Part shown: positions 1-64,000 of the stretch, piece after piece
How positions within the stretch are numbered: position 1 is the first letter of the stretch
How the letters are laid out: each line of letters starts with the position of its first letter
Sequence record: PZ445511.1
Strand: one strand, 5' to 3'
DNA: 64,000 nucleotides
From: a phage
Position numbers and translations under genes: made by a program
Notes under the pieces: model-generated
What the model saw: the letters and a program-made list of their open reading frames with translations, nothing else
Database searches by the model: none
What the model was told of the DNA's origin: nothing

Positions 1-313
1 CAGTAGCATCCCACGTCCAGACTTTAACTTCATCAGTAAAAGGAACTGGAACCTTCAATTCACCCTTACCCCCACATAACAGATAGGAACAGAGAATAAA
101 TGGTAATCATACCGATTAGGTTGACAAACCGTACTAGACCTTTCCAGATACCCTTAAAAATCTTCTTCACCATATTCTCCCTCCTTAATAAGGAACTCTT
201 TCCATTCTGCTGTATCCTCATAGATAACGCAGAAATCATCACTCTTCCATGAGAAGTCATCAGTAGCAAATTCAAAACGGTAGCACCAACTACCGTCTGG
301 CCATACTAAAAGA

Positions 314-1165
314 TCACACATGCTTTTCTGGGACATAAATATTTCCCTCCATAAAAGCTTCAACTTGATCAATAAAGTGTTTATTACCAAAAACTTCGGC
401 AGCTCCAGCACGCCATACAGTAACACCACGTTTCTCATATTCAAGCTGTTCATCATAGCGAACTTGAGGGTTAACAACCATCATCTTAGTTCCACGACAT
501 ACAGCAGGGAATAGTTCCCAGTTGAAGTCAATCACTTGGTTGCTACAACCTACTACAATAACCATATCATTGCTAGTAAGTGTATCAAACAGGTTAATCT
601 GACCCATATACCACGGAGCCGTCTCACCAAAGAATGTTACGTTTGGTTTTACCCATTCGTAATCTTCAGGAACAATTGCAGTGTATCCAACATCTTCGAT
701 GATTTGATTGCGACCCCGACGATAGATCACCTCTTTCAAGTACCCGTGAGCGTGAATGATTTCATCACGAGGGATACCAGCACGTTCCAGAAGGTCATCA
801 ACGTTAGTAGTGAAGTTCTTCACGCTATCCGCACCATAACGCTGGAACCATTCTGCAATTCGCAGATGGGCAATGTTAGGCTCAACAGTCTGTAATTCCT
901 GACGACGCATGTTGTAGAACTCATGAGTCTTGAGATACAGATCGTTACCCTCTTCATCAATGCCAGGGAAACGAGCACTGAAGTAGTTAGGATCATCTTC
1001 ACCACAGAAGCGACGGAAGCCAGCTTCAAAGTTAGGCAAGCTACATACTTCCTCTAGATCGTACTCATCCCACAAAGATTTTCCACTAGCAGTATCAGTA
1101 CGGAAAGCACGAACACCACTATCAACACTTAAACCAGCACCACTAACAATGATTAGTCTACGCAT
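314..1165 (-). CDS. Sir2-family NAD-dependent protein (sirtuin-like)
   Basis: 283 aa ORF; sirtuin motifs GAGLSVDSGVRAFR, TTNVDDLLERAG, HAHG, FFGE, VVGCS. Confidence 0.6.
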   Translation of the reverse strand: MRRLIIVSGAGLSVDSGVRAFRTDTASGKSLWDEYDLEEVCSLPNFEAGFRRFCGEDDPNYFSARFPGIDEEGNDLYLKTHEFYNMRRQELQTVEPNIAHLRIAEWFQRYGADSVKNFTTNVDDLLERAGIPRDEIIHAHGYLKEVIYRRGRNQIIEDVGYTAIVPEDYEWVKPNVTFFGETAPWYMGQINLFDTLTSNDMVIVVGCSNQVIDFNWELFPAVCRGTKMMVVNPQVRYDEQLEYEKRGVTVWRAGAAEVFGNKHFIDQVEAFMEGNIYVPEKHV

Positions 1166-1359
1166 TATACGATTCCTTGCTTGAATCCTTCGATGATATT
1201 TTGGAGCAGAATTGCTTCTTCTGGGCGAACCTTCTCTTGCTTAATAAGCATATCCAAACCAGCAATACAGGTAGCTACTCCAGCATTATACCCAGCATTC
1301 CACTGCTCCATGAGCATATTTTCTAAATTACTTTTTAGATTCTGATTCAAGAAGTCCAT
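1165..1359 (-). CDS. hypothetical protein (64 aa; start chosen at ATG with GGAGGA RBS)
   Basis: ORF track 1165..1443; internal ATG at 1357-1359 preceded by RBS; start/stop overlap with neighbours. Confidence 0.35.
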   Translation of the reverse strand: MDFLNQNLKSNLENMLMEQWNAGYNAGVATCIAGLDMLIKQEKVRPEEAILLQNIIEGFKQGIV

Positions 1360-1531
1360 AAAGTTTTTCCTCCAATTCCATAATACGATTTTCGTAAGAA
1401 GCACGCAGCTTCTCGATGGACAAAGCACGAACTGTAACTTCATCTGAATTGATCGCTAGCTGAGCTAGATCTTCTGTTTCCATACGTCCGTTGTAAATTA
1501 AGCGATATTTAAGATGTTTTACGTTTTTCAT
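1328..1531 (-). CDS. hypothetical protein
   Basis: 67 aa ORF in minus-strand gene string. Confidence 0.4.
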   Translation of the reverse strand: MKNVKHLKYRLIYNGRMETEDLAQLAINSDEVTVRALSIEKLRASYENRIMELEEKLYGLLESESKK

Positions 1532-1540
1532 TCTTGTTCC

Positions 1541-1822
1541 TTAGTTCTGTACTGTAAATTCATTCTTATCACAGTGAGCATAATAATACCCATACATACG
1601 ATAAATTTTCACAGCCTTAGTAGACCCCTTCGATTCTTCATAATCAATCCAGAGCCACTTGTCTTTACCTACATAATGTACCCGAAACTTCTTAACTTTC
1701 TTATCATTCCATGTTGCAACAACACGACGATAATCAAATCCGCCCAACCAATCTAGAGCCTTACGTTCTTCACTAGGCTCTCCAAGATGGGAAACATCTA
1801 CTTTCGGAAGCAATTCGCTCAT
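1541..1822 (-). CDS. hypothetical protein
   Basis: 93 aa ORF. Confidence 0.5.
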   Translation of the reverse strand: MSELLPKVDVSHLGEPSEERKALDWLGGFDYRRVVATWNDKKVKKFRVHYVGKDKWLWIDYEESKGSTKAVKIYRMYGYYYAHCDKNEFTVQN

Positions 1823-1920
1823 AGCTTTCTCCTCTCAAATTTATAAATCAATTATACATAAGTTTTAGCTCGAAAGCAAATAAAATAAAAGCCAGGTCGA
1901 CTAGCAACCTGGCTGATTCA

Positions 1921-3795
1921 TTATTTAGCGCGAATGTCTTGATGTTTCACTCGACCCATAACCTCATGTTGTTTACCTGGGTTAAACGGACGAGCACCTG
2001 GATTTCCAAGATATCCACAAACTCGACGAGTTACCTCAAGAGTCTCAGGATCATGATTGCCACAAATTGGGCATTTGAAACCATCCTCAGAAGCTATAGT
2101 TTCACCCAAGAACCCACATTCCCCACAAGAGTCTACTGGAGTATTAATACCGAAGTAATGAACTTTACTTGCAGCATAGTTAATAACCCATTCCAGTGCA
2201 TCAGGGAATCGTTTCATATCAGGCAATTCCACATAGGAAATGCACCCACCAGAAGCAATTGGGGTAAAGTTAGACTCATAATCGAACTTCACGTTCGGAG
2301 CAACCTTACGCTCCACATCAAGGTGATGAGAGTTAGTGTAATATCCTTTAACCAGAATATCTTCATGCTCTGGGAAATACTCACGATCTAGACGACAGAA
2401 GCGATCACATAGAGATTCAGATGGTGTAGCATACAGACTATACCCTAATTGAGTCTCTTCCTTCTTCTGATCAGCACGATCACGCATGTATTGTAGCACA
2501 CGTTGAACGAACTTGATACAGGATTCAGACATTGTATCTACATCTTTACCAAACATGAACTGTAACATTTCGTGGCAGCCAATATATCCTAGAGATACAG
2601 AAGCACGCTTGTAGAAATGATCAAATACATATTCATCTGGCCCCAGACGTAATCCAAAGGCTCCTGACATATAGAGGATGGGCGCAGCTTTAGCTTGAAT
2701 GTACTTTAAGCGATCAACCCTCCACTCCAATGCTTTTAACGCGGTATCCACACGCAGCTCAAGCAGATCGAAGAATAGATCAATATTACCTTCCGCTTCG
2801 ATAGCAATTCGAGGTAGGTTTACAGAAACAACGCCTAAGTTGTTACGACCAGAAGTTTCACCATCTTCCGCAGCAGCCAGGAATGAACGACAGCCCATAG
2901 AGACTTTGTAGTCTCCCGTAACTTCTACAACCTTATCATAACTGATGTAGTCAGGATACATACGTTCAGCAGTACATTTCATAGCTAACTTCTTGATATC
3001 ATAGTTAACATCACCAGGTTTCATGTTTACGCCATCACGCAAAACAAATACCAGTTTAGGGAAGATAGCTGTACGTTTATTGATACCCAAACCATCCATA
3101 CGCACTTCTAGGATTGCTTTCTGTACAAGACGTGCTTCCCAAGAAGTTCCTAGACCAAACCCAAAGGTAATAAACGGACTTTGACCATTAGAGTTGAACA
3201 TCGTATTGATTTCATACTCCAGGCCCTGACAGGCATCGTAAACTTCTTTCTCAGTCATTTCCGTAGCCATTACAGATGCTTTAGCTTCATCCTTAGTCCA
3301 ACGCTTTGCAAACGCATGATTCTTATCATAAGACTTACGAACATAAGGAGCCAATACTTCATCTAATCGGTCTACAGAAGTACCCCCATATTGATGTGAA
3401 CTAACCTGAGTGATAATCTGAGCTGTGATAGCAGCCGCAGTAGTAATAGAGTTTGGTGTACTGATTTCAGCATTACCAACCTTCATACCATTCTTCAACA
3501 TATCTTCCAAAGCAACCAGGCAACAGTTAGTCATACCTAACGCAGCGTAATCAGCATCATGGAAGTGAATATCACCAATCATGTGAGCATTTCGAATCTG
3601 GATTGGCATTTCTTCCAGAATCAGATGTTTACTCAATTCCCCTGCAAGCATGTCCCTTTGTGTAGGGAAACGTTCGCTTGGTTTGTTCGCATTATTAAAG
3701 AGTAGCTCTTCATCTGCTGATCCTTCGATAATTTCTTTGCAGTTTCGAATTAAGGACTGCACTCCTTTATACTTTAGTTCTTCATTGAGATTCAT
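1921..3795 (-). CDS. nrdD: anaerobic ribonucleoside-triphosphate reductase
   Basis: 624 aa; C-terminal glycyl-radical motif RVCGY plus Cys4 cluster CGECG..CPICG; GGAGG RBS; consensus promoter upstream. Confidence 0.85.
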   Translation of the reverse strand: MNLNEELKYKGVQSLIRNCKEIIEGSADEELLFNNANKPSERFPTQRDMLAGELSKHLILEEMPIQIRNAHMIGDIHFHDADYAALGMTNCCLVALEDMLKNGMKVGNAEISTPNSITTAAAITAQIITQVSSHQYGGTSVDRLDEVLAPYVRKSYDKNHAFAKRWTKDEAKASVMATEMTEKEVYDACQGLEYEINTMFNSNGQSPFITFGFGLGTSWEARLVQKAILEVRMDGLGINKRTAIFPKLVFVLRDGVNMKPGDVNYDIKKLAMKCTAERMYPDYISYDKVVEVTGDYKVSMGCRSFLAAAEDGETSGRNNLGVVSVNLPRIAIEAEGNIDLFFDLLELRVDTALKALEWRVDRLKYIQAKAAPILYMSGAFGLRLGPDEYVFDHFYKRASVSLGYIGCHEMLQFMFGKDVDTMSESCIKFVQRVLQYMRDRADQKKEETQLGYSLYATPSESLCDRFCRLDREYFPEHEDILVKGYYTNSHHLDVERKVAPNVKFDYESNFTPIASGGCISYVELPDMKRFPDALEWVINYAASKVHYFGINTPVDSCGECGFLGETIASEDGFKCPICGNHDPETLEVTRRVCGYLGNPGARPFNPGKQHEVMGRVKHQDIRAK

Positions 3796-3824
3796 TACAC
3801 CCTCCTTCTCTAATTAAGACTACT

Positions 3825-3853
3825 ATTATAACTCATTCGAAGGCGGATGTCAA
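3825..3853 (-). promoter_or_regulatory. sigma70 promoter for nrdD (TTGACA-17-TATAAT)
   Basis: perfect consensus hexamers on minus strand, 17-bp spacer, about 30 nt upstream of nrdD start. Confidence 0.7.
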
Positions 3854-3904
3854 CAATATTTTACCATAAAGTTCTGTAACATGATCTGAGTCAAAAAATT
3901 TTAT

Positions 3905-3933
3905 TTGCCAACCTCTATTAAAAATAGTATAAT
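3905..3933 (+). promoter_or_regulatory. sigma70 promoter (TTGCCA-17-TATAAT)
   Basis: hexamers with 17-bp spacer in divergent nrdD/phoH intergenic region. Confidence 0.5.
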
Positions 3934-4045
3934 CACACGCCCGTGTACGCGATATAAAATGATTATCTAGTACCATACATCTCCCAATAAAAGCAAGTAA
4001 ATTTTTTATTTAAAAGCAATATCATGGGTTTATTTAAAATTATAC

Positions 4046-4074
4046 TTGCTTTTTGCTGTAAACCTTGTTATAAT
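4046..4074 (+). promoter_or_regulatory. early promoter (TTGCTT-17-TATAAT)
   Basis: member of repeated promoter family; upstream of phoH. Confidence 0.7.
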
Positions 4075-4150
4075 ATATTTGTAAGTTGATAAACAAGATC
4101 TCTTTGTTGATCCTCTGTTAGAAGCGAAGTACACTATAGGAGTGTTATTT

Positions 4151-4903
4151 ATGGGAAAAGCACGTCAAAAAAGAGAGAACCGCAATGGTTCAAGAAAGCG
4201 TGGCAACAAGTATGAGAGTAACGTAATTCAAGCAGATTTCTCTGGTGATTACGCCAATCCAGTTGCTAAATCCCTAGTTGGTAAAAACCGTGAGCAAAAA
4301 TCATATATCAATATGATCAAGAACAACACAGTGACTGTGGGTATTGGTGAACCAGGTACTGGTAAAACCTTTATTCCGTCCGTTCTTGCAGCTCAGGAAC
4401 TCGTAGACATTCACTCAGATATTGAGCAAGTGATCCTCGTGCGTCCGAACGAACCTCTAGGTAAATCTCTTGGTATGCTCCCAGGTGATCTGGCAGAAAA
4501 GCTAGAGCCTTGGTTGGAACCAATAGCCGATGGCATGAAATGGGCAATCGGTGATCACGCCTACAAAGGATATGTCGAACGTCAGAAAATTAAATTCCTG
4601 GCTATCGAACATGCCCGTGGCCGAACTTTCAACAACTCCTATGTAATTGTCGATGAAGCTCAGAATATCTCCGTTGAAGCAATGATCTGTCTCCTGACTC
4701 GTGTAGGACAAGATTGTCGTTTAATTATCTGTGGGGATATAGCGCAGAAAGACATCAAGGGTGATTCAGGTCTAGCACTTCTTATGGAAGTCTATGAGAA
4801 GTATGAAAACTCTCCTTTCTCTATGATCGAACTGATCGACAACGTTCGCTCACCAGAGTCTAAAGCATTCTACGATATCTTTAAGGATATGGGGAAGGTG
4901 TAA
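4151..4903 (+). CDS. phoH: PhoH-like ATPase
   Basis: Walker A GEPGTGKT; ORF track starts at GTG 4142, ATG 4151 has TAGGAG RBS. Confidence 0.8.
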   Translation: MGKARQKRENRNGSRKRGNKYESNVIQADFSGDYANPVAKSLVGKNREQKSYINMIKNNTVTVGIGEPGTGKTFIPSVLAAQELVDIHSDIEQVILVRPNEPLGKSLGMLPGDLAEKLEPWLEPIADGMKWAIGDHAYKGYVERQKIKFLAIEHARGRTFNNSYVIVDEAQNISVEAMICLLTRVGQDCRLIICGDIAQKDIKGDSGLALLMEVYEKYENSPFSMIELIDNVRSPESKAFYDIFKDMGKV

Positions 4904-4904
4904 T

Positions 4905-5147
4905 ATGGGAAACGTCGTACATCTGCACCGCAAAACTAAGATTCACCGTACTTCACTGAGTGCTGCTAATATGATTACACGTAAGGAAGGGGAAGAAAGT
5001 CCTAAGACTACCCTAGCGTGGAAAATTGTAGCCTCTAATCCAAATCGGCCTTTTAATTATAACGAATTGAGTACTTCTATAGACATTCTTATGGCTAAGG
5101 AAATACGACAGAAACTAACTGATATGACCGATAAACTTAAATGGTAA
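4905..5147 (+). CDS. hypothetical protein
   Basis: 80 aa ORF immediately after phoH. Confidence 0.45.
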   Translation: MGNVVHLHRKTKIHRTSLSAANMITRKEGEESPKTTLAWKIVASNPNRPFNYNELSTSIDILMAKEIRQKLTDMTDKLKW

Positions 5148-5155
5148 GACAGACG

Positions 5156-5188
5156 AGCCTGGGTATGAAAATATCCGGGCTCTTTTTA
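5156..5188 (+). terminator. rho-independent terminator
   Basis: 8-bp GC stem (gagcctgg/ccgggctc) followed by TTTTT. Confidence 0.55.
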
Positions 5189-5270
5189 TCTGTAAAATTG
5201 TACTTGCAAAATGACCCAAAACAAAGTAGAATATTTCCTAAATCCTGATAACTACAAAAAGGAAAGCCAA

Positions 5271-7601
5271 ATGAGCCATCGCATCGAAAAAGTAATTAAA
5301 CGTGACGGTACTGTTCAGGACTTTGCTCCTGAAAAACTCAATGATTGGGCTGCATGGGCATGTAAAGATACTGACGTAAGTTGGTCTGCCGTAGTTATGG
5401 CTGCCCTGAAAAATCTACCCAAAGGTGTTGTAGACTCCGATACACTCCAAGATGTGTTAATTAAAGCCGCTGAAGGTCTTATCAAAGACAACCCAGCATA
5501 TGATACTGTAGCAAAGGAATTACGTCTTGCGCAGATGCGTAAACGCCTATATGATTCCTTTGAACCTCCTTCTCTGCGTTTCTTCCACGATCATATGATT
5601 CGTGTTGGCGCCTGGGAAGACATGAGTGCATGGATTAGCGATGATCAGTTTGATGCTCTGAATCAAGTTATTGATCATGATCGCGATCGTTTATTCACCA
5701 GTGGTGGACTGAAACAGTTCTTCGACAAGTATTCCCGTCGTAATATTGCAACTGGTGAAATTTATGAAACCCCGCAGTTTGCCTACATGGGTATGGCAAT
5801 GGCGATGTTATCTCAACCTAACTGGACAATTCTCGATGCAATCGACCTCTACAACGCAATGTCACTCCATAAAATCAACGTGCCGACTCCACCTCTCGTG
5901 GGTCTTAGGAGCAGCGACCGCGGTTTTGCTTCTTGTTGTCTTGTTGATAGTACTGATACCCTCGATTCAATCGACACAGCCGAGCACATCGTCTTCAAAA
6001 TGGTCGCAGCCAGAGCGGGAATCGGGTATCATCTTGAAAGCCGATCAATTGCTGATCCGGTGCGAAATGGGGCATTCCCGCATTCCGGAAAACTGCCATA
6101 TTATCGACACATTGACCGATCAGTAAAAGCTAACACTCAGCAAACCCGTGGTGGTTCTGCTACTGTGTCTTACCCATACTTCGATCCTGAAATCATTCAG
6201 TTGATGCAGGTTAAGCAGCAACGTGCTACAGACGAGAATAAAATCGATAAGATGGATTACTCTCTGAGCTTTAACAACCTTCTGTTAAAACGTTACCTGA
6301 AAAATGAAGATATTACGCTAATGTCCTACTTCTACGCACCAGAAGTTCATGAAGCGTTTTATGGCGAAGATGAGGCTAAGTTTGAAGAAATCTACGTGGC
6401 AGCGGAGAAACGTGTGGCATCTCTTACAAAGATCGACCACGAAGGAAAAACAATTCCAGCAGCTCCTAGAATCTCTGCAAAAGAAATCCTAGATACTTGG
6501 TTACGTATCCGTATGGAAACAGGGCGTATGTATGCTCATCACATTGGTGAATCTAACCGTCATGGTAACTTCCTTGACCCGATTCGTATGACCAACCTTT
6601 GTGTTGAAATTACTCAGCCAACCCGTCCATTCCATCACATTACGGAGCTGTATAAGACCCAAGATCAGTTAGACGATATGCGTCCAGAAGATATTGGTGA
6701 AGTATCTCTGTGTAACTTAGGTGGTGTTGTACTAGGTCGTATGGAATCTCTGGCTGAATGGGAGAAAACTTGCTACATTCTTCTGAAATTCGTTGATACA
6801 ATCATCGAGATTCAGGATTACCCATTCCCAACTATGGAGTACACGGCTAAGAAACGTCGTAACGTTGGTATTGGTCTGATGAACGCAGCAGGTGCAATGG
6901 CAGCCGAAGGTTTGGCTTACGAAGGTGTTGAAGCCCGTAACTGGATTCACCGTGAAGCTGAAAAGCTGTCCTACTTCCTACATAAAGCCTCTGTACGTCT
7001 GGCTAAAGAACAAGGTGCATGTGACTGGTTTAATCGTACTAAACCATCCAAAGGAACTCTGGTAATCGACACGTACAAGAAAACTGTTGATGAACTGGTA
7101 ACTGTAGGTCTAGAAATGGATTGGGAATCTCTGCGTGCAGATATTCTGAAATATGGTATGCGCAACTCTGTTCTGACTGCTCAGATGCCGGGTGAAAGTT
7201 CCTCTGTACTGCTAGGTGTTACTAACTCTATCGAGCCGCCTCGTAAGATTGTATCTATCAAGGGTAGTGCAGTTAATAAAGTAATTGCAATTGCTCCAGG
7301 TGCAACCGATTGGGATACATTAATGAGTTATAAACTGGCTTATGATGTAGATCGTATCGAGTGGATCAAATGGGTAGCAACCATGCAGAAATTCTTCAGT
7401 CAGTCTATCAGTACGAATATGTACTATGACTACACCAAGTTTGAGAATGAAATCATTCCTGGTCCAGTAGTAGTTCGTGATTTCATGACTGCTGTTAAGT
7501 ACGGCTGGAAAACTTGGTACTACGCTAACTTCAACACTGAAAATGGTGGTGGAGCTGGTGAAGAAGCAGCAGGTTGTGCATCAGGTGGTTGTAACCTATA
7601 A
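5271..7601 (+). CDS. nrdA: ribonucleotide reductase class Ia large subunit
   Basis: ORF 5211..7601 (796 aa); ATP-cone-like N-terminus, C-terminal Cys pair; ATG 5271 has AAGGA RBS, 5211 has none. Confidence 0.85.
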   Translation: MSHRIEKVIKRDGTVQDFAPEKLNDWAAWACKDTDVSWSAVVMAALKNLPKGVVDSDTLQDVLIKAAEGLIKDNPAYDTVAKELRLAQMRKRLYDSFEPPSLRFFHDHMIRVGAWEDMSAWISDDQFDALNQVIDHDRDRLFTSGGLKQFFDKYSRRNIATGEIYETPQFAYMGMAMAMLSQPNWTILDAIDLYNAMSLHKINVPTPPLVGLRSSDRGFASCCLVDSTDTLDSIDTAEHIVFKMVAARAGIGYHLESRSIADPVRNGAFPHSGKLPYYRHIDRSVKANTQQTRGGSATVSYPYFDPEIIQLMQVKQQRATDENKIDKMDYSLSFNNLLLKRYLKNEDITLMSYFYAPEVHEAFYGEDEAKFEEIYVAAEKRVASLTKIDHEGKTIPAAPRISAKEILDTWLRIRMETGRMYAHHIGESNRHGNFLDPIRMTNLCVEITQPTRPFHHITELYKTQDQLDDMRPEDIGEVSLCNLGGVVLGRMESLAEWEKTCYILLKFVDTIIEIQDYPFPTMEYTAKKRRNVGIGLMNAAGAMAAEGLAYEGVEARNWIHREAEKLSYFLHKASVRLAKEQGACDWFNRTKPSKGTLVIDTYKKTVDELVTVGLEMDWESLRADILKYGMRNSVLTAQMPGESSSVLLGVTNSIEPPRKIVSIKGSAVNKVIAIAPGATDWDTLMSYKLAYDVDRIEWIKWVATMQKFFSQSISTNMYYDYTKFENEIIPGPVVVRDFMTAVKYGWKTWYYANFNTENGGGAGEEAAGCASGGCNL

Positions 7602-7609
7602 TAAAAACA

Positions 7610-7636
7610 AGGAGATCTTCGGGTCTCCTTTTTTCT
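7610..7636 (+). terminator. rho-independent terminator (UUCG tetraloop)
   Basis: stem aggagatc/ggtctcct, loop ttcg, followed by TTTTTT. Confidence 0.65.
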
Positions 7637-7648
7637 TTGAAATTTTAC

Positions 7649-7677
7649 TTGCTAATCGCTACCAGATTTGCTATAAT
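7649..7677 (+). promoter_or_regulatory. early promoter (TTGCTA-17-TATAAT)
   Basis: promoter family member upstream of nrdB. Confidence 0.7.
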
Positions 7678-7708
7678 ATTCCTGAAATAGTGAGAAAGAG
7701 GAAAATCA

Positions 7709-8854
7709 ATGACTACTTTACTAAACCTGAATTGGGATCATACTAACGCTGACCTTTTCCTGGGCGATTCTCTTGGTATCGCAGATTACGTTCGTGTAGC
7801 ACATCCTGAACTTGAGCGTCTAGCACTTCTGCAACGTTCTCAATTTTGGACTGAAACTGAAATCAGTCTGGAAGCTGATAAGAAACAATGGCCAAACCTC
7901 CCGCGTGATATCCAGGAAATTACTCTCCTGAACTTAGCATGGCAAACTCAAACAGATTCTTTCATTAGTCGTGCTCCTGAGGCAGCTATTATGCCACTTG
8001 TAAGCCGTCCTGAATTGGAAGGTATGCTCAAGCAGTGGAGCTACTTCGAAGATCTACATAGCCGTGCGTATAGTAACATTATTCGTAACGTTCTGACTGA
8101 CCCAGCAGAATTTATTGATTCTGTAACTAAAAACCAAGAAGCATTTGCACGTATCGCAGATTCTGTTGAACTGTTTGATGAATTGTATCTGTTAGGTCAG
8201 TATTTCCTTGCAGTACGTGATCATCAGGGTGATAATACTTATCCAGAAACTGAGTTCCCTGAAGTTAAACGTGAAACTCAGGCTAAACTGTTAGACGCTT
8301 ACTTTGCAATCTACGGTCTGGAAGCAATGCAGTTCTACGCATCCTTTGCATGTACCTTTGCTCTAGCAGAGAACGATATTCTGCAAGGTATTGCTAAGAA
8401 CCTGCAATTAATCGCTAAAGATGAAGCTCTACATACTCAAATGTCTAAAGCTATCATCCAGATTATGTTCCAGCAGTTTGATAAAGATCTGGTAGATGAA
8501 GCATTAGCTAAAGCACCAGCACAACTCCTAAAAACTCTGAAAACTGAGATTGAATGGGGCCACTTTATCTTTAAAGGCCGCAGTCTGATTGGTTTGAACG
8601 CAGAATTGCTTGAAGAATACCTTTACTTTGTAGGACGTAACGCATTTATGCACATTGGTGTAGAATGGCCAAGCCACTTACCTGTAATTACTAAGAACCC
8701 TATTCCGTGGATTATGAACTGGTTGGATACTACATCTTTACAACCTGCTCCACAAGAGATTCAGATTGGTGCAGCGTACCGTGTAGGTCAAGTAACTGAA
8801 ACCTCTGCTGATACTCTGAAAGATCTTGGCAACGAATTTGAGGATATGTTCTAA
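7709..8854 (+). CDS. nrdB: ribonucleotide reductase class Ia small subunit
   Basis: 381 aa; ferritin-like di-iron protein pattern; adjacent to nrdA. Confidence 0.8.
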   Translation: MTTLLNLNWDHTNADLFLGDSLGIADYVRVAHPELERLALLQRSQFWTETEISLEADKKQWPNLPRDIQEITLLNLAWQTQTDSFISRAPEAAIMPLVSRPELEGMLKQWSYFEDLHSRAYSNIIRNVLTDPAEFIDSVTKNQEAFARIADSVELFDELYLLGQYFLAVRDHQGDNTYPETEFPEVKRETQAKLLDAYFAIYGLEAMQFYASFACTFALAENDILQGIAKNLQLIAKDEALHTQMSKAIIQIMFQQFDKDLVDEALAKAPAQLLKTLKTEIEWGHFIFKGRSLIGLNAELLEEYLYFVGRNAFMHIGVEWPSHLPVITKNPIPWIMNWLDTTSLQPAPQEIQIGAAYRVGQVTETSADTLKDLGNEFEDMF

Positions 8855-9384
8855 TGATAGCAGCAATCTATGCAACTGGGCCGAATGGGGAGTTCGGCCT
8901 CAATGGTAAGCTCCCCTGGGGTTCTTTCAAAGAAGAACTAGATATCTTCTATGCTACATTGGATTCTCTGGCACCTGACAATATTATTGTAGGAGCAGGA
9001 ACTTGGTTAGCATTCCCTGAGACTCTGCAAAAAAGAATACTAGGAGATTCTGACCTATTTATTTATGCAAATAGACCACTACCGAACTCTATAAGATCAG
9101 CTACACGCATAAGCAACATTGGATACCGTCTGCCTGATTTTCTCAAGGAAGAGGTAACTGTAGTATTAGGGGGAGCAACTCTGCTTCTTGAAATGTATGT
9201 CAAAAATCATCTAGATATGGCGTATATCTCTACTGTTACTTCAGCCACACCATTATCTGCTGATGTACATCTGCATCATCATATTACTTTAACTAATTCA
9301 ATGGCAACTAGAATGGACTATGTGGCAGGACAGAATGCAGATAAAACGCTTTCATTCTTACAAGAATTGGTGATATTTAAATGA
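8854..9384 (+). CDS. frd: dihydrofolate reductase-like protein
   Basis: 176 aa; N-terminal IAAI..G..G.LPW motif typical of DHFR; sits between nrdB and thyA. Confidence 0.55.
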
Positions 9385-10235
9385 AGCAATATATTGAAAC
9401 TGGAAAACGTATTCTTGAAGAGGGTGTATGGGTAACGAATCCTAGAACAGGGGTTCGTTGCCTAACCATTATTGATGCAGACTTTACCTTTAACGTAGGA
9501 GCAGGAGAACTGCCGCTAGTAACTACTCGTAAAGCATTTGCTAAACAAGCAATAATGGAAATGATCGGATATCTACGTGGGTACGACTCAGCAGCACAAT
9601 TCCGCACTATTGGTGTTAATACATGGAATGCTAATGCAAATGAAAATATTGCCTGGCTAGGTAATCCATTCCGTAAAGGCGAGGATGATATGGGACGAGT
9701 CTATGGTGTTCAAGGACGTCATTGGACTAATTCTGATGGTATGGTATTTGATCAGTTAGCCAAAGTCTACCATAATTTGAAAAGAGGGATTGACGATCGT
9801 GGAGAAATTTTAACTTTTTGGAACCCTGGGGAATTTCGTAAAGGATGCCTACGTCCGTGTATGCATACCCATCAATTCTCTATTTTAGGTGATACACTAT
9901 ACCTAAACTCTTTCCAGAGGTCTAATGATTTCTTGCTGGGCCAAGTATTTAATATGGTGCAATGCTATGCACTTCTAGCTATTATGGCACAGATTACAGG
10001 TCTTAAGCCAGGTATTGCTCGTCAAAAGATTATTAATCTTCATATCTATGAAGATCAGTATAATGTTCTGATGGAGCACAAGCAATTCGATCGTGAACCT
10101 TTTGCACCTCCTACTTTAGAAATCAATCCAAATATTAGAACTTTGGATGATGTATTAACGTGGGTAAGTAAGGATGATTTTACTGTTCGTGGCTATGAAC
10201 ACCATCCTGCTATTGCATATCCATTTACGGTGTAA
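9381..10235 (+). CDS. thyA: thymidylate synthase
   Basis: 284 aa; N-terminus MKQY..G; catalytic region [11 protein letters not shown] resembles ThyA active-site Cys motif. Confidence 0.85.
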
Positions 10236-10238
10236 CAT

Positions 10239-10592
10239 ATGTTAATTATACTATTATTTGTCATATTCTTTCTAAAACATTTTATGGCCGATTATCCACT
10301 CCAAACACCATATATGCTAAGAAAGACGCATAAAATAGGGTGGAAACTTCCATTATTAACCCATTCGCTAGTACATGCTGGATTAACATTTGCAATTCTA
10401 ATCCTATTCACATCACCAGGAATGTCTATAGCTTTAGCTATTATGGAATTAATTCTACACTTTATTATAGATTATTGGAAAGCACAACGCTGTAAATACG
10501 CTATAAGCGATGCTAAGTTTTGGATAGCTTTAGGATTTGATCAGTTACTGCATTATCTGACATACGCCCTAATAATCTTGATTATAATCTAA
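10239..10592 (+). CDS. hypothetical membrane protein
   Basis: 117 aa, multiple hydrophobic segments. Confidence 0.5.
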   Translation: MLIILLFVIFFLKHFMADYPLQTPYMLRKTHKIGWKLPLLTHSLVHAGLTFAILILFTSPGMSIALAIMELILHFIIDYWKAQRCKYAISDAKFWIALGFDQLLHYLTYALIILIII

Positions 10593-10597
10593 TTCAA

Positions 10598-10622
10598 ATA
10601 GCCCTTCGGGGCTATTATATTT
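10598..10622 (+). terminator. hairpin terminator (UUCG loop)
   Basis: tagccc-ttcg-gggcta followed by T-rich tract. Confidence 0.5.
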
Positions 10623-10631
10623 AAATTTCAT

Positions 10632-10660
10632 TTGCTTACTGAGTGAAATTCAAATATAAT
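10632..10660 (+). promoter_or_regulatory. early promoter (TTGCTT-17-TATAAT)
   Basis: promoter family member. Confidence 0.7.
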
Positions 10661-10684
10661 ATATTTTATAAATTGGAGACACTT

Positions 10685-10939
10685 ATGGGACTCTTTAAAA
10701 AGAAAGTTTATTTAACACAAAGTCAAGAACGCAGGTTCTTAGCTCTGTCTCAGTATTACCATTTACCTTTCGATCATTTCATAGAACGGGCGTTAGAACA
10801 ATTCCTAGAAAAGGAATTAAGGGCAATTAGACCTGAACCGCCAAGAGCACCAAATGATGCACAGAGAGGTCATCCACATATCCCACCTATGCCGCCAGTT
10901 CCACCAGCGACTAGGGTCATTATAGAAGGTGAAAAATAA
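10685..10939 (+). CDS. hypothetical protein (Pro-rich C-terminus)
   Basis: ORF 10643..10939; ATG 10685 lies downstream of the promoter with GGAGAC RBS. Confidence 0.5.
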   Translation: MGLFKKKVYLTQSQERRFLALSQYYHLPFDHFIERALEQFLEKELRAIRPEPPRAPNDAQRGHPHIPPMPPVPPATRVIIEGEK

Positions 10940-11208
10940 TGTCTATTCTTTTATCTGCTTTAGAAGCAAAACAAAATACTATTGCTAGTATTAAAAAGGA
11001 AGTAATTGACTTAGAGTCACTTATTGCCGTAGAGATTGACAAAGCCATCAAAGATAAAGAATTTAACTGTCACATCCAGGGATTGACTGAATATTCAGAA
11101 AATGCTAGAAATAGCGTCATGCAAAAACTTAGCAAACTAGGTTATGTTGTGGAAGCTAAGTATGAGCAACGTGAAGGTTTTTGGCTTGAAATTGATTGGA
11201 GCAAATAA
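10939..11208 (+). CDS. hypothetical protein
   Basis: 89 aa ORF. Confidence 0.5.
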   Translation: MSILLSALEAKQNTIASIKKEVIDLESLIAVEIDKAIKDKEFNCHIQGLTEYSENARNSVMQKLSKLGYVVEAKYEQREGFWLEIDWSK

Positions 11209-11684
11209 TGTCGGTTTTCCACATATATACAGATGGTGCATGTAAGGGCAATCCTGGTTTAGGTGCGTGGGGATTCGTTGTCTATAATGATAATGATGAT
11301 CGTATTGGCTCTAAATCTGGCTTCAGCCATAAAACTACTAATAACGAAATGGAACTTACTGCAATTGTTGAAGTTCTTCGTTGGTCTACTAAGAAAGATA
11401 ATCGTCCAGTAATTATCTACACTGATTCTGCTTACTGCAAAAATGGTATGGAGAGTTGGGTATTTGCCTGGCAAAAGAAAGGATGGAAAAAAGCAGATGG
11501 TGAGGCCCCTCTTAATCTAGAACTATGGAAAGAGGCATTTTCTTTACTACAGAAATATATAAACTTCCATGACACTACGCCTACTTTTATAAAAGTCAAA
11601 GGTCACTCAGGGGACCCTAGAAATGATGAAGTAGATGCTCTATGTAACACAGTTATAACAGAGCAAGAATTAGCTGATATATAA
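11208..11684 (+). CDS. rnhA: ribonuclease H
   Basis: motifs IYTDGAC.GNPG, TNN.MEL, YTDS.Y, KGH.G; start placed at ATG overlapping upstream stop (TAATG). Confidence 0.8.
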   Translation: MSVFHIYTDGACKGNPGLGAWGFVVYNDNDDRIGSKSGFSHKTTNNEMELTAIVEVLRWSTKKDNRPVIIYTDSAYCKNGMESWVFAWQKKGWKKADGEAPLNLELWKEAFSLLQKYINFHDTTPTFIKVKGHSGDPRNDEVDALCNTVITEQELADI

Positions 11685-11686
11685 TT

Positions 11687-12199
11687 ATGCTAACACAAGA
11701 AATTCTCAAGCAATTGCTAGATTATGATCCACTATCCGGTATTTTTACATGGAAAACTAGAGATCCCGATAAGGGAGGATTTAATAAGCAATTTGCAGGT
11801 AAAGTAGCTGGAACCAAAAAATCTGGATATATCAGAATACAGATTAACGGAAAACCATACGATGCCCATAGACTAGCCTTCTTATTTATGGAGGGCTATA
11901 TACCAGAGCTGATAGACCATAAAGACAGAGTGGGAACAAACAACGCTTGGGACAATCTTAGAAAAGCTACTGATAGTCAAAATGCTGCAAACCAATCCGT
12001 CCGATCTACTAATATTTCTGGATATAAAAATGTATCCTGGGATAAGGCTAGAAATAAATGGTTAGTTAATATCATGAAGGATGGTAAAACTATATATGGT
12101 GGTAGATTCTCTGAATTAGAGGATGCAGTAAATGCTGCCAATACTCTACGTTTGTCTTTATTTGGTAGCTTTGCTCTTTACGAAGAATTTATAAAATAA
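11687..12199 (+). CDS. HNH homing endonuclease (HNH plus AP2-like domain)
   Basis: 170 aa; ..DHKD..N..N motif and GYKNVSW AP2-type motif. Confidence 0.75.
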   Translation: MLTQEILKQLLDYDPLSGIFTWKTRDPDKGGFNKQFAGKVAGTKKSGYIRIQINGKPYDAHRLAFLFMEGYIPELIDHKDRVGTNNAWDNLRKATDSQNAANQSVRSTNISGYKNVSWDKARNKWLVNIMKDGKTIYGGRFSELEDAVNAANTLRLSLFGSFALYEEFIK

Positions 12200-12212
12200 A
12201 TTAAAAATTCAC

Positions 12213-12241
12213 TTGCTTAAAGCCCTCGAATTTAGTATAAT
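12213..12241 (+). promoter_or_regulatory. early promoter (TTGCTT-17-TATAAT)
   Basis: promoter family member. Confidence 0.7.
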
Positions 12242-12268
12242 ATTCGTATTGAAAGTGAGGAGGGCTTT

Positions 12269-12547
12269 ATGCGAATTTACAACTCAAATTCATTAGGATT
12301 TAAACCTTTGAGAAAACGCGCACAATCTCCGCGTCAGATCAGAAAGGCAAATATTGGTGAGCCAGAAACTAGGCTTCCACCACCTCCGGAGCAACGTCTA
12401 GTTTACTTAGACGAAGAATTAGCCGAAAGGGAACGTAAAGCTCAAGAAGAAATTGAGCGCAAGAAACTGTGTACTGCTCCTGCATATAACAAGGGTGGTT
12501 ATCAGTACGTTTCCAGTGAGGAACAAGCTAAGATGATCGGCAGATAA
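12269..12547 (+). CDS. hypothetical protein
   Basis: 92 aa ORF with GAGGAGGG RBS. Confidence 0.55.
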   Translation: MRIYNSNSLGFKPLRKRAQSPRQIRKANIGEPETRLPPPPEQRLVYLDEELAERERKAQEEIERKKLCTAPAYNKGGYQYVSSEEQAKMIGR

Positions 12548-12563
12548 TTTTTAAAAAATTCAT

Positions 12564-12592
12564 TTGCTAAACGCTTCAAAATTTCGTATAAT
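12564..12592 (+). promoter_or_regulatory. early promoter (TTGCTA-17-TATAAT)
   Basis: promoter family member. Confidence 0.7.
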
Positions 12593-12630
12593 ATATCTCA
12601 TAAATTGATCAACAAAAAGGAAAACAAATA

Positions 12631-13146
12631 ATGGCTAAGCAGAAAAACGCAAAAACTCAGGCAGCTCCGGCAGTTAAAACTTTCGCTCAGACCGAAGCCA
12701 ATCGTAAGGCTCGTCTGGAACGTCATCTGCGTGAGCATCCTACTGATGCTCAGGCTCAGACTGCCCTGAAGTCTGCGGCTCCGGTTCGCCAGAAGCCGAA
12801 GGCCAAGAACTCTACTCGCGCAACTGCTAAGCAGGTTGTGTTCATCAAGGGTGAAGGTCATAAGTCTGTACCTGTAACTCTGAGCTTTAATGGCGGTGCT
12901 GAGATGTTCGCCCGCAACGGTATGGCTCTGAAAGACTACGAAAAAGCAGTCAATCAGAAGCGTAAGCCAATGGCTGACGTAATGCGTGAATCCCGTGGAC
13001 AGTTTGGCTCCGTTAAACCGAATATTTTCGGTGTAGAGTATAGCCGTGACAACGTTCGCGCTCTGTGCTACGGTATAGGTATTAAGTTTACTGGTGCTTC
13101 TGATCGTAAATCCGCTAAACCTACTCGTAAGCGTAAAGCGAAGTAA
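12631..13146 (+). CDS. basic Lys/Ala-rich protein, possible DNA-binding
   Basis: 171 aa; CGT/CTG-rich codon usage unlike neighbours; RBS AAAGGAAA. Confidence 0.6.
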   Translation: MAKQKNAKTQAAPAVKTFAQTEANRKARLERHLREHPTDAQAQTALKSAAPVRQKPKAKNSTRATAKQVVFIKGEGHKSVPVTLSFNGGAEMFARNGMALKDYEKAVNQKRKPMADVMRESRGQFGSVKPNIFGVEYSRDNVRALCYGIGIKFTGASDRKSAKPTRKRKAK

Positions 13147-13207
13147 TGATTGATGGGGCGAAAGCCCCATATACTAACTCTTTCTCTGACTAATCAAGGA
13201 TATTTTT

Positions 13208-13423
13208 ATGTTCTCTAAGAAACCACGTTCCGTTACTGAAATCGTTGCTTCCTTTACCACTATTACTGATGAACTTCAAGCTCGTATTGAAGCTGACCAG
13301 AAAACTGCTGCTGATATTCAGAAACAGCAGGAAGAACTCGCTCTGAAACTGGCTGAAACCAATAAGAGTGAAAAATCTGCTCAAACTATTAAGGAAAATA
13401 TCCTTAAACTGCTGGGCAAGTAA
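13208..13423 (+). CDS. hypothetical coiled-coil protein
   Basis: 71 aa; same optimised codon usage; followed by GNRA-loop hairpin. Confidence 0.5.
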   Translation: MFSKKPRSVTEIVASFTTITDELQARIEADQKTAADIQKQQEELALKLAETNKSEKSAQTIKENILKLLGK

Positions 13424-13464
13424 TTTAAATCAGGGGGCGAAAGCCCCTCTTATTTGGAGAAACT

Positions 13465-13677
13465 ATGCGTAACTTCGTTGCAAAGAATGATTTTAACCGT
13501 GCTAGCACTCACAAGTCTGCTAGAGACTACACTCGTCTTTCTAAACATGAGCTTCTAGAAGAAATCATGGAAGAAAACTGGGATGTTAGTGAAAATGGAA
13601 CAGACCTGTTTGAAGAAGAGGAACTTCCTCTGAAAGACCCCAAACAGTGGGAGTCTATTAAAGAGACAGCTCTTTAA
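13465..13677 (+). CDS. hypothetical acidic protein
   Basis: 70 aa ORF. Confidence 0.5.
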   Translation: MRNFVAKNDFNRASTHKSARDYTRLSKHELLEEIMEENWDVSENGTDLFEEEELPLKDPKQWESIKETAL

Positions 13678-13707
13678 TAGTTTTCTACAACAATAAAGGA
13701 CATAATT

Positions 13708-14409
13708 ATGAAATTCAAGCCCTTTGGTATGCTGGACATTGAATCTCTAGGTACTCCAGGAAATTGCGGTACTACTCATATTGCAATGCCTTCTTTCGCT
13801 TTTGTAGCGATGCACGGAATTGATAAAGATCCTGATCTGGTATTCGTTACTCTAGACGTTCAAGATCAGCTTAATGCGGGTGCTAAGGTAACTGCCTCTA
13901 CTATTGCATTCTGGATGGATCAAGCTAAAAACAGTCCATCTGCGCTCCATATTATGGAGGCTCTAAATGGTCGTAATCCTAAACTGATTGCCTTCCGTGA
14001 TGGTAAGCATCACTGCACTAATGACGTAGGCTCTAATTATGCTGCCTTCTCTATGGCTCAGAACATTATGGAATTGTCTCTAGGAGATAATGCTCTGTAT
14101 TATGGCAATGGCCCAGAGTTTGATATGACAATCTACTCTGCAAATACGTTCCATGCCGGAACCCATGAAGAAATAGTTCCGTGGAAATTCTGGAACTTAG
14201 GTAACGTTCGATCTTTCCGTAATCAGTGGATGCAAGCTGGTTATAGCTATAAAGATCTAGAAGCCGAAGGTGCTAGCTGGGCAAAAGCTAAAATGGAAAA
14301 GATGGACACCATTCGTTATGGAATCTATCCTGTGAAGCATGATCCAGCATTCGATGCTTTAGTTGAAAGTTATTGTGTAGCCGTCATGATCGAAAAAATC
14401 AAAATTTGA
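13708..14409 (+). CDS. DEDDh-type 3'-5' exonuclease-like protein
   Basis: 233 aa; N-terminal LDIESLG (Exo I-like D.E) and C-terminal H....D (HDPAFDAL) motifs. Confidence 0.45.
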   Translation: MKFKPFGMLDIESLGTPGNCGTTHIAMPSFAFVAMHGIDKDPDLVFVTLDVQDQLNAGAKVTASTIAFWMDQAKNSPSALHIMEALNGRNPKLIAFRDGKHHCTNDVGSNYAAFSMAQNIMELSLGDNALYYGNGPEFDMTIYSANTFHAGTHEEIVPWKFWNLGNVRSFRNQWMQAGYSYKDLEAEGASWAKAKMEKMDTIRYGIYPVKHDPAFDALVESYCVAVMIEKIKI

Positions 14410-14410
14410 T

Positions 14411-14439
14411 TTGCTTTCAGCTCCAAAATTCTGTATAAT
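14411..14439 (+). promoter_or_regulatory. early promoter (TTGCTT-17-TATAAT)
   Basis: promoter family member. Confidence 0.7.
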
Positions 14440-14479
14440 ATATTCATAAATTTGAGAGAACAACAAAAGGAAAATAATT

Positions 14480-14662
14480 ATGCCAGTATCTAAAAACGTC
14501 CGTAAAAATGGTAAAGTAGCAAAACGTAACCTGGGTCTGCGTCGTATGGCTGAGCGTCAGTCCGGCATCCAGAAAATCTTTAATGTGCTGAATCGCGCCA
14601 ACCCGAATATTGATAACAGTTCTGATACTGTTCTGCGCACTCTGCTAGCAATCGGTCTGTAA
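14480..14662 (+). CDS. hypothetical small basic protein
   Basis: 60 aa ORF with AAAGGAAAA RBS. Confidence 0.45.
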   Translation: MPVSKNVRKNGKVAKRNLGLRRMAERQSGIQKIFNVLNRANPNIDNSSDTVLRTLLAIGL

Positions 14663-14715
14663 TAGACCATTTTTAAAACAAATTCAAATCTCAAACTTCA
14701 TATAAGGAAGAAATA

Positions 14716-15354
14716 ATGACTACTCGTATCTCTAAAACTCGTGCTCTGGCAACTATCAAGTCTCTAGAAGCTAAAATCCGTAAAGCTACTGAACAACAGC
14801 TTTTGATTGCTGTTGGTGAAGGTAAGGATAAGAACCAAGTTGTAGTTGGCGCTGCAATCGAAGTAGATGCTCTGTCTACTCGTATTAAGACTGATTTCCA
14901 GTCTCTGTTGGATATGATGTCCCAGCGTGATCATCTGAAAGCAGCGCTGATCAAGAGCAATGCTGAAACTGTTGTAGAGATCGGTTCCCGATCTATGACT
15001 GTTGCGGAAGCAATCGAAGCTAAGCGTTCTATGGAACTCAAAGCTCAGTTGCTGGCTAACATGCGTAAGCAGTTCCATGCTGCTACTGTTAAGTTTAACA
15101 CTCAGAAGGCTCAGTTTGATAACAAGTATGAGCGTTTGCAGGATACCATGGCTACCCGCGACAAGAAGACTTCTGAGGATGAAGTTAAGATGCAGCTTAA
15201 CCTGCTGGAACTCAAGAACACTCCGTTCCTGATCGATCCGCTGGAGCTGGAAAAGCTGATCAAGCAACACGACGAAGAATACCAGGATTTTGCAACCAAC
15301 GTTGACTTTGTTCTGTCTGAGTCCAACGCCTCTACTTTTATCGAAGTAGAGTAA
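14716..15354 (+). CDS. hypothetical protein
   Basis: 212 aa; optimised codon usage. Confidence 0.6.
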   Translation: MTTRISKTRALATIKSLEAKIRKATEQQLLIAVGEGKDKNQVVVGAAIEVDALSTRIKTDFQSLLDMMSQRDHLKAALIKSNAETVVEIGSRSMTVAEAIEAKRSMELKAQLLANMRKQFHAATVKFNTQKAQFDNKYERLQDTMATRDKKTSEDEVKMQLNLLELKNTPFLIDPLELEKLIKQHDEEYQDFATNVDFVLSESNASTFIEVE

Positions 15355-15744
15355 TGATTTAAAAGACTAGTAAATCGGTAGACGAAAGCCCAAGCATCTT
15401 ACCTCGCAGCAGCGGTTGAAATACGAGGTTAAATAAGACCGCTGACCATACTATAAAGTATAATCTATTGGAGATTATCTTAATTTATTTTTCGGCAGAT
15501 GTTGCATCTGTCAAAATAAAACAAGACGTCGTTGGTAGTACCAACACAACTTCAAAGATCAACGCTCAAGTATGAAAGCTGAAAAGTTAAAAGCACTCAA
15601 ACTTCTAACCTTCTAAAGCTAAAAGATGCAAAGTATTCGTTGATGATTCAAACCCTAGATCAAAGGTACATGGCTCATAAGATATGGCCTGTGGCGCCTC
15701 TAGGCTGTTTATCGGTTTACTAGTTTCACAATTTAAAAATGTAT

Positions 15745-15773
15745 TTGCTAATTAGTTTAGTTTTCTGTATAAT
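15745..15773 (+). promoter_or_regulatory. early promoter (TTGCTA-17-TATAAT)
   Basis: promoter family member. Confidence 0.7.
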
Positions 15774-15803
15774 ATATTTTTAAATTGATGAGACGAGGCT
15801 ATT

Positions 15804-16067
15804 ATGATTTTTCATATTCTTATTGATGATGTGCGTAACCTTCATGGAATGGACATTATAATTCGAACCCCCGAAGCCGCTGTTGAGTTTCTGAATAAAA
15901 CCGATACCACAGGTCATTTCGTTTATATGGATAACGATCTGGCTGTAGATGATATGGAAGGTTATCAAATTCTTCGTTTACTCCTAGAATTTGGTCAGAG
16001 ACCCAAGAAAGTGGTACTAGTAACCTCGAACCCTTCGTCTAAGAGACCATGCGTAATGATCTCTTAG
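15804..16067 (+). CDS. hypothetical protein
   Basis: 87 aa ORF. Confidence 0.5.
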   Translation: MIFHILIDDVRNLHGMDIIIRTPEAAVEFLNKTDTTGHFVYMDNDLAVDDMEGYQILRLLLEFGQRPKKVVLVTSNPSSKRPCVMIS

Positions 16068-16125
16068 ACGAAGGGTATCAAGAAAGCCCTAATCGTATTG
16101 AGTACGATTGGCCGGAGTAAATAAA

Positions 16126-16575
16126 ATGAAGGCAGCTTTGCTTTTAATAGCTGCCCTAACCTATAGCTTCAATAGTCATGCTACCTACGACGCTAAACAG
16201 ATTGATTGCATTGCAAAAAATGTCTATTTTGAGAGCCGAGGTGAGGGCACGAAGGGAATGGTTGCAGTTGCACAGGTCACCAAAAACCGTGTTAACTCTG
16301 GTACATTCCCGGATTCTTACTGTAAAGTAGTATATCAGTCTAACCAGTTCTCTTGGGTATCTAAGAGACCAAAAGTTGATAAAACCGATGCGGCTTGGCA
16401 AACTGCTAAGAATGTAGCTAGAGTGATATACTACGTTGATTTACCCCATGATCCAACATATGGAGCGTTATACTTCCATAGTGGTAAAGAAAAGCCGTAC
16501 TGGACGAAAACGTTCAAGAAAACAACTAAAATTCAAGGCCACACGTTCTATAAGCCTGTGACTAAGAAAATTTAA
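16126..16575 (+). CDS. secreted cell-wall hydrolase (SleB/CwlJ-like)
   Basis: signal peptide; motifs NVYFESRGEG, VAQVTKNRV, QFSW; ORF track start 16108 is TTG. Confidence 0.6.
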   Translation: MKAALLLIAALTYSFNSHATYDAKQIDCIAKNVYFESRGEGTKGMVAVAQVTKNRVNSGTFPDSYCKVVYQSNQFSWVSKRPKVDKTDAAWQTAKNVARVIYYVDLPHDPTYGALYFHSGKEKPYWTKTFKKTTKIQGHTFYKPVTKKI

Positions 16576-16583
16576 AAATTCAA

Positions 16584-16612
16584 TTGCTTTAAGCCTTAAA
16601 ATTCTGTATAAT
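16584..16612 (+). promoter_or_regulatory. early promoter (TTGCTT-17-TATAAT)
   Basis: promoter family member. Confidence 0.7.
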
Positions 16613-16644
16613 AACTGTATAAATTGATGAGAGGAAAGCGAACA

Positions 16645-16815
16645 ATGAAAACCTTAGTAATTATTGGTGTTAATACTCATGGTATTCGTACTACGAAAAC
16701 AGTTAAAACTACTAACATTGCTGAAATTACTACAAATCCTAAGAAGTTTGATTTCGCCAAAGTCTCAGCAGTTATGACAGAACAATCTTTTAACCAAGCA
16801 CTGGGAATTAAATAA
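16645..16815 (+). CDS. hypothetical small protein
   Basis: ATG with GAGGAAA RBS inside ORF 16624..16815. Confidence 0.45.
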   Translation: MKTLVIIGVNTHGIRTTKTVKTTNIAEITTNPKKFDFAKVSAVMTEQSFNQALGIK

Positions 16816-17258
16816 TGGAAGAGAATATTCTAGATGTTTTGCGTAGGGCTTTGCAGGAATCCAAGTTTGATGGTTCTGATAAAGAAGTAGCTAAAAGCTA
16901 CCAGACCATAATCGGAGATCTTCAGCGTGTTGATAAAGACTTCATTACTTCTGAACAGTTTATATCTTATCTAAAAGCTCAACTGAAAAGCATTAATCAG
17001 ACGAAAGCTAAACTTCACAGTCAAGATCTTGATAATTATAGCTTGCAGTCTGCTCAGTATGAATATATACTGAACAAATGGTTACAGCAGTATTTGCCTC
17101 CTCAGCTATCTGATTCTGAGATTCGCAAATACTTCGCAGAATTAGTTAAGCTGAATCCTGGGATTACAAAGGGTATGCTGATGAAAGCGATTAAGGAAGA
17201 GTTTCCTGGTCGTTACGACGGTGGCATTGCTGCTCAGGTTGCTGGCGAATTTAATTAA
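16815..17258 (+). CDS. GatB/YqeY-domain-like protein
   Basis: 147 aa; C-terminal GMLMKAIKEEFPGRYDGG resembles YqeY domain. Confidence 0.45.
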   Translation: MEENILDVLRRALQESKFDGSDKEVAKSYQTIIGDLQRVDKDFITSEQFISYLKAQLKSINQTKAKLHSQDLDNYSLQSAQYEYILNKWLQQYLPPQLSDSEIRKYFAELVKLNPGITKGMLMKAIKEEFPGRYDGGIAAQVAGEFN

Positions 17259-17266
17259 AAATTAAT

Positions 17267-17295
17267 TTGCTAAACGCTTCAAAATTCTGTATAAT
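17267..17295 (+). promoter_or_regulatory. early promoter (TTGCTA-17-TATAAT)
   Basis: promoter family member; -10 ends 6 nt before ATG 17302. Confidence 0.7.
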
Positions 17296-17301
17296 ATATT
17301 C

Positions 17302-17784
17302 ATGAAAAGGAAAGAATACCCTACTAAAGAAATACTTGAAAAATATTTTGTAGCTGATCCTGATAATGGGATACTATATAGGAAAACAAAGAAAGGTTTG
17401 AAAGAGTGTTGTGCCAATAATAAGAAATCACATCCAGATGTGGGATTTCAGGGCGACACCTATCAACTGCATGTCTTATTATTTATTATGTACTATGGAT
17501 ATAGGCCTGAAGAAGTAGATCATAAGGATACTAATCCTAGAAATAATAGGAAAAATAATCTAAGGGACGCCTCTAGATCGCAAAATAATGCGAATAGAAA
17601 CCAACAATGCAATAATACTTCTGGGTACAAAGGAGTAAGTTGGGAAGGCTCTTCCTGGAGATACCAAGTAAGACATGAAGGAAAAAATTACAGTAAAAGA
17701 GGGTTTAAAACTGCGGAAGAGGCTTTCGAGGCCTCTAAGATATTAAGAGAATCCTTACATAAAGAATTTACTAACTTTGGTTAG
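17302..17784 (+). CDS. HNH homing endonuclease (HNH plus AP2)
   Basis: 160 aa; YGYRPEEVDHKD..N..N and GYKGVSW motifs. Confidence 0.7.
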   Translation: MKRKEYPTKEILEKYFVADPDNGILYRKTKKGLKECCANNKKSHPDVGFQGDTYQLHVLLFIMYYGYRPEEVDHKDTNPRNNRKNNLRDASRSQNNANRNQQCNNTSGYKGVSWEGSSWRYQVRHEGKNYSKRGFKTAEEAFEASKILRESLHKEFTNFG

Positions 17785-18414
17785 TAATAGTGGGGTGCCG
17801 AAACCACTTATGTAACAACACTGCCGTCCTAGTATAATAGGTATTATTAGGGCTTCACCGCCTGAAGATGTGGGTTCGAGTCCCACGGTCGGAAAGAGTT
17901 GGATAACTGGTGCTTCTAATGGCGAAGCAATCGCAGGCAGTTGCGCACTGCCAAAACCACGCGGTAGTTGGTTCCAGGCTAACCAACCACTCTTGAAAAG
18001 TATATACTACGGTTTTGCTTGTTCAGGAAGCTTCGCATCGAAAATCGGAGGTGCGATTTTATCAGACCGCGTGGAGGACGTCTCTCCGTTAAGTGACGAA
18101 AAGTGGGACGATTCAGGTAGAGCTGGATATGGAACACCTATACATATGCGGAGTGCGCACAAAGCATATTGCGGTGGTACTAAACGAAATTAGGAGTCAT
18201 GACCTGCACAAGTTTAGTATGTCATAACCGATGTACATTCAGTACAAAAACCACTGAAGCTAAGATAGATAGTCACCTTGACTTAAACTGGAAGATATTG
18301 TCTGACGGAAGGGCTGCAGAGCTTAATCTGAGGGGGCTGACCCTACCTACCGTCGGGTATCTTTAAGAGTTCTTACGAGAACTCTTAAAGATACCTAAAC
18401 ATTAAGGAATACTG
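17785..18414 (+). ncRNA. structured non-coding region (T-arm-like element and 17-bp perfect hairpin); identity unresolved
   Basis: 630 bp without convincing ORF or promoter; gtgggttcgagtcccac at 17870-17886; hairpin 18357-18394. Confidence 0.3.
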
Positions 18415-18924
18415 ATGAATCTAGGAACTACTTGTATATTTGATCACAGAGAAATGTGTTGCCCACATATTCTGTATGTAGTTCACTTTGCAGAACGTCT
18501 TACTCTGGATGAAGCTCGTGAGAAAATGGGTGGAATTACTGGATATGATTTCCGTGAAGGTGAATACTTTAGCATTGCTCTTGATTACATTGACAATACC
18601 CGTCTCTATCATCTAGTGCAGCTAGGGGAAGAAACTGATGAAGTGAAAATGGCGAAAGATACTCTACGTCGTTATCGTCCTCAGATTCTAGAACGTACAC
18701 TTCGTGGAGAACGTAGTGACCCATTGTTCTTGAAGTGCTATGACGCAGATGTTAATGAGTATCTAGGACAGCAACGGTTTTACACTGAAATCAAAGAGTT
18801 TGTTCGTGAAAAATACGACGCTCTACTAATTGATTCCAGAGCACGACGTGCAGCTAAAAATGCTGAGAAATCTGCTAAAGCAGCACTAGAAAGCCAAACC
18901 AAACTGAACGAAATCGTTAAGTGA
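18415..18924 (+). CDS. hypothetical protein
   Basis: 169 aa ORF with AAGGAA RBS. Confidence 0.6.
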   Translation: MNLGTTCIFDHREMCCPHILYVVHFAERLTLDEAREKMGGITGYDFREGEYFSIALDYIDNTRLYHLVQLGEETDEVKMAKDTLRRYRPQILERTLRGERSDPLFLKCYDADVNEYLGQQRFYTEIKEFVREKYDALLIDSRARRAAKNAEKSAKAALESQTKLNEIVK

Positions 18925-18932
18925 TCTAATTT

Positions 18933-19004
18933 CGGGGTGTAGTCTAAGGGATAGGCAGGAGTCTTCTAAATTCCTTTATGCAGGTTCGAATCCTGTCACC
19001 TCGG
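18933..19004 (+). tRNA. tRNA-Arg(UCU)
   Basis: hand-folded cloverleaf: acceptor cggggtg/cacctcg, anticodon loop cttctaa, T-loop ttcgaat, CCA encoded. Confidence 0.7.
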
Positions 19005-19033
19005 CCAATCTTATTACCTGTTAGGAAAATAAA

Positions 19034-19234
19034 ATGAAAACACGATATATAGTAAAAGTAGTAGGTGAACATTCGCAAGTAAATACCACGGATGTTACAG
19101 CACTAGCATTTGAGGTAGTCTCCGGTATAGTCATATTTCATAATGGGGATATCAAAGCTCCTGAATTTGCTGTGGATGCTGGCCTGTTTATTTCTGCAAC
19201 TAAAGTAACTGTAGTAGCTAACTCTTCTAAATAA
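19034..19234 (+). CDS. hypothetical protein
   Basis: 66 aa ORF. Confidence 0.4.
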   Translation: MKTRYIVKVVGEHSQVNTTDVTALAFEVVSGIVIFHNGDIKAPEFAVDAGLFISATKVTVVANSSK

Positions 19235-19245
19235 TAAGGAAATAT

Positions 19246-20190
19246 ATGTTTACTAAAAACACTAAAGAACTGACTTCTGAGCAAAAAGTAATTCGTACTA
19301 TTAAACGTTGGGGTGTTGGTGCTGCTATTAGTCTTGGTGCTCTTATTCTGGCTCTCAATTCCTATACAGTTGTTCAGGATGGTACTGTTAAGACCCAAAC
19401 CTTCCTGGGTAAAGTTAGCCCTAATCCTGTATTGCCAGGCTTCCATATTGTTAACCCATTTGCTTCTTTTGATACTTTTAGTACGAAAGATATTTCCATG
19501 AAACTGGATAAACTTCAGGTTCCTAGCCAGGATAAGTTTAAGTCCACTGTTGACATTACCGTTATGTTGCAGTTTGATGGTGCTAAAGCTCCTATGAACC
19601 GTGTTAACGCAGGTACTCAGGATCAAGCTCTGAACAAGTACGTTGAAGAGAAGATGCTGTCTACGATTCGTGAGTTTGGTAAGTCTGTACCAAAAGCACA
19701 AGATCTGTTCGACGCTAAGATTCAGGCTCAACTGCAAACCGCTATTCAGCAAGAAGTAGAAGAGTATGCGCGTCCTTATGGTTACACCGTTAAGCAAGTA
19801 TTCCTTCAGGATATTACTCTGCCACCGGTAATCATGGAACAGGTACAGAACACCAAAGTTCGTGAAGAACAAGTTAACGCTGCAAAAGCTGAACTGGCTC
19901 GTGTTGAACAAGAAGCACAGCAGAAAGTTAAGCAAGCTGAGGCGGATCGTTCCGCTCGTGAAAACATGGCAGTAGCTAACGAACGTGACGCAGATGCTAA
20001 ACTGTACGCAGCTAAGAAAGAAGCTGAAGCTAACGCCGCTCTGCAACGTACCATTACTCCTGAAATGATTCGTTGGAAGCAGCTGGAAGTTGAAATGCTT
20101 CGTGCTGAAAAATACCAAGGTGGTGTACCACAGACTGTTGTCGGTACTGGCTACGATGGTCAAATGATCATGGATATGCGTAACAAGTAA
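19246..20190 (+). CDS. SPFH/band-7 (prohibitin/HflC-like) membrane protein
   Basis: 314 aa; N-terminal TM; PGFHIVNPF motif; long Ala/Glu/Lys-rich coiled coil. Confidence 0.65.
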   Translation: MFTKNTKELTSEQKVIRTIKRWGVGAAISLGALILALNSYTVVQDGTVKTQTFLGKVSPNPVLPGFHIVNPFASFDTFSTKDISMKLDKLQVPSQDKFKSTVDITVMLQFDGAKAPMNRVNAGTQDQALNKYVEEKMLSTIREFGKSVPKAQDLFDAKIQAQLQTAIQQEVEEYARPYGYTVKQVFLQDITLPPVIMEQVQNTKVREEQVNAAKAELARVEQEAQQKVKQAEADRSARENMAVANERDADAKLYAAKKEAEANAALQRTITPEMIRWKQLEVEMLRAEKYQGGVPQTVVGTGYDGQMIMDMRNK

Positions 20191-20214
20191 TAGTTACACG
20201 TAATCTTCGAACCA

Positions 20215-20247
20215 AGCCCGCGTTTCCTTCGAGAGCGCGGGCTTTTC
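20215..20247 (+). terminator. rho-independent terminator
   Basis: agcccgcg...cgcgggct stem followed by TTTT. Confidence 0.6.
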
Positions 20248-20394
20248 TATATTTAAGGCAAAAGAAAAAGCCCATAAGTTATTCAACTAAGGTCTTTAGT
20301 ATTTAATTCTTTAGAATCATATACTATTATTGCAGCAACAACGTGCTAACCTTAAGTGCCCTGCGATTTTCCTCTAAAAAGTTAAAAAATTCGA

Positions 20395-20423
20395 TTGCTT
20401 GAATGCTAAATTCTCTGTATAAT
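20395..20423 (+). promoter_or_regulatory. early promoter (TTGCTT-17-TATAAT)
   Basis: promoter family member; 42-nt promoter-RBS cassette identical to 22256-22297. Confidence 0.7.
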
Positions 20424-20453
20424 ATATTTATAAATTTGAGAGAGGAATCAAAT

Positions 20454-21509
20454 ATGATTAAGACTGGTCTAGTAATTGGTAAGTTCGCACCATTAACGCG
20501 TGGTCATATTAACCTAATAAACACAGCAGCAACTATGTGTGAACGAGTTATTGTTGTAGTTAGTCATGATAATCGTTGGCTGGATAAGCAGAACACACGT
20601 GATAAGGAAGTATTACAGTTAAAGAATCGACTTCGTTGGTTAGAACAAACTTACGCGGATATTGAGCACATTTCGGTAGAGTACATTATTGAAGATGATA
20701 TTCCTGAATATCCGAATGGTTGGCCGGAATATGCTAGAATCCTTAATGAAAATTACGGACATTTGCCTGAGATCACCGTTTTCTCTAGCGAACTAGACTA
20801 TGATGCAGAATATAAGAAATATCTGCCGAAGTTTGGTCATTATATTGTAGATTCTGATCGGACTCGTGTTCCAATCTCAGCTACAATGATTCGTAATGAT
20901 CTTATGAAGTATTGGGAGTTTCTTCCTAGCGTAGTTCGTAAAGATTACGTGCGTAAGGTTGTAATCATTGGGACTGAAAGCTCGGGAAAGACTACTTTAA
21001 CAAAATACCTTGCGAAGCTATACAACACTTCGTGGGTAGAAGAATATGGTCGAACGTATTGTGAAGTTGATCTAGTTGGTAACGAAAATCTGCTTACCAG
21101 CGAAGATTATAGTAAAATTGCGTTCAGACACAAAGAGCTAGAGTTTGAAGCAGAACGTACTGCAAATAAGATCATGTTTGTGGATACAAATGCTTTTATT
21201 ACTGAGTTCTACCACAGACTTTATGAACATAGTAAGAATCCTGTGGTTACAGCAATTGCAAAAGAAGAACATTATGATTTAGTAATTGTTCTAGCGCCTA
21301 CTGTCAAGTGGGTAGATGATGGTTTACGTATTAACTCCGATCGTTCAATTACTTCTGAACTATTCGAGCAGATGAAGAAAGAATTTCCAAATCAGTTCCC
21401 TGAAGGGCGTACTGTTTACATCGACTCTCCGGACTACAAAGTTCGTATGGACGAAGCAGTAAACGCAGTAGACTGGCTGATTCATCACTTTAACGTTGGA
21501 GAGTTTTAA
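20454..21509 (+). CDS. nadR: bifunctional NMN adenylyltransferase / ribosylnicotinamide kinase (NadR-like)
   Basis: nucleotidyltransferase motif GKFAPLTRGH; P-loop GTESSGKTT in C-terminal half. Confidence 0.7.
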   Translation: MIKTGLVIGKFAPLTRGHINLINTAATMCERVIVVVSHDNRWLDKQNTRDKEVLQLKNRLRWLEQTYADIEHISVEYIIEDDIPEYPNGWPEYARILNENYGHLPEITVFSSELDYDAEYKKYLPKFGHYIVDSDRTRVPISATMIRNDLMKYWEFLPSVVRKDYVRKVVIIGTESSGKTTLTKYLAKLYNTSWVEEYGRTYCEVDLVGNENLLTSEDYSKIAFRHKELEFEAERTANKIMFVDTNAFITEFYHRLYEHSKNPVVTAIAKEEHYDLVIVLAPTVKWVDDGLRINSDRSITSELFEQMKKEFPNQFPEGRTVYIDSPDYKVRMDEAVNAVDWLIHHFNVGEF

Positions 21510-21510
21510 T

Positions 21511-22188
21511 ATGACTAACTATCTCGTAAATGACTTTAAAAACTGGAAACCTCTGGAATATCTGTGGCTGTTCATAGCGGTTGTCTTCATTAGTTTAGCA
21601 AACTATAATGGTACAGCTCTAGATTGGGCTACTGCAATAACCAATGTGGTTTGTGTTATTCTGGTTGCAAAAGGACGTATTTCCAACTATATTTGGGGCT
21701 TAGTGGGTGTTCTTACATATGGTATTACAGCTTTAAACGCAGATCTTTATGGTAACGCTGCACTAAACCTGCTATACTACGTTCCTATGCAGTTTTATGG
21801 AATGTACTTATGGCATAAAAATAAGCCAAGTAATCTGCCAGATGTTCCAACTAAGGTTCTGACTAAAGCCCAAGCTCTGCTGACTCTAGGGATTCTAGCA
21901 GTAGCCACGTTAGGGTATGGTAGTTTCTTAGCTACTACGGCTGATCCATTTCCAATGTTGGATGCATTTACTGCTGTAGGTAGTGTGATCGCTATGTGGC
22001 TTATGGTTAAGCAATATGCCGAGCAGTGGCTGATCTGGATTGCTATTAACATTGGTACTGTGTACATTTGGCTTGTAACTGCTCAATCTACAGGTGCATC
22101 TTATGCAATCCTAGCAATGTGGCTAGTATTCTTAGGTAACTCTATTATAGGAGCCTATAAAGGATACTTTGTACGCGTTAACAAATAA
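21511..22188 (+). CDS. pnuC: nicotinamide riboside transporter PnuC-like
   Basis: about 226 aa polytopic membrane protein directly downstream of nadR; GGAGAG RBS. Confidence 0.6.
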   Translation: MTNYLVNDFKNWKPLEYLWLFIAVVFISLANYNGTALDWATAITNVVCVILVAKGRISNYIWGLVGVLTYGITALNADLYGNAALNLLYYVPMQFYGMYLWHKNKPSNLPDVPTKVLTKAQALLTLGILAVATLGYGSFLATTADPFPMLDAFTAVGSVIAMWLMVKQYAEQWLIWIAINIGTVYIWLVTAQSTGASYAILAMWLVFLGNSIIGAYKGYFVRVNK

Positions 22189-22195
22189 AGTAGTT

Positions 22196-22218
22196 ATAGC
22201 CCTCGCTTAGAGGGCTAT
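22196..22218 (+). terminator. hairpin terminator
   Basis: atagccctc-gctta-gagggctat; weak T tract. Confidence 0.45.
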
Positions 22219-22235
22219 TATACAGAAATTTTCAC

Positions 22236-22264
22236 TTGCTTAATATAGAAAATTTCTGTATAAT
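22236..22264 (+). promoter_or_regulatory. early promoter (TTGCTT-17-TATAAT)
   Basis: promoter family member. Confidence 0.7.
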
Positions 22265-22294
22265 ATATTTATAAATTTGAGAGAGGAATCAAAT

Positions 22295-22591
22295 ATGAAA
22301 CGCATTGTACTTGCATTGACTCTAGTATCTACTTCTGTATTTGCTGCTCCACAACAGGAACTTTGTCAAGTTCAAGTTTGTAATAAGCTAGAACGATTTA
22401 CTCTAGACATTTGGTCCCACATTAAAGATAATATGGGTGAACAGTGTTTTGATATTGTTCTGCCAAAAGAACAAGCTGTTCCTGGGGCTGTTCTCAGCTC
22501 AGAATCACGTTGGTGGCAAGGTTCTTCTATCAACCCAACTAAGAAGTCAGTGACACGTATCAAACAAGTATATCAGTGCAACGTTCAGTAA
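22295..22591 (+). CDS. secreted small protein
   Basis: 98 aa with signal peptide MKRIVLALTLVSTSVFA. Confidence 0.55.
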   Translation: MKRIVLALTLVSTSVFAAPQQELCQVQVCNKLERFTLDIWSHIKDNMGEQCFDIVLPKEQAVPGAVLSSESRWWQGSSINPTKKSVTRIKQVYQCNVQ

Positions 22592-22599
22592 AATTTCAC

Positions 22600-22628
22600 T
22601 TGCTTAATGCCGAAATTTTCTGTATAAT
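22600..22628 (+). promoter_or_regulatory. early promoter (TTGCTT-17-TATAAT)
   Basis: promoter family member. Confidence 0.7.
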
Positions 22629-22661
22629 ATATTCATAAATTTGGAAGATTAGGAACTATTT

Positions 22662-23171
22662 ATGTTAGACTATGAGTCTATACTTTATAGATTCCGTTTA
22701 GAAGATGGTGTACTGGTGTGGAATCCGCTCTCCGGAAACTCCAGAGAGGAGAAGATATTTAATACTAAGTTTGCCAATAAACCTGCGGGATCTTTGCACA
22801 AAAGCTCTGGGTATATCAGAGTTAACGTTGATCACCAAGATTACTTAGCTCATATCATAGTATTTATACTATGATATGGGTATAGGCCGGAAATGGTTGA
22901 TCATAAAGACTGCAATAAGTTAAATATACATCCTTTAAATTTAAGAGCAGCGGATAGTACCACTAATACTCATAATGCTAGTAAATCTTCTAGGAATACT
23001 AGCGGATTTAAGGGAGTATCCTACCACAAAGCATCTGGTCAGTGGCAGGGTAGAATAATGTTTAAAGGTAAGTCATACTCCGCAGGGCTGCACAGTACTC
23101 CTGAAGCAGCAAATGAAGCTCTAATTCAACTGAGAGAGAAACTTCATGGGGAATATGCCCGAAATAATTAA
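22662..23171 (+). pseudogene. HNH endonuclease interrupted by in-frame TGA (22872-22874)
   Basis: ORFs 22662..22874 and 22893..23171 are in the same frame and together align with intact HNH genes at 11687 and 17302. Confidence 0.6.
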
Positions 23172-23257
23172 GGAAGAATAGCATAACGGTATTGCAGCAG
23201 ATTGCTAATCTGTCGGTTTGAAACATAGCCTTGTGGGTTCGATTCCCACTTCTTCCG
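23172..23257 (+). tRNA. tRNA-Ser(GCU)
   Basis: type II fold with long variable arm, discriminator G, anticodon loop ttgctaa, CCA encoded; starts 1 nt after HNH stop. Confidence 0.7.
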
Positions 23258-23265
23258 CCAAATTT

Positions 23266-23340
23266 GGTTCTCAAGCTCATTTGGTATGAGCCGTCGCCTC
23301 ATAAGCGAAAGGTAGGTAGGTTCGAATCCTCCGGGAGCCA
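23266..23340 (+). tRNA. tRNA-Met/Ile(CAU)
   Basis: acceptor ggttctc/gggagcc, anticodon loop ctcataa, T-loop ttcgaat; one T-stem mismatch. Confidence 0.5.
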
Positions 23341-23360
23341 CCAGATAACTAGGAGACTTT

Positions 23361-23435
23361 ATGTCACGCTTTCACGAAATTAAGCAAGAACTAGAAGAAT
23401 GTATGTGTACTGAATGTTGGGGTTCTGGCACTTAA
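23361..23435 (+). CDS. possible Cys-rich micro-protein (24 aa)
   Basis: AGGAGA RBS 5 nt upstream of ATG; CMCTECWG motif. Confidence 0.25.
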   Translation: MSRFHEIKQELEECMCTECWGSGT

Positions 23436-23492
23436 TGTTCCAGTGACTGGATTCCCTGATTGGCTGCAAGGTTACGAACTCTAACAAAATTT

Positions 23493-23575
23493 GGATCTGT
23501 GGTGGAATTGGCAATACACACCATGCTTAAAACGTGGCGCTTAAATGATTGAGGGTTCGAGCCCCTCCAGATCCA
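23493..23575 (+). tRNA. tRNA-Leu(UAA)
   Basis: acceptor ggatctg/cagatcc, anticodon loop cttaaaa, long variable arm, discriminator A, CCA encoded. Confidence 0.7.
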
Positions 23576-23594
23576 CCAAATTAAGGAAGTAAAA

Positions 23595-23717
23595 ATGAAA
23601 TCTATTAAGAAAGCTATTCGTGAACTTATCCGTTGTCGCTTCCATAACATCAAGGCTTCAACTAATGGTACTACTTACGATCGCTATGATCCTAAGTTTG
23701 GCTTACATTCTAAATAA
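23595..23717 (+). CDS. hypothetical small basic protein (40 aa)
   Basis: AAGGAAG RBS; separate frame from ORF track 23620..23937. Confidence 0.35.
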   Translation: MKSIKKAIRELIRCRFHNIKASTNGTTYDRYDPKFGLHSK

Positions 23718-23730
23718 CTGGAGAAAACAA

Positions 23731-23937
23731 ATGGCTAATCCTGAAATTACGGCACAACGTTTTATGCTGAAAGGAATTATTGCTGAAGCAGGCGTGACAC
23801 AAGAAGTGGAAGATTTCCATAAGCAGTTCCTAAATATTCTCACTCAAGCCAAAGAGCTAGGAGAGAAAGAACATGGCGCGGCTATTATGGCAATCACATT
23901 GGTTGGGCTTGATCTGGCAGAAGAATCAGGAGTTTAA
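23731..23937 (+). CDS. hypothetical protein (68 aa)
   Basis: in-frame ATG with GGAG RBS inside ORF 23620..23937. Confidence 0.5.
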   Translation: MANPEITAQRFMLKGIIAEAGVTQEVEDFHKQFLNILTQAKELGEKEHGAAIMAITLVGLDLAEESGV

Positions 23938-23967
23938 CTTCTCCAAGCAGAAATTTTAAAAATGTAC

Positions 23968-23997
23968 TTGCTTTTTACTTAAGATTTCTGCTATAAT
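23968..23997 (+). promoter_or_regulatory. early promoter (TTGCTT-18-TATAAT)
   Basis: promoter family member. Confidence 0.65.
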
Positions 23998-24026
23998 AGT
24001 TATATAAGTTGATGAGAGGAATCAGA

Positions 24027-24302
24027 ATGTTAAAACGTTTTGCAGCAACTGGTATTGAAAGCTCAGTATGTAAATCCTGGGGTGGTTGGGAAGGTGAGAT
24101 CGAGTGGCTTTATTTCTACAATGTAGAACTTCTTCCAGAGATCAAAGCTCAATGTATTGAGGCTGGTATGGCTCCTGATGCTACGGCTGATGTTGAAATC
24201 AGCATGAATAAGCTAGAGGGTCGAGTAGTCACTGTTACTGATGAAGGTGAAGAGGTATTCGAACTTCCATTCACTTTGAAAGTCACTCCTTCATTTGATT
24301 AA
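24027..24302 (+). CDS. hypothetical protein
   Basis: ORF 24009..24302 (TTG); ATG 24027 with GAGAGGAA RBS. Confidence 0.5.
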   Translation: MLKRFAATGIESSVCKSWGGWEGEIEWLYFYNVELLPEIKAQCIEAGMAPDATADVEISMNKLEGRVVTVTDEGEEVFELPFTLKVTPSFD

Positions 24303-24310
24303 CTGATACA

Positions 24311-24351
24311 GCACTTGAGCAAGTTCTTTAAAATTTGACTTGCTCAAGTGC
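24311..24351. repeat. 14-bp perfect inverted repeat overlapping promoter -35
   Basis: gcacttgagcaagt / acttgctcaagtgc separated by 13 bp. Confidence 0.8.
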
Positions 24352-24369
24352 CTTAAAACTTGATATAAT
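24340..24369 (+). promoter_or_regulatory. promoter (TTGCTC-18-TATAAT) ahead of a tRNA block
   Basis: hexamers with 18-bp spacer; no large ORF before tRNA-Tyr. Confidence 0.6.
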
Positions 24370-24493
24370 AGTTACCTAATTTGGAAACATATCTGAATGA
24401 GAAGTAATTAAGCGAGTTGCTTTGAGGGATAAAGTCAGGATAGCCGGAAATATTCCACCTTGAGTTTAACCGACTTACTTTTCATTCAAATAT

Positions 24494-24571
24494 GGGGGAT
24501 TGGCTCAGTGGCGACGGCGCCTGGCTGTAGACCGGGTATATCACGCGGAGGTTCGAGTCCTCCATCCCCCA
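24494..24571 (+). tRNA. tRNA-Tyr(GUA)
   Basis: acceptor gggggat/atccccc, anticodon loop ctgtaga, 10-nt variable region, discriminator A, CCA. Confidence 0.6.
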
Positions 24572-24582
24572 CCAAAATTAAT

Positions 24583-24654
24583 GCACCTATCGTCTAATGG
24601 TTAGGACATCAGGATTTCAATCTGAGAATTGAACTCCGATTCTCCGTGGGTGTG
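24583..24654 (+). tRNA. tRNA-like, probable tRNA-Glu(UUC) with degenerate T-arm
   Basis: acceptor gcaccta/tgggtgt with G-U pairs, good D and anticodon stems, loop atttcaa, CCA encoded. Confidence 0.4.
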
Positions 24655-24666
24655 CCAATTAATAAT

Positions 24667-24734
24667 TGGGGTACACATAGGTTGCTAGTGGGCCTCCAAA
24701 ACCCATGAAAAGGTTTCGAATACCTTTACCCCTG
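24667..24734 (+). tRNA. tRNA-Trp(CCA)-like with shortened D-arm
   Basis: 68 nt; anticodon loop ctccaaa, T-loop ttcgaat, 1-72 U-U mismatch; CCA encoded. Confidence 0.4.
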
Positions 24735-24743
24735 CCAATATTT

Positions 24744-24815
24744 GCACCTTTAGCTGAGATGGATTAGCGCTTGCCTGAAGAGCTTGAGAGGTTCGTTCAA
24801 TTCGAACAGGGTGCA
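24744..24815 (+). tRNA. tRNA-Phe(GAA)-like
   Basis: acceptor gcacctt/agggtgc, anticodon loop ctgaaga, two U-U mismatches in anticodon stem, CCA encoded. Confidence 0.5.
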
Positions 24816-24835
24816 CCAATTTGAAGGAGATGCTG

Positions 24836-25108
24836 ATGCATCCTGAAAACTTCTTTATATACTGTACTAGTCCTTTGCTTAAACGCCGGATTAATAAAGT
24901 ATATCACTACAGAGCTAGTCAACAGCCTTATGTTTATGATTCTAGTGGAGATCATATTCCACTTGAGCAACTAGGGACTGATTATATGGTTTTGAAGCAC
25001 TTTAATGAGGCGAAGATCTCTAGCGTTCATAACCGACAAAACTCTAAAACGTGGTGGCATAAGAAGCGTAAGAAAGGCATCAAATTTCTTAAAAATGTAG
25101 TTGCTTAA
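24836..25108 (+). CDS. hypothetical basic protein
   Basis: ORF 24821..25108 (TTG); ATG 24836 with AGGAG RBS. Confidence 0.5.
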   Translation: MHPENFFIYCTSPLLKRRINKVYHYRASQQPYVYDSSGDHIPLEQLGTDYMVLKHFNEAKISSVHNRQNSKTWWHKKRKKGIKFLKNVVA

Positions 25109-25129
25109 ATCCTTAAAGTTCTGTATAAT
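25101..25129 (+). promoter_or_regulatory. early promoter (TTGCTT-17-TATAAT)
   Basis: promoter family member, overlaps 3' end of upstream ORF. Confidence 0.7.
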
Positions 25130-25157
25130 TATTACATAAATTGAACTGGAGAACTAG

Positions 25158-25346
25158 ATGAAAGCACCTAAACCGAAATTAGTTAAGTTCGACTGCTGTG
25201 ATACTGAAATCTTATTTACTAAGTTTGGTGAATTTAAGATGTGTGAATGTGGAACATGTGGTTACGATCATGGTGATGGATATTATTGCAGAACCCTAGG
25301 GCCTTCTGAACTAATCCACTTCTCATGGCCGGAAAGTAAAGAATAA
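25158..25346 (+). CDS. Cys-rich small protein (putative zinc ribbon)
   Basis: 62 aa; CC..C.C..C..C pattern. Confidence 0.5.
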   Translation: MKAPKPKLVKFDCCDTEILFTKFGEFKMCECGTCGYDHGDGYYCRTLGPSELIHFSWPESKE

Positions 25347-25348
25347 TA

Positions 25349-25421
25349 CGACCGTTGGCTGAATGGCTTAGGCGGAGGCCTGCAAAACCTCCTTATGTGA
25401 GTTCGAATCTCATGCGGTCGT
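25349..25421 (+). tRNA. tRNA-Cys(GCA)
   Basis: acceptor cgaccgt/gcggtcg, anticodon loop ctgcaaa, T-loop ttcgaat, CCA encoded. Confidence 0.6.
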
Positions 25422-25426
25422 CCAAT

Positions 25427-25567
25427 TTGCTGAAAGAATTGTTAAATCAATTCAGGCACGCGTAGGAACACTGCCTCAGTAATTGAAAGATGAGGCACGG
25501 TTTGGAGAGGTATGCCGCTACACGCTACGGTGCTAACTCCGTCTAGGTGAAAATCCTAGTCAGCAAT
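25427..25567 (+). ncRNA. 141-nt tRNA-like RNA (acceptor-like stem plus T-arm-like hairpin around a long insert)
   Basis: ttgctga...tcagcaa terminal pairing; ctagg-tgaaaat-cctag hairpin; internal hairpins; not a canonical tRNA. Confidence 0.3.
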
Positions 25568-25576
25568 ATAAATTTA

Positions 25577-25656
25577 GGGTCGTTAGCCAAGCGGTTTGGC
25601 GGTGGACTGTTAATCCATGTCGAAAGACAACGTAGGTTCGAATCCTACACGGCCCG
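25577..25656 (+). tRNA. tRNA with GUU (Asn) anticodon on a type-II-like body
   Basis: acceptor gggtcgt/acggccc, 3-bp D stem, anticodon stem gtgga/tccat, loop ctgttaa, 13-nt variable arm, discriminator G, CCA. Confidence 0.5.
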
Positions 25657-25762
25657 CCATATTCTATGTAGGATTAAGTAAACCGGTAGCCAACCAGCTA
25701 TCATTACTGATATCGAATTCAGTCACAGATACCATTTTTCACTAACAACTGAGGAAATAGAT

Positions 25763-25948
25763 ATGACAACTCGTGCAATTGCTCGACTAGAAGCTGATCG
25801 TGATAATCTGATTAATAATATTAAGGTTCGTGGTAATATTATTAAGGCTCTGAAAGCTGAACTTCTTGAAGAACTTCAAGGTCAAGTAGAGCGTCGTGAA
25901 GCTCTAAAAGAGGTTGAGGAAGCTATCGAAAAACTCAAGGCTGAATAA
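25763..25948 (+). CDS. hypothetical coiled-coil protein
   Basis: 61 aa with GAGGAAA RBS. Confidence 0.45.
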   Translation: MTTRAIARLEADRDNLINNIKVRGNIIKALKAELLEELQGQVERREALKEVEEAIEKLKAE

Positions 25949-25951
25949 ATT

Positions 25952-26533
25952 ATGCACGGAATATCCTTACCCATTCCAGGGTTTGAGGAGTACTTAGTAA
26001 GTTTGGATGGGTTAGTATTTAGTATCAAATCAAACAAAATACTAACCCCAATAACCAGTAATTATGGATACTTATCTATACGTCTCCATAAAAATGGTCA
26101 ACAGAGAAATACCGGTGTACATAGGATTTTAGCATGTGCATTTAAGAAATTACCAAGTCTAGACTCTGAACTAGAAGTTGACCATATTAACACAGACATT
26201 ACTTATTGGGGTCTTAATAACTTACAAGTGCTCACAAAAGAGCAGCATCTAGAAAAGACTTTAAAAGATAAAGGATTTAGTAAACTAAATCATGATAATT
26301 GTTGTAAGGATTGTGGTAAAGCTATTTCTTTAAAAGCTGAAAAATGTCAGGAGTGCTCTTCACATAAACCAAAAGATATCTCTATAACTAAAGAAATAAT
26401 CGAGGTTACAGTAAGAGAGCTAGGCTGGTCAGGTGCAGGGAGAAAGTTAAATTATTCAGATAATGGGTTGCGTAAAAGATACACTTCTTTAGGAGGCAAT
26501 CCTAAAGAACTTAAAAAGTTAAAGGTACTATAG
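25952..26533 (+). CDS. HNH homing endonuclease with C-terminal Cys4 zinc ribbon
   Basis: 193 aa; EVDHIN..N motif; CKDCG...CQEC; 3' end overlaps tRNA-Asp by 10 nt. Confidence 0.7.
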   Translation: MHGISLPIPGFEEYLVSLDGLVFSIKSNKILTPITSNYGYLSIRLHKNGQQRNTGVHRILACAFKKLPSLDSELEVDHINTDITYWGLNNLQVLTKEQHLEKTLKDKGFSKLNHDNCCKDCGKAISLKAEKCQECSSHKPKDISITKEIIEVTVRELGWSGAGRKLNYSDNGLRKRYTSLGGNPKELKKLKVL

Positions 26534-26595
26534 TCTAACGGTTAGGATACTCCCCTGTCACGGGAGAGGTAGGGTTTCGATTACCCTTAGTACCG
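26524..26595 (+). tRNA. tRNA-Asp(GUC)
   Basis: acceptor ggtacta/tagtacc, anticodon stem ctccc/gggag, loop ctgtcac, T-loop ttcgatt, CCA. Confidence 0.75.
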
Positions 26596-26604
26596 CCAAA
26601 TTAT

Positions 26605-26678
26605 ACATCCATAGCTCAACTGGTCAGAGCTACCGCCTCTTAAGCGGAGGGTTGAAGGTTCAAGTCCTTCTGGGAGTA
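26605..26678 (+). tRNA. tRNA-Lys(CUU)
   Basis: D-stem gctc/gagc, anticodon loop ctcttaa, T-arm gaagg-ttcaagt-ccttc, CCA; one acceptor mismatch. Confidence 0.5.
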
Positions 26679-26686
26679 CCAAACAA

Positions 26687-26880
26687 ATAGAGTAAAGGCT
26701 ACAGTAGGTGCACCCTTACGGACTGCTACACCGGACTCTATTCATTAACAAACATTCTAGCGTGGTGGAGAGGGGACACCAGCTGTGCGAGGGTAGAAGC
26801 TTGTTCGATTCAAGTGAAAGAATGGTTCTCGTAAATCCGCAGCAGTGATAGTAGGTTCAAGTCCTACCTAGATTGACTTA
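26687..26880 (+). ncRNA. unresolved tRNA-like RNAs (two T-arm-like hairpins, one 66-nt acceptor-paired element)
   Basis: atagagt...actctat pairing; T-arm-like gcttg-ttcgatt-caagt and gtagg-ttcaagt-cctac without matching acceptors. Confidence 0.3.
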
Positions 26881-26884
26881 TTAT

Positions 26885-26955
26885 GCGTTCGTAGTTAAAA
26901 GGTATAATTTTTGGTTGCCAACCAGAAGTTGAGGGTTCGATTCCCTCCGACCGCA
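26885..26955 (+). tRNA. tRNA-Gly(GCC)
   Basis: anticodon stem tttgg/ccaga, loop ttgccaa, T-arm gaggg-ttcgatt-ccctc, CCA. Confidence 0.6.
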
Positions 26956-26959
26956 CCAA

Positions 26960-27180
26960 ATTTAGGGTTCTGCTTCCTAGAGAACGGACTCCTAGATAAA
27001 CAAGGCGATGAGTTTCCGGCCGGTTCTAGTCGCTGAAAATCCTCCCGACCAGGTAGGTGTAGGTAAACGAAAGTTTACTTATTGAGTAGGTTCCGATAGA
27101 TCGGCGGATCTATTCTGGCATTTAAGAGAAGTCTCGCAAACTTCTTTGTCAGCAGAGCGTTTGAAGCGTGAGGTGGCCTA
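26960..27180 (+). ncRNA. non-coding tRNA-cluster spacer with hairpins, candidate small RNA
   Basis: 220 nt, no ORF or canonical tRNA; gtcgctgaaaatcctcccgacc element resembles the T-arm-like hairpin of the 25427 element. Confidence 0.25.
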
Positions 27181-27209
27181 CACAATAAGTAAATTTATTA
27201 AAAACTCAT

Positions 27210-27238
27210 TTGCTATTTCACTTAATTCTCTTTATAAT
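27210..27238 (+). promoter_or_regulatory. early promoter (TTGCTA-17-TATAAT) for a tRNA block
   Basis: promoter family member directly upstream of tRNA-Pro. Confidence 0.7.
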
Positions 27239-27270
27239 ATATCTTATAAAGTGAGTTAACAAAGAATATT

Positions 27271-27345
27271 CTCCGTGTAGCTCAGTTTGGCCAGAGCGTT
27301 CCGTTTGGGGCGGTAGGGTCGGGGGTTCAAATCCTCCCACGGAGA
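27271..27345 (+). tRNA. tRNA-Pro(UGG)
   Basis: acceptor ctccgtg/cacggag perfect, anticodon loop tttgggg, T-loop ttcaaat, CCA. Confidence 0.65.
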
Positions 27346-27354
27346 CCAAACAAT

Positions 27355-27429
27355 TGCGGGTTAGATCTCTGGTAGAGATCGCTAGTCTCATAAGCTAGAA
27401 AGAGGTAGGTTCGATTCCTACACCCGCTT
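27355..27429 (+). tRNA. tRNA-Met/Ile(CAU), 1-72 unpaired
   Basis: anticodon stem ctagt/gctag, loop ctcataa, T-arm gtagg-ttcgatt-cctac, CCA; position 1-72 U-U. Confidence 0.5.
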
Positions 27430-27451
27430 CCAATTTAATAGAGGATACGAA

Positions 27452-27616
27452 ATGAAATTATTTCGATTGGTAGTAAGTGATAGACGGTCTAGCAAAGATC
27501 GTTCGAAGTATACCTTAGCCCATTATGGGAAAGATGAAAATGAAGTAATGGCTGAATTTGGTATTAATCATCGCTACTTAGAAGTTTACTCTATTAAGGA
27601 AGTTTATCCGTATTAA
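27452..27616 (+). CDS. hypothetical small protein (54 aa)
   Basis: GAGGA RBS 6 nt before ATG; stop abuts tRNA-Lys. Confidence 0.4.
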   Translation: MKLFRLVVSDRRSSKDRSKYTLAHYGKDENEVMAEFGINHRYLEVYSIKEVYPY

Positions 27617-27691
27617 GGGTCGTTAGCTCAATTGGTTAGTAGCACTTGCCTTTTAAGCAATAGGTTGAAGGTTCGAGTCCTTCACGACCCA
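27617..27691 (+). tRNA. tRNA-Lys(UUU)
   Basis: acceptor gggtcgt/acgaccc perfect, anticodon loop cttttaa, T-arm gaagg-ttcgagt-ccttc, CCA. Confidence 0.7.
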
Positions 27692-27703
27692 CCAAATTAC
27701 TTT

Positions 27704-27774
27704 GCTCGGTTAGTTTAATGGGAGAACCCCGTCTTTACACGGCGGTTGCGATAGTTCGATTCTATCACCGAGTA
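27704..27774 (+). tRNA. tRNA-Val(UAC)
   Basis: anticodon stem ccgtc/ggcgg, loop tttacac, T-arm gatag-ttcgatt-ctatc, CCA. Confidence 0.7.
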
Positions 27775-27802
27775 CCAATTAACTCAAAATAAGGAATTGC
27801 AA

Positions 27803-28156
27803 ATGCAATTATCAAGCAAGATTCAAGGCTATTTTGGTCATGTAACAATGGAGTTCGCTATCTCTAAAGGTTGGGATTTCGAGCAAGATCTAGCTGAGTT
27901 CTACAAAGATATTGATCTGAACGTACCATACATGGGACTCTCCACTGGTCAAGAGATCACAGAAGGCGATGTGTTCAAGGCAAGTCAAGGTGAGGTAACA
28001 CCTAATTTTGCCAAGTTCTGGTTAGGACTTACTTTGAAGGAAGATGCACCAGAGGATGGTGTGGTTATGCAGAGTATGCACTCTGGAAGCTCTGATTACC
28101 TTTTCGTTAGCGACGTTAAGGAACTACAAGAAATCGCTAAAAATGTACTTGCTTGA
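27803..28156 (+). CDS. hypothetical protein
   Basis: ORF 27797..28156; ATG 27803 with AAGGA RBS; stop overlaps next promoter -35. Confidence 0.55.
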   Translation: MQLSSKIQGYFGHVTMEFAISKGWDFEQDLAEFYKDIDLNVPYMGLSTGQEITEGDVFKASQGEVTPNFAKFWLGLTLKEDAPEDGVVMQSMHSGSSDYLFVSDVKELQEIAKNVLA

Positions 28157-28177
28157 TGCTTAATTTCTTGTTATAAT
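28149..28177 (+). promoter_or_regulatory. early promoter (TTGCTT-17-TATAAT) for a tRNA block
   Basis: promoter family member. Confidence 0.7.
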
Positions 28178-28179
28178 AT

Positions 28180-28439
28180 TTATATAAATTGATGAGGAGA
28201 AATCCTCATCAAAGTTCACTAAGGTATTAGCTCGACCTAGGGCTGGCTGCCAAAAAGCACAATTGCAATTAGACCCCTAATGGCGGGGGATACTTTGCAA
28301 TAAGTTCTAGATTAGTCCACTAGATTCAGTGGCAACTGAATAGTGTATCGGGTTTGTGAAGAGCGGTTATCCTCTACTGGCTAATGTCTGAGGGTAATAC
28401 GCACACCGAGCTAATAGCCTTAGTAAACTTAAAGATTTT
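28180..28439 (+). ncRNA. 260-nt structured leader or small RNA ahead of the tRNA-Ala pair
   Basis: hairpins gatgagga-gaaa-tcctcatc (28191-28210) and ccact-agattc-agtgg; no ORF. Confidence 0.3.
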
Positions 28440-28515
28440 GGGGAATGGGTCTGCTTGGAGTGGACACCTCGCTTGCACCGAGGATATCAGAAGAGTTCGA
28501 ATCTCTTATTCTCCA
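28440..28515 (+). tRNA. tRNA-Ala(UGC)-like
   Basis: G3-U70 pair, anticodon stem cctcg/cgagg, loop cttgcac, T-arm aagag-ttcgaat-ctctt, CCA; atypical D and variable lengths. Confidence 0.5.
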
Positions 28516-28523
28516 CCAAATTC

Positions 28524-28596
28524 GGGGTCATAGGTTATTTGGTTAAACTTACTGCCTTGCAAGCAGTGGAACTCAGTTCAATTCTGAGTGACTCCA
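28524..28596 (+). tRNA. tRNA-Ala(UGC)
   Basis: G3-U70 pair, anticodon stem actgc/gcagt, loop cttgcaa, T-arm ctcag-ttcaatt-ctgag, CCA. Confidence 0.65.
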
Positions 28597-28618
28597 CCAA
28601 ACAAATTAAGGAAATAAT

Positions 28619-28837
28619 ATGGTATTCTTAGCAGCCTCTGTAGTTCTTGCAGCTTTAGCACTAGCTATCTATTTTAGAACTATTAAAGATTTAGCTAAAG
28701 AAAAGAAAACTTTCTTTACTGATTATTCTTGGGGCGCTCCATATAACGTCCGCTTTATCAGCTTAGAAGCTATGCTGATAATGGTATTCAGTGGCATAGG
28801 TTCCATTGTTGCAGGGTTACTATTTATTTCTAACTAA
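28619..28837 (+). CDS. small membrane protein
   Basis: 72 aa with two hydrophobic helices. Confidence 0.5.
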   Translation: MVFLAASVVLAALALAIYFRTIKDLAKEKKTFFTDYSWGAPYNVRFISLEAMLIMVFSGIGSIVAGLLFISN

Positions 28838-28844
28838 ATAAAAT

Positions 28845-28922
28845 GGGGATGTGGCGAAATTGGCAGACGCGCTAGATTTAGGTTCTAGTCTTCGGGTGTG
28901 GGTTCGAGTCCCTCCATCCCTA
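28845..28922 (+). tRNA. tRNA-Leu(UAG)
   Basis: anticodon stem ctaga/tctag perfect, loop tttaggt, 9-nt variable region, discriminator A, CCA. Confidence 0.6.
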
Positions 28923-29099
28923 CCAAACATTGGATTAACTCATGATGAAAACTCCTATAACTGATATCTGGTTAGCTGTTAATACATCAACTAAAGAGTA
29001 TGTGTTTATAGAGTATGGTCAGAGGTATGACCAAAAGATGTATAATCTCATACTTCCAGTATCTGCTAATGAAGTTTATGATTTAATCCTGAGATCTAC

Positions 29100-29189
29100 G
29101 GAAGAGCAAATCGATTAGGTGACGAAAACCGCTTGGAAAGTGGCTGACTTGTTAAAGCAGGCTTGAGAGTTCGAATCTCTCTTCTTCCG
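29100..29189 (+). tRNA. tRNA-Ser(GGA)
   Basis: 90 nt, acceptor ggaagag/ttcttcc, anticodon loop ttggaaa, long variable arm, discriminator G, CCA. Confidence 0.55.
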
Positions 29190-29213
29190 CCAAACAACTA
29201 ATAGGGAATATAA

Positions 29214-29456
29214 ATGAAAGTCAAGATTATGATGTTGGATTTAGCTAATGATAAGTTTTTCTTGCGTCATACATTCCCTAGTAAGCAAGCTTTAGAGTTT
29301 CATATCAAGTACGCAATGGGCATGAAACTTCCTGAGCGAGAAATATTTGATAAAGCATGTGATACTGGAGTTATTTATGTATGGCAAACAACCTATCATG
29401 ATAATCCAGAAGATCTTCGAAAAGAAGTAGAACAAATACTAGAAGATAGTACGTAG
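29214..29456 (+). CDS. hypothetical protein
   Basis: 80 aa; 3' end overlaps tRNA-Ser(UGA) by 16 nt. Confidence 0.5.
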   Translation: MKVKIMMLDLANDKFFLRHTFPSKQALEFHIKYAMGMKLPEREIFDKACDTGVIYVWQTTYHDNPEDLRKEVEQILEDST

Positions 29457-29527
29457 TGGTATGTAACCGGTCTTGAAAACCGGCCCGCTGTAGTGATACG
29501 GTGATGGTTCGACTCCATTATCTTCTG
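29441..29527 (+). tRNA. tRNA-Ser(UGA)
   Basis: acceptor agaagat/atcttct perfect, anticodon stem ccggt/accgg, loop cttgaaa, long variable arm, discriminator G, CCA. Confidence 0.7.
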
Positions 29528-29530
29528 CCA

Positions 29531-29667
29531 AATCTTGAAGTATGCCGGAATCGGTAGACGGGGCTTCCTAAAGGGCGTAAGGGGAACATCCACTCCTCAT
29601 AAGATACCCGAAAACGAGGCTGAGATAACTGGTCTATCTCGTGAAGGTTCGAGTCCTTCTGCTTCTT
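29531..29667 (+). ncRNA. tRNA-like RNA with canonical T-arm but no clean cloverleaf
   Basis: T-arm gaagg-ttcgagt-ccttc at 29643-29659 preceded by hairpin gagata-actggtc-tatctc; best acceptor partner aggggaa at 29580 has a mismatch; no CCA. Confidence 0.3.
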
Positions 29668-29669
29668 GA

Positions 29670-29855
29670 TATTCATCAATGGCTCAAAGTGTAACGGTGC
29701 TATTTGATGCTCTTAGTAAGACTTTCCCGACATGCGTTCGGGAGTAAGCTGCTAAGGCTAGAGTAGAAGAGTTTCGGAGAGCCGCCACAATTGAAGTCTT
29801 TAGAATGGGTATCGCCCTTTAGCCCCTCCGAAAGGGATAACTAGAGATTTCAATT
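29670..29855 (+). ncRNA. structured non-coding segment bounded by 11-bp inverted repeat
   Basis: ccacaattgaa (29776-29786) and ttcaattgtgg (29849-29859) flank a GC hairpin ccctttagcccctccgaaaggg. Confidence 0.25.
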
Positions 29856-29929
29856 GTGGCTATATCATAATTGGTTAATGATCCTGATTGTGAATCAGGC
29901 CTATGTGGATTCGAATTCCACTAGCCACC
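29856..29929 (+). tRNA. tRNA-His(GUG)
   Basis: acceptor gtggcta/tagccac perfect, anticodon stem cctga/tcagg, loop ttgtgaa, T-arm gtgga-ttcgaat-tccac, CCA. Confidence 0.7.
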
Positions 29930-29938
29930 CCAAATATT

Positions 29939-30010
29939 GCGTCCTTATTTCAACGGAAAGAATGTAAAGCTACGAACTTTACGATCGGGGTTCGATTCCC
30001 TGAGGATGCA
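29939..30010 (+). tRNA. tRNA-Arg(ACG)
   Basis: anticodon stem taaag/cttta, loop ctacgaa, T-arm cgggg-ttcgatt-ccctg, CCA. Confidence 0.7.
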
Positions 30011-30037
30011 CCAATTAACTTAAACAGGAAATAAAAT

Positions 30038-30238
30038 ATGGCTGATTTCTGCAAAGAATGCTCTATTGATATGTGGGGCAGAGATACTGGTGATCTTTCT
30101 GGTCTGATTACAGAAGCCGAAGTTAAAGAAGGCTATGGTGCTGTTGTAATCTGTGAAGGTTGTGGCATTATCCGTGTTGATCATAATGGTAAACGTCTAG
30201 AAGAACCTGATCCAATCGCCACGGTTCCTGTAGAATAA
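30038..30238 (+). CDS. Cys-rich small protein (CxxC...CxxC)
   Basis: 66 aa; CKEC...CEGCG. Confidence 0.5.
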   Translation: MADFCKECSIDMWGRDTGDLSGLITEAEVKEGYGAVVICEGCGIIRVDHNGKRLEEPDPIATVPVE

Positions 30239-30245
30239 AAATTAT

Positions 30246-30318
30246 TGGGATGTAGATCAATTGGTAGATCGTCGGCCTCTGACTCCGAAGGTTCCACGTT
30301 CGATCCGTGGCATCCCAG
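30246..30318 (+). tRNA. tRNA-Gln(CUG)
   Basis: U1-A72, anticodon loop ctctgac, T-arm ccacg-ttcgatc-cgtgg, CCA. Confidence 0.65.
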
Positions 30319-30327
30319 CCAAACAAT

Positions 30328-30400
30328 TGGAGAGTAGTGTAACGGTTAGCACAACGGCCTTTGACTCCGTTAATGGTAGGTTCGATTCCTCCTTCTCCAG
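30328..30400 (+). tRNA. tRNA-Gln(UUG)
   Basis: paralog of previous; anticodon loop ctttgac; U1-A72; CCA. Confidence 0.65.
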
Positions 30401-30409
30401 CCAATTTAT

Positions 30410-30481
30410 GCGTGATTAGTTCAGTGGCTAGAATAACTGGCTTCCAACCAGTAGACACGAGTTCGACTCTCGTATCCCGCA
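30410..30481 (+). tRNA. tRNA-Gly(UCC)
   Basis: anticodon stem actgg/ccagt, loop cttccaa, T-arm acgag-ttcgact-ctcgt, CCA. Confidence 0.7.
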
Positions 30482-30500
30482 CCAAATATAAGGAAACGTT

Positions 30501-30722
30501 ATGGACGTTTTTGAGTTTCGTAATAAAAATCCTAATAGACGAGTTTTAATTATTGGTGAAACATACCGAGCTTATGAACAGGAAGACGGTTCGGTTTTAT
30601 TAAATGATGAAAAGCAAGGCTATAGCTTTCATCCAGAAGAAACATATGAAGAATTTCGTACTAAGTTTCTTTTACCAGACTGGCTAGCAATAGCTGAGCA
30701 AAGAGAACCCGAAGAGGGCTGA
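30501..30722 (+). CDS. hypothetical acidic protein
   Basis: 73 aa with AAGGAAA RBS. Confidence 0.5.
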   Translation: MDVFEFRNKNPNRRVLIIGETYRAYEQEDGSVLLNDEKQGYSFHPEETYEEFRTKFLLPDWLAIAEQREPEEG

Positions 30723-30750
30723 TAATCTAAAGCTAAAGGTTGATAAGCAA

Positions 30751-30879
30751 ATGAAGTGTGTTGAGGTTGAGTTGGGTGAAGAACGTTTAAAACTCTCATT
30801 CGAATTTCTACAGCAGTTGGCTATGACAGTAATGTCTGATAAGTCCCTTATATTTGAAAAAGAAATCCCGTTGAAATAA
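30751..30879 (+). CDS. possible small protein (42 aa)
   Basis: ATG with AAAGG upstream; below ORF-track length cutoff. Confidence 0.25.
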   Translation: MKCVEVELGEERLKLSFEFLQQLAMTVMSDKSLIFEKEIPLK

Positions 30880-30889
30880 TGGGTTTATT

Positions 30890-30961
30890 GCTCCTAAAGC
30901 ATTGCTGGCGATGCAGTTGCCTTGTAAGCATCTGAACCGGGTTCGATTCCAGGTGGGAGCA
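30890..30961 (+). tRNA. tRNA-Thr(UGU)
   Basis: acceptor gctccta/tgggagc, anticodon loop cttgtaa, T-loop ttcgatt, CCA; single mismatches in stems. Confidence 0.55.
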
Positions 30962-30980
30962 CCAAATTTAAAAAATTCAT

Positions 30981-31009
30981 TTGCCTTCTCTCTTATTTCT
31001 TGTTATAAT
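30981..31009 (+). promoter_or_regulatory. early promoter (TTGCCT-17-TATAAT)
   Basis: promoter family member. Confidence 0.65.
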
Positions 31010-31039
31010 ATTTATATAAATTAATTAGAGGGAAACCAA

Positions 31040-31333
31040 ATGAAACGTTATCTTTCTGTCGTGTTCCAAACTGGTGGTCAACGCTACACTTATGAATTTC
31101 CTGAGTCCTGGAAAATTAAAGAAGGTGATCAAGTTGTTGTATTAACACCTCGTGAAGGCTTCAAAGTAGTAACGGTTAAACAAGTATTTCCAAAAGATCA
31201 CGAACCATCTAAGTCTATTCAGTACAAGATGATTCACGGTCTGGTACGAAAAGTACCTAGAACAGAAGTCGAAGTAGATAAAACTGGGGGAGTTAAGTAT
31301 CAATATACATCCTACTTAGACGAGATGATGTAA
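31040..31333 (+). CDS. hypothetical protein
   Basis: 97 aa ORF. Confidence 0.55.
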   Translation: MKRYLSVVFQTGGQRYTYEFPESWKIKEGDQVVVLTPREGFKVVTVKQVFPKDHEPSKSIQYKMIHGLVRKVPRTEVEVDKTGGVKYQYTSYLDEMM

Positions 31334-31533
31334 TGAGAATTACTTTCACAGAAAAGATTATGTGTAATGGTGTTATGATCATTACAGCGTGGGACGGTAA
31401 ATTGTGGTGTAACGTATCTGGTCTAAAGCCAGAAGATCAAACACCTGAAAACATCCGCAAAGTAAAGCGAAAAATGGCGGAACGTGCCCAACTTCCAGGT
31501 GCTCCAAGAAATGGAGGCTATTTTTCAACCTAA
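31333..31533 (+). CDS. hypothetical protein
   Basis: 66 aa ORF, start overlaps upstream stop. Confidence 0.5.
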   Translation: MRITFTEKIMCNGVMIITAWDGKLWCNVSGLKPEDQTPENIRKVKRKMAERAQLPGAPRNGGYFST

Positions 31534-31534
31534 T

Positions 31535-31607
31535 GCTCCGATAGTTCAACAGGTTAGAACAGGCGACCGATAATCGTCAAATCTTGGTTCGATCCCAAGT
31601 CGGAGTA
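31535..31607 (+). tRNA. tRNA-Ile(GAU)
   Basis: D-stem gttc/gaac, anticodon stem ggcga/tcgtc, loop ccgataa, T-arm cttgg-ttcgatc-ccaag, CCA. Confidence 0.6.
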
Positions 31608-31616
31608 CCAAATTAT

Positions 31617-31689
31617 AGTTAGTTGGCAGAACGGTTATGCACCTCCTTCATACGGAGCGACTACAGTGGTTCAACTCCACTACTAACTA
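31617..31689 (+). tRNA. tRNA-Met/Ile(CAU)
   Basis: acceptor agttagt/actaact perfect, anticodon loop ttcatac, T-arm agtgg-ttcaact-ccact, CCA. Confidence 0.55.
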
Positions 31690-31875
31690 CCAAAGATAAG
31701 ATCAGGCCTTTGTGCCAGATCTCTGTGTTTATTAAACTGAATGGGACTATCAATCCACAAGCCGGACTACGAGCGATTATCGGGTATTCACTTAATAAAC
31801 AGCCTGCCTCCCAGTTTTTATCTTGCTTCTGGGTTAACAAAAAGCTGAGCCAAATTCTAACATCAGGGAGATCTA

Positions 31876-32244
31876 ATGAAAGCATATCAAAGTCTTAAGT
31901 CTGGCGTAATTAACATTGTTCATAACAATCAGATCATTCAACTATATTCTAAAGATGGTAAACTTAAACAGAAAGTTCTAGTCGAAGATCTAGAAGGTAT
32001 CACACCTCACTTTGACCCTGAGGCCTTTCGCATTGTAGATGTGGAAGTGGTTCCTCAAGTCGAGGGTGGTCAGCACCTAAATGTCAATGTGTTAAGCCGT
32101 GATCAGCTTTTGGATGCACAGAAACATCCTGAAAAATATCCTCAGTTGACCATCCGTGTCTCTGGCTATGCTGTTCGATTTAACGCATTGACGCGTGAAC
32201 AACAGAACGACGTTATTAGTCGTACATTTACTCAGGCGATATAA
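31876..32244 (+). CDS. grcA: autonomous glycyl-radical cofactor (GrcA/YfiD-like)
   Basis: 122 aa; C-terminal block GGQHLNVNV...[20 protein letters not shown] matches my recollection of E. coli GrcA including the RVSGY radical motif. Confidence 0.75.
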
Positions 32245-32325
32245 TGGGGTTTGGATACGATTTCTCCCAGCTACGCAAGGTAGTCGAGCAAACTCCATTT
32301 ATCTCCCAAGTTTTAGGAGAAATGT

Positions 32326-32625
32326 GTGGATCGAGCATTAAGACGCCATCACCGGCAACGTGTGAAAAACAATCGCAAAAAGTATTGGACAGTCTTCCCA
32401 CATGAAGAAAGTCCTAAGCGGTTAGGCATTATCACTACCACTCCTTGCATCTGTTCTTGTTGGATGTGTGGGAATCCTCGCAAATACTATAAGAATAGTA
32501 AAGCAGGTATGAAAATCTCGGAGATTAAAAAGATGGGTGCAATGATTATGGGCATCACCTTTACAGGCGGTATCTCTGATGAATTCGACGGTTTTGTAAC
32601 TCAGGATATTGTCGAAATTATCTAA
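32326..32625 (+). CDS. hypothetical basic, Cys-containing protein (GTG start)
   Basis: 99 aa; AGGAGA RBS 6 nt upstream of GTG; CICSCWMC cluster. Confidence 0.4.
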   Translation: MDRALRRHHRQRVKNNRKKYWTVFPHEESPKRLGIITTTPCICSCWMCGNPRKYYKNSKAGMKISEIKKMGAMIMGITFTGGISDEFDGFVTQDIVEII

Positions 32626-32689
32626 TTAATAATAAACCCCAGCTATTGAATAGGTAGTCTGGGGTTTTCTTGTATGTAGGATTTTCGAA

Positions 32690-32875
32690 ATGAAAATTTT
32701 TAAAGTGAACTATAGCGGCCTGTGGTTAGGTGGTAAAGCTATTGTCGTTGCAGAAACTGCAGAAGAAGCAATCGAACTGGCTAGAAACCATAGAAGTTCT
32801 ATAGAATTCGAGGATGTGACAGTAGAAGAACTCCCGAGCAGTGGGGTAGTATACAACGACAACGGAGATTACTGA
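32690..32875 (+). CDS. hypothetical protein
   Basis: 61 aa ORF. Confidence 0.45.
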   Translation: MKIFKVNYSGLWLGGKAIVVAETAEEAIELARNHRSSIEFEDVTVEELPSSGVVYNDNGDY

Positions 32876-32933
32876 TGTTATATTTTGAAGTTCGCCCACA
32901 TTAAGTTAATTTAAAAGACTTAATGGAGGTAAT

Positions 32934-33329
32934 ATGAGCCGTACATATCGTAAACAATCTGGTGATCGTCACTGGCGTGATGCACATCGTTCTACTTATA
33001 ATTTTCATAGCACTAATATCCGTATTCCGTATATCTACACGGATAGGGATGGTAAGCAGTGGAAGTATTATCAAGTTCGATCCAATGAAGCATGGGCTAA
33101 AACTTGGGATGAAATTGAGAAGGAGATTCAGGAAAATATCATCCGTAACGAGAAGAAAGATGGGCACTGGTGGGATTCTGTTAGTAGGAATGTTAAGTGG
33201 CATTCTAACAAAATGGTTCGTCATGGAAACCGTCGTGAACTTCACCGTGTGATGAAAGATCCAGAAAATTACGACTATAATCGTGATCATGACCTGCGTA
33301 AGCGTGGGTTATGGTGGGTTTACGACTAA
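32934..33329 (+). CDS. hypothetical basic protein
   Basis: 131 aa with GGAGG RBS. Confidence 0.55.
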   Translation: MSRTYRKQSGDRHWRDAHRSTYNFHSTNIRIPYIYTDRDGKQWKYYQVRSNEAWAKTWDEIEKEIQENIIRNEKKDGHWWDSVSRNVKWHSNKMVRHGNRRELHRVMKDPENYDYNRDHDLRKRGLWWVYD

Positions 33330-33346
33330 TTTCATAAATAATTCAT

Positions 33347-33375
33347 TTGCTAAAACCCTCTCCTTTTGATATAAT
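33347..33375 (+). promoter_or_regulatory. early promoter (TTGCTA-17-TATAAT)
   Basis: promoter family member. Confidence 0.7.
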
Positions 33376-33405
33376 ATTTATATAAATTGATGAGAGGGCT
33401 TTGAA

Positions 33406-33678
33406 ATGAAAGAAGCAGAAATTAATGAAATGGCTAGAATATTCATCGTTTCCTATATGCAAGGCAGTTGCAATAGTTTATTCGAGTCTGCTATAGTATT
33501 TCAGGAAATGTTAGCCGAGAAAGGCGTACATATGGAAGATACTGAAATTGAAGATCTTCTAATGGAAACTTGTAGTAGTGCTGAAGTCTTCCAGTGTGGT
33601 AACTGTAATTGGTGGTGTCCAGAGCATGATCGTTCTGAAGAAGGTTCCTACTGTTCCGATTGTGAAGGAGAAGAATAA
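33406..33678 (+). CDS. hypothetical protein with C-terminal Cys cluster
   Basis: 90 aa; CGNCNWWC...CSDC. Confidence 0.5.
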   Translation: MKEAEINEMARIFIVSYMQGSCNSLFESAIVFQEMLAEKGVHMEDTEIEDLLMETCSSAEVFQCGNCNWWCPEHDRSEEGSYCSDCEGEE

Positions 33679-33977
33679 TGAATAAGTTTATTATTGCTCT
33701 AGTAATTTCAGCAGTTAGTTTCGGTTCTCTGGCATCTACCAAAGTTTCTATGAAAAATGGTAATGTTAAAGTTCAGCAGAATGGCATTACCACCGAATAT
33801 GGTAAAGTACGTGATGTAAAAGAACGTAATGGCAAAGTAGAAATATATACTAATAAAAACTTCTCTACTCCGGCTGTTACTGTTAGTAAACGTGGTGAAA
33901 TCACTACTCAACGTACTAATAGTTCTGATTCTTTTACTTGCCGTTATGACTGCGGCTTTGAAGGTGAAGATGAGTAA
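33678..33977 (+). CDS. secreted small protein
   Basis: 99 aa with signal peptide. Confidence 0.5.
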   Translation: MNKFIIALVISAVSFGSLASTKVSMKNGNVKVQQNGITTEYGKVRDVKERNGKVEIYTNKNFSTPAVTVSKRGEITTQRTNSSDSFTCRYDCGFEGEDE

Positions 33978-34389
33978 TTTAGACCCTAGAATTAAACATG
34001 CAGTTGAAGAAATCCAAGATCAAATCGATGAGGATTTCACTGTTTGGTCAAGATTTGGTAATGGTGAAGGTTGTCAGCTTTATAACATGAAAATGGGTAT
34101 CTCGATTGAACTTAGTATCAATCCCGAGGGTAACGTAGAAGCCCAACCCATGTTCAGTGTTCCAGGCTTCTCTGGATTTGTTATGGGCATGAAACTATGT
34201 CTACCAAATAAACATCTTTACCGTGTTATCTGTCAGCTAGAAACAATTAAACATTTCTTGCCAGAAGATAACATTAATGACTACTATCATGAAGTTGTAG
34301 CAGCTTACATGATGAAAGAACGCAAACGTCGGAGAGCAGAACGTGAAAGAGCTAAATCTCAACAGTCTAGTACAGATTCCAGCAACTGA
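33970..34389 (+). CDS. hypothetical protein
   Basis: ATG 33970 in frame within ORF 33892..34389, overlapping upstream stop by 8 nt. Confidence 0.45.
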   Translation: MSNLDPRIKHAVEEIQDQIDEDFTVWSRFGNGEGCQLYNMKMGISIELSINPEGNVEAQPMFSVPGFSGFVMGMKLCLPNKHLYRVICQLETIKHFLPEDNINDYYHEVVAAYMMKERKRRRAERERAKSQQSSTDSSN

Positions 34390-34639
34390 TGCTGTACTAG
34401 ACTTCCCCAAGCAGGAACATATTAAGTTCTGGACTAACTATGCAGAACAGTACGAAGAAACTTCTAGTGCAATAACATTCGCGGATAAACGAATAGCTGA
34501 GTATACAGATCCTAGAGTTAAAAATGGTATGATTACCTTACCACTTTGGGATGTAATGGAAAAGTTTGGTAAAGATTTGTGCCCAGGTTGTATACCATTG
34601 TTTGTTACTATTCTAATTGACGAAAAGGATCTTAAATGA
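34343..34639 (+). CDS. hypothetical protein
   Basis: 98 aa; 47-nt overlap with upstream gene makes the start uncertain. Confidence 0.4.
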   Translation: MKELNLNSLVQIPATDAVLDFPKQEHIKFWTNYAEQYEETSSAITFADKRIAEYTDPRVKNGMITLPLWDVMEKFGKDLCPGCIPLFVTILIDEKDLK

Positions 34640-34920
34640 TTATCTCTCCATTTGCTTTGTGGTTTGTTATTGGTGCAGTTGTCGCGATTTACAGTCTGAT
34701 TGATGATCTGTATATCTCTAAAAATAAAGATGTTATTCTTTATGTTATAAACAAATATCGTCCGCCAGAATTAACAGAATTTGACGATGAAAAGATGTTC
34801 AAATTCATTATGTCAGGTATGCTTATTATGGACACCTTGTTCGGGCCAGTAGCTACTTATTTCTTCTTACGTAAAACTCGTAAGATGAAAAAGTTCCGTG
34901 CTGAAATGCAGAGCAAGTAA
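34636..34920 (+). CDS. small membrane protein
   Basis: 94 aa, two hydrophobic segments. Confidence 0.5.
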   Translation: MIISPFALWFVIGAVVAIYSLIDDLYISKNKDVILYVINKYRPPELTEFDDEKMFKFIMSGMLIMDTLFGPVATYFFLRKTRKMKKFRAEMQSK

Positions 34921-35036
34921 AGAACTCGCGTAGGACCGAGTTGCGTCACCTGCAACTGTTACGGATAAGGGAGTCGTGCCCCTTAGTGCGGTAAGTGGTG
35001 AGTTGGTCGCTGACCTCAACTTTAACTGGAGATATC

Positions 35037-35384
35037 ATGAGCTTTATTTTATTCATTGTAGCAGCATGGTTTATTATTGGTTTAGGCTATGCTATTGCAG
35101 TTATTCGTCATCTGGATGAATATTCTGCTGAATGGTTTATTAAGTACCTACGTTTAGACGATCAAGAACACGAGTTCGACAGTGCTGAGGAAAGACAGGC
35201 TGTCCAGTCAATGACTCCCAAAGAATGCTTGCTTTACATGCGTGTAATTGGTTTCTTTGGACTGTTGGTAGCGGGGCCGTTAGGTCTTACTATTGCTCCC
35301 TACAAAGAAGTTGTTGACGACATTAAACTATGGAGAACCGCTGGATCGCTACGTCGTGCTAGAGAATTAAGTAAACAAGAGTGA
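35037..35384 (+). CDS. small membrane protein
   Basis: ATG 35037 with GGAG RBS inside ORF 34995..35384. Confidence 0.5.
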   Translation: MSFILFIVAAWFIIGLGYAIAVIRHLDEYSAEWFIKYLRLDDQEHEFDSAEERQAVQSMTPKECLLYMRVIGFFGLLVAGPLGLTIAPYKEVVDDIKLWRTAGSLRRARELSKQE

Positions 35385-35419
35385 TGATAATCACCTCCTA
35401 GCAAGAATAATAATGACAA

Positions 35420-35455
35420 AGCCCAGCCTGCAATTTTGCGACTGGGCTATTTTTG
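35420..35455 (+). terminator. rho-independent terminator
   Basis: agcccag...ctgggct stem followed by TTTTT. Confidence 0.6.
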
Positions 35456-35469
35456 TAATAAAATTTCAG

Positions 35470-35498
35470 TTGCTCAGATGCCACAAGTATTGTATAAT
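35470..35498 (+). promoter_or_regulatory. early promoter (TTGCTC-17-TATAAT)
   Basis: promoter family member. Confidence 0.65.
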
Positions 35499-35529
35499 AT
35501 GTTTATAGATTGAGGCAAAAGGATAATTT

Positions 35530-36228
35530 ATGAGAATCATTTCAAAGTTCAATGATGTATACGATTTGCAGAATAGTTTATTTGATCCAGATCGTGTCTG
35601 GGAGCGTAAAACTGAAGAGCTGCTAGTAAAAGTAACTGACGATGTAGAAAAGAATATCGTTCATAATCGTCAGGTGTTTCGTGAGGGTTCCTTATCCTTC
35701 CGTGGTGACTTCGAATACTCAGTAAATCCACTGTTTATTGCAGGTGAAGTTTACTGGTTACATGAACTGTCCTGCTGGCATCCAGCATTCAGTTTCAAAA
35801 CGTTCAACATCGATGCTGTGTTCGATAAAATGGAAGAAATGGGATTACATGCCCGTTCTTACTTACTAGATAAGAATCGTGGTGATGTTCGTGAAACCAT
35901 GCGAGATATGTTGGTTGAAGCAAAACCTAAAGCAGAACGTATCTTATCTGAACTGCGCGTACCAATTGCATATGTGAAAGGTATTAAGAAGAACGATAAC
36001 GATGATGTTCGTAACTTCGTAATTCAGACAAACATTCGTTTCCATCAGTCAGGTATTCCGTGGCAGGAAATTGAAAGTAACTTATACCGTTTACACCAAG
36101 TTCTCGAACAGTATATTTTCGGTGTACTAGGAACTGGTGAGCCTGATATGATTACCGTATCAGATAAAGACAGGTTAGCAGCACATGGATTTGATACAAA
36201 AACTTCTTTCAGGAATATGGCAAGGTAA
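35530..36228 (+). CDS. hypothetical protein
   Basis: 232 aa ORF. Confidence 0.6.
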   Translation: MRIISKFNDVYDLQNSLFDPDRVWERKTEELLVKVTDDVEKNIVHNRQVFREGSLSFRGDFEYSVNPLFIAGEVYWLHELSCWHPAFSFKTFNIDAVFDKMEEMGLHARSYLLDKNRGDVRETMRDMLVEAKPKAERILSELRVPIAYVKGIKKNDNDDVRNFVIQTNIRFHQSGIPWQEIESNLYRLHQVLEQYIFGVLGTGEPDMITVSDKDRLAAHGFDTKTSFRNMAR

Positions 36229-36634
36229 GTGGTATATCCTGGGAGCTGGTCTTGCGATAGGTATCGGATTCGGTGCTTATCACTTAGTAAATAAGGTTGA
36301 AACTCTAGCTGGGGATCTTGCAGTTGCGGCTAAAAAGATCTCCACTCTAGAGACTTCCCTTAATAAGGTGAAAACTGAAAGTGAACTTCGGGAGACTCGA
36401 ATGAACCAGTATTTCACAATGAATAATATTTCGCAAGCAGATCTAGACAAAAAGATTAAGCAGTTAGATAAAGCTCTTAATCGTCAAGATGTTATCGCTG
36501 CAAAGCCTGGATTGGTAACATTAATTGCTAAAAAGCAGAATAAAGAGTTCGAGGAAAGATTAGCGTGTTTAACTGGAAACTTGGAGTACTGCTCGCAGCC
36601 GCAATCACAATCACAGGCTGTGCAGAAGAAATAA
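36185..36634 (+). CDS. membrane-anchored coiled-coil protein (i-spanin-like)
   Basis: N-terminal TM WYILGAGLAIGIGFGAY followed by coiled coil; overlaps next gene by 70 nt. Confidence 0.4.
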   Translation: MDLIQKLLSGIWQGKWYILGAGLAIGIGFGAYHLVNKVETLAGDLAVAAKKISTLETSLNKVKTESELRETRMNQYFTMNNISQADLDKKIKQLDKALNRQDVIAAKPGLVTLIAKKQNKEFEERLACLTGNLEYCSQPQSQSQAVQKK

Positions 36635-36918
36635 AACCAGAGCCATCCCATGAGTTAAAGCAAGCTCATATCGATTGGCCTAAAGGACTTCAGCCTTGTA
36701 GTTTTGATTTCAAATTCGAAAAGAAATTAGCTACAAATGGTGAAGATGGCGTAGTAGTTGTTGTACCTTACAAAGATTGGAATGCAAAAGCAAAATGCGA
36801 GGAAGCAGTTTACTCTTACATTTCACGACTGACCGGTATGGTTTGCTTCTATCGTCAGGATTTACAAGAAAAACGTTGCTTAGTTTATTATCCACCCATT
36901 ACAAATAGGAAAGATTAA
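36565..36918 (+). CDS. lipoprotein (o-spanin-like)
   Basis: signal peptide with lipobox ITGC; gene embedded in 3' end of preceding ORF. Confidence 0.45.
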   Translation: MFNWKLGVLLAAAITITGCAEEIKPEPSHELKQAHIDWPKGLQPCSFDFKFEKKLATNGEDGVVVVVPYKDWNAKAKCEEAVYSYISRLTGMVCFYRQDLQEKRCLVYYPPITNRKD

Positions 36919-37670
36919 TGTCAGTATTAGTCGGTTTACATGGTGAGGCTGGTGCGGGAAAAGATACTGTTGCAAAATTAATGATTGACTGGTGTAATGA
37001 CACGTTCCCAACGTGTTTATCCCGTCGTTATAGTTTTGCTAAACCCGTTTACGAACTTGCATCCGTAATCCTCGGGGTAACTCCAGAGTTTCTGGGAGAG
37101 CGCAGGGGAAAAGAGATTGACCAATGGTTTACGATCACACAATCTCAATTGGAGCGAGCTAGAGACGTATGGTTTAAGTATGGTATCGATAAGTTTGAGG
37201 ACTTCTCGTACGTTTGGCCGATTTTTGAAGGAAAATACCTTGATCCTCAGCAGTTAATTGGGCAAGCTGATGATGCGCTGTATAGCGTGTTTATCTCCCC
37301 AAGAAAAATGCTACAGCTTGTAGGTACTGAGTTAGGAAGGCAGCTGGTGCATGAACGCATTTGGCTCATAATTCTGGAGCAATCCATCGATAAAGACGAC
37401 CCAGACGTCGCAATCGTTACCGATGTGCGTTTCCCCAATGAGGGAGAGCTAATCATGGAAACCAATACTCTAGATATGGATTCCATGCTTATTAAGGTTG
37501 AATCTGGTATTACTAATAAGTATCGCATCGAGACAGATCATCCGTCTGAAAGCGGTATTCCTGAAAAATACATTTCTCATAAATTTGAGAATACCTTCAA
37601 CGGACTTGATGCACTTCGTACCGATGTGTACCACTTCTGTGACTTAGAGCTAGAACCACTAGTTGGATAA
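36918..37670 (+). CDS. dnk: deoxynucleoside monophosphate kinase
   Basis: 250 aa; P-loop GEAGAGKDT at N-terminus. Confidence 0.65.
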   Translation: MSVLVGLHGEAGAGKDTVAKLMIDWCNDTFPTCLSRRYSFAKPVYELASVILGVTPEFLGERRGKEIDQWFTITQSQLERARDVWFKYGIDKFEDFSYVWPIFEGKYLDPQQLIGQADDALYSVFISPRKMLQLVGTELGRQLVHERIWLIILEQSIDKDDPDVAIVTDVRFPNEGELIMETNTLDMDSMLIKVESGITNKYRIETDHPSESGIPEKYISHKFENTFNGLDALRTDVYHFCDLELEPLVG

Positions 37671-37682
37671 TTAAGGATCACT

Positions 37683-38282
37683 ATGACTAATAAGAAAGAA
37701 GAAAAGACTAACTTGTTTCACACTGTTCGCCAATCTAACGAATATACCTTTTTCTTTGATGAAGAATTAGGCTCACCGGATGAGTATCGTGACCTATCCA
37801 TGATACTTATGCAGGCTGGTGAAGAAGATGAAATTAATCTGATGATTAATGGGCCTGGTGGTTACGTTGATACTGCTGCACAACTATCTAACCTAATCGC
37901 TAACTGTCGTGGAACGGTTATTGGACACCTGCTCGGTCCTAGTGCTTCTGCTTACTGTACAATCTTCCTGTCTTGCCACGGTTGGGTTGTACATCCACAT
38001 GCTACGCTTATGGGACATACGTTCTCTGGCGGATTCTGCGAGAAAGGTCAAGAAATCAAGAAAGCCTATGAATCCTACAACCAGTTTGTAGAAGATATGA
38101 TGCTAGATATTTACTTTCCGTTCTTCTCTGTCGACGAAATCGAGGATATGGTAAAAGAGAATAAGAATATCTATCTCAACAGCAAAGAAATCAATAAGCG
38201 TATTGAAATTTTGGCGAATTATCGTAAAGAGCAGTGTAGTAAAGCTCAAGCCCCGCATCCAGAAGAACATGGAGAAGTGTAA
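37683..38282 (+). CDS. ClpP-like serine protease
   Basis: 199 aa; INGPGGYV and GPSASAY motifs. Confidence 0.5.
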   Translation: MTNKKEEKTNLFHTVRQSNEYTFFFDEELGSPDEYRDLSMILMQAGEEDEINLMINGPGGYVDTAAQLSNLIANCRGTVIGHLLGPSASAYCTIFLSCHGWVVHPHATLMGHTFSGGFCEKGQEIKKAYESYNQFVEDMMLDIYFPFFSVDEIEDMVKENKNIYLNSKEINKRIEILANYRKEQCSKAQAPHPEEHGEV

Positions 38283-38291
38283 GTAGTTTTA

Positions 38292-38320
38292 AGCCAGAGT
38301 TTAACGACTCTGGCTTTTCT
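38292..38320 (+). terminator. rho-independent terminator
   Basis: agccagagt-ttaacg-actctggct followed by TTTT. Confidence 0.65.
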
Positions 38321-38385
38321 TTTGCCTAAAATTCTTCTTGACAACGACAAAAAATTGTGCTCCAGAAGTGATCTTAAAAAACACA

Positions 38386-38414
38386 TTGTAATTTTACTCT
38401 AGAATTAGTATAAT
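38386..38414 (+). promoter_or_regulatory. promoter (TTGTAA-17-TATAAT) for lysis genes
   Basis: hexamers with 17-bp spacer upstream of holin; TTGACA hexamer at 38338 has no matching -10. Confidence 0.5.
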
Positions 38415-38438
38415 GGTAGTGGTTAGAGGAGGTTACAA

Positions 38439-39095
38439 GTGGAAAAGTTTATACAACTATTAACGATACTGCTACAAGAAGCGAAAGATCCAGCTTCGCT
38501 ACTAAAACGTCTGCTAACTATCTTAGTTGCTGTCATTATTTTCTTGTTTATAAGTAACACTAGCGAGGTGATGTCATTTTTAAAGACTTTCTCCACGTCT
38601 TCGGTTTTACAGGATGTTCAAACCCAAAGGATAGATAACTTTCCTAATGTAGCACGAGAAAAGAGTATGGTTCTTTTCTCCCAGACTGGTGCGGATGCCG
38701 TTTTTGTAGTAAAGTATAAACCAGATGCTATAAATGATTATTCAAACATTATTGCATGGGAAAGCAATGCGCAATTGGATAGGGCTGACTTGGCCGATAA
38801 AGCAGTAAACAAGACGTCTGAACTTTATAGACGTCACCTGGAAGGCTTTAACTATGCTGCGGATTTAAGTGTAAAAGTAAATAAATATACGGGGTCAAAT
38901 ATACCAGCGTTTAAGAACATTACTTTTAATTACGTCTACACTTGTCCATATTTCAACCTAAATAATATCTATGCTGGATACATAGGTATTGCATGGAAGG
39001 ATAAACCCGTAGATACAGCTGATTCGGAACAATTTAATGAGTACTTAGCAAAGCTCTGTTCCCCACAACGGAGATCATTAGGTAGATCTATATGA
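38439..39095 (+). CDS. holin-like membrane protein
   Basis: 218 aa, GTG start with GAGGAGG RBS, N-terminal TM, directly upstream of and overlapping endolysin. Confidence 0.55.
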   Translation: MEKFIQLLTILLQEAKDPASLLKRLLTILVAVIIFLFISNTSEVMSFLKTFSTSSVLQDVQTQRIDNFPNVAREKSMVLFSQTGADAVFVVKYKPDAINDYSNIIAWESNAQLDRADLADKAVNKTSELYRRHLEGFNYAADLSVKVNKYTGSNIPAFKNITFNYVYTCPYFNLNNIYAGYIGIAWKDKPVDTADSEQFNEYLAKLCSPQRRSLGRSI

Positions 39096-39505
39096 GTTTT
39101 AAATTTGGTAAAAATAGCGAAAAACAATTAGCAACTGTTAAGCCCGAGCTACAGAAGGTAGCTCGTAGGGCTTTAGAATTATCTCCATATGATTTCACAA
39201 TCGTACAGGGTATTCGTACAGTAGCACAAAGTGCCCAAAACATTGCTAATGGTACTTCATTTTTGAAAGACCCTAGCAAAAGTAAGCATGTAACTGGAGA
39301 CGCTATCGATTTTGCACCATATATTAATGGTAAGATTGATTGGAAAGATCTGGAAGCATTTTGGGCTGTTAAGAAGGCTTTTGAACAAGCTGGTAAGGAA
39401 CTTGGTGTCAAACTTCGTTTTGGTGCCGACTGGAATAGTTCTGGTGATTATCATGATGAGATCGATCGTGGTACTTACGACGGTGGTCACGTAGAATTAG
39501 TCTGA
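39092..39505 (+). CDS. endolysin, L-alanyl-D-glutamate peptidase type
   Basis: 137 aa; size and sequence fit my recollection of T5-type Zn peptidase endolysin. Confidence 0.7.
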   Translation: MSFKFGKNSEKQLATVKPELQKVARRALELSPYDFTIVQGIRTVAQSAQNIANGTSFLKDPSKSKHVTGDAIDFAPYINGKIDWKDLEAFWAVKKAFEQAGKELGVKLRFGADWNSSGDYHDEIDRGTYDGGHVELV

Positions 39506-39516
39506 TAATAAATCAA

Positions 39517-39539
39517 GGCGGGGTAATTCCCGCCTTTTA
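39517..39539 (+). terminator. rho-independent terminator
   Basis: aggcggg-gtaatt-cccgcct followed by TTTT. Confidence 0.6.
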
Positions 39540-39580
39540 AAGCAAAGGGGGCTTTAAAAACTTAATGATAGGAGAAAGCC

Positions 39581-39997
39581 ATGTTTGCAGAACTATTCAC
39601 CATGATATTACTAGGAATATGGAAAATAAGCCTAGTAGTTTTCATCTTAATGATAATTCTCACTGTTGTCGCACTAGTTACCCAAAATGATACATTAAAG
39701 AAAGTCGTTCATGGGCTAGAGTATATAATTATGGGCACATTCGGCGTTTGCAAATGCAACTGCCAGAGGAATACGAAATATTGTTGGCTTTGGATGGAGT
39801 TAGAGAACTGCATCACAGTAGCCTTGGCTGTCTCATTCGGTATGATTCTTATGGCCCTTACTCTAGCATTGATACCACTAATGTTAGCTGGGGGAGTCAC
39901 GGCTTATTTCACCCTTTTCTCCCCTATACTTATGTATTCAATATACCCAATAACTATGTACTTAGTTAGGAAGAGATTCCCACATCAAGCACACTAA
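39581..39997 (+). CDS. polytopic membrane protein
   Basis: 138 aa, several hydrophobic helices. Confidence 0.5.
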   Translation: MFAELFTMILLGIWKISLVVFILMIILTVVALVTQNDTLKKVVHGLEYIIMGTFGVCKCNCQRNTKYCWLWMELENCITVALAVSFGMILMALTLALIPLMLAGGVTAYFTLFSPILMYSIYPITMYLVRKRFPHQAH

Positions 39998-40010
39998 TAT
40001 AAAAAAGTAG

Positions 40011-40039
40011 TTGACTTTCCGCTGAAATTTTTATATAAT
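40011..40039 (+). promoter_or_regulatory. early promoter (TTGACT-17-TATAAT)
   Basis: 17-bp spacer. Confidence 0.7.
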
Positions 40040-40072
40040 ATTTGTATAAATTGAATCAGAGGAGTTTCACAA

Positions 40073-40483
40073 ATGTCAGATCGTTACTATACTCAGATGG
40101 CTAACCATTACAATATGGCTCCGTATGAATTGAACATCGCATTACGTGACCTCGATTCACCAGAGCGTGCAAAACTTGAGAAAAAGGCGGGAATTCGTAT
40201 GTCTAGCAAGGGCAAGAAACTTACTCGTATTGACTTAAATACCATGCTAATGGAAGAGCTTGGCGTGAATATTGAAGGTCAGAAGTTGCCTCTCAATGTT
40301 CTTGAAACGATGCTGGATAAAGTCAAGAAGAAAACCTATAAGAAAGTACAAGTACCGGAAGGCAGGCTAAAAGCCCCTTATCAAGCTGCTGTATCCGAGT
40401 GCTTAGGTGCTACCTTAGATCTTAGCACTGCAACTGTCAAGGTAATGAAAGGCTTTTTGGAGGCCATTAATAAACATGAGTAA
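40073..40483 (+). CDS. hypothetical protein
   Basis: 136 aa with GAGGAG RBS. Confidence 0.55.
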   Translation: MSDRYYTQMANHYNMAPYELNIALRDLDSPERAKLEKKAGIRMSSKGKKLTRIDLNTMLMEELGVNIEGQKLPLNVLETMLDKVKKKTYKKVQVPEGRLKAPYQAAVSECLGATLDLSTATVKVMKGFLEAINKHE

Positions 40484-40766
40484 ATTAATATATCTATTAA
40501 AAGGTTCCACTTGCAACCCATGTAAACTTTTCGAGCCTGTATTCGATAAAGTAGTACAGGGCTACAGTCTAGAAGTTCATAAAGAGACTGATAATACAGA
40601 ACTTATGCAGAAGTTCGGTGTTAGACAAGTTCCTGTAGTAGTTCTAGCAGATCGTCTACCGAATGGTCGTGTGGAAGCCAACCACATTCTGATTGGTCGT
40701 CAGCTTCGTAAGGAAACTATGCACGATGCAATCAAAAACTTCCTGGAAGATAATCCAGAAGATTAA
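40476..40766 (+). CDS. thioredoxin/glutaredoxin-like redoxin (CNPC active site)
   Basis: 96 aa; CxxC near N-terminus in thioredoxin-fold context; likely RNR reductant. Confidence 0.55.
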   Translation: MSKLIYLLKGSTCNPCKLFEPVFDKVVQGYSLEVHKETDNTELMQKFGVRQVPVVVLADRLPNGRVEANHILIGRQLRKETMHDAIKNFLEDNPED

Positions 40767-40773
40767 TAAATCC

Positions 40774-40805
40774 AACCCAGATCTTAGCTGATCTGGGTTT
40801 TTCTT
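40774..40805 (+). terminator. rho-independent terminator
   Basis: aacccagatc-ttagct-gatctgggtt followed by TTTTTC. Confidence 0.65.
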
Positions 40806-40808
40806 TAT

Positions 40809-40837
40809 TTGCTAAACGCTTAAAATTTTGATATAAT
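40809..40837 (+). promoter_or_regulatory. early promoter (TTGCTA-17-TATAAT)
   Basis: promoter family member. Confidence 0.7.
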
Positions 40838-40868
40838 ATACCTATAAACTTGAGAAAGGAACCAGATA

Positions 40869-41732
40869 ATGAAAAAAGAATTTAACCTGCATGAAATGTT
40901 AGTAGTACCAGACGATGTTAACCTGTTCTTCGTAGGAGATATTCACGGCTGTAATGATATGCTGGAAGATGCTCTTAAACTAGCAGGATATAAAGAGAAG
41001 CGTGACTATGTTGTCTGTGTTGGCGACTTAATTGACCGTGGCCCGCAGAACTTACAGGTTCTAGCCAAATTCTTATATAACCCACGCTTCCGCAGCGTTC
41101 GTGGCAACCATGATCAGTTTATGATTGCTGGTGACTACGCCAACTGGATGTATAATGGTGGAATGTGGGCAATGAATGATCTGGATACCGATACAATTAA
41201 AGGTATCGCAGAAGATATGGCAGTTAAAATGCCAGTATTCATGACTGTACTCCATCGTGGCAAGAAATACGGTGTTGTTCATGGTGGAATACCATTCCAA
41301 TATAAAGATGCGGGATTCGATGTACATACACCTAATTGGGACGATATTATTGATCATATCGCTGCAAGTGAAAATGATCCTAATGACCATCCTAGTTATT
41401 ATATTGAACCATATTTGTGGGATCGTGATGTAATTCAGGAAATTGGTTTTCATCTATCTAAGCAAGGTGCAGAACATCCTTATTTCCAGCGTTATACAGG
41501 CTTTAAAGATGAATTGACGGTGGAAGTACCAGAAGTTGAAAGTGTGGATTTCGTATTCCACGGCCACACTGGTGTTCCTTACCCGATTCTATATAAGAAC
41601 CGTGTTTATCTTGATACTGGCGGTGTTTTCAACGGGCAGTTGACGGTTGCGCAAGTTAATGATGAAGCCGGTAAAATCATGACATTTACCACAGATAAAA
41701 ATGATAGCTGTGGTGTACAGAGGATTCTATAA
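40869..41732 (+). CDS. Ser/Thr protein phosphatase (calcineurin-like metallophosphoesterase)
   Basis: motifs GDIHG, GDLIDRG, GNHD. Confidence 0.75.
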   Translation: MKKEFNLHEMLVVPDDVNLFFVGDIHGCNDMLEDALKLAGYKEKRDYVVCVGDLIDRGPQNLQVLAKFLYNPRFRSVRGNHDQFMIAGDYANWMYNGGMWAMNDLDTDTIKGIAEDMAVKMPVFMTVLHRGKKYGVVHGGIPFQYKDAGFDVHTPNWDDIIDHIAASENDPNDHPSYYIEPYLWDRDVIQEIGFHLSKQGAEHPYFQRYTGFKDELTVEVPEVESVDFVFHGHTGVPYPILYKNRVYLDTGGVFNGQLTVAQVNDEAGKIMTFTTDKNDSCGVQRIL

Positions 41733-42100
41733 TGGAACGTGAAGAACGTTATGTAGTAATAAAGTTGTCTGATATTGAGAAAGCCCTAGAATTAGGGCAT
41801 ATCACTCAAAGCAACTTTACCACTTTGGAACATATCTTATCCAAACTGTGGTATAGTCGAGCACAACGTGGAAAAGAGGATCTCAAAACCGTTGTGGTAG
41901 AGCATGACTGGCCAGAGTATGAAGAAGTCTGGAAAATGCTAGAGAATCGTGTTGATTTTGAGCAAGCACGACAAGAAGAACTTGACAAAGGATATCAAGA
42001 AGCAAAAGAACATCATGAGATTCATGATGAAATATTCAAACTTCGTGGTATTAGTAGTTATTGTCAGGGTTGGAATAAATATGCGGAGGAAGTTCTGTAA
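41732..42100 (+). CDS. hypothetical protein
   Basis: 122 aa. Confidence 0.5.
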   Translation: MEREERYVVIKLSDIEKALELGHITQSNFTTLEHILSKLWYSRAQRGKEDLKTVVVEHDWPEYEEVWKMLENRVDFEQARQEELDKGYQEAKEHHEIHDEIFKLRGISSYCQGWNKYAEEVL

Positions 42101-42618
42101 TGAAAGTTTATTTTTGGAGCGACCTACACTTAGGGCATGTTAATATCCCTAAGTTTCGAACTATGTTCTCTAGTATGGAAGAGCACGACGAATTTATCAT
42201 GGATACTATTACGTCTATGAAGGATAAACGTACTGTATTTTTCATTTTAGGGGACGCATTTGTATCTAGAAAGGGTCTGGAGAAGTTTGAAAAACTATTT
42301 AGCAATGTTAGGACTACTTTAGTTCTGGGGAACCACGATTTGGAACGAGAAGGCTTATCTTTTACAGACTTAGTAGGTGTAGTAGATAATGTGCAGTCTT
42401 TAGTTAAATATAAGAACTTCTGGCTTTCTCATGCCCCCGTGCACCCAGGAGAGTTAAGGGGTAAAAAGAATTTACATGGGCATACTCACTTTGAATTAAT
42501 GGGAGATCCACGTTACATTAACGTTTGTGTTGAGTATGCAAAGTCGCCTGTACGATTAGAAGATATTATGAGTGGTAAGTATACTTCTCATGATAAAACT
42601 AGCTGGATGTTGGAATGA
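42100..42618 (+). CDS. metallophosphoesterase
   Basis: motifs SDLHLGH, GD, GNHD. Confidence 0.6.
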   Translation: MKVYFWSDLHLGHVNIPKFRTMFSSMEEHDEFIMDTITSMKDKRTVFFILGDAFVSRKGLEKFEKLFSNVRTTLVLGNHDLEREGLSFTDLVGVVDNVQSLVKYKNFWLSHAPVHPGELRGKKNLHGHTHFELMGDPRYINVCVEYAKSPVRLEDIMSGKYTSHDKTSWMLE

Positions 42619-43082
42619 TATGGATACAAATTACAGAATATCCTAACTATGCTGTATCAGAAGATGGTGAAGTTAAGAATATATCACGAGGTAGACTTTT
42701 AACTCCCCATATAGATAGAGATGGATATGTTATTTATACACTATATAACAAGGGTAAACCTAAAAAGTTAAAAGCCCATAGATTAGTCGCGCAATACCAT
42801 CTAGATTTACCAGATAACTGGGAAAACCTACCTGTTAATCACAAGGATGGGGATAAGCAGAATAACCATAAATCTAATGTAGAATGGTCTACTATACTGG
42901 AAAATAATAGACATGCTAGAATTAATGGGTTAACTACAGATGCGCTTACAGTAGAACAAGTATGGGAAATTAGAAGTCTGCTTATACAAGGCAGATCTAA
43001 TACCGAAATTGCCAAAATCTATAAAGTAGATCAGTCTACTATCAGTAATATAAAGACAGGAAGAACGTGGAATTATGTTTGA
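42615..43082 (+). CDS. HNH homing endonuclease with C-terminal HTH
   Basis: 155 aa; VNHKDGDKQNNHKSN motif. Confidence 0.7.
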   Translation: MIWIQITEYPNYAVSEDGEVKNISRGRLLTPHIDRDGYVIYTLYNKGKPKKLKAHRLVAQYHLDLPDNWENLPVNHKDGDKQNNHKSNVEWSTILENNRHARINGLTTDALTVEQVWEIRSLLIQGRSNTEIAKIYKVDQSTISNIKTGRTWNYV

Positions 43083-43148
43083 TTTTGATGGCATGGCTCG
43101 TGAGATATTTATAGCAATAGGGATAGTAGTTCTTATCTCTTTCTTTAC

Positions 43149-43170
43149 GGGCCTAGGCTTAGGCCTTTTA
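43149..43170 (+). terminator. rho-independent terminator
   Basis: ggcct-aggctt-aggcc followed by TTTT. Confidence 0.55.
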
Positions 43171-43184
43171 TTTTAAAACTTCAT

Positions 43185-43213
43185 TTGCTAAAATGCTTAG
43201 TTTTCTGTATAAT
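43185..43213 (+). promoter_or_regulatory. early promoter (TTGCTA-17-TATAAT)
   Basis: promoter family member. Confidence 0.7.
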
Positions 43214-43244
43214 TACTTTATAAATTGATGAGAAGGAATCAAAA

Positions 43245-43676
43245 ATGCAAAAGATTGATAAAGCACTTTTAATCGCAACAGCAGATAAGTTTGAGCAAGT
43301 TAAAACTACTTTTAAGGCAGTCTTTCAGTCCTATGTTCAAGACAAATCGAACCCGATTTCTGAGCGTTTGATGATGTGGGAATGTTTTACTTGCAATGCT
43401 CTGCTAATTTCCGATTATAGGGGAGAAGTATCTGAGGAATTGCAGGAGATCTTTATTAATGAAGATACTCCACGCTATCAGTTAGTGAACTTCCAGGATC
43501 TAGCCGAGCAAGTTATTCCAGATGATCTTTGGGACAAGTATTACGGTGATCCTGAAGAAGATGGTATGGAACCTGAGAAGTGCATCGAACTGATCTGTAA
43601 GGATTATCCTGAAATTGCTGAGAAATTTGAGTTAGTATTTGCTTCGGAGTTCTCAGGTTTCGTTAACGATTGGTAA
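43245..43676 (+). CDS. hypothetical protein
   Basis: 143 aa. Confidence 0.55.
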   Translation: MQKIDKALLIATADKFEQVKTTFKAVFQSYVQDKSNPISERLMMWECFTCNALLISDYRGEVSEELQEIFINEDTPRYQLVNFQDLAEQVIPDDLWDKYYGDPEEDGMEPEKCIELICKDYPEIAEKFELVFASEFSGFVNDW

Positions 43677-43689
43677 ATAAATAATTTAC

Positions 43690-43718
43690 TTGCTAAATGT
43701 CCAGAAATCTTATATAAT
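43690..43718 (+). promoter_or_regulatory. early promoter (TTGCTA-17-TATAAT)
   Basis: promoter family member; last in window. Confidence 0.7.
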
Positions 43719-43750
43719 ATATTTATAAATTAATGAGAGAGGAAGTTCAA

Positions 43751-44011
43751 ATGGAAAACATGACTAAAACTGAAATGGCAAACGTATTGGCTATCCTGCT
43801 GGACATGCAAGGGTTTGAAGGTCAGCTCATGAAGATGTCTATTCCGGCAATGAAAAAGATGTATGATTCTCTGAACAAGAATGCTATGGCATTCAACCTA
43901 GCAAAACAGGAAGCACGTTTTGCGAAAGAGCATCAGGCAACTGCCGAACGTCGTGCAGCATCTTTTGAGCGTGAAGTTAAGCAACTGAAAGGTAAGAAAA
44001 ATGGAAGCTAA
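43751..44011 (+). CDS. hypothetical protein
   Basis: ATG 43751 with GAGAGAGGAAG RBS inside ORF 43733..44011. Confidence 0.5.
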   Translation: MENMTKTEMANVLAILLDMQGFEGQLMKMSIPAMKKMYDSLNKNAMAFNLAKQEARFAKEHQATAERRAASFEREVKQLKGKKNGS

Positions 44012-44143
44012 ACTAGCTATATTAGTAGTATTAGCTTTCCAAGCAATGGTATTAGGATTTATTCATGGTAAAGTGTCCCATTTAGAGAATTCAGTGAAGG
44101 AATTAAAAGTAGAAATGTGCAAAAATATCCCAGATAATGAAAA

Positions 44144-44440
44144 ATGCAGGAGCACTTAATGATTACAGAAATTTTAATTGGATTGCTGGTTCTTACTACT
44201 TTAGCAGCAATTGGAGGAATCATTGGCATTCTTAATGCTAGTAAAAATATGGAAGCAATGAAGGCTACCAACAATGCGCTTTGGGAAAAATATATAGCTG
44301 CGGAAAAAGATATCGAGGACACACAAAGACGTTCAGATCTTCTTAAAGAAAAGCTAAAGAATGTTGAAACTCTTGTTGGTAACACTAAACTTCCTATTAA
44401 AGTCCTGCGCGCTCAGGTAATCACGGAGATTAAGAAATGA
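44144..44440 (+). CDS. membrane-anchored coiled-coil protein
   Basis: 98 aa. Confidence 0.5.
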   Translation: MQEHLMITEILIGLLVLTTLAAIGGIIGILNASKNMEAMKATNNALWEKYIAAEKDIEDTQRRSDLLKEKLKNVETLVGNTKLPIKVLRAQVITEIKK

Positions 44441-44682
44441 TGTTAATTATCTTAGCTTTTTATCTGGTTATTGTTGGTGTTCTGGTTACTAAGTATCACA
44501 CCTGGACTCCGAAGAACGTTGGTAAAGTAGCACTGTTTGTTCTGCCAGTTCCTATCATCATCGTTGCAATGCTGTTCACGATGTTGGCCGGTAAAGTGAC
44601 AAAAACTGACGTTAAACGCATTGTAGACGAACTACAGCAATCTTCTGACATGATCGAGGATATTCTGAAAGATGAAGCTTAA
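44437..44682 (+). CDS. small membrane protein
   Basis: 81 aa. Confidence 0.5.
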   Translation: MMLIILAFYLVIVGVLVTKYHTWTPKNVGKVALFVLPVPIIIVAMLFTMLAGKVTKTDVKRIVDELQQSSDMIEDILKDEA

Positions 44683-45004
44683 TTTTAGTGAATTAACCCT
44701 GCTGGACGAGTTTCTAGGTTTTGTTACTGAACGTGGGTTTATTAACGTAGACCACCAGACACTAGAAGTCCTTCAATCTATCCAGAATAAAACTAAAACA
44801 GATCTGGAAGACTTATGGCGACCGCTTTCTGAGTTAACTCCTCTTAATATGAAAGTGATTGTTAAAAATATTGAAACTGGTGAAGAACGTGAGATGGTTC
44901 GTAAAGAACTGGCTAATAGTTATTCTCCAGAGTCCCTAGTGATGCATCATGACGATGAACCAGAAACACTTTGGACAGCCCATTATATTTGGCGTCTGCC
45001 TTGA
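44672..45004 (+). CDS. hypothetical protein
   Basis: 110 aa. Confidence 0.5.
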   Translation: MKLNFSELTLLDEFLGFVTERGFINVDHQTLEVLQSIQNKTKTDLEDLWRPLSELTPLNMKVIVKNIETGEEREMVRKELANSYSPESLVMHHDDEPETLWTAHYIWRLP

Positions 45005-45103
45005 TTGATTTAACAACTGTTACGGCAATCTTAATCTTCGGTTTAGTGGTTGCAGTTTTCATAATCGTTGAGCAGGCCAAAGTAATACGGAGACTTAAAA
45101 ACA

Positions 45104-45304
45104 ATGCTAAGACTTCTTAGTTCCAAGCTCTCCCAATCCATTTGGGAGTATTTTATAATTCTACCAGCTTTTATGTTAAGTTGTGCAATCATTAACATTA
45201 TGTATCAAGAAGCTGGTTGGACAGTCCAAGATTTCCACATTTCACAAGTTCTTCCCTTCATGTATGAAGGCGTTATCGCAGCAATAAATGGAGTTCGTAA
45301 ATGA
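45104..45304 (+). CDS. small membrane protein
   Basis: 66 aa. Confidence 0.4.
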   Translation: MLRLLSSKLSQSIWEYFIILPAFMLSCAIINIMYQEAGWTVQDFHISQVLPFMYEGVIAAINGVRK

Positions 45305-45768
45305 CAGCACTGCAAAGATTACAAAATTACTGGTTTGATGGCCAATTTAATGATTTATTCATCCAGTTGTTTGTCGAAACGAATGGACGCTTTAACTACC
45401 GCTTCTTTAATACCTTCCATGAAACGAAGTTCTCACATACAGAGATTAATGCGGCGATTCAAGATCTCACCGGTTCTAAGGTAGTTCCTTATCGTGATGT
45501 AGATTTTGCACCTGACTGTTTTGGTTTTGAACTGTTCAAGAAAGCATATAAGTTCGGTAAGTTTGAAAATGCACGACATTGGGTTCATGACTTCTGGTAT
45601 AATACCGATATCGTTCCTAGCCGTGTACTGATCCTCAACTGGATTGCTAAACAACATCCGCCGAAAGCACAATCGGCATTCCTTCCAACTGATACAGGAA
45701 ACCTTTACCATGACACAAAAGAAAAATCCAGTGCTAGAGCAGATGAAGCAGTTGGAGAAGCAGATTGA
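45301..45768 (+). CDS. hypothetical protein
   Basis: 155 aa. Confidence 0.55.
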   Translation: MTALQRLQNYWFDGQFNDLFIQLFVETNGRFNYRFFNTFHETKFSHTEINAAIQDLTGSKVVPYRDVDFAPDCFGFELFKKAYKFGKFENARHWVHDFWYNTDIVPSRVLILNWIAKQHPPKAQSAFLPTDTGNLYHDTKEKSSARADEAVGEAD

Positions 45769-46093
45769 GGAAGGAAGCGTTGATGGGCAGTCAATTGTCA
45801 ATCATGCTTTCGATCTTACAGTAGGATGTGCTAATCCGCTGGTGGCAGGTGAAACAACAGATATTCTTGGGCTTTTAATGGCTGTTGGCCAGTTAATTGA
45901 GATTACCAAAGAAGAGTTAGACAAGGATGAAGAAGTAACTGTTCATGATGTTCTTGGTGCTCTAGATCTGATTGTTAATGCTTATGCCTATAAACGCCGC
46001 CACTCAATTGATGAATATCTAGTTTCTCGAGAGATTACCGAATCTCTTCTGGAAACTGCTGATATGGCCTTAAACGGCAAGCAACTTCACTAA
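45710..46093 (+). CDS. hypothetical protein
   Basis: ATG 45710 in frame within ORF 45644..46093; start uncertain. Confidence 0.4.
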   Translation: MTQKKNPVLEQMKQLEKQIEEGSVDGQSIVNHAFDLTVGCANPLVAGETTDILGLLMAVGQLIEITKEELDKDEEVTVHDVLGALDLIVNAYAYKRRHSIDEYLVSREITESLLETADMALNGKQLH

Positions 46094-46147
46094 TCCTAGA
46101 GGCCAGGACTTAATTGTTCTGGCCTTTCGTGTATACAGGAATATAAC

Positions 46148-46345
46148 ATGAAATCACTAGATAATTACTTAAAGGCTAAATACAGTCCTATAGAAGATCA
46201 ATCTGCTGTAACTTGTGAAATAAGTCGAAATAATACATTACGATTAGCTCAAAAAGGTGGAGGAGCATCCGCCAGCATTATTTGGCTATCCGAAGAACAA
46301 GCAAAAGACTTGTACCATAAGCTAGACAAGTTATTTAATAAGTAA
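46148..46345 (+). CDS. hypothetical protein
   Basis: 65 aa. Confidence 0.45.
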   Translation: MKSLDNYLKAKYSPIEDQSAVTCEISRNNTLRLAQKGGGASASIIWLSEEQAKDLYHKLDKLFNK

Positions 46346-46346
46346 T

Positions 46347-46865
46347 ATGAGAGATAAAATAAACGAATTACTTTATGAGGAAGCACTACAATTCCCCATA
46401 AATAGATTCACTAAATCAGATGGATCTATTAATAGAACTAAACTCAAACAACTTCATCCAGACTTCCAGCAAGATGCACTTAATCTAATCTTTATTAGAA
46501 GATCTGTAGAAGCACATGGCAAGTTCTTTGGGTATGAAAGAGTTAAGTATAGAACTATGCAACAGCAGGTTGAGATCTATTGTCCAGATCATGACGGTTA
46601 CTTCCTGCAAACTGCACGATCTCACTTAGAAGGACATGGTTGCCGATTATGTGCTCATAAAGTTGTGACACGCTTAACAGAATATGGAGTGTACACCGTA
46701 CCAGCACCTTTCCACAAATTTGTAGTTGACGGTGAGCATATAATTTGGTATAATAAAGATCAAAAGTTAAAACAGGAGTTAAAGAAAGATGGAGTACGTA
46801 GTCTGGTCAAACCCATTAGCTCTACTCTCCCACAAACTGTTCAAGACGACGTGGGGAAGGCATGA
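46347..46865 (+). CDS. hypothetical protein
   Basis: 172 aa. Confidence 0.55.
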   Translation: MRDKINELLYEEALQFPINRFTKSDGSINRTKLKQLHPDFQQDALNLIFIRRSVEAHGKFFGYERVKYRTMQQQVEIYCPDHDGYFLQTARSHLEGHGCRLCAHKVVTRLTEYGVYTVPAPFHKFVVDGEHIIWYNKDQKLKQELKKDGVRSLVKPISSTLPQTVQDDVGKA

Positions 46866-47073
46866 AGTCTTTATAGATACAAATCCTTATCCAAATAGCC
46901 CTCCATTAGTTCCTACATTATTTAAGGTAAAAATTGATGGTAAAGAATATTTACTAGATTCTTTTGGGCATGAGTTTGTAATAGAAGCTGTAGAAAATAA
47001 TAGTATCTCTATGCGTGAAGTAATTAATAGAGCAGCCACCTTTGATAAGAGTTGGATGTTAATCTGGGGTTAA
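46789..47073 (+). CDS. hypothetical protein (start uncertain)
   Basis: 94 aa ORF overlapping upstream gene by 77 nt. Confidence 0.3.
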   Translation: MEYVVWSNPLALLSHKLFKTTWGRHEVFIDTNPYPNSPPLVPTLFKVKIDGKEYLLDSFGHEFVIEAVENNSISMREVINRAATFDKSWMLIWG

Positions 47074-47074
47074 T

Positions 47075-47308
47075 ATGGAAATTATAGTAAGTGTCTTAGT
47101 AGTTATGTTATTCATCGTAATACTCGTATCTTTCGCTATTATGCGTAGAGCTAGAGAACTAGCAGCAGATCTAACAAAGTTACGTGGCGAAGTAGCTGGT
47201 TTTAAACTACAACGTGAAGCTCTCAAGTTATTCGTGGCTCAAGGTAGCCTAGAACATAAAGCGGAAGACTTTATCGTATATCTTAAACATTACATGGGAA
47301 TCAAATAA
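47075..47308 (+). CDS. small membrane protein
   Basis: 77 aa. Confidence 0.45.
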   Translation: MEIIVSVLVVMLFIVILVSFAIMRRARELAADLTKLRGEVAGFKLQREALKLFVAQGSLEHKAEDFIVYLKHYMGIK

Positions 47309-47493
47309 TGGAAACATTACTTCTTGTATTACTAGGCGGCTCACTCTTAACCATCCTAGGCTTGATAATTGTGTGCAGTCGCCTCAATACTAAGAATCTA
47401 GAGTTAATCTGTGAGAATGAAATTCTCAATAATGAACTCTTTCAATATAACATCGCAGCTCATAAACTGTTAGACAAACTGGAGAATATATAA
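47308..47493 (+). CDS. small membrane protein
   Basis: 61 aa. Confidence 0.45.
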   Translation: METLLLVLLGGSLLTILGLIIVCSRLNTKNLELICENEILNNELFQYNIAAHKLLDKLENI

Positions 47494-48098
47494 TGTTTAC
47501 ACAACAACCTATTCAAGTAGTACCGGATCATGAACTGAACACATGGGATTATAGCTTTAAAGATTTAACTGCTACTGTACAATTCAAATCTATGAAGCTA
47601 ACATTTGCACACAATGACCTTAGAGCATGTAAAGATCTTGAGGGTAAGCTCGAAGATGCTCGCAAGATTTTTGGTAAGGCTCGCATCCCGGCGGATAATC
47701 TGATTAATGCACTGATCGATGCAGGATACAAACTCGTGAAGACTGAGGTGAACCGCCCGAGTACTACAACTATTCCTCGTAATGACCCTTGGCATATTAC
47801 TGCACTGACTAATTCTGATAAAAGATTAATGTCGGATATGCACAATGTTCCTTGTGGTGGCGTGGTAAGCAATACGCAATCATATAAGTTTGGGGAGGAT
47901 TGCAGTCCTTCTGTACAATTGAAACATACTCAAGAAGCTCTTGAATCTGATATGCGAAGCGTAGCACCAGCGGATACTGGAGTTTCTAGGAACTCATACA
48001 CCATTCATCTGAGTACACCATCTAGTAGAAATGAGAGCTTTGCTGATGCAGTTATGGAAGCTCTTGTTGATCTGACTAATAGTAAGGGTTTTAATTAA
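47493..48098 (+). CDS. hypothetical protein
   Basis: 201 aa. Confidence 0.55.
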   Translation: MFTQQPIQVVPDHELNTWDYSFKDLTATVQFKSMKLTFAHNDLRACKDLEGKLEDARKIFGKARIPADNLINALIDAGYKLVKTEVNRPSTTTIPRNDPWHITALTNSDKRLMSDMHNVPCGGVVSNTQSYKFGEDCSPSVQLKHTQEALESDMRSVAPADTGVSRNSYTIHLSTPSSRNESFADAVMEALVDLTNSKGFN

Positions 48099-48448
48099 TG
48101 GAACTAGTTACTGAATTTACTATAGGCCACTGCAAGGTGGCTTTTCTTAATGAAAAGTCTTTTAATAACGAAGAAACTATTGGGATCTTTGAAATTAAGG
48201 AGGATGAATATGAACGTGTGGAAAGGCTAGCGTATTTATTCTTTGCTGATGGTCATTTAATGAATGATCTCAAAGAGCTAGTATTTAGGCTGCCAAAAGA
48301 TATACCTTTCACAGCTAGAAACATGTCTCATATTGTTGCTCAACTAAATCTAATATGGATTAAATTAGATCCCGCTATAGATAGAGTCATAACATTAAAA
48401 GAAAGACCAGTTAAAAAATTTACAGGTGATCAAGCCTGTGATATCTAG
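48098..48448 (+). CDS. hypothetical protein
   Basis: 116 aa. Confidence 0.5.
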   Translation: MELVTEFTIGHCKVAFLNEKSFNNEETIGIFEIKEDEYERVERLAYLFFADGHLMNDLKELVFRLPKDIPFTARNMSHIVAQLNLIWIKLDPAIDRVITLKERPVKKFTGDQACDI

Positions 48449-48524
48449 TAATAAAGCATGAGCCTCTACGGAGGCTCTAAAATAAAAAGAAGGTCACAAT
48501 GACCTTAAAAACGAGATATAACTA

Positions 48525-49406
48525 ATGTATAACTTTAAAGATAAACTAAGACAAAATGCTGGTAAAGGAAAAGCTAAAGAGAACAATAATATTCCTAGTG
48601 CTAAAATATTATCTTTTCCTGAACTAACACAGGAAGAAAAAGATAAACTAGCATTTATGTTCGATGCACTTATAGGATTAAGTGGACGCCTATATTCCAC
48701 TCTTAGTATTAATGAGAAACGTCTAGTAGAGATGTTCTGCAAACGTTATCAAGTTACTTCAAAAGGTAACTCTTATAAAGAAGGTGAAAAAGCATTCACA
48801 GTCTTAAAAATCAGTGCGTATGCACATCGTTTCTTAGTTTATGGATTACAGATGGAATACTTCACCCTCCCACCATTTAAATCATTCCATATCTTTGAAG
48901 ATGAACGAATGAATATTGATGATCTTTATGGAGATACGTACAAATATTCAGGAAGCCCATTCCATGATGCATTAAGAAGCTACCCTACTAGTTACCTACC
49001 AGTTAGAGCATCACAAGGCAAAGCTAGCATCTTTGCTGTATACTCAGGATCTAAAGCATCTGATCTAGAAACTTATATATTTAAAGAGCGTAAATCTGCA
49101 ATTCCAGATGAAGCATTATATAATAATCCACTTCTTCCAGAAGAACCGGAGAAAATTGATGTAACTCCCCCAATCCCATCCGAATCTCAATATTTAGTCT
49201 ATGAAAAACAAGTTAAGTTGTCTCTAGACATTGGGTTGGTTACACCGCTTGCTGCAGCATTCATAAATAAGTATCTAGAAATTCCTGACGAGTTCCATGC
49301 ACGTTATAACACGAATATTCAGATCACAGATGAACTAGTTGCATTAGCAAAAGATACACCTACTGACACTGAGGCGTATCAAAAAGCATACCAAGAGTTA
49401 CTGTAA
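48525..49406 (+). CDS. hypothetical protein
   Basis: 293 aa; last gene before the repeat region. Confidence 0.6.
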   Translation: MYNFKDKLRQNAGKGKAKENNNIPSAKILSFPELTQEEKDKLAFMFDALIGLSGRLYSTLSINEKRLVEMFCKRYQVTSKGNSYKEGEKAFTVLKISAYAHRFLVYGLQMEYFTLPPFKSFHIFEDERMNIDDLYGDTYKYSGSPFHDALRSYPTSYLPVRASQGKASIFAVYSGSKASDLETYIFKERKSAIPDEALYNNPLLPEEPEKIDVTPPIPSESQYLVYEKQVKLSLDIGLVTPLAAAFINKYLEIPDEFHARYNTNIQITDELVALAKDTPTDTEAYQKAYQELL

Positions 49407-49789
49407 GATCCTGCAAGTCTCGGTGCACAATACCTGTACCGAGACTCAAATACAAACTCTCGTTGACAGATAACTAAATGTATGTTATCATAACTCTATG
49501 AGTTAATAAAATTAACCATTTAGAGTTGCCACACAGAAGGTGTGGTGGTTCAGGAATCTTAAATTACTGACTTGTAGCGTAGGTTACGGAGCGACAGGAC
49601 AAGTCAACAGGTAATTTAATAAAGATTACTAGAAACATCACGAGACCTTCTGGCGGGGGCAAAGCTCTATATGAGAACCCTGGGGGGATCTTATACTTAT
49701 ATAAAAACTAATACTGTTGAATAGATAAATTAACGTTCAAGATGATACACTCGGTTGCCGCTCATCTGCTAGGATGGCACAACACTTTC

Positions 49790-50110
49790 TTCTAGACTCC
49801 TAAGTTTCTAGGAAAACTCTCGTCAACTCAGGCGGTTTTCATTGTTCCTAGAAACTCTAGCAATAGGCGGTTAATACAGGGCGGTTATAGGGAGGGCGGT
49901 TATTTCTAGGAGTCATTTTTTGAAAACACATTTCTGGAGATTGCTATCGGATTTGCACATTATGTTTCTAGAAATTTATGGTCGGATTTGCACAATTGCC
50001 TAAGTTTTTAGGAACATATAATCTCCCGAAAATAGCAGCATTATTTCGGGCCGAAGGCCCATGATTGCCTGAGTTTTTAGAGCCACAGGAATTTTCACTT
50101 GTCAAGCTAT
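49790..50110 (+). repeat. short direct repeats (GGCGGTT x4; CT[AG]AGTTT[CT]TAG[AG] x5)
   Basis: seen directly in gene-free region upstream of the iteron array. Confidence 0.6.
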
Positions 50111-50546
50111 TTTGCCCCATTTTGCTAATAAAATTTCGCTTTATCTCCCCCAATCTCAATTCTAGCCAAAACATCCCGCATTATCCCCAAAAACGCAGCA
50201 AACCGGTGCTAAAGCACCATCACCGCTGCTCCTTCCGTAGTTACTCCCAAAATCTCATCGGATTCGCACTTCTCCCCAAACTCACACAATCACACACCCT
50301 CCAATCGAAGTCACAAAAATCTTGTCGGATTCGCACACCTTAACACTTGTCGGTTTTGCACATATTCTAGTAAATCCAGCTGGATTGCATCGCAGTTGCG
50401 GATTGCTGGAGTTTTTAGGAAAATTCATTGTCGGATTCGCACACTATAAAAATATTTGCCATCGGATTTGCACACTACCAAAAATTGTCGGATTCGCACA
50501 TGCACGCTGGCACGTAATCCGTGGGGGCAAATGTCGGATTTGCACA
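49947..50546 (+). repeat. iteron-like array: 9 direct copies of 13-bp TCGG(A/T)TT(T/C)GCACA
   Basis: copies start at 49947, 49982, 50258, 50325, 50350, 50431, 50462, 50488, 50534; irregular spacing; no ORF. Confidence 0.85.
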
Positions 50547-50569
50547 AAAGCGCAGGGCAATTTGCCCTG

Positions 50570-50720
50570 CCTGCCGAAATGCGAATGATAATGAGAATGA
50601 TTCTCTTTTGGGAAGTTGAATGATAATGATTCGCATTTGAGAAGTTGAATGCGAATGAGAACAGTTATCATTTGACTACCGGAATACGAATGAGTCGCAT
50701 AATGAGAATGATTTGCATTT
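50570..50720. repeat. AT-rich GAATGA(G/T)AATGA repeat block with partial palindromes
   Basis: gcgaatgataatgagaatgattc, gaatgataatgattcgcattt, cgaatgagtcgcataatgagaatgatttgcattt. Confidence 0.7.
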
Positions 50721-50752
50721 AGAAAGCGAAGTGAGAAACACTGTTATTTAAG

Positions 50753-50761
50753 TTATCCACA
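50753..50761 (+). promoter_or_regulatory. DnaA box (TTATCCACA, perfect)
   Basis: exact 9-mer; two TTATCAACA variants at 50815-50834. Confidence 0.6.
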
Positions 50762-50844
50762 GGTTTATTAACAGCACGATCTGACTTGACAAAATCCTAG
50801 TGATTTTGAGGCGTTATCAACAGACTTATCAACAGGTTATTCTA

Positions 50845-50860
50845 CTGTATATTTATACAG
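50845..50860. repeat. 16-bp palindrome CTGTATATTTATACAG (copy 1)
   Basis: identical copy at 54516-54531. Confidence 0.8.
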
Positions 50861-50893
50861 TATTACTGCGTAGTGAATAACTCTAATATAGCC

Positions 50894-50922
50894 CTAAAAC
50901 GCTCTGTAACTCATTCTAAGCG
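50894..50922 (+). repeat. 29-bp direct repeat CTAAAACGCTCTGTAAC..TTCTAAGCG (copy 1)
   Basis: 27/29 identical to 54943-54971. Confidence 0.8.
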
Positions 50923-51232
50923 ATTTAATTTTGGAGGAGGTATTTTAATAAGGGGAAATTTGAGGAAGGCCAGAAAAAGCGGGGCGCAACTATCGGCCCC
51001 GTTATTATTAGTCTGGTAGTCGATGTGTGATCTTTTCGCTTTCGCCGTAGGAGTCTACCAAATGTTGATAGTAACCATCGTTATCATAAATCACTTTATC
51101 ATAACGCCATCGCTCCTAGAATGAGAATGATTATCAATATCATTGTAAAGCCATTACCAAATCGTAAACGCTGGGAATGTTTCCCAGCGGTATTATTAGA
51201 TTTATGGCTTTGTGTTTTTCGCCACCAGCTAT

Positions 51233-51445
51233 TCACGGTTTTAAATTCTCTATAGTTAATTTTGCGCGAATAGTGATTCCATATAATTCGCCTCCCTTGT
51301 TTCTTACATCAGGTAGCCAGTCCCACAATTCAGGGTATCCGCTTAAAATTCCTAGCGATGCAAGATTAGCAATAAAACCGGCTATAGTAACCGCTTCCAG
51401 TGAAATAGTTACACGATTATTAATAACTAAAGTAAACTTTTTCAT
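51233..51445 (-). CDS. hypothetical protein (cassette gene 8)
   Basis: 70 aa; start overlaps upstream stop (ATGA). Confidence 0.4.
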   Translation of the reverse strand: MKKFTLVINNRVTISLEAVTIAGFIANLASLGILSGYPELWDWLPDVRNKGGELYGITIRAKLTIENLKP

Positions 51446-51786
51446 TGCGACACCTTTCGAAACGCTGTTTCGATACTTTCAGCGGTTGATTGAATATACG
51501 CGCCTTTCATAATCAGGCGCTCTGTACACACTTTGCGGAAAATGTCAATAAATTCATTTTCATTTTCCGCTATTAACGCTTCCCCCATAACCTGAACATC
51601 ACAAGACCCAAAAGTTAAAAATTGAAATGCTAGTTCACGGGCGACAACGGCAGAAATTTTATAATGTGCTTTGCCCTCATAGATATTAACCACGCCTTTA
51701 TAAACTGGTGAAAGCTGATTTAAATAGTTTGCTAATAATGCCGGACGGCAATTAGTTACAAATCGGTTGCCCTCGTAAATTACCAT
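51442..51786 (-). CDS. hypothetical protein (cassette gene 7)
   Basis: 114 aa. Confidence 0.5.
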   Translation of the reverse strand: MVIYEGNRFVTNCRPALLANYLNQLSPVYKGVVNIYEGKAHYKISAVVARELAFQFLTFGSCDVQVMGEALIAENENEFIDIFRKVCTERLIMKGAYIQSTAESIETAFRKVSQ

Positions 51787-51913
51787 CTGCCAACCTCCCT
51801 AGCAAATAGCCAAAACAAATCGAATAAACGCCTAACAGTGCAGGATCACTTTTAAAGTAGGTAGCAATAAAGCCACCAGCAGCACCGAGCAAAATAGAAA
51901 ATAAAGTTTTCAT
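51752..51913 (-). CDS. small membrane protein, 53 aa (cassette gene 6)
   Basis: hand-translated MKTLFSILLGAAGGFIATYF...; below ORF-track cutoff. Confidence 0.35.
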   Translation of the reverse strand: MKTLFSILLGAAGGFIATYFKSDPALLGVYSICFGYLLGRLADGNLRGQPICN

Positions 51914-52122
51914 AATACCCCACGAAACGCAGCGTAAAAGGTGGCAAAGTGTTTAACCGTTTCGGCTACCAAATTGCCGCGCTTGTCAAATTTCTTATCT
52001 GTAACACGGAAAGCGTTTTTGTTGCGTGCTACATATTCGATTTTACAATCTGGACGCTCGAACGTGTTAACATCCACCAGCTTAAAACCTTTGGAACGGG
52101 CAAGGGAAACATTCTTTAACAT
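51910..52122 (-). CDS. hypothetical basic protein (cassette gene 5)
   Basis: 70 aa. Confidence 0.45.
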   Translation of the reverse strand: MLKNVSLARSKGFKLVDVNTFERPDCKIEYVARNKNAFRVTDKKFDKRGNLVAETVKHFATFYAAFRGVL

Positions 52123-52124
52123 TT

Positions 52125-52274
52125 TTATTCCCCTTTACCAGTCATACAGCCTAACAAGTAAGAAAACCCCGCGATACCTGCTCCGATAATAACCACGTGA
52201 ACGCCGAAAGCTATTACAAACAGCGATAAAATAGCGCCCAAGATACTAGCCAGAATAGATCGAAAAATAACCAT
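52125..52274 (-). CDS. small membrane protein, 49 aa (cassette gene 4)
   Basis: hand-translated MVIFRSILASILGAILSLFVIAFGVHVVIIGAGIAGF...; TAGGAGG RBS. Confidence 0.4.
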   Translation of the reverse strand: MVIFRSILASILGAILSLFVIAFGVHVVIIGAGIAGFSYLLGCMTGKGE

Positions 52275-52381
52275 TTTAACGCCTCCTAGAAATTAGGGAA
52301 AATTTTCAGTCCACCGTTTCGGTGTAAAGGCATTATAACAAAAAAGGCCGCCGATTAGGGCGACCTTTACAAAACTTTACA

Positions 52382-52876
52382 TTAGACTATTTCTAATGCT
52401 TCCACACCGAAACAGCGTTTTAGTTCTTTCTGTAAAACGGCATATTCATCCCAACGGGAATTATCAGGAATATAAACAAGCTGTTTTAATCGATTTGCAT
52501 ATAATAACGCCTTGTTACCAATTATTTCCGCGCCACCGTGTTTAATAATTAATTTCATAACGGTATTAATAGGATCGCCGCCATTTACATAAATACCGGA
52601 TTTACTCAATTGATAATGATAAATACTCGCATAAACATTATCATTTTCAATCCATTCCCCTGTTTCTTCATCTTCTTCCCCATCACTACCGAAACGAGAA
52701 GCATTATCATATGCGTGTTCGTTTGCGAAAGCGTCCAGATCACAGCCAGCGGGAACAAAATGTTCCTCCGTCCAGCCTTCCCCACAATAGCCAGTGTGAC
52801 AATCAACTAAAACGATCATATCGTGTTTAGCTTCATTCACACTTTCTAGAGAAAAGCCATATTTTTCTTCTGACAT
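52382..52876 (-). CDS. hypothetical acidic protein (cassette gene 3)
   Basis: 164 aa, Asp/Glu-rich central segment. Confidence 0.55.
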   Translation of the reverse strand: MSEEKYGFSLESVNEAKHDMIVLVDCHTGYCGEGWTEEHFVPAGCDLDAFANEHAYDNASRFGSDGEEDEETGEWIENDNVYASIYHYQLSKSGIYVNGGDPINTVMKLIIKHGGAEIIGNKALLYANRLKQLVYIPDNSRWDEYAVLQKELKRCFGVEALEIV

Positions 52877-52889
52877 AACTAGACTCCTA

Positions 52890-53198
52890 TTAATTAGCAG
52901 GGAAATAAAGAGAATTTGCTACACTGTAAAATACTTTATTTAAGAAAATTACGTCATCACGGACTATTTCATCCATTCCATAATCCAGCAAAGTTTCGTC
53001 TACAAAAATACATAGCCAGCCATAACCACGATCAAAGAAAGCATGATAATTATTAGCGCTTTCTACATGTTCCCATAAAAAGGGACGGCCTTGTTTTTCC
53101 CATATAGGAATATTGCTTTGATCGTCCGAATAATTAACATGGGGGCTATTCGGCATTTTTTCGGCTAATTGCGTCAACATGATTTGATTCAGTTGCAT
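52890..53198 (-). CDS. hypothetical protein (cassette gene 2)
   Basis: 102 aa. Confidence 0.5.
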   Translation of the reverse strand: MQLNQIMLTQLAEKMPNSPHVNYSDDQSNIPIWEKQGRPFLWEHVESANNYHAFFDRGYGWLCIFVDETLLDYGMDEIVRDDVIFLNKVFYSVANSLYFPAN

Positions 53199-53264
53199 AA
53201 TAAGTAGTCTCCTAACAATTAACAGGGAAATAGTAAAGCGGGAAATAATCCCCGCTAGTAATTA

Positions 53265-54266
53265 TTACTCTGTTTCGGCGCTTTGGGTAAAGGTAGAAAT
53301 GTCAATGCCTTTTACCATTTCATCGATCATTTCAGCAATATTGAAACTCTGTACCATTTCCAGCATTGCCGCTTCCATTGCCGCGCCTGCTACCGCTTTC
53401 GCTTTCTGATTAGTCGGGGCGTACTGGTCAACCGCTACGCTTAACAGGTTAGCGATCACTACGCGACCAATCGGAGTATCAATATAACCTTTAATCATAA
53501 ACGGCGCTTTTTTCGCCGCTACTTTTGTGATTTGAGTCAGTGCAATTTTACCCGCTTCCAGTTTTGCAGCATTTACAACAGCGGATTTATTAGCAGCAAC
53601 GATAGAAGATACTTTAGTCATGATATTTCCTTTATTTTCAGTAGTTTGCGCATTTGCGCTTGAAGTTTGAGAGTTTACAGCCTGTTTTGTTACGTTGTCA
53701 ACTGGTTTTAGTGTAAATCCAGCATTTGCAACGTTTGATTCATTCCCATAACATAAATAATCGTCAGGGATCAACATGTTACCGCTAGCGCGTTCAAAAC
53801 ATAATACGCCAGTTGTTTCGATTGCGTCACTATCCGCACCTTTATAGCTTGACGATAATTCCCGCCAGATACTATTTAATAACGATCCGACACTATCCAG
53901 TCTGATATTATTTATTTTTGTTGCTGTTACCTGCTCTTTTTCTTGCACGTTATATAATCGCGCAATGTAACCACTATGAGACTCACTATAACCAACAATG
54001 ATAAAATCAATATCAGTTCCCCGACTATTACGGAAAATGTGATAATCACGGTTGAAAATTACTAGCGCCCTTGTCTGGTCTAGTAATAGCGTGAAATCAT
54101 CGACTGAATAATGAGTATCATTATTATCTAAAATTTCATCGTGAATCTTTTCAACCATTGCCGCCGTATGTTGTACGCTTGCCGCACTACTACCATCTAG
54201 CAGGTTGCGCAAACTACCCTTAATAATAGTGGCGTTTGCTGGTACTGCAATTCTTACAGTAGACAT
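53265..54266 (-). CDS. hypothetical protein (cassette gene 1)
   Basis: 333 aa; Ala/Lys-rich C-terminal third; no recognisable motif. Confidence 0.6.
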   Translation of the reverse strand: MSTVRIAVPANATIIKGSLRNLLDGSSAASVQHTAAMVEKIHDEILDNNDTHYSVDDFTLLLDQTRALVIFNRDYHIFRNSRGTDIDFIIVGYSESHSGYIARLYNVQEKEQVTATKINNIRLDSVGSLLNSIWRELSSSYKGADSDAIETTGVLCFERASGNMLIPDDYLCYGNESNVANAGFTLKPVDNVTKQAVNSQTSSANAQTTENKGNIMTKVSSIVAANKSAVVNAAKLEAGKIALTQITKVAAKKAPFMIKGYIDTPIGRVVIANLLSVAVDQYAPTNQKAKAVAGAAMEAAMLEMVQSFNIAEMIDEMVKGIDISTFTQSAETE

Positions 54267-54454
54267 TTCTTTGTCTCCCTCGTTAATCAGTGAGTGAATG
54301 ATATAGATAATTGTTCGCTAGGGGCAAGAAAAAAGAAAAGGTTTTTTATTCCTTGCCTACTGCCCGTTTTTATGATAATCGCGCGTTTTCTATTTCTAGC
54401 TCTCTGTAAGCGTACACAAGGCTTTATTATAATAAGGGTCACACTGAGAAAACC

Positions 54455-54474
54455 GTCTAGAATCGATTCTAGAC
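54455..54474. promoter_or_regulatory. 20-bp perfect palindrome GTCTAGAATCGATTCTAGAC (operator-like)
   Basis: exact inverted repeat in divergent control region. Confidence 0.7.
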
Positions 54475-54515
54475 GCCTTAAAATCGACATCCTTATAATA
54501 TGCTACCAGTTTACC

Positions 54516-54531
54516 CTGTATATTTATACAG
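54516..54531. repeat. 16-bp palindrome CTGTATATTTATACAG (copy 2)
   Basis: identical to 50845-50860. Confidence 0.8.
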
Positions 54532-54553
54532 TAGGATAACCTGTATATAAGTC

Positions 54554-54611
54554 TGTGGATAAGTCCTCATATAGTCGCCTATTACGTCAAGTTATTTTGT
54601 GCTGTGGATAA
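54554..54611 (-). promoter_or_regulatory. two perfect DnaA boxes (TGTGGATAA at 54554-54562 and 54603-54611)
   Basis: exact reverse-complement 9-mers 41 bp apart; third 8/9 box at 54888-54896. Confidence 0.6.
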
Positions 54612-54942
54612 CTTTGGGGATAAGTTAAATGATAGTGGTTCTCACTTAGCCCGATAGTTTCTCATAGTTATTATTTCCCATTAATTTATGTGTATATTAT
54701 ATATTATGAAATAGTTAGTTGGCTAATAGGATTTTCCGTGATTAATAGTCTGCTAATGATAACGCATGTTTCAATCCACCAGCGTGATTATCATCCTAGC
54801 AACTATTAGAGTGCTAATGACCTGATACACGTCCAGACTTATTTGTCAATGAAAAATAACAGCAGAAAATACTTTTTTGAAAAATCAAGTGGATAACTCA
54901 TTAAATTTCATTTTTGCTTTTTGTATAAGTTATTAACAGGGT

Positions 54943-54971
54943 CTAAAACGCTCTGTAACGCGTTCTAAGCG
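54943..54971 (+). repeat. 29-bp direct repeat (copy 2)
   Basis: 27/29 identical to 50894-50922. Confidence 0.8.
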
Positions 54972-55374
54972 CCTTTGATGAAAAGCTATCCCATCATAAG
55001 GGGAGGTGTCCGAAAACCTCACCACGAGGATTTTAGATTTTGTCAAGTAGGCAAGAGCAGAAATAAATGAAAAAATTACTTGCTAAACTGCTTATTTGTG
55101 TGTTATTCGTGCGCCCGTTTCATTAAATTTAGTGCGCCGCTGGACGTGGTGCGGTGGCGTTTGTCTTTACGTTTCTTTACAAAAATAAGGTTGCGCCCTT
55201 CTCGGTATTCTCCTATTATTTATCACGTAGGGCGGCAATGACGAACTACACGGCGGGGATAACAGCGATTGACAGTCTGTTTGACCTTTCAAAACCCTGC
55301 CATGCTCTTTAAAAATTAGGGAACATCTTAAAGCCTATCGGCGGTAAACTTAGATATTATAAGGAATCGACGAT

Positions 55375-55584
55375 ATGAAACAAACGCTTTTGATCACTGG
55401 CAAGCCTATCAAGTCACTTGATAGCAGAACAAAAAATTTGTTGACAGTAGCGCAACGATCTGTAAAATACAGATTCAAGCAATACAAGAAAGGCAAGCAA
55501 CAAGGGCTGGAAATGGTGTGGCGTAATATAATGATTGATTTATATAACTCATATCAAATAGAAAAAAGTTTAAAAAACGCTTGA
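55375..55584 (+). CDS. hypothetical small basic protein (may be spurious)
   Basis: 69 aa; contains internal TTGACA-16-TAAAAT promoter-like motif. Confidence 0.3.
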   Translation: MKQTLLITGKPIKSLDSRTKNLLTVAQRSVKYRFKQYKKGKQQGLEMVWRNIMIDLYNSYQIEKSLKNA

Positions 55585-55609
55585 CACGCTAGCCGATAGG
55601 TTTTAAGAT
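55581..55609 (+). promoter_or_regulatory. putative promoter (TTGACA-17-TAAGAT)
   Basis: consensus -35 with weaker -10. Confidence 0.35.
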
Positions 55610-55815
55610 GTTCCCTAGTTTTTAAAGAGTGATAACTTGATAAAATTTGACGGTCGGCACTTACCATAATGTGCCCCGCCCCCTAACTGGGATATAGCGG
55701 CCCGCGTGGAGTTCTTTAAATTTATTATATTGGCTAGCGGATTATAATCTAATAGCGTTTCAAAGTATCGAGGCGCTATTGTGGAATAATCCCCCAATAA
55801 ACCGGAGTATTAAAA

Positions 55816-56067
55816 ATGCAAAACGTTATCACCGCACCGAAAGTAGGTCAATCCGTTTTTATTCCTTTCGTTACTAAAACGGATGAATTAACTGGAAAAG
55901 CTGAACGTATTAAAGGTGCGGCGCTTGATCCCTTTGATAAAATTGAAGCGGTATACGCGGAAACGGAACGCAGTAACAACGGCAAGCCAATTTATAACGT
56001 TCGCGTTAAATCTGGCGACGTTGTAAAAATCATTCAGAAAGATGATAAATGGCAAGCTATTAGCTAA
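55816..56067 (+). CDS. hypothetical protein
   Basis: 83 aa. Confidence 0.5.
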   Translation: MQNVITAPKVGQSVFIPFVTKTDELTGKAERIKGAALDPFDKIEAVYAETERSNNGKPIYNVRVKSGDVVKIIQKDDKWQAIS

Positions 56068-56166
56068 TTAGTGTTACTTTTATATTCCCCTGAAATATGG
56101 GGAATATATGGATTAACATTAGTTAATCATAATCCCTTAATTAATAATTGAATGGAGTATTAAATT

Positions 56167-56583
56167 ATGTCTAACGTTAAAACCGAAAAAACCGCAAAAT
56201 TCTCTTGGAACGAAGAAAACACCGAAAAGGCTGTTTCTATGTATTCTGAAATGGTCGCTAAAAGCGGAATTGAATTTGCTAACAGTGACGGCTTGAAAGA
56301 AATCGCCGCCGCCGTTGGTGCTGCTAGTCCGGTGTCTGTACGTTCTAAATTGACCAGTGCAAAAGCCTACCAGAAAAGCGACAAGCCGCGTAAAGTTGGC
56401 GGCGGTAGCTCTGTCCGTAAAGCTCACTATGTGCGCGTCATTGCTAAACATGCCATTGATAGCGGCATTGTAAAAGACGCTGACGATCTGGCAAGTCTGG
56501 AAAGTGCTAAACTGGAAACACTGGACGCCGTAGCGCAATTATTAGGCGTAGCGGAGGAAGTAAAACAGGCCGCAGGTGAATAA
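56167..56583 (+). CDS. A2: pre-early A2-like protein
   Basis: 138 aa immediately upstream of A1-like gene; assignment by size and position only. Confidence 0.4.
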   Translation: MSNVKTEKTAKFSWNEENTEKAVSMYSEMVAKSGIEFANSDGLKEIAAAVGAASPVSVRSKLTSAKAYQKSDKPRKVGGGSSVRKAHYVRVIAKHAIDSGIVKDADDLASLESAKLETLDAVAQLLGVAEEVKQAAGE

Positions 56584-56633
56584 ATTTTAATTAGCGGGGA
56601 ATATTCCCCGCTAACCCTTAAAGGAGAATAATC

Positions 56634-56861
56634 TTGATCTTTTATCCTAGCGAAGCGTTTATTTTAGGTTTATTTATTATTGCCGCTATATTTATATTTA
56701 ATTACGGCAAATATATAATTTCTATTATCGGCATTAATTCAGCTTATGCCGCTGATATGTTTAAACGTCAAGCTAATAAACAAAAATATCTGGCGATTAT
56801 ATTTTTAACGCTGGCTATTAGTTGCGGTTTTAGTTCTAGTCTTATGCCAATTCTAGAATAA
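56634..56861 (+). CDS. small membrane protein
   Basis: 75 aa. Confidence 0.4.
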   Translation: MIFYPSEAFILGLFIIAAIFIFNYGKYIISIIGINSAYAADMFKRQANKQKYLAIIFLTLAISCGFSSSLMPILE

Positions 56862-56969
56862 TATTGCAAATTATAACGCCTTTTAAATTGTCCTCACTTC
56901 AGGCAAGGCGTTATATTTGGCAATATTGCCAGTATTAATATTTATCCCTTTAATGGAGTTAATTAACTT

Positions 56970-58634
56970 ATGAATATTTCCGCAGAAAAACAAGCTCAAA
57001 TTTTGAAAATGGCCGCAGATTTTAACTTCTACGGTAAGCGTTTACGCGCTACTAAATTGGAAGTTTGCGACGATATTTCAAAAGCTGTTTATGATACGCC
57101 GAAACATTCAACCGCAATTTGTGATTGGCTGGAAGCAAACAAGCCAGCGAAACCGAAAGCGGCAAAAGCTGAAAAGGCGATTAAAAATGATGATCGCCCC
57201 GAAGCGGCGGGAATTGTTTCTAGTACCGTTGAACAATGGGAAGTTAAATCCGGTCGCCGTTTTATTCTAACGTCGATTCAAAATAATACTTTCCCTCATA
57301 AAAACTTTTTAGCAAGTCTAGAAAAATTCGCTGAATATTGCGGCGCTGAATTGCTGATTAGTAAATTCATTTATAATAAAAATGGATTCCAGAACGGGGA
57401 AGGGGCAAACGGTATTAAATACGATCCCGCATTTGATAAATATGTTTGTGATAAAAACGTATTTTTAAATAACCGCCGCTTTGCTTTCATGGCTGAAATT
57501 AACGTTTTGCCAACGGCAGATTATCCGCTTTCAGGATTCGCAGAAACTGCCACCGCTTTAAATATTGAAGGTCTGGCAATTGGTCACGCAAAAATTACCG
57601 CCGAAAGCGTGCCAGCTTTAAAAGGTGAAGTAGTGCGCCGTATGTATTCAACCGGAACGGCTACACTTAAAAACTATATTCAGCAGAAAGCAGGTCAAAA
57701 AGCTGAGGCTTTACATAATTACGGCGCTTTGCTGGTAGAATTTGACGACGACGGCGAATTTTTCGTGCGCCAGCTTGAAACAATGGACGAAAGCGGAATG
57801 TTCTATGATCTGAATATTTGCGCCACTCCTAGCGGTTGCAAAGAAATTACCGGACACATTTTAGGCTTACAATATGGCGATATTCACGCCGAAAAATTAG
57901 ATGATGAATGCGCCGTCGCTTCATGGGCTAGTGAAAATTCATTGCTTGATATTCTTAAACCGAAATATCAGTTTATTCATGATGTGCATGATTTTACATC
58001 GCGTAACCATCACAACCGCGCTAGTGGTGTATTCCTTGCTAAACAGTACGCCGCAGGACGTGATAAAGTTATTGATGATCTCATTGATACCGGTCGCGTG
58101 TTGGAATCTATGGAACGTGAATTTAGTCAAACAATCATTGTGGAATCCAACCATGATTTAGCTCTTTCACGCTGGCTTGATGATCGTAACGCAAACATTA
58201 AGGACGATCCCGCAAACGCCGAGCTATACCACAGCCTAAACGCTGCGATTTACGCCGCAATTGCAAAACAAGATGATACCTTTAACGTATTGGATTACGC
58301 GCTTAGAAACGTTGCAGGTTGCGAATTTAACGCTATTTTCCTGACTACTGACCAGTCATTTAAAATCGCTGGCATTGAATGTGGCGTACATGGTCACAAC
58401 GGCATTAATGGCAGTCGGGGCAATCCTAAACAGTTTAAAAAGTTGGGACGCCTTAACACTGGTCACACTCACACGGCTAGCATATACGGCGGCGTTTATA
58501 CCGCTGGCGTTGCTGGTAGTCTCGATATGGGTTACAACGTGGGCGCGTCAAGCTGGACGCAAACGCATTTAATTACCTATGCAAACGGGCAACGTACTTT
58601 GATTGATTTCAAAAACGGTAAATTCTTTGCATAA
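56970..58634 (+). CDS. A1: pre-early A1-like metallophosphoesterase
   Basis: 554 aa; phosphoesterase motifs GDIHAE, HDVHD, HTHT; size fits my recollection of T5 A1. Confidence 0.6.
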   Translation: MNISAEKQAQILKMAADFNFYGKRLRATKLEVCDDISKAVYDTPKHSTAICDWLEANKPAKPKAAKAEKAIKNDDRPEAAGIVSSTVEQWEVKSGRRFILTSIQNNTFPHKNFLASLEKFAEYCGAELLISKFIYNKNGFQNGEGANGIKYDPAFDKYVCDKNVFLNNRRFAFMAEINVLPTADYPLSGFAETATALNIEGLAIGHAKITAESVPALKGEVVRRMYSTGTATLKNYIQQKAGQKAEALHNYGALLVEFDDDGEFFVRQLETMDESGMFYDLNICATPSGCKEITGHILGLQYGDIHAEKLDDECAVASWASENSLLDILKPKYQFIHDVHDFTSRNHHNRASGVFLAKQYAAGRDKVIDDLIDTGRVLESMEREFSQTIIVESNHDLALSRWLDDRNANIKDDPANAELYHSLNAAIYAAIAKQDDTFNVLDYALRNVAGCEFNAIFLTTDQSFKIAGIECGVHGHNGINGSRGNPKQFKKLGRLNTGHTHTASIYGGVYTAGVAGSLDMGYNVGASSWTQTHLITYANGQRTLIDFKNGKFFA

Positions 58635-58686
58635 TTAAATTTAATCGGCGGTTGAAATATACCGCCATTAATAAAAGGTTTATTAA

Positions 58687-58965
58687 ATGGCTAGTAAAAT
58701 TAATATATCTATCCCTGATAGCAATTGTTTAGAAGATATTGCATGGTCTGAAATGTCTTTTGATAGTTGCGTTTATTTAGTTACCCGTGGAATGTACGCG
58801 GGAATGTACGCCGTATGGGATAGTAATATTGGCGAAAATATGATCTTTTTCGGAAAAGATTCTATTCAGGTAATGACAGGCGATTACCTTAATCAAGAAA
58901 GGAAAGACGGCGACGAAACATATTTTCGTAAAACTGATTTATCTTTAAATGTATTTTTTCAATAA
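58687..58965 (+). CDS. hypothetical protein
   Basis: 92 aa. Confidence 0.5.
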   Translation: MASKINISIPDSNCLEDIAWSEMSFDSCVYLVTRGMYAGMYAVWDSNIGENMIFFGKDSIQVMTGDYLNQERKDGDETYFRKTDLSLNVFFQ

Positions 58966-58997
58966 ATCCCGTAATTAAATAATCTGGAGTCATAAAC

Positions 58998-59390
58998 ATG
59001 AAAAACCAAAACATTCCTTTTGATCGTGCTACTTCTTCCATCGTTCTAGTTTATTCTAATGGCGAACGTTATCACGTCGAAGCGGGGCAAGTTAATTTCG
59101 ATTTGCTGAATTATAACGACGCTTTGCAGGTTACTACCTTTGCTTATGATACCGGCAAAGTGGCAAGCCATACGAAAGCAAAAGGCGTTTACGCTGATAC
59201 TTTGACAGTGCAAACAATCATTATTGATGCGCTTAAATCCGGTCTAGCGTTTGCGGTTGTTAAGCCGTGTCCGGTCTGCAATCCCGAAGCTAGCGCAATG
59301 GTTTATACTTGCGCGGGTATCCGTTCTAGCGTACATGGTGAAGATCTTTCCTTTATCGGTGACGCGCTAGCGTATGGCCTCACTAACTAA
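58998..59390 (+). CDS. hypothetical protein
   Basis: 130 aa. Confidence 0.5.
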   Translation: MKNQNIPFDRATSSIVLVYSNGERYHVEAGQVNFDLLNYNDALQVTTFAYDTGKVASHTKAKGVYADTLTVQTIIIDALKSGLAFAVVKPCPVCNPEASAMVYTCAGIRSSVHGEDLSFIGDALAYGLTN

Positions 59391-59477
59391 TAGTTAATTG
59401 AACATTGCCAGCTAATCTAATATAATTAGCTGGCAAGATTGAATTAACCTAAATCCCTTAAATGGAGAATGTAACAA

Positions 59478-60212
59478 ATGAATCAAGTCAACATGAATAT
59501 TACCCGCACTTTCCCGCATATTTCCCGCGTTATGATTTGGGATTTAGACGGGACAATCATTAATTCATTCCATCGTGTAGCGCCTTGCTTTGATGATAAC
59601 GGGAATTTAGATTTAAATAAGTATTCCCGCGAAGCCTGCAAACATGAATTAATTATGCAGGATTCCTTATTACCATTGGTTGAATATATGCGCCAATGTA
59701 TGAATGATCCCAATACCTTAAACCTTATTTGTACCGCTCGCTTAATGGGTAAATCTGATTATTATTTCTTGCGTAAACAAAGTCTAAGAGGGCGCGGAAA
59801 TAGTAATATTCGCGTATTTTCCCGCGATACATTACATAAATACTTTGATGCAAATAAGGTTAGTGAAATATATCACAGCAAAGACGCAGTATATAAAAGC
59901 TATTACTTTGAACTGTTTAAACAGCTATATCCTAACGCTGATTTTACGATGATTGATGATCATAAAGGCGTATTATCAGCAGCAGCAAACGCAGGATTTA
60001 AAACGCTGGACGCTCAAGCTGTTAACGATATCCTATCAATTGGGGTAACATTGATTGGTGAAACCTTTATTGATGAATCGCTTGATGATGATAACGATTA
60101 TCAATTCCTAGCCGAACGTTTAAAAATGTGTTGGGAAGGTATGACCGAGGAAGAACGCGCAGAATATAGTACCACTCCGCAACAGTTCATCGACAAATTA
60201 AAAGTTGCCTAA
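59478..60212 (+). CDS. dmp: HAD-superfamily phosphatase, 5'-deoxyribonucleotidase-like
   Basis: 244 aa; HAD motif IWDLDGTI; size fits T5 Dmp. Confidence 0.6.
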   Translation: MNQVNMNITRTFPHISRVMIWDLDGTIINSFHRVAPCFDDNGNLDLNKYSREACKHELIMQDSLLPLVEYMRQCMNDPNTLNLICTARLMGKSDYYFLRKQSLRGRGNSNIRVFSRDTLHKYFDANKVSEIYHSKDAVYKSYYFELFKQLYPNADFTMIDDHKGVLSAAANAGFKTLDAQAVNDILSIGVTLIGETFIDESLDDDNDYQFLAERLKMCWEGMTEEERAEYSTTPQQFIDKLKVA

Positions 60213-60375
60213 CAATTAAAAATAAAATAGTCACACTGTGTAATGATAACATGGTGTGACTATTAGCTTGCTAAGTACCGGGGCGGTAATGAGACTCATT
60301 CTCATCTGTGGAACCTCTGGGCACACCTTCATGTGTAATCTTATGAAATTTCGAGAATTGGTAATTAGCGCTAAC

Positions 60376-60621
60376 TTAGGAAGAACACCGGTCTACTGGC
60401 TTGTCTCCTGATTCTGACATACGAAATCTCCTCCGCGACGCCCGAGATCCATCCGACCACTCTCGCTCAAACTCCGCACGTTTCTCCGCAAACTTCCGCT
60501 CCCTTTCCGAAAGCTCCCGCGATACTCCCGCAATATATTCACGATGCTTATTAATCGCCCCGAGTGTTCCGAAGATTCCCGCAAGTACCCCGATAATGAA
60601 GATAGCTACAAAGCTAAACAT
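60376..60621 (-). CDS. small membrane protein
   Basis: 81 aa with N-terminal TM. Confidence 0.45.
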   Translation of the reverse strand: MFSFVAIFIIGVLAGIFGTLGAINKHREYIAGVSRELSERERKFAEKRAEFEREWSDGSRASRRRFRMSESGDKPVDRCSS

Positions 60622-60808
60622 CTAATTCCCTCTCAAGTTGGTGAATACGTGCCCGATCATTACGTTGGGAGTCCAGTAACTTATCCATATTAATGTTTAG
60701 TTGGGTGACTTTATCCTCTAGCCGCTGTATACGATTACGATGTGACGTCATATATCCAACAATCCAGACAAGCCATACTACAAGTGTAATAAGTCCTAGC
60801 CAATCCAT
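60614..60808 (-). CDS. small membrane protein
   Basis: 64 aa with N-terminal TM. Confidence 0.45.
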   Translation of the reverse strand: MDWLGLITLVVWLVWIVGYMTSHRNRIQRLEDKVTQLNINMDKLLDSQRNDRARIHQLERELDV

Positions 60809-60912
60809 TATTTATCTCCCCGCAGCTTACGTTCGATATGAGCTAAGTGGTTATCTAAAATGCACTGCCCGATAATTACCACAACTAGTAAAGCAATAAT
60901 TACTACTTCCAT
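60809..60912 (-). CDS. small membrane protein (34 aa)
   Basis: hand-translated MEVVIIALLVVVIIGQ...; abuts downstream gene. Confidence 0.3.
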
Positions 60913-61376
60913 TATAACCACCCCGCCATAGCTGCTAACCAAAAGAGTACAAAGATAAAGAATAACACAGTCCCGAATCCGAAACTATTTATCCAACTTT
61001 CGTACACTTCCCCGCGTCTGTTCTTTCTTCTGTTGTCGCCTGACATCTCTTTGCTTCTCCTGTAAGTCCGGTATTTGGAATACCCTAGCAAATTGCACGA
61101 ACCATTATGACTGTCCCGATAAGATCCATTACTTCGTCGAAGCCGGATTCTTCTAGTAAGAAGGATGTTCCCATCACGTCTTCTATTGTATCTTCTATGA
61201 CGTCTTGAATGATTTCATCAATTGCATCATGTATTGCTTTTTAGTCCTGGGATCTATTTCAAAGTTAACAGGTTCCTGAAAGGACTTTTCTTCATCTTGC
61301 ATTGTGTTTGCTACCTGTACCTCATCCCAGAAATAAAAATTTTTGTTTACTTCGAGATCTTTTTACTTTATACTAA

Positions 61377-61643
61377 TTACAAGTGACCAGATTGTTCTAG
61401 TTTAAATTTGCAATCGCCATATTTGAGATCAAACTGTGACAGATCCCACCACCCAAACTTAGTGCGTAACTGAGTTTTAGGGAATCGATAGCCCACAGTA
61501 CGTGCTTCTCGAATATCTAAAGCATAGTGTTCTTCACCAACATGACCATAAGACTTCACGTATGCCTTACAGAACGGCTTAGGAGCTGGTACACAACCAG
61601 TCAACACTACTGCTGCAACTACGATAGCTAGTAACTTTTTCAT
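61377..61643 (-). CDS. llp: Llp-like lipoprotein (candidate receptor-blocking superinfection-exclusion protein)
   Basis: 88 aa; signal peptide with lipobox LTGC; divergent from and adjacent to RBP gene. Confidence 0.55.
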   Translation of the reverse strand: MKKLLAIVVAAVVLTGCVPAPKPFCKAYVKSYGHVGEEHYALDIREARTVGYRFPKTQLRTKFGWWDLSQFDLKYGDCKFKLEQSGHL

Positions 61644-61726
61644 AATCGTTCCTCTGTTTAATTTATAAATATATTATAGCAAAATAGAGGGATCTAAGCA
61701 AATACATTTTTAAAGAAGGAGATTGT

Positions 61727-63508
61727 ATGAGTTTTTTCGCAGGAAAATTTAGTGATGGTAAAACTGTATTATCTCTAAACGCTGCTAATGGTGGTGATAT
61801 AAATCAGCACTACTCTCCAAATACTAATAGTATCTTCCACTCAGATATGCCATTTGTCCTAGTTGATGGGACTTACGAGGCTGCTCTAGGTGATGCAGGT
61901 AATGGGTATTTTGTTACTCAGATGCCTTGGGATATTATAAACATTAAATCCAATGATCCTGGTAGAGTTATATTAACTGCTATTGAGATAAATGGTACTC
62001 ATAGGGGTTTCCTTAATGGTACACAATCTCAGGTTGGCCAGTTCTTATCATTCTTTGAAGACCAACCACGTGCTGGTGCTGAATTATCTGTAACATCTGC
62101 TTTTGCTATCGGTGATAGTTTAGCTCATGGTACCTATATCTATAATGGTGGTCTTGGCCATGAGGAATCTATTGCTCGGCAAGGTTCTGGAGGCAGTTTA
62201 CTACAGTCCTCTGGTTTCCAGATCTTTAGACCTGGTGGTGTTTCTGCTGGTGAAGCCATTGCCAGAGCCTGGAGTCTTATGGGTTTTCCAACTGGTGTCT
62301 CTACTGTTCCTTTAGATGGTGGTAACGCAGATTATTGGGATCCTAACTGGCAGGCGCCTATTGGTTCTGCTGGTAGAGGCCATGATTGGTTTTATGTTTG
62401 TAGTTCTAATATTCGTGGCTTCGCAGGTAAAAAAGGCGTACTACCAGATAACGTAAACATTAACTACCAATCCCCCTCCTTTCCTACTAAAGTATACGTT
62501 TGTAGGGGTTCTACAACTAATATGGCTGCGCAAGCCACTAGAAAGGTGTATGTACAGGACTGGTACAACGTTACGCCAACTAAGGTTATTTGGTATGTAC
62601 TAAATCTGCGCTATTCTAATGGTAGTATGGGAGTTTCTGGTAATCCATTTACCGGTTCAGATATCCTAATATCTCCATCTAACTTTACTATTAAAGGTGT
62701 TAGCCTACCAAATACAGGCTATAAATTTATCAACCAGAATGCTTTCGGAAACTTAGGCTATCGCCCTGATATGGAGTATGTTGGTAATAACGCTGCGTAT
62801 ACCGGAGTTTTTGGTGATAATACTGCACGATGTGAATTTATCGGCTCTAGTAATGGTGGGTTGTGGTCGCCCGTTAACTATGGGGGTGCAGCTTCCCAAA
62901 TTAGCCTATATAAATTTGGTGTAGGTAAACAATGGTATGTAGATACTAATACCAACTCCATCGGTAATGAACATGGACCTGTGTGGAGTCCTAGTACTGT
63001 ACCCCTCAGGTTATTTCCAGGCAACGTTGCAAGTACTTATGTTGGTGATGATATAACTCCTTCCTACCCTGGTGCTGGTGACTTCTATACACCTTTGGCC
63101 ACTGTTTGGTTAGGATTACCTAATGCTCACTCTACCGTTATATTAACTACTGAAGTTATTATGGGTAATCTTAATACTGCTGGAATGCCTGTGCGTACTT
63201 ACGGCGGTAGCGCTTGGCAGGTACAAGGTAGACGTCAACAAAGTTATACAGCTGGTGATGGTGTATTCCATCAGATTCTTACTCTGCCACCTGGATATCT
63301 AGTACCTTATCACAGTACAACTTCCTATAGTTATACACAAACTTGGGCTAGTAGGCCAGATGAGTTTGCTTTCCGTAGGAACGGATATATTTATACTATT
63401 AAAAACCTTGGTAATGGCAACGTTGAATTGGGTGTTATCATTCACGCTGCGGAAGCGGCGGCTGTTTTCTTGCCAAGACTACGTGTAACAGTTCAACGCC
63501 TAACCTAA
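61727..63508 (+). CDS. oad: receptor-binding tail protein, pb5-like
   Basis: 593 aa; N-terminus MSFFAGK and C-terminus QRLT match my recollection of T5 pb5; Gly/Asn-rich. Confidence 0.6.
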
Positions 63509-63518
63509 AGGAGGATAT

Positions 63519-64000
63519 ATGGCAAATGATGTATTAGTTCCCGATCTCATGTCTCCTGAGGGCATGGATGTTATTGAAGCCTATTTACAGTGCGGTAGTG
63601 ATGTTCCTGCCGCCGCTCGTAGTCTTGGAATGTCCGAGATTGCATTTCGTGATATAATGAATCGTGGGGAAGTTAAAAACTATCTCAACGATATCTTTAT
63701 GGAAAGCGGCTTCCGTAATCGTGACCGCTTATTCGGAGTTCTTGACGAAGTTATCAAGCGTAAGCTGGAAGAACTTGAAGAAACTGGCATGGGTTCTGAC
63801 CAGGATATCATGGATATTCTCTGGAAGGCGCACAAGATGAAAATGGAAGAAATGAAAATGATGGTAGAACTGGAGAAAGTGAAGGCAGCAGCCCGTACTC
63901 CGGCTAACCAGACTAACATTCAGAATAATATTATTGCTGGAAGTGGTGACGAAAACTATATGAATCTTATTACCGCTCTAGCAGGAGGAGGTAAGAGATA
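63519..64000 (+). CDS. HTH-containing protein, 3'-truncated by window end
   Basis: ATG 63519 with AGGAGGA RBS; open to window edge; N-terminal helix-turn-helix-like segment. Confidence 0.5.

What the first reader, a model, noticed from the sequence alone, without database searches (positions are those of the whole stretch)
25427..25567. 141-nt tRNA-like RNA between tRNA-Cys and the GUU tRNA
A 7-bp acceptor-like pairing (TTGCTGA with TCAGCAA) and a T-arm-like hairpin (CTAGG-TGAAAAT-CCTAG) enclose about 110 nt of internal hairpins. That is too long for a tRNA and has no ORF. It could be an interrupted tRNA, a tRNA-derived regulatory RNA, or a processing or decoy element.
Basis: seen in the sequence. 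Interest (0 to 1): 0.45.

Follow-up and report, generated by a model that had tools for sequence, protein, structure and literature searches.

The report
Unannotated tRNA-like RNA gene in phage
The 141 bases between two phage tRNA genes very likely encode a conserved, tRNA-shaped non-coding RNA whose anticodon arm is replaced by an 80-base branched arm; it belongs to the old, still unexplained class of "stable RNAs" in phage tRNA clusters but matches no described family.

Summary
Window 25427-25567 has a 7-bp acceptor-like helix directly abutting a 5-bp/7-nt T-arm-like hairpin. ARAGORN and Rfam call no tRNA or other family there.

The window is a T5-like Salmonella phage, identical here to S147. 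The element is conserved in about 220 phage records: Tequintavirus, Epseptimavirus, Sugarlandvirus, and the unrelated myovirus genus Mydovirus. It always sits flush between tRNA genes.

Sixteen base pairs show compensatory changes. Comparative data revise the interior. Positions 29-39 pair with 99-108, giving a true cloverleaf:
- acceptor stem;
- a D-like hairpin;
- an 80-nt arm ending in a three-way junction with an invariant core;
- an 8-nt variable loop;
- a T arm with loop UGAAAAU.

No CCA is encoded.

It is not a decodable or interrupted tRNA, not tmRNA, and not detectably homologous to T5 RNA1-3 or T4 RNA C/D. T5 and BF23, the phages whose stable RNAs were characterised, carry a T5orf172 ORF at this site. 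That probably explains why the element was never described.

Best reading: a tRNA-scaffolded RNA cut out by tRNA-processing enzymes, whose conserved arm binds a partner. The function is inferred, not shown. It is a new member of a known kind, of moderate interest.

The parts
25427..25567 (+). Whole tRNA-like RNA gene (141 nt; element positions 1-141)
   Evidence: Sequence. CM R1/R2 full-length matches of 135-183 bits in T5-like and Mydovirus phages. No Rfam or ARAGORN call.
25427..25433 (+). Acceptor-like stem, 5' strand (UUGCUGA), pairs with 25560-25566
   Evidence: 7 bp, 100% paired in 13 sequences, 4 pairs with compensatory changes.
25436..25453 (+). D-arm-position hairpin P2 (6 bp, loop UUAAAU; no GG)
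   Evidence: 5 of 6 pairs show compensatory changes.
25455..25465 (+). Long helix P3, 5' strand (GGCAC-G-CGUAG; G34 bulged), pairs with 25525-25534
   Evidence: 10 bp, 100% paired. Pairs 31/106 (CG to GC) and 32/105 (AU to UG) are compensated in Mydovirus. RNAalifold predicts it. It is the MFE in Shiner and Mydovirus, and constrained folding favours the long-helix fold for KPP2018 and Shiner. The rival P3 (29-32/87-90) is broken in Mydovirus and Shiner.
25473..25496 (+). Hairpin P4 (5 bp; loop of 12-14 nt in T5-likes, 7 nt in Mydovirus)
   Evidence: Compensatory changes at 3 pairs. The stem sequence differs in each clade.
25498..25517 (+). Hairpin P6 (CGGU...GCCG base, purine-rich loop GAGAGG)
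   Evidence: Pairs 72-75/88-91 are invariant. Pair 78/85 changes GU to UA in Mydovirus. Loop 79-81 may pair with 111-113 (80/112 AU to GC); this is tentative.
25512..25530 (+). Invariant core AUGCCGCUACACGCUACGG (3' strand of P6, a junction strand, and the 3' strand of the upper part of P3)
   Evidence: Identical in T5-like and Mydovirus copies, apart from single changes in NBEco001 and Shiner.
25535..25542 (+). Variable-loop equivalent (AACUCCGU, 8 nt)
   Evidence: Single-stranded in the comparative structure.
25543..25559 (+). T-arm-like hairpin (CUAGG-UGAAAAU-CCUAG)
   Evidence: 5 bp plus a 7-nt loop. Pair 119/131 changes AU to UA in Mydovirus. The loop is invariant apart from U128C in SP01.
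25560..25567 (+). Acceptor-like stem 3' strand (UCAGCAA) plus unpaired U at the discriminator position; no CCA follows
   Evidence: Sequence. The 3' trailer is AUAAAUUUA up to tRNA-Asn.
25349..25424 (+). Upstream tRNA-Cys(GCA), CCA encoded, 2 nt before the element
25577..25659 (+). Downstream tRNA-Asn(GUU). Its RNase P site would define the 3' trailer of the element.
   Evidence: The processing role is inferred.
25101..25129 (+). Candidate sigma-70 promoter (TTGCTT-17 nt-TATAAT) for the unit orf92 - tRNA-Cys - element - tRNA-Asn
   Evidence: Read in the sequence. It lies at the position of promoter P14b annotated in T5, BF23 and phage 5. The consensus scan did not list it because only 3 of 6 bases match in the -35 hexamer. 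Inferred.

Best explanation
This is a gene for a structured, roughly 141-nt tRNA-like non-coding RNA. It is a new sequence family within the class of 'stable RNAs' embedded in phage tRNA clusters.

The proposed mechanism has five steps, and each carries its own confidence.
1. The RNA is transcribed on the + strand as part of the polycistronic early transcript that also carries tRNA-Cys and tRNA-Asn.
2. Its 12-bp acceptor/T-arm stack (7 + 5 bp, with a U-x-x-x-A T loop) makes it a substrate for RNase P at U25427. RNase P cleavage of the downstream tRNA-Asn, followed by 3' exonuclease trimming, sets the 3' end. CCA might then be added, since none is encoded.
3. The RNA folds as a cloverleaf. The anticodon arm is replaced by an 80-nt arm: a 10-bp helix topped by a three-way junction with two hairpins and an almost invariant core. 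It cannot decode.
4. The tRNA-like half serves as a processing and stability scaffold. It may also serve as bait for tRNA-binding proteins.
5. The conserved arm is the working part. It most likely binds a host or phage protein, acting as a tRNA mimic or decoy in the phage-host conflict over tRNAs.

Steps 1 and 3 rest on sequence and comparative evidence. Step 2 follows from established RNase P substrate rules. Steps 4 and 5 are inference.

My confidence by step: real structured RNA gene about 0.9; tRNA-type processing about 0.7; protein-binding decoy function about 0.25-0.3.
For: Conservation and independent mobility:
- About 220 phage records hold the element at 88-100% identity.
- Seven Mydovirus (Vequintavirinae) records hold a copy about 75% identical.
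- Similarity stops at the element's borders. Its neighbours differ: Cys/Asn in the window, Asn then another tRNA-like RNA in Sugarlandvirus, Ser/Ser in Mydovirus.

Structure:
- 99.2% of cells pair, and 16 pairs change on both sides. Registers slid by 1-3 columns give 26-45% pairing.
- RNAalifold independently returns the same structure.
- The long-helix fold is the MFE in Shiner and Mydovirus. Constrained folding also favours it in KPP2018, and it lies within about 1.2 kcal/mol of the alternative in the other T5-likes.

tRNA likeness:
- With filters off, the next-best matches of model R2 are ordinary tRNAs at 10-16 bits.
- The element is flush with its neighbours: 2-8 nt after the upstream CCA and 6-10 nt before the next tRNA-like 5' end.

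Not coding: the 12-codon AUG...UGA frame loses its AUG in Shiner, and every difference from Mydovirus sits in a compensated stem position.

Accessory, transferable character: it is absent from T5 and BF23, where a T5orf172 ORF occupies the site, and truncated in NR01. The T5 tRNA region is a dispensable deletion hotspot where tRNAs act against tRNA-targeting defences (PMC12483538, PMC11464382, PMC10264068).
Against: - No transcript data exist for this element. The phages whose stable RNAs were mapped biochemically, T5 and BF23, lack it.
- The covariation comes from only three clades, so there are few independent events.
- The T loop lacks U55 and C56, and the D-like loop lacks GG, so a canonical tRNA elbow is not assured. 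RNase P recognition is inferred from minihelix substrates only.
- No partner protein, target or defence system is identified.
- Nothing distinguishes a decoy from other RNA functions.
- The two nearly isoenergetic folds leave the structure inside the arm partly unresolved.
Confidence: 0.55

Rival explanations
1. It is a processing or punctuation spacer. The tRNA-like fold only recruits RNase P or RNase E so that the neighbouring tRNAs are released efficiently, and the excised RNA has no function of its own.
For: It lies exactly between two tRNAs and has the RNase P-type acceptor/T minihelix.
Against: Most tRNAs in the same cluster are only 5-7 nt apart with no such spacer. T5 and BF23 keep tRNA-Cys and tRNA-Asn without it. 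A spacer does not need an invariant 19-nt core or a covarying 80-nt arm. The element keeps its sequence while its neighbours change.
Confidence: 0.1
2. It is a base-pairing or ribosome-directed regulator. An exposed conserved segment pairs with an mRNA or with the anti-Shine-Dalgarno end of 16S rRNA. Candidates are the purine-rich P6 loop (GAGAGG or GGGAGG, which is Shine-Dalgarno-like) and the CUACACG junction strand.
For: A GAGGU/GGAGG motif is conserved in the P6 loop in all clades.
Against: The window holds no complementary site for the invariant segments with up to 3 mismatches. E. coli genomes give no match (which is insensitive to short seeds). Purine-rich loops are common, and the same loop has a candidate intramolecular partner at 111-113.
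Confidence: 0.1
3. It is a decaying tRNA gene: a pseudogene scarred by an insertion, or a tRNA with an intron. It looks conserved only because the phages are closely related.
For: The cloverleaf outline, and the T arm GG-UGAAAAU-CC, which is three substitutions from GG-UUCGAAU-CC. T5 RNA1 in the same cluster looks like a tRNA-Leu with an enlarged anticodon region.
Against: Compensatory changes appear in every helix. The core is invariant between siphoviruses and myoviruses that share nothing else locally. The element is far better conserved than the flanking DNA between Epseptimavirus and Sugarlandvirus: BLAST matches stop at its borders. There is no anticodon loop and no known bacterial intron type of about 70 nt. 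ARAGORN and Rfam both fail to call it.
Confidence: 0.07
4. It is a tmRNA-like or peptide-coding element. The AUG at element position 86 opens a 12-codon frame (MPLHATVLTPSR) that ends at the UGA in the T loop.
For: A Shine-Dalgarno-like GAGG lies next to the AUG, and the frame length is kept in Mydovirus.
Against: The AUG is AAG in Shiner. The SD-AUG spacing is 0-1 nt. Three of four changed codons between clades are non-synonymous, and all changes are explained by stem covariation. There is no G3-U70 pair and no encoded CCA, and ARAGORN's tmRNA search is negative.
Confidence: 0.02
5. The conservation acts on DNA, for example as a homing-endonuclease recognition or recombination site in a region full of HNH and GIY-YIG-like genes. 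There is no RNA function.
For: Homing-endonuclease genes abound in the cluster, and a T5orf172 ORF replaces the element in T5 and BF23.
Against: A DNA target does not explain pair-preserving double substitutions across five helices.
Confidence: 0.04

Closest known systems
T5 / BF23 / phage 5 'tRNA-like stable RNAs' RNA1 (144 nt), RNA2 (125 nt) and RNA3 (73 nt), annotated as misc_RNA with unknown function in NC_005859, NC_042564 and AJ604531
   Same: They sit in the same tRNA gene region on the same strand. They have an acceptor-like stem plus T arm and an enlarged middle part instead of a normal anticodon arm, and their function is unknown. Homologues of all three lie in this window.
   Different: No sequence or covariance-model homology: R2 gives RNA1 7 bits, less than ordinary tRNAs score, and there is no BLAST match. 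RNA1 and RNA2 keep canonical T loops and GG-containing D loops, whereas this element has UGAAAAU and no GG. This element is absent from T5 and BF23 and is not annotated in any record examined.
Phage T4 RNA C (species 1, 139 nt) and RNA D (species 2, 119 nt)
   Same: They are small stable RNAs of similar size encoded at the end of a phage tRNA cluster on the same strand as the tRNAs. RNA C has a T-arm-like hairpin. Their function is still unknown (PMC3014915, PMC9697503).
   Different: Model R2 gives no match with filters off. T4 RNA C has a canonical GGGUUCGAAUCCC T arm and a different interior. Rfam has no family for either.
tmRNA (SsrA)
   Same: A tRNA-like acceptor/T-arm half with a large insertion where the anticodon arm would be. 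Its 5' end is made by RNase P.
   Different: There is no G3-U70 alanine identity pair (here G-C or A-U) and no encoded CCA. There is no conserved tag frame, the RNA is much smaller, and it lacks the tmRNA pseudoknots. It is not found by ARAGORN or Rfam.
Bacterial and phage Y RNA-like RNAs (YrlA) with a tRNA-like module
   Same: A non-decoding RNA that mimics part of a tRNA. Such RNAs occur in Salmonella and, from my own knowledge of Chen et al. 2014 (not read here), next to tRNAs in some phages.
   Different: The topology is reversed: in YrlA the 5' and 3' ends form the Ro-binding stem and the acceptor-like stem is closed. There is no Rfam match at E<=10.
Ordinary class I/II tRNAs
   Same: Cloverleaf order of helices, 7-bp acceptor stem, 5-bp T stem with a closing G-C pair, a 7-nt T loop with U at 54 and A at 58, and an unpaired discriminator.
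   Different: A8 instead of U8, no G18/G19, G55 and A56 instead of U55 and C56, and no anticodon stem-loop. The length is 141 nt. It scores below threshold in RF00005 and ARAGORN.

Membership tests
tRNA (RF00005) | Detected by tRNA covariance model or ARAGORN | tested here: not met
   No hit in 25427-25567 at gathering score or at E<=10.
tRNA (RF00005) | 7-bp acceptor stem stacked on a 5-bp T stem with a 7-nt loop | tested here: met
   1-7/134-140 and 117-121/129-133, all cells paired, with compensatory changes.
tRNA (RF00005) | 5-bp anticodon stem with a 7-nt loop (U33, anticodon, R37) | tested here: not met
   The position is occupied by an 80-nt arm (29-108) with a three-way junction.
tRNA (RF00005) | Conserved elbow and core nucleotides (U8, G18 G19, U55 C56) | tested here: not met
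   Read from the sequence: A8, D-like loop UUAAAU, T loop UGAAAAU.
tmRNA | G3-U70 pair, tag reading frame, detection by ARAGORN or Rfam | tested here: not met
   Pair 3/138 is G-C or A-U. The mini-frame is not conserved. There is no ARAGORN or Rfam call.
T5 RNA1 / RNA2 / RNA3 families | Sequence or structure homology to the annotated T5 RNAs | tested here: not met
   Their homologues lie elsewhere in the window: 29534-29680, 26753-26877 and 25662-25734. Model R2 with filters off gives RNA1 7 bits and nothing for RNA2 or RNA3 above tRNA level.
T4 RNA C / RNA D | Sequence or structure homology | tested here: not met
   No R1 or R2 match on the T4 locus at E<=10 other than tRNAs.
Class: stable tRNA-like RNAs of phage tRNA clusters (a class, not a homology family) | Encoded inside a phage tRNA cluster, on the tRNA strand, flush with neighbouring tRNAs, with a tRNA-like acceptor/T minihelix | tested here: met
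Class: stable tRNA-like RNAs of phage tRNA clusters (a class, not a homology family) | Accumulates as a discrete stable RNA in infected cells | not testable with these tools
   No expression data are available. T5 and BF23, which were studied biochemically, lack the element.
Class: stable tRNA-like RNAs of phage tRNA clusters (a class, not a homology family) | 5' end generated by RNase P | not testable with these tools
   Inferred from the 12-bp acceptor/T stack only.
Any Rfam 15 family | Match to a curated covariance model | tested here: not met
   The only matches in 25330-25680 at E<=10 are the two flanking tRNAs and two chance plastid hits on tRNA-Asn.

The most novel reading that the evidence does not exclude
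The element may be a horizontally mobile RNA counter-defence gene. In this reading it is a tRNA-scaffolded decoy matured by the host's own tRNA-processing enzymes. Its invariant three-way-junction arm, or its acceptor end after CCA addition, would trap a host tRNA-directed immune effector or toxin. Its transfer between unrelated sipho- and myoviruses of Enterobacteriaceae would reflect that autonomous benefit.
Probability: 0.2. Interest if true: 0.8.

Novelty: new member of a known kind. Interest (0 to 1): 0.5.

Why it matters
Small stable RNAs in the tRNA clusters of T4 and T5 have been known since the 1970s and still have no function. This element adds a well-defined, covariation-supported family that is absent from Rfam and unannotated in every genome record examined here, including the curated phage 5 record.

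It is widespread in T5-like phages used in therapy and biocontrol. It is also shared with an unrelated myovirus genus, which argues for a self-contained selectable function.

Natural presence/absence variants exist. T5 and BF23 carry an ORF instead, and NR01 carries a truncated copy. This gives a ready genetic handle for asking what such RNAs do, in a region now known to take part in conflicts over host tRNA cleavage.

Tried and rejected
- Two mis-parsed tRNAs, or a known RNA family. ARAGORN and Rfam (gathering score and E<=10) give nothing.
- Homology to T5 RNA1/2/2H and T4 RNA C. A MAFFT alignment showed short shared words such as GGAAC and GGUUGAGA. Covariance models R1 and R2 gave no support, even with filters off, so I dropped it.
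- The MFE-type interior (P3 29-32/87-90 plus hairpin 101-104/113-116). It is broken in Mydovirus and Shiner and has no compensations. I replaced it with the long helix 29-39/99-108.
- Wider distribution. Exact-block pattern scans of IMG/VR, metagenomes and GTDB genomes returned only T5-like and Mydovirus copies, plus chance hits in a coding gene family and one MAG. CM scans of tRNA clusters from Priunavirus, Phapecoctavirus, Winklervirus and Jiaodavirus were negative. An iterated BLAST from the Mydovirus copy found about the same number of records, with a near-identical organism and host breakdown.
- Host origin. There is no match in 5,426 E. coli genomes.
- Coding mini-ORF. Rejected because the AUG is lost in Shiner and the changes track the stems.
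- Antisense targets in the window. None.
- Own promoter or terminator. The scan lists one weak promoter-like match (9 of 12) at 25320-25347, just upstream of tRNA-Cys, no better than expected from shuffles, and no terminator at the element.
- Literature. Searches found no description of this element. They confirmed only that the T4 and T5 stable RNAs are of unknown function.

Full report
**What is there**

The window is a T5-like phage. Positions 25300-25700 are 100% identical to Salmonella phage S147 (Epseptimavirus, Demerecviridae). The finding lies in a cluster of 28 tRNA genes on the + strand.

The element, 25427-25567, begins 2 nt after the encoded CCA of tRNA-Cys (25349-25424). It ends 9 nt before tRNA-Asn (25577-25659).
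- TTGCTGA (25427-25433) pairs with TCAGCAA (25560-25566).
- CTAGG-TGAAAAT-CCTAG (25543-25559) directly abuts the 3' strand of that helix.

This gives the 7 + 5 bp stack of a tRNA. ARAGORN finds no tRNA or tmRNA inside it. Rfam 15 gives nothing at gathering score, and nothing at E<=10 when only 351 bases are searched. No real ORF is present. The fold is better than all 200 shuffles (z = -3.4).

**Is it conserved?**

BLAST finds the element in about 220 phage records:
- Tequintavirus and Epseptimavirus: 95-100% identity.
- Sugarlandvirus, Yersinia phage phiR2-01 and Enterobacter phage KKP_3711: 88-90%.
- Klebsiella myoviruses of genus Mydovirus (Vequintavirinae): the 3' half at 80%.

Starting from the Mydovirus copy recovers the T5-like copies at about 75% over positions 9-139.

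The similarity ends at the element's borders, and its neighbours change:
- tRNA-Cys and tRNA-Asn in the window;
- tRNA-Asn and a second small tRNA-like RNA in Sugarlandvirus and phiR2-01;
- two tRNA-Ser genes in Mydovirus.

In every case it starts 2-8 nt after an upstream CCA and ends 6-10 nt before the next tRNA-like 5' end. So it behaves like an independent tRNA-gene-sized cassette.

Scans of IMG/VR, metagenomes and GTDB genomes for its invariant blocks found no further lineages. E. coli genomes have no copy. Covariance-model scans of tRNA clusters from Priunavirus, Phapecoctavirus, Winklervirus, Jiaodavirus, T5 and T4 were negative.

**Structure**

Among 11 Demerecviridae sequences, the acceptor-like stem, hairpin P2 and hairpin P4 already show compensatory changes. 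Adding the two Mydovirus variants was decisive for the interior.

The single-sequence MFE pairs 29-32 with 87-90 and forms a hairpin at 101-116. The 29-32/87-90 helix is broken in Mydovirus and in Shiner and shows no compensation. The 101-104/113-116 hairpin stays paired but shows only one-sided changes.

The alternative is a 10-bp helix, 29-33/104-108 plus 35-39/99-103 with G34 bulged. The evidence for it:
- It is 100% paired.
- It shows CG-to-GC and AU-to-UG double changes.
- It is the MFE in Shiner and Mydovirus.
- Constrained folding favours it for KPP2018 and Shiner, and it is within about 1.2 kcal/mol of the MFE-type fold in the other T5-likes.
- RNAalifold returns it on the 13-sequence alignment, even though that alignment had been fitted to the other structure.

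Overall, 99.2% of cells pair and 16 pairs change on both sides. Slid registers give 26-45% pairing and 0-2 such pairs.

The resulting architecture is a cloverleaf:
- acceptor stem (7 bp);
- AA;
- a D-position hairpin (6 bp, loop UUAAAU);
- A;
- an 80-nt arm;
- an 8-nt variable loop, AACUCCGU;
- a T arm (5 bp, loop UGAAAAU);
- acceptor 3' strand and an unpaired U.

The arm is the 10-bp helix topped by a three-way junction. One branch is hairpin P4, which has a clade-specific stem and loop. The other is hairpin P6, which has a purine-rich loop (GAGAGG or GGGAGG).

The segment AUGCCGCUACACGCUACGG (25512-25530) is essentially invariant in all clades. A loop-to-variable-region contact (79-81 with 111-113) has one compensatory change and is only tentative.

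The covariation comes from three clades, so the number of independent events is small. This is the main limit on the structural claim.

**What it is not**

- Not a decodable tRNA. It has no anticodon stem-loop, A8, no G18/G19, and G55/A56 in the T loop.
- Not an intron-containing tRNA. Excising the insert leaves no plausible anticodon loop, and no bacterial intron class fits about 70 nt.
- Not tmRNA. Pair 3/70 is G-C or A-U, no CCA is encoded, and ARAGORN is negative.
- Not coding. The 12-codon frame from AUG (element position 86) to the UGA in the T loop loses its start in Shiner. Its differences between clades are exactly the compensated stem positions.
- Not homologous to the annotated T5 stable RNAs. 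Homologues of these lie elsewhere in the window: RNA3 25662-25734, RNA2 26753-26877, RNAIV 27086-27184, RNA2H 28225-28359, RNA1 29534-29680, RNAI 29681-29787 and RNAX 17781-18399. With filters off, model R2 scores T5 RNA1 at 7 bits, below ordinary tRNAs at 10-16 bits, and does not hit T4 RNA C or D.

That ordinary tRNAs are the best non-self matches is itself a measure of tRNA likeness.

**Why it was overlooked**

The stable RNAs of this region are annotated in T5, BF23 and phage 5, in records deposited as dedicated tRNA-gene-region or curated genome entries. From my own recollection, not checked here, the T5 and BF23 RNAs were defined biochemically by the Ksenzenko laboratory.

Both T5 and BF23 have a 172-aa ORF between tRNA-Cys and tRNA-Asn instead of this element. 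That ORF is T5.069 / trn 2.8, the name-giving member of the T5orf172 domain, PF10544. From my own knowledge, that domain is related to GIY-YIG nucleases.

Phage 5 does have the element (174.6 bits). Yet the carefully annotated record AJ604531 leaves the 152-nt gap blank. S147 and every other record I opened also leave the gap blank. Across the listed BLAST hits, the only features reported under the match are flanking tRNAs or occasional 'hypothetical protein' calls, never an RNA gene for the element.

In phage NR01 an ORF has overwritten the 5' half. The element is therefore dispensable and patchy, like much of this region. The region is a known deletion hotspot that can be lost in the laboratory (PMC12483538, citing Glukhov et al. 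2018).

**How it most likely works**

Shown or directly read:
- It lies on the tRNA strand.
- A promoter-like TTGCTT-17-TATAAT (25101-25129) sits at the place of T5 promoter P14b, upstream of orf92 and tRNA-Cys.
- The scan lists one weak promoter-like match (9 of 12) at 25320-25347, just upstream of tRNA-Cys, no better than expected from shuffles, and no terminator at the element.

So it should be part of the same polycistronic precursor as its neighbours.

From established knowledge of bacterial RNase P, which cleaves acceptor/T-stem minihelices, tmRNA and other tRNA-like substrates, the 12-bp stack with a U-x-x-x-A T loop should direct cleavage 5' of U25427. Cleavage at tRNA-Asn would leave a 9-10-nt A/U-rich trailer for 3' exonucleases. 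CCA addition is possible but not encoded.

Inferred: the tRNA-like half is a processing and stability scaffold, and possibly bait for tRNA-binding proteins. The invariant junction of the long arm is the functional surface, most likely for a protein.

Three observations point the same way:
- The element is accessory.
- It has moved between unrelated phages of Enterobacteriaceae.
- It sits in a region whose tRNAs counter tRNA-cleaving defences (PMC11464382, PMC10264068).

For these reasons I favour a decoy or tRNA-mimic role in that conflict, at only about 0.25-0.3 probability. The rivals are a processing spacer, a base-pairing or anti-SD-directed regulator, a decaying tRNA, a mini-ORF, and a DNA-level target. 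They are listed with the evidence against each.

**Comparison and novelty**

The element works like the T4 RNA C/D and T5 RNA1-3 class: small tRNA-like RNAs co-transcribed with phage tRNAs, with function unknown for decades (PMC3014915, PMC9697503). It is not a member of any of those families by the homology tests run here, and no Rfam family exists for it or for T4 RNA C/D.

I rate it a new member of a known kind. It is a real, previously unannotated RNA family with an unusually clear comparative structure and an interesting cross-family distribution. It has no expression data and no demonstrated function. Interest: 0.5.

Noticed in passing
window 25662-25734, 26753-26877, 27086-27184, 28225-28359, 29534-29680, 29681-29787, 17781-18399: Homologues of the T5 'stable RNAs' RNA3, RNA2, RNAIV, RNA2H, RNA1, RNAI and RNAX (72-92% identity) are present in the window. 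None is annotated in the stretch of the S147 record examined (L001, which covers window ~22300-28700, i.e. RNA3, RNA2, RNAIV and RNA2H); the remaining sites were not checked. T5 RNAIII has no match.
   Followed up: partly
window 24583-24654: Rfam calls a tRNA (35.2 bits) that ARAGORN does not, between tRNA-Tyr and tRNA-Phe. T5 has tRNA-Glu and tRNA-Trp at this place, so this may be a divergent or decaying copy.
   Followed up: no
window 17822-17895: ARAGORN calls a 'tRNA-SeC' with anticodon UCA (Rfam tRNA, 33 bits) inside the region homologous to T5 RNAX. It could be a UGA-reading or degenerate tRNA.
   Followed up: no
window 25577-25659: tRNA-Asn(GUU) is 83 nt long, with about 10 extra nucleotides in the variable region (Rfam alignment). 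That is unusual for a class I tRNA.
   Followed up: no
L005 554-622 (Klebsiella phage Shiner); same in L004 (phiR2-01): Directly after the element lies a second, roughly 69-nt tRNA-like RNA. It has a terminal helix UUAGGG.../...CCCUAA and a T-like hairpin with loop UGGAACU. Some records leave it unannotated or call it a small ORF.
   Followed up: no
L002 7007-7525 (T5.069); L042 1250-1768 (BF23 trn 2.8): In T5 and BF23 the site of the element is occupied by a 172-aa ORF with the T5orf172/MUG113 domain. The ORF overlaps the start of tRNA-Asn.
   Followed up: partly
L018 924-1076 (Salmonella phage NR01): A truncated copy: the 5' half of the element is replaced by the end of an inserted ORF. Only element positions from about 57 onward remain.
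   Followed up: partly
one search hit list (e.g. OR848495.1 'Listeria phage LM 4-14-1', 5.7 kb): Records labelled as Listeria and Campylobacter phages carry this T5-like sequence; the one listed (OR848495.1) is 98.7% identical. They are probably contaminant or mislabelled fragments.
   Followed up: no
window 25158-25346: The 62-aa ORF just upstream of tRNA-Cys (S147 orf92) is cysteine-rich (CC...CxC...CxxC). It belongs to a phage-only family of unknown function (phrog_7042) and has a weak match to DUF7695.
   Followed up: partly

What the first reader, a model, noticed from the sequence alone, without database searches (positions are those of the whole stretch)
25577..25656. tRNA with an Asn anticodon (GUU) on a long-variable-arm body
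My hand fold gives a 3-bp D stem, anticodon loop CUGUUAA, a 13-nt variable arm forming a small hairpin, and discriminator G. Canonical tRNA-Asn is class I with a short variable loop, whereas a long variable arm with G73 is the signature seryl-tRNA synthetase recognises. It is the only Asn decoder I found in the cluster and completes the 20-amino-acid set, so either it is an unusual tRNA-Asn or it has ambiguous identity.
Basis: partly seen in the sequence, partly recalled or inferred. Interest (0 to 1): 0.5.

Follow-up and report, generated by a model that had tools for sequence, protein, structure and literature searches.

The report
Phage asparagine tRNA with extra arm
This T5-like Salmonella phage encodes a genuine asparagine tRNA that carries a short extra hairpin normally seen only on tyrosine, serine and leucine tRNAs; the same odd design recurs in many unrelated large phages, is almost absent from bacteria, and seems not to have been described.

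Summary
Window 25577-25659 (+) is a high-scoring tRNA (Rfam 59 bits) with anticodon GUU, discriminator G73, encoded CCA and a 13-nt variable region that forms a GUC-GAAA-GAC hairpin followed by three unpaired bases. The Ser-identity worry is not supported. The arm has bacterial tRNA-Tyr geometry (3-4 bp stem, 3-4 unpaired nt on the 3' side), not tRNA-Ser geometry (5-7 bp stem, 1 unpaired nt). G73 is itself an AsnRS identity element. The window is a T5-like Salmonella phage (99.9% to S147), but T5 itself has an unrelated class I tRNA-Asn at the same locus, so published T5 tRNA-Asn experiments do not apply here. The long-arm design is widespread: 85 distinct sequences in 120 viral contigs, with diverse acceptor stems, G73 in 77 of 85, and strong compensatory covariation in the extra stem. 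Across about 185,000 bacterial and archaeal species genomes I confirmed only 17 such genes, mostly inside dense tRNA arrays, and none in 5,426 E. coli genomes. The molecule is a mosaic: Lys-like acceptor stem, Asn anticodon arm, Tyr-like variable arm. Best reading: a functional Asn decoder charged by host AsnRS. The purpose of the arm is unknown; counter-defence is an untested possibility.

The parts
25577..25659 (+). tRNA-Asn(GUU) gene, 83 nt with encoded CCA (80 nt through the discriminator)
   Evidence: ARAGORN; Rfam RF00005 59 bits; cloverleaf MFE of -30.5 kcal/mol
25577..25583 (+). Acceptor stem 5' strand, GGGUCGU. It pairs with 25649-25655 (ACGGCCC), giving a U4-G69 wobble. The strand is identical to that of E. 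coli and phage tRNA-Lys(UUU).
25586..25600 (+). D arm, GCCA-AGCGGUU-UGGC. The 'AGCGG' loop is class II-like; position 16 is C.
   Evidence: ARAGORN structure; across the family, D-arm best matches are enriched for Ser and Tyr
25602..25618 (+). Anticodon arm, GUGGA-CUGUUAA-UCCAU, with anticodon GUU at 25609-25611. It matches E. coli tRNA-Asn at 15 of 17 positions; the only difference is the pair swap C28-G42 to U28-A42.
25619..25631 (+). Variable arm, 13 nt: stem GUC (25619-25621) / GAC (25626-25628), GAAA tetraloop (25622-25625), unpaired AAC (25629-25631). Geometry is Tyr-type, with the same stem sequence as the E. coli tRNA-Tyr V stem.
   Evidence: covariation of this stem across the family
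25632..25648 (+). T arm, GUAGG-UUCGAAU-CCUAC. Homology with the T5 genome resumes at 25635, inside this arm.
25649..25659 (+). Acceptor stem 3' strand (25649-25655), discriminator G73 (25656) and encoded CCA (25657-25659)

Best explanation
This is a working asparagine tRNA of a T5-like phage, built on a class II-type core. Shown: it is a well-formed tRNA with anticodon GUU, G73 and encoded CCA. Its extra arm is a short GNRA-capped hairpin followed by three unpaired bases. It belongs to a large, mostly phage-borne family in which that hairpin is kept by compensatory base changes. Inferred: it is transcribed and processed with the rest of the tRNA cluster. Host AsnRS charges it by reading G34-U35-U36 and G73, and it decodes AAC and AAU. 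The extra arm projects from the core as in bacterial tRNA-Tyr. It is too short and wrongly oriented for SerRS, and G73 blocks TyrRS and LeuRS. The gene is one of at least three interchangeable tRNA-Asn alleles at this locus in T5-like phages: the window type, a second long type, and T5's class I type. These alleles are swapped by recombination, with a junction in the conserved T arm. Why the arm is kept is not shown. My preferred guess is that it reshapes the tRNA core so that host tRNA-directed defence nucleases handle it differently from host tRNA-Asn, while AsnRS, EF-Tu and the ribosome, which already accept class II tRNAs, are unaffected.
For: Real tRNA with the stated anatomy. Annotated as tRNA-Asn in hundreds of phage records; the same sequence at >=99% identity in 208 records and >=90% in 285. 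Family: full-length 81-87 nt homologues in Demerecviridae, several Straboviridae genera, Marfavirus, Phapecoctavirus and a phiKZ-like phage; 85 distinct long tRNA-Asn sequences in 120 viral contigs. Covariation: in a CM-based alignment of 74 distinct sequences the three inner V pairs are 92-99% paired with 4-5 pair types each, giving a paired fraction of 0.89 against a shuffle mean of 0.48 (0 of 2000 shuffles reach it). In an alignment-free test on the 25 distinct 15-nt V regions, columns 2-11, 3-10 and 4-9 are paired 100%, 100% and 96%, against 0.40-0.56 expected. Asn identity: G73 in 77 of 85 and U1-A72 in 52 of 85; acceptor+T domains best match class I tRNA-Asn (38% of best hits against 5.6% of the pool); the Asn identity set is the anticodon plus G73, transplantable into tRNA-Lys (PMC9976931). 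Not Ser-like: the V arm is Tyr-type; SerRS needs a longer arm (PMC6267555); G73 is an antideterminant for TyrRS and LeuRS (PMC9976931 table). Phage-restricted: no match in 5,426 E. coli genomes; only 17 ARAGORN-confirmed genes in 185,579 species genomes, 11 of them in arrays of 7-36 tRNAs. Allele exchange.
Against: There are no aminoacylation, expression or decoding data for the long-arm allele. The published functional data (PARIS rescue; failure to become an amber suppressor) concern T5's class I allele, and Bas34's allele is also class I. This allele has G1-C72, G2-C71 and G73, which are compatible with SerRS at the acceptor end. Relatives with 4-bp V stems resemble the 'tRNA-Tyr + 2 nt' variants reported to accept serine. 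The anticodon loop is identical to the host's and the stem differs by a single pair swap, so there is no obvious escape mutation at the known AriB cleavage site. The family was collected with a pattern that fixes the anticodon-arm sequence, so conservation of the anticodon loop across the family is not independent evidence. The counter-defence role of the arm is conjecture.
Confidence: 0.75

Rival explanations
1. Dual or ambiguous identity: SerRS also charges this tRNA through its long arm, G73 and G1-C72/G2-C71, so the phage places some serine at Asn codons.
For: The acceptor end is Ser-compatible (G1-C72, G2-C71, G73). SerRS ignores the anticodon and recognises arm shape and length. Adding just 2 nt to the tRNA-Tyr arm gives serylation (PMC6267555), and some relatives have 4-5 bp V stems.
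Against: The window's arm is the same size as the unmodified E. coli tRNA-Tyr arm (13 nt, 3 bp, 3 unpaired nt on the 3' side), which is not a SerRS substrate. Ser-type arms in the same phage arrays are 5-6+ bp with 1 unpaired nt. Most family members have U1-A72 and C2-G71 type stems that are not Ser-like, yet keep the arm. Its D loop is 2 nt shorter than the 11-nt E. coli tRNA-Ser D loop when both are counted between 3-bp stems. Systematic Asn-to-Ser mistranslation in hundreds of successful phages is unlikely.
Confidence: 0.07
2. The arm is a counter-defence device. It prevents host tRNA-Asn-directed nucleases (such as PARIS AriB) from binding, or it acts as a decoy for nucleases that cut the tRNA-Tyr variable arm (PtuAB of Septu or Retron-Eco7). 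This would be a functional add-on to Asn decoding.
For: Host tRNA-Asn(GUU) is a biologically relevant AriB target, and phage tRNA variants neutralise PARIS (PMC12409363). AriB is modelled as contacting both the anticodon stem and D-loop U16, and U16-to-C impairs cleavage of tRNA-Lys; this tRNA has C16 and a remodelled core. PtuAB cuts E. coli tRNA-Tyr in its V arm, and phage tRNA-Tyr escapes through a distinctive V loop (PMC13096335, PMC12673091). The window's V stem GUC/GAC equals the E. coli tRNA-Tyr V stem. The design is phage-enriched and selectively maintained. Alternative alleles at the same locus suggest diversifying pressure.
Against: No experiment has used a long-arm tRNA-Asn. The AriB cleavage-site sequence U36-A-A-U-C|C41 is unchanged. 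V-stem sequence varies across the family, so mimicry of E. coli tRNA-Tyr cannot be general. Once a long variable region exists, selection against misfolding alone would preserve the pairing.
Confidence: 0.25
3. Historical accident: the arm is a neutral legacy of mosaic origin. Either a tRNA-Tyr or tRNA-Ser core recombined with Asn/Lys parts, or a Tyr GUA-to-GUU anticodon shift plus A73G occurred, and the product then spread horizontally among phages. Only structural integrity is under selection.
For: Segment mosaic: Lys acceptor, Asn anticodon arm, Tyr-like V. Across the family the D arm is Ser/Tyr-like and the acceptor+T domain is Asn-like. A recombination junction lies inside the T arm. Homing endonucleases sit in these clusters and cut at tRNA 3' ends. 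Other class I isotypes also occasionally show long arms in phage arrays.
Against: The whole-body Tyr origin is not supported: by overall similarity the closest tRNAs are Lys and Ser(GCU), and Tyr ranks sixth. The design persists across very divergent phages and reaches about 37% of matching tRNA-Asn genes in contigs of 90 kb or more, which is a lot for a neutral trait. It is nearly absent from cells.
Confidence: 0.2
4. It is not a translational tRNA at all but a tRNA-like RNA (decoy, primer or regulatory RNA), like the stable tRNA-like RNAs annotated in T5.
For: T5-like tRNA regions contain several tRNA-like stable RNAs and degenerate tRNAs.
Against: All four standard arms are perfect. The canonical U33, A37 and T-loop GGUUCGAAUCC, G18G19 and the encoded CCA are present. 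It is the only Asn decoder in an otherwise complete set. Acceptor-stem covariation and G73 conservation across the family indicate selection for aminoacylation.
Confidence: 0.03

Closest known systems
Canonical bacterial tRNA-Asn (e.g. E. coli asnT), class I
   Same: Anticodon GUU, loop CUGUUAA, G73. The anticodon arm is 15/17 identical, and many family members share the U1-A72 acceptor type.
   Different: The host tRNA has a 5-nt variable loop and a 4-bp D stem with an 8-nt loop. This one has a 13-nt variable arm with a hairpin, a class II-like D arm and, in this allele, a Lys-type G1-C72 acceptor stem (2/7 identity to the E. coli Asn acceptor strand).
Bacterial tRNA-Tyr (class II, short variable arm)
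   Same: Variable region of 13 nt with a 3-bp stem (the same GUC/GAC) and 3 unpaired nt on the 3' side; 'AGCGG' D loop; anticodon differs by one base (GUA vs GUU).
   Different: G73 instead of A73 and U36 instead of A36, so it lacks Tyr identity. The acceptor stem is unrelated (3/7), and overall similarity is low.
Bacterial tRNA-Ser (class II, long variable arm)
   Same: G73, G1-C72 and G2-C71 in this allele; presence of an extra arm; D-arm resemblance across the family.
   Different: Ser arms are 16-23 nt with 5-7 bp stems and about 1 unpaired nt on the 3' side, and the D loop is longer. Most family members lack the Ser-type acceptor pairs.
Phage T5 tRNA-Asn(GUU) (T5t17), the experimentally studied PARIS-neutralising tRNA
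   Same: Same genomic locus (between tRNA-Cys and a conserved small ORF), same anticodon and G73, homologous 3' part and downstream flank.
   Different: T5's is 78 nt and class I, with loop UUGUUAA and a mismatch-rich anticodon stem. The 5' 58 nt are not homologous. Published results on it cannot be transferred to the long-arm allele.
Non-canonical class II-like tRNAs (allo-tRNAs, tRNA-Sec, engineered V-arm tRNAs)
   Same: A long arm on a tRNA whose anticodon is not Ser, Leu or Tyr; tolerated by the E. coli translation machinery (PMC7609411, PMC7590224).
   Different: Those have 8/4 or 9/3 acceptor/T branches and Ser-type long arms charged by SerRS. This tRNA has a normal 7/5 branch, a short Tyr-type arm and anticodon-based Asn identity.

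Membership tests
tRNA (Rfam RF00005) | Cloverleaf scoring above the curated gathering threshold | tested here: met
   59 bits against a cutoff of 29; ARAGORN call
tRNA-Asn (E. coli-type AsnRS identity) | Anticodon G34-U35-U36 | tested here: met
   GTT at 25609-25611 within the loop CTGTTAA
tRNA-Asn (E. coli-type AsnRS identity) | Discriminator G73 | tested here: met
   G at 25656; G in 77 of 85 family members; identity rule from PMC9976931
tRNA-Asn (E. coli-type AsnRS identity) | Class I architecture (4-5 nt variable loop) | tested here: not met
   13-nt variable region with a hairpin
tRNA-Asn (E. coli-type AsnRS identity) | Actual aminoacylation with asparagine | not testable with these tools
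   Needs biochemistry or charged tRNA-seq
Bacterial tRNA-Ser (SerRS substrate) | Long variable arm (about 5-7 bp stem, about 1 unpaired nt on the 3' side) giving the Ser-type orientation | tested here: not met
   3-bp stem with 3 unpaired nt, against E. coli Ser(CGA) with 6 bp and 1 nt. The 68 phage tRNA-Ser have a median V of 18.5 nt and mostly 5-6+ bp stems.
Bacterial tRNA-Ser (SerRS substrate) | G73 with G1-C72 and G2-C71 | tested here: met
   Present in this allele, but 52 of 85 family members have U1-A72
Bacterial tRNA-Tyr | Short class II variable arm (about 13 nt, 3-bp stem, 3 unpaired nt on the 3' side) | tested here: met
Bacterial tRNA-Tyr | A73 and anticodon GUA | tested here: not met
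   G73 and GUU
Phage counter-defence tRNAs (e.g. T5 tRNA-Lys/Thr/Asn against PARIS; T5/SP15 tRNA-Tyr against Retron-Eco7) | Resistance to a defence nuclease that cleaves the host isoacceptor, with rescue of infection | not testable with these tools
   Published tests used class I T5 tRNA-Asn. No data exist for the long allele.
Phage counter-defence tRNAs (e.g. T5 tRNA-Lys/Thr/Asn against PARIS; T5/SP15 tRNA-Tyr against Retron-Eco7) | Sequence changes at or near the nuclease recognition or cleavage site relative to the host tRNA | tested here: inconclusive
   The AriB site U36AAUC|C41 is unchanged. Nearby changes are C28-G42 to U28-A42, C16 in place of the host's U16, and the added arm.

The most novel reading that the evidence does not exclude
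Large phages have repeatedly kept or spread a class II-type asparagine tRNA whose Tyr-like extra arm is an adaptive self/non-self mark. It either lets the phage's Asn decoder escape host tRNA-Asn-cleaving immune nucleases such as PARIS AriB, or it titrates nucleases that cut the tRNA-Tyr variable arm (Septu or Retron-Eco7 PtuAB). AsnRS recognition would be untouched. That would be a structural, rather than anticodon-loop, route to tRNA-based immune evasion.
Probability: 0.22. Interest if true: 0.8.

Novelty: new variant of a known kind. Interest (0 to 1): 0.58.

Why it matters
Textbooks restrict long-variable-arm (class II) tRNAs in bacteria to Leu, Ser, Tyr and Sec. Here an Asn decoder with a class II core is common in large phages: about 12% of matching viral tRNA-Asn genes, and about 37% in contigs of 90 kb or more. 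It is maintained by selection and is almost absent from cells. This offers a natural test of how AsnRS, SerRS and TyrRS discriminate tRNAs by arm geometry. It is also a caution for anyone extrapolating T5 tRNA-Asn experiments to T5-like phages, which carry non-homologous alleles. Finally, it is a concrete candidate for a structural mode of tRNA-based evasion of anti-phage nucleases, directly testable with existing PARIS, Septu and retron assays and with BASEL phages (Bas30 carries this exact allele).

Tried and rejected
(1) Whole-tRNA origin from tRNA-Tyr by a GUA-to-GUU shift. Rejected for the body as a whole: overall similarity ranks Lys and Ser(GCU) first and Tyr sixth, the only E. coli BLAST hits are weak tRNA-Lys matches, and only the V arm is Tyr-like.

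(2) Using published T5 data (PARIS rescue; the GenBank note that an anticodon swap gives no amber suppressor) as evidence for this tRNA. Rejected once T5's tRNA-Asn proved to be an unrelated 78-nt class I allele.

(3) Using Bas34's failure to resist PARIS as evidence against arm-mediated protection. Rejected, because Bas34 (SelmaRatti) also has a class I allele.

(4) Native class II tRNA-Asn in Bacteroidota. The tandem hits in Muribaculaceae and Saprospiraceae are interrupted or truncated tRNA-Asn-like repeats, not class II tRNAs.

(5) MAFFT plus RNAalifold on 85 sequences did not recover the V stem, because variable-length hairpins were misaligned. I replaced this with a CM-based alignment and an alignment-free test.

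(6) A per-sequence hairpin-versus-shuffle test is only weakly discriminating for such short stems (87% against 54% with 3 bp or more).

(7) The Cys-Asn spacer holds no tRNA-like element, and promoter/terminator scans found nothing beyond chance.

(8) The original SerRS papers (PMC332736, PMC311177) are not held, so I relied on reviews.

(9) The published Sf14 tRNA-Asn isotype scores (Lys > Asn >> Ser, Tyr) fit a Lys-like body, but I did not verify that Sf14's gene is the long form.

Full report
**Observation.** The window is a T5-like Salmonella phage. A 4-kb stretch around the finding is 99.9% identical to Salmonella phage S147 (Demerecviridae, Epseptimavirus), and the locus is annotated tRNA-Asn in many records. 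ARAGORN calls tRNA-Asn(gtt) at 25577-25659, 83 nt with an encoded CCA. Rfam's tRNA model scores 59 bits over 25577-25656 and treats 10 nt of the variable region as an insertion. RNAfold's minimum-energy structure is a cloverleaf plus an extra 3-bp hairpin. Read directly, the parts are: acceptor GGGUCGU/ACGGCCC, D arm GCCA-AGCGGUU-UGGC, anticodon arm GUGGA-CUGUUAA-UCCAU, variable region GUC-GAAA-GAC-AAC (13 nt), T arm GUAGG-UUCGAAU-CCUAC, G73 and CCA. The only quibble is that this allele can form a fourth D-stem pair (A13-U22). GTT is the only Asn anticodon among the 28 ARAGORN calls. The '20 amino acids' claim holds if two degenerate genes that ARAGORN missed are counted: tRNA-Glu(UUC) at 24583-24654, and a sub-threshold tRNA-Trp(CCA)-like gene at 24667-24734.

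**It is not a one-off.** A BLAST search with the 83-nt gene finds 651 phage records, 208 of them at 99% identity or better. Full-length 81-87 nt homologues, all annotated tRNA-Asn, occur in T5-like phages and well beyond them. They are present in T4-like genera (Winklervirus, Jiaodavirus, Moonvirus, Karamvirus), Marfavirus, Phapecoctavirus and a phiKZ-like Pseudomonas jumbo phage. All have the extra hairpin with different stem sequences: GTC/GAC, GTTC/GAAC, ATCC/GGAT, GTCA/TGAC, GTCG/CGAC and GGC/GCC.

It yielded 115 long (79-91 nt) tRNA-Asn genes, 85 of them distinct, with very diverse acceptor stems. A scan that accepts both lengths returned 10 long and 70 short hits among the first 80 listed, and 7 long to 12 short among contigs of 90 kb or more.

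By contrast, 5,426 complete E. coli genomes contain nothing similar. In 185,579 bacterial and archaeal species genomes the long pattern hit 70 stretches. Only 17 of these are ARAGORN-confirmed long tRNA-Asn genes, and 11 of the 17 sit in arrays of 7-36 tRNAs per 8 kb. The remaining hits are truncated or interrupted tRNA-Asn-like repeats.

**The hairpin is under selection.** MAFFT could not register the variable-length hairpins. I therefore built a covariance model from a gap-free 15-sequence seed and let Infernal align the family. In the 74 distinct tRNA-Asn rows, the three inner V-stem pairs are 92-99% paired with 4-5 pair types each. The paired fraction is 0.89, against a mean of 0.48 and a maximum of 0.57 in 2000 partner shuffles. 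Because a CM alignment leans toward its own model, I repeated the test without any alignment. Among the 25 distinct V regions that are exactly 15 nt long, columns 2-11, 3-10 and 4-9 are paired in 100%, 100% and 96% of sequences, with 3-5 pair types. Shuffles predict 0.40-0.56, and the median over all column pairs is 0.32.

**What kind of arm is it?** I compared it with the Ser, Leu and Tyr tRNAs encoded in the same viral arrays.
- The long tRNA-Asn arm has a median length of 15 nt, a 3-4 bp stem, 0-1 unpaired nt on the 5' side, 3-4 unpaired nt on the 3' side, and a GAAA loop in 37 of 85.
- This matches tRNA-Tyr: median 14 nt, mostly 3-4 bp, 3 unpaired nt on the 3' side.
- It does not match tRNA-Ser: median 18.5 nt, mostly 5-6+ bp, 1 unpaired nt on the 3' side.

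The window's V region is 13 nt, exactly like E. coli tRNA-Tyr, and has the same GUC/GAC stem. Segment by segment, the window's tRNA is a mosaic relative to host tRNAs. The acceptor stem is tRNA-Lys (7/7 and 6/8), the anticodon arm is tRNA-Asn (15/17) and the V arm is tRNA-Tyr (9/13). Family-wide, acceptor+T domains best match class I tRNA-Asn (38% of best hits against 5.6% of the pool). D arms best match tRNA-Ser (25% against 6.3%) and tRNA-Tyr (7.4% against 3.8%).

**Identity.** According to the 2023 identity review (PMC9976931):
- E. coli Asn identity consists of the three anticodon bases plus G73, and transplanting these into tRNA-Lys confers Asn identity. The window's tRNA looks like exactly that construct.
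- G73 is an antideterminant against TyrRS and LeuRS.
- Bacterial tRNA-Ser conserves G1-C72 and G2-C71 and is recognised mainly through its long arm and tertiary shape.
- U1-A72 is the tRNA-Asn mark for the amidotransferase route.

Arm length is critical for SerRS: E. coli tRNA-Tyr becomes a serine acceptor only when 2 nt are inserted into its arm (PMC6267555). The window's arm is therefore at the non-serylated Tyr size. In the family, 77 of 85 have G73 and 52 of 85 have U1-A72. The arm is thus maintained on bodies that are clearly Asn-type and not Ser-type. I conclude that the tRNA is an Asn acceptor. The residual risk of serylation is small but real, because this allele has G1-C72, G2-C71 and G73, and some relatives have 4-5 bp V stems.

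**A correction that matters.** PARIS AriB cleaves host tRNA-Asn(GUU) as a secondary target, and T5 tRNA-Lys, tRNA-Thr and tRNA-Asn together neutralise PARIS (PMC12409363). The T5 GenBank record also notes that its tRNA-Asn does not become an amber suppressor when the anticodon is replaced. However, T5's tRNA-Asn is a different molecule: 78 nt, class I, loop UUGUUAA, with a mismatched anticodon stem. Homology between T5 and this window covers tRNA-Cys, breaks, and resumes only at 25635, inside the T arm. The T5-type allele occurs in about 136 phage records at 90% identity or better, against 285 for the window type. A second long allele (86 nt, ATCC-GYAA-GGAT stem) occurs in other T5-like phages, including BASEL phage Bas33. 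Bas30 (TrudiRoth) has the window's exact allele, and Bas34 has a class I allele. None of the published functional data therefore concerns a long-arm tRNA-Asn. The locus behaves as an exchangeable cassette in clusters rich in homing endonucleases.

**Mechanism.** Shown: the anatomy, the family, selection on the hairpin, the phage bias and the allele exchange. Inferred: charging by host AsnRS via GUU plus G73, decoding of AAC and AAU, and tolerance of the arm by EF-Tu and the ribosome, as for any class II tRNA. The reason for the arm is unknown. Defence nucleases do read tRNA body features. AriB is modelled as contacting the D loop (U16) as well as the anticodon stem. PtuAB of Septu and Retron-Eco7 cuts E. 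coli tRNA-Tyr within its variable arm, and phage tRNA-Tyr escapes through a distinctive V loop. A structural counter-defence role, as shield or decoy, is therefore plausible but untested. It competes with a neutral-legacy explanation in which the mosaic arose by recombination and only folding is under selection.

**Novelty.** Full-text searches combining phage, tRNA-Asn, variable or extra arm, and class II terms found no description of a class II-type tRNA-Asn. The phage-tRNA papers I checked for the term either do not use 'variable' at all or use it only for tRNA-Tyr. The library is incomplete, so an earlier description cannot be excluded. I class this as a new variant of a known kind: a real, already-annotated tRNA-Asn whose architecture, distribution and selective maintenance appear unreported.

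Noticed in passing
window 24583-24654 and 24667-24734: Two degenerate tRNAs that ARAGORN missed. The first is tRNA-Glu(UUC), 35 bits, with a deviant T arm. The second is tRNA-Trp(CCA)-like, 23.8 bits (below Rfam's cutoff), with a degenerate D arm. They lie in the same Tyr-Glu-Trp-Phe order as annotated in T5.
   Followed up: partly
window 17822-17895: ARAGORN's 'tRNA-SeC(tca)' is a tRNA-like sequence with a UCA anticodon and a mismatched acceptor stem (Rfam 33 bits). It lies where T5 annotates the stable 'RNAX'. It is probably a tRNA-like RNA rather than an opal suppressor.
   Followed up: partly
window 16815-17258 (+): A 147-aa ORF just upstream of the tRNA region has a sub-threshold YqeY-like (GatB tail / tRNA-binding domain) Pfam match (25.2 bits, cutoff 27). 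The positionally equivalent T5 gene, T5.081, is annotated 'tRNA amidotransferase'. A possible link to Asn/Gln-tRNA biology was not explored. The neighbouring ORF at 17302-17784 is an HNH endonuclease.
   Followed up: partly
window 25438-25635 vs T5 (L327 5977-6533): Homology with T5 breaks after tRNA-Cys and resumes inside the tRNA-Asn T arm. In between, T5 has ORF T5.069 plus a class I tRNA-Asn. The tRNA-Asn gene is thus an exchangeable cassette with a junction in the conserved GGTTCGAATCC segment.
   Followed up: yes
viral loci L126, L031, L034, L035, L037, L038, L204, L150, L161 and others: By ARAGORN, other class I isotypes in phage tRNA arrays sometimes carry long variable regions. tRNA-Ile(UAU) has 21-26 nt arms (recurrent), and there are also cases in Thr(UGU), Cys, Met and Trp. 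I did not verify them individually, and some may be mis-registered calls.
   Followed up: no
L285, L322, L325 (Muribaculaceae/Sangeribacter MAGs); L278, L260 (Saprospiraceae MAGs): Tandem copies of interrupted or truncated tRNA-Asn-like sequences lie next to normal 74-nt tRNA-Asn genes. Examples are a 13-15 nt insertion after the anticodon loop, or a 5' half followed by a strong hairpin. They are not class II tRNAs, and their nature is unknown.
   Followed up: partly
L264, L266, L273, L318 (Verrucosispora/Micromonospora): Actinobacterial chromosomal tRNA arrays with 23-36 tRNA genes in 8 kb include 89-90 nt long-arm tRNA-Asn genes. Together with other arrays, such loci hold most of the confirmed long-arm tRNA-Asn genes found in cellular genomes.
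   Followed up: no
window 25619-25628 vs E. coli tyrU (L015 273-357): The V-stem sequence GUC/GAC of the phage tRNA-Asn is identical to the V stem of E. coli tRNA-Tyr, the arm that Septu and Retron-Eco7 PtuAB nucleases cleave. This could be coincidence, a trace of origin, or mimicry.
   Followed up: partly

What the first reader, a model, noticed from the sequence alone, without database searches (positions are those of the whole stretch)
26687..28439. Unassigned non-coding segments inside the tRNA cluster
After placing tRNAs and small ORFs, three stretches remain without assignment: 26687-26880, 26960-27180 and 28180-28439. Each carries hairpins or T-arm-like fragments, and two of them share the motif TGAAAATCCT within a hairpin with the 141-nt element at 25427. 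They may be small stable RNAs or decayed tRNAs.
Basis: seen in the sequence. Interest (0 to 1): 0.35.

Follow-up and report, generated by a model that had tools for sequence, protein, structure and literature searches.

The report
Small stable RNA genes among phage tRNAs

Summary
The window is a T5-like Epseptimavirus, 99.9% identical to Salmonella phage S147. The three segments hold no ordinary tRNA and no conserved ORF.

Each contains an orthologue of a misc_RNA annotated in the T5 RefSeq record as a "stable RNA with unknown functions":
- RNA2 (tRNA-like): 26753-26877
- RNAIV: 27084-27184
- RNA2H: 28225-28419

Compensatory base changes across several Demerecviridae lineages support folded RNAs. 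The RNA2 orthologue is a cloverleaf with a canonical T arm and a long branched "anticodon" arm. RNA2H has a roughly 22-bp closing helix, four hairpins and two loop-to-strand pseudoknots, kept in five lineages. Rfam has no family for any of them.

Three further modules are absent from T5:
- a 55-nt hairpin (26687-26741), also found in Kuttervirus tRNA clusters
- a conserved 87-nt core (26996-27083)
- the 141-nt element at 25427, a second tRNA-shaped RNA, also found in a Mydovirus

The "shared TGAAAATCCT" link is weak: two exact copies, and a covariance model of the 25427 element hits nothing else.

Function is unknown. T5 mutants deleted for the region are viable, so I expect an accessory role, possibly counter-defence.

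The parts
25427..25567 (+). The "141-nt element" (E0), outside the finding but cited by it. It is a tRNA-shaped RNA with these parts: a 7-bp terminal stem (UUGCUGA 25427-33 / UCAGCAA 25560-66); a 6-bp hairpin; a long branched arm; and a T-arm-like hairpin CUAGG-UGAAAAU-CCUAG (25543-25559). It is absent from T5.
   Evidence: Fold z = -3.8. 13 of 39 pairs show compensatory changes. It is present in T5-like phages and, at 80% identity, in the tRNA cluster of Mydovirus BIS47. Model R2 hits nothing else in the window.
26687..26741 (+). E1a: a 55-nt hairpin module just after tRNA-Lys(CUU). Terminal stem AUAGAGU/ACUCUAU. The core GGCUACAGUAGGUGCACCCnUnCGGAmUGCUACACCG is nearly invariant. Absent from T5.
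   Evidence: Matches Kuttervirus (Ackermannviridae) tRNA clusters at 85%. The terminal stem covaries at 3 pairs. Model R3 finds one copy per cluster. Fold energy alone is not significant, z = -0.5. No copies in 185,579 species genomes.
26753..26877 (+). Orthologue of T5 RNA2 (tRNA-like stable RNA). It has an 8-bp acceptor-like stem; a D-like arm; a long branched "anticodon" arm with an internal T-loop hairpin; a T arm at 26851-26867; and 3' tail AC.
   Evidence: 84% identical to T5 rna2 over 125 nt. 14 of 27 pairs have compensatory changes, including Serratia phage Slocum. Not called as a tRNA by ARAGORN or Rfam.
26959..27083 (+). E2a: a variable hairpin after tRNA-Gly(GCC) (26960-26997), then a conserved 87-nt core (26996-27083). 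The core contains TGAAAATCCT (27034-27043) and a GNRA hairpin GUAAAC-GAAA-GUUUAC (27063-27078). Absent from T5; present in Bf23 and Epseptimaviruses.
   Evidence: The core is nearly invariant. There is one compensatory change, C-G to U-A, in the small hairpin CCUCC(C/U)GACCA(G/A)GUAGG, read by eye. The start codon of its 25-aa ORF is lost in Bf23. Status as a separate RNA is unproven.
27084..27184 (+). Orthologue of T5 RNAIV (stable RNA). The terminal stem GUAGG.../...CCUAC closes three hairpins.
   Evidence: 89% identical to T5 rnaIV. Fold z = -2.1. 36 predicted pairs but only 3 covary, because diversity is low.
27210..27238 (+). Sigma-70 promoter TTGCTA-17-TATAAT at the position of T5 promoter P13a. 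It starts the next unit (tRNA-Pro, tRNA-fMet).
28149..28177 (+). Promoter TTGCTT-17-TATAAT at the position of T5 promoter P13b. It drives the RNA2H-tRNA-Ala unit. Predicted start is near 28184.
   Evidence: Read from the sequence. T5 annotation has P13b directly upstream of rna2H.
28189..28212 (+). A 10-bp hairpin at the 5' end of the transcript (UUGAUGAGGA-GAAA-UCCUCAUCAA). Its loop region carries AGAAAUCCU.
   Evidence: z = -6.2. Conserved in T5, Bf23 and others; absent in the Klebsiella lineage.
28213..28429 (+). Orthologue of T5 RNA2H; the ends annotated in T5 correspond to 28225-28419. Helices:
- P1 closing helix: 28213-28234 / 28407-28429
- strand a: GGGCUG 28240-45
- strand c: UGCC(A) 28248-52
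- Px: GCAC 28257-60 / GUGU 28343-46
- variable hairpin: 28262-28301
- P4: 28306-10 / 28320-24, with loop UAGUCC (28313-18) pairing strand a
- P5: 28325-29 / 28336-40, with loop UGGCA (28330-34) pairing strand c
- hairpin P6: 28364-28401
   Evidence: z = -6.75. Over 64 pairs, 95.4% of cells are paired and 35 pairs changed on both sides; 0 of 500 shuffles reach this, and slid controls give 29-44%. Pseudoknot a is 100% paired, with 3 of 6 pairs compensatory. Five lineages keep the architecture. There is no Rfam family and no E. coli genome match.

Best explanation
**What it is.** The segments carry genes for small non-coding RNAs that form part of the phage's early tRNA transcription units. Three are orthologues of T5's RNA2 (tRNA-like), RNAIV and RNA2H. 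The rest are extra modules of the same general kind.

**How they are made (inferred).**
- Host RNA polymerase reads them from sigma-70 early promoters in the same precursors as the tRNAs, and host tRNA-maturation nucleases cut them out.
- The tRNA-shaped ones (the RNA2 orthologue and the 25427 element) end in a 7-8-bp stem stacked on a 5-bp arm with a 7-nt loop. That is the minimal shape RNase P and 3' trimming enzymes recognise.
- RNA2H is released through its roughly 22-bp closing helix. The ends annotated in T5 lie inside that helix with about a 2-nt 3' overhang in helical register, as RNase III would leave. RNase P cleavage of tRNA-Ala, about 10 nt downstream, would free the other side.
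- Compact folds, pseudoknotted in RNA2H, would then let them accumulate.

**What they do (guess).** Most likely they act in trans as accessory factors. My best single guess is decoys or sponges for host proteins that bind or cut tRNA and other RNA.

**What is shown and what is not.** Identity with the T5 genes and the selected folds are shown here. Processing is inferred. Function is a guess, about 0.25.
For: **Identity**
- The window is a T5-like phage.
- T5 RefSeq annotates rna2, rnaIV and rna2H as stable RNAs in the same gene order. They align at 84%, 89% and 77%.

**Selected structure**
- RNA2H: 35 of 64 pairs changed on both sides, 95.4% of cells paired, 0 of 500 shuffles. Both pseudoknots are rebuilt with different sequences in T5/Epseptimavirus, Klebsiella, Serratia and contig L092 lineages.
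- RNA2 orthologue: 14 of 27 covarying pairs.
- The 25427 element: 13 of 39 covarying pairs.

**Not coding:**

**Co-transcription**
- All genes are on one strand, with promoters at 27210-27238 and 28149-28177 matching T5 P13a and P13b.
- RNA2H lies between the promoter and tRNA-Ala in three lineages.

**Accessory role**
- Viable T5 mutants T5Mos (deletion 30661-38625) and T5-123 (deletion 29191-32442) remove the T5 genes at 31808-33083 (PMC11464382; coordinates).
- There is no host copy in 5,426 E. coli genomes.

**Same design elsewhere**
- T4 annotates the stable RNAs rnaC and rnaD in its tRNA cluster. rnaC ends in a canonical T arm next to its 3' terminal strand.
Against: - No expression data for this phage were available. 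Accumulation as discrete RNAs rests on the T5 annotation.
- Fold energies of 26687-26741, 26753-26877 and 26959-27083 are not better than shuffles.
- RNAIV and the 26996-27083 core have almost no informative variation.
- Covariation comes from a few lineages (4-5 for RNA2H, 3 for the 25427 element), so independent events are few.
- Nothing here bears directly on function. In the PARIS study, T5 tRNA-Lys alone rescued infection, and fragments other than the tRNA-Pro/fMet/Lys/Val one had no effect. So these RNAs are not the anti-PARIS factor.
Confidence: 0.8

Rival explanations
1. They are cis-acting parts of the tRNA precursors only. On this view they act as structured spacers and leaders that give nuclease entry sites, protect 5' ends or insulate neighbouring tRNAs during folding. 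The excised pieces are by-products that happen to be stable.
For: - Every module sits directly next to a tRNA.
- RNA2H is a promoter-proximal leader of tRNA-Ala in three lineages.
- A 5' hairpin caps the transcript.
- The region is deletable in T5.
Against: - Five helices plus two covarying pseudoknots, with invariant single-stranded runs (AAAA-CAC, AGUGUA), is far more than a cleavage site needs.
- In Serratia phage Slocum, RNA2H is followed by a ribosome-binding site and an ORF, not a tRNA.
- The same modules recur next to different tRNAs in unrelated phage families.
Confidence: 0.25
2. They are decayed tRNA genes or other neutral remnants with no function.
For: - The cluster does contain degenerate tRNA-like sequences: 24583-24654 has a mispaired T arm, and 29119-29195 gives only a weak tRNA-Sec hit.
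- One phage, KKP_3822, carries a visibly damaged copy of the 25427 element.
Against: - Compensatory changes keep helices across genera.
- Cores of 38-87 nt are almost invariant between phage families.
- T5 annotates them as stable RNAs.
Confidence: 0.04
3. They encode small proteins. Some GenBank records annotate "hypothetical protein" over them.
For: - Short ORFs exist (26708-26848, 46 aa; 27008-27085, 25 aa).
- Several records annotate CDSs there.
Against: - Frame-breaking indels occur between close relatives.
- A start codon is lost in Bf23.
- Annotated CDSs lie on either strand in different records.
- The substitution pattern follows base pairs, not codons.
- There is no + strand ORF of 25 aa or more within 28180-28383.
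Confidence: 0.02
4. RNA2H is a catalytic RNA or a ligand-sensing leader (ribozyme or riboswitch), not a passive stable RNA.
For: - It has a complex pseudoknotted fold with invariant unpaired nucleotides.
- It sits between a promoter and a tRNA.
- From my own knowledge, self-cleaving ribozymes next to phage tRNAs are known.
Against: - No match to any Rfam ribozyme or riboswitch, even at E<=10.
- No terminator or sequestered ribosome-binding site follows it.
- The helix order does not fit group I, HDV-like, twister or glmS topologies (my reading).
Confidence: 0.07

Closest known systems
Phage T5 stable RNAs RNA2, RNAIV and RNA2H (misc_RNA T5s06, T5s05, T5s04 in NC_005859)
   Same: - Sequence homology of 84%, 89% and 77%.
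- Same order relative to tRNA-Asp, promoter P13a, tRNA-Pro/fMet, promoter P13b and tRNA-Ala.
- Same strand as the tRNAs.
   Different: - This phage has tRNA-Lys(CUU) plus a 55-nt hairpin in front of RNA2.
- It has tRNA-Gly(GCC) plus a 125-nt segment inserted between RNA2 and RNAIV.
- Two RNA2H hairpins are replaced: one is 22 nt longer and one has a different sequence.
- T5 lacks the 25427 element.
Phage T4 species 1 and species 2 RNAs (rnaC, rnaD)
   Same: Small stable RNAs of unknown function inside a phage tRNA cluster, next to a homing-endonuclease gene. rnaC carries a canonical T arm next to its 3' terminal strand, like the RNA2 orthologue and the 25427 element.
   Different: No sequence or model similarity. 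T4 has two such RNAs; the T5 RefSeq record annotates eight.
tRNA (Rfam RF00005)
   Same: The RNA2 orthologue and the 25427 element have a terminal 7-8-bp stem, a 5-bp arm with a 7-nt loop stacked on it, a D-like arm and a four-way junction.
   Different: - No anticodon loop; the "anticodon" arm is 60-80 nt and branched.
- The T loop of the 25427 element is UGAAAAU, not UUCRANY.
- No encoded CCA, whereas most tRNAs here encode it.
- Not detected by ARAGORN or the Rfam model.
tRNA mimics that carry another module (tmRNA tRNA-like domain; bacterial Y-RNA-like YrlA)
   Same: The general design is the same: a tRNA-like end joined to an unrelated structured module. This comparison rests on my own knowledge.
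   Different: ARAGORN finds no tmRNA. The only YrlA hit is 17.9 bits against a gathering score of 69, and it lies over tRNA-Lys/Val, not over these segments.
Functional tRNA-precursor spacers (E. coli 3'ETS-leuZ sponge)
   Same: A piece cut from a tRNA precursor acts in trans as an RNA sponge. The reference to Lalaouna et al. 2015 was seen; the content is from my own knowledge. This is the precedent for the decoy idea.
   Different: That spacer is short, Hfq-bound and acts by base pairing. No target complementarity was tested here.

Membership tests
T5 stable RNA genes rna2 / rnaIV / rna2H | Sequence homology to the annotated T5 genes | tested here: met
   blastn: rna2 aligns to 26753-26877 (84%), rnaIV to 27086-27184 (89%), and rna2H to 28225 onward (77% over 113 nt). 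Model R1 scores 237 bits on the window and 267 bits on T5.
T5 stable RNA genes rna2 / rnaIV / rna2H | Same position and strand in the tRNA cluster | tested here: met
   In both phages the order is tRNA-Asp ... rna2 - rnaIV - promoter - tRNA-Pro - tRNA-fMet ... tRNA-Val - promoter - rna2H - tRNA-Ala.
T5 stable RNA genes rna2 / rnaIV / rna2H | Accumulates as a discrete stable RNA in infected cells | not testable with these tools
   This rests only on the T5 record's annotation. I found no paper in the library that describes the experiments.
T5 stable RNA genes rna2 / rnaIV / rna2H | Conserved secondary structure | tested here: met
   rna2H. rna2. For rnaIV the result is inconclusive, with 3 covarying pairs out of 36.
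tRNA | Detected by tRNA covariance model or ARAGORN, with a cloverleaf and a 7-nt anticodon loop | tested here: not met
   No call in any of the three segments at gathering score or at E<=10.
tRNA | Acceptor stem stacked on a T arm with T-loop UUCRANY | tested here: met
   Met for 26753-26877 only: T arm 26851-26867 with loop UUCAAGU. The 25427 element has the shape, but its loop is UGAAAAU.
T4 species 1/2 RNAs (rnaC, rnaD) | Sequence or structure homology | tested here: not met
   Model R2 and model R3 give no hits on the T4 locus. Model R1 was not run on it. Only the genomic setting and the tRNA-like 3' end of rnaC are alike.
tmRNA | tRNA-like domain plus tag reading frame | tested here: not met
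   ARAGORN reports no tmRNA. The Rfam permuted-tmRNA hit is 13.7 bits over the two tRNA-Ala genes.
Known ribozymes and riboswitches (Rfam 15) | Match to a curated covariance model | tested here: not met
   Nothing at E<=10 inside the segments apart from chance snoRNA-type hits.

The most novel reading that the evidence does not exclude
RNA2H may be an undescribed class of complex-fold RNA. It has a closing helix, four hairpins and two loop-to-strand pseudoknots, and it is conserved across Demerecviridae that infect Escherichia, Salmonella, Klebsiella and Serratia, plus a fifth lineage from viral contig L092. It may have a specific molecular activity: tight binding of a host protein or tRNA, or catalysis.

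Together with the tRNA-shaped 25427 element (shared with a Mydovirus) and the 55-nt hairpin (shared with Kuttervirus), it could belong to a set of RNA modules that unrelated large lytic phages exchange inside their tRNA clusters and use against host defences that target tRNA or translation.
Probability: 0.2. Interest if true: 0.7.

Novelty: new member of a known kind. Interest (0 to 1): 0.35.

Why it matters
T5's stable RNAs are annotated with unknown functions, and most T5-like genome records leave them blank or overlay spurious "hypothetical proteins".

Annotators can name these stretches once it is recognised that they are conserved, structured RNA genes with covariation-backed models.

The RNA2H fold (two pseudoknots) and the sharing of two modules with unrelated phage families give concrete objects for experiments. 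This is timely because phage tRNA clusters are now known to counter tRNA-cutting defences.

If the RNAs prove to be processing by-products, the result is simply better annotation.

Tried and rejected
- **Rfam.** Searched at gathering score and at E<=10. It finds only tRNAs and chance hits.
- **Shared-motif link.** Pairwise blast among all non-tRNA spacers finds only the 10-mer, E = 0.32. A covariance model of the 25427 element finds no second copy in the window.
- **Host or bacterial origin.**
  - No match in 5,426 complete E. coli genomes.
  - The 17-nt core of the 55-nt hairpin gives only chance hits in 185,579 species genomes.
- **Homology to T4 rnaC/rnaD.** None found.
- **Group I intron.** UAGAUUAGUCC resembles the S element and pairs with GGACUG like P7. 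I rejected this because the helix order does not fit and the sequence is not conserved in the Klebsiella or Serratia versions.
- **HDV-like or other small ribozyme for the 55-nt hairpin.** No Rfam support.
- **Coding potential.** Rejected.
- **Literature.** Four searches found no paper in the library that describes the T5 stable RNAs. Only the GenBank annotation and the T5 deletion-mutant data were usable.
- **Viral-contig pattern scans.** These mostly returned the same T5-like genomes plus chance hits.
Full report
**What the window is**

The stretch 25300-28700 is 99.9% identical to Salmonella phage S147, an Epseptimavirus in the family Demerecviridae (T5-like). More than 500 T5-like genomes match it. 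ARAGORN finds 28 tRNA genes, all on the + strand, between 17822 and 31692. Rfam finds only tRNAs. S147's own annotation leaves the three segments blank.

**Checking the observation**

- No tRNA or other Rfam family lies in 26687-26880, 26960-27180 or 28180-28439, even at E<=10.
- Only 25-46-aa ORFs are present.
- The motif TGAAAATCCT occurs exactly twice in the window, at 25548 and 27034. Expectation is 0.31, and 5 of 100 shuffles reach two. So one segment shares it with the 25427 element, not two.
- The third segment has AGAAAUCCU in the loop region of a 5' hairpin.
- Blast among all spacers finds nothing beyond that 10-mer.
- A covariance model of the 25427 element hits only itself in the window.

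The gaps and hairpins are real; the motif link is not.

**What the segments are**

The T5 RefSeq record NC_005859 annotates eight misc_RNA genes in its tRNA region. They are labelled "stable RNA with unknown functions" or "tRNA-like stable RNA". Blast places them in the window as follows:

| T5 gene | Window position | Identity |
|---|---|---|
| rna2 | 26753-26877 | 84% |
| rnaIV | 27086-27184 | 89% |
| rna2H | 28225 onward | 77% over 113 nt |
| rna3 | 25662-25734 | 92% |
| rna1 | 29534-29680 | 80% |
| rnaI | 29681-29787 | 92% |
| rnaX | 17781-18399 | 72-80% over two stretches |

Gene order and the promoters P13a and P13b are the same in both phages. Each segment of the finding therefore contains one T5-type stable-RNA gene.

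The remaining material is:
- a 55-nt hairpin (26687-26741)
- a 125-nt piece after tRNA-Gly (26959-27083)
- the promoter and 5' hairpin of the RNA2H unit (28149-28212)

**RNA2 orthologue (26753-26877)**

Fifteen distinct homologues, including Serratia phage Slocum and Yersinia phage phiR2-01, fold into a cloverleaf. It has:
- an 8-bp terminal stem
- a D-like arm
- a long arm with an internal hairpin carrying a T-loop sequence (UUCGAUU)
- a canonical T arm

Fourteen of 27 pairs show compensatory changes. Its fold energy alone is unremarkable, z = -0.65.

**RNAIV orthologue (27084-27184)**

A terminal stem closes three hairpins. Diversity is low, and only 3 of 36 pairs covary. Fold z = -2.1.

**RNA2H orthologue (28213-28429)**

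The single-sequence fold is very stable, z = -6.75.

A model built from 20 sequences recovers homologues in four further lineages:
- T5 and Bf23
- Klebsiella T5-likes
- Serratia phage Slocum (74 bits)
- contig L092 (55 bits)

On a 14-row alignment fitted to that model, the 64 pairs I specified gave these results:
- 95.4% of cells are paired.
- 35 pairs have changes on both sides.
- 0 of 500 shuffles reach the observed values.
- Slid controls give 29-44% paired.

Besides a roughly 22-bp closing helix and four hairpins, two hairpin loops pair with one upstream strand:

| Lineage | Strand a / P4 loop | Strand c / P5 loop |
|---|---|---|
| T5 | GGACUG / UAGUCC | UGCC / GGCA |
| Klebsiella | GAGCCG / UGGCUC | ACCA / UGGU |
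| Serratia | GAACCG / UGGUUC | UCCUAC / GUAGGA |
| L092 | GAGUCG / UGGCUC | UUGC / GCAA |

These are read. The second pairing was read by eye, because insertions shift its columns. Both interactions are pseudoknots.

The ends annotated in T5 fall inside the closing helix with about a 2-nt 3' overhang in helical register. That suggests RNase III cleavage; this step is inference.

**Modules absent from T5**

- **The 25427 element.** It is another tRNA-shaped RNA, with 13 of 39 covarying pairs. It also sits in the tRNA cluster of Klebsiella phage BIS47, a Mydovirus, just upstream of a tRNA-Ser.
- **The 55-nt hairpin.** It has a nearly invariant 38-nt core. It occurs once per cluster in some T5-likes, in Kuttervirus phages and in one metagenomic contig, always among tRNAs.
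- **The 26996-27083 core.** It is nearly invariant in Epseptimaviruses and Bf23. One compensatory change supports a small hairpin. Whether it is a separate RNA is open.

**How it probably works**

- *Shown:* homology to annotated stable-RNA genes, selected folds, and placement within tRNA transcription units.
- *Inferred:* co-transcription with the tRNAs; excision by RNase P and 3' trimming for the tRNA-shaped RNAs; excision by RNase III plus RNase P of the downstream tRNA-Ala for RNA2H; accumulation because of compact structure.
- *Function unknown:*
  - T5 mutants lacking coordinates 30661-38625 or 29191-32442 are viable. The anti-PARIS activity of that region maps to tRNA-Lys (PMC11464382).
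  - The T5 genes lie at 31808-33083. So these RNAs are dispensable in laboratory hosts and are not the PARIS suppressor.
  - There is no copy in E. coli genomes.
  - I favour an accessory trans-acting role as a decoy or sponge, at about 0.25. The main alternative is that they serve only as cis-acting processing or stability elements.

**Comparison with known systems**

- The nearest relatives are the T5 genes themselves.
- T4's rnaC and rnaD are the same kind of thing but are not homologous.
- The segments fail the tests for tRNA, tmRNA, YrlA and all Rfam ribozymes and riboswitches.

**Verdict**

What is added here:
- covariation-backed folds, notably the double-pseudoknot RNA2H
- the finding that two other modules are shared with unrelated phage families

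Interest is modest.

Noticed in passing
window 24667-24737: A 94%-identical orthologue of T5 tRNA-Trp(CCA) that neither ARAGORN nor Rfam calls. It has an unusually short D arm. The cluster's tRNA count is therefore understated.
   Followed up: partly
window 24583-24654: A tRNA-like gene with anticodon UUC (Glu) found by Rfam at 35 bits but not by ARAGORN. Its T arm has two non-standard pairs. It does not align with T5 tRNA-Glu. It may be a decaying tRNA.
   Followed up: partly
window 29119-29195: A tRNA-like remnant with a good T arm (GAGAG-UUCGAAU-CUCUC) and a CCA end, but no callable cloverleaf. It gets only a 23.8-bit tRNA-Sec hit.
   Followed up: no
window 17781-18399: Homologue of T5's 719-nt "RNAX" stable RNA. 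ARAGORN's "tRNA-SeC(tca)" at 17822-17895 lies inside it, so that call is doubtful.
   Followed up: no
window 25662-25734 and 29534-29787: Orthologues of T5 rna3 (92%), rna1 (80%) and rnaI (92%). T5 rnaIII has no match, which leaves 29788-29855 unassigned.
   Followed up: no
window 25952-26533: An HNH homing-endonuclease ORF whose last 10 bases overlap the start of tRNA-Asp at 26524. T5-like clusters differ mainly by such endonuclease genes and by insertions of a tRNA plus an RNA module.
   Followed up: no
L083 (IMG/VR 2706796127) and L098:1837-1986 (phage KKP_3822): Two damaged copies of the 25427 element. In one, the 5' half is replaced by the start of an ORF. The other has several small deletions that break the T-like arm.
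   Followed up: no
L077:2386-3400 (Kuttervirus STML-13-1) and L076:2237-3580 (Mydovirus BIS47): Both unrelated phages have long non-tRNA spacers between their tRNAs. The spacers contain further stem-closed modules and T-arm-like ends, for example L077 around 3300-3335. No record annotates them.
   Followed up: no
window 28189-28212, minus strand: The 5' leader hairpin of the RNA2H unit also scores as a terminator-like site on the minus strand, being followed by a T-rich run. No minus-strand gene is nearby.
   Followed up: no
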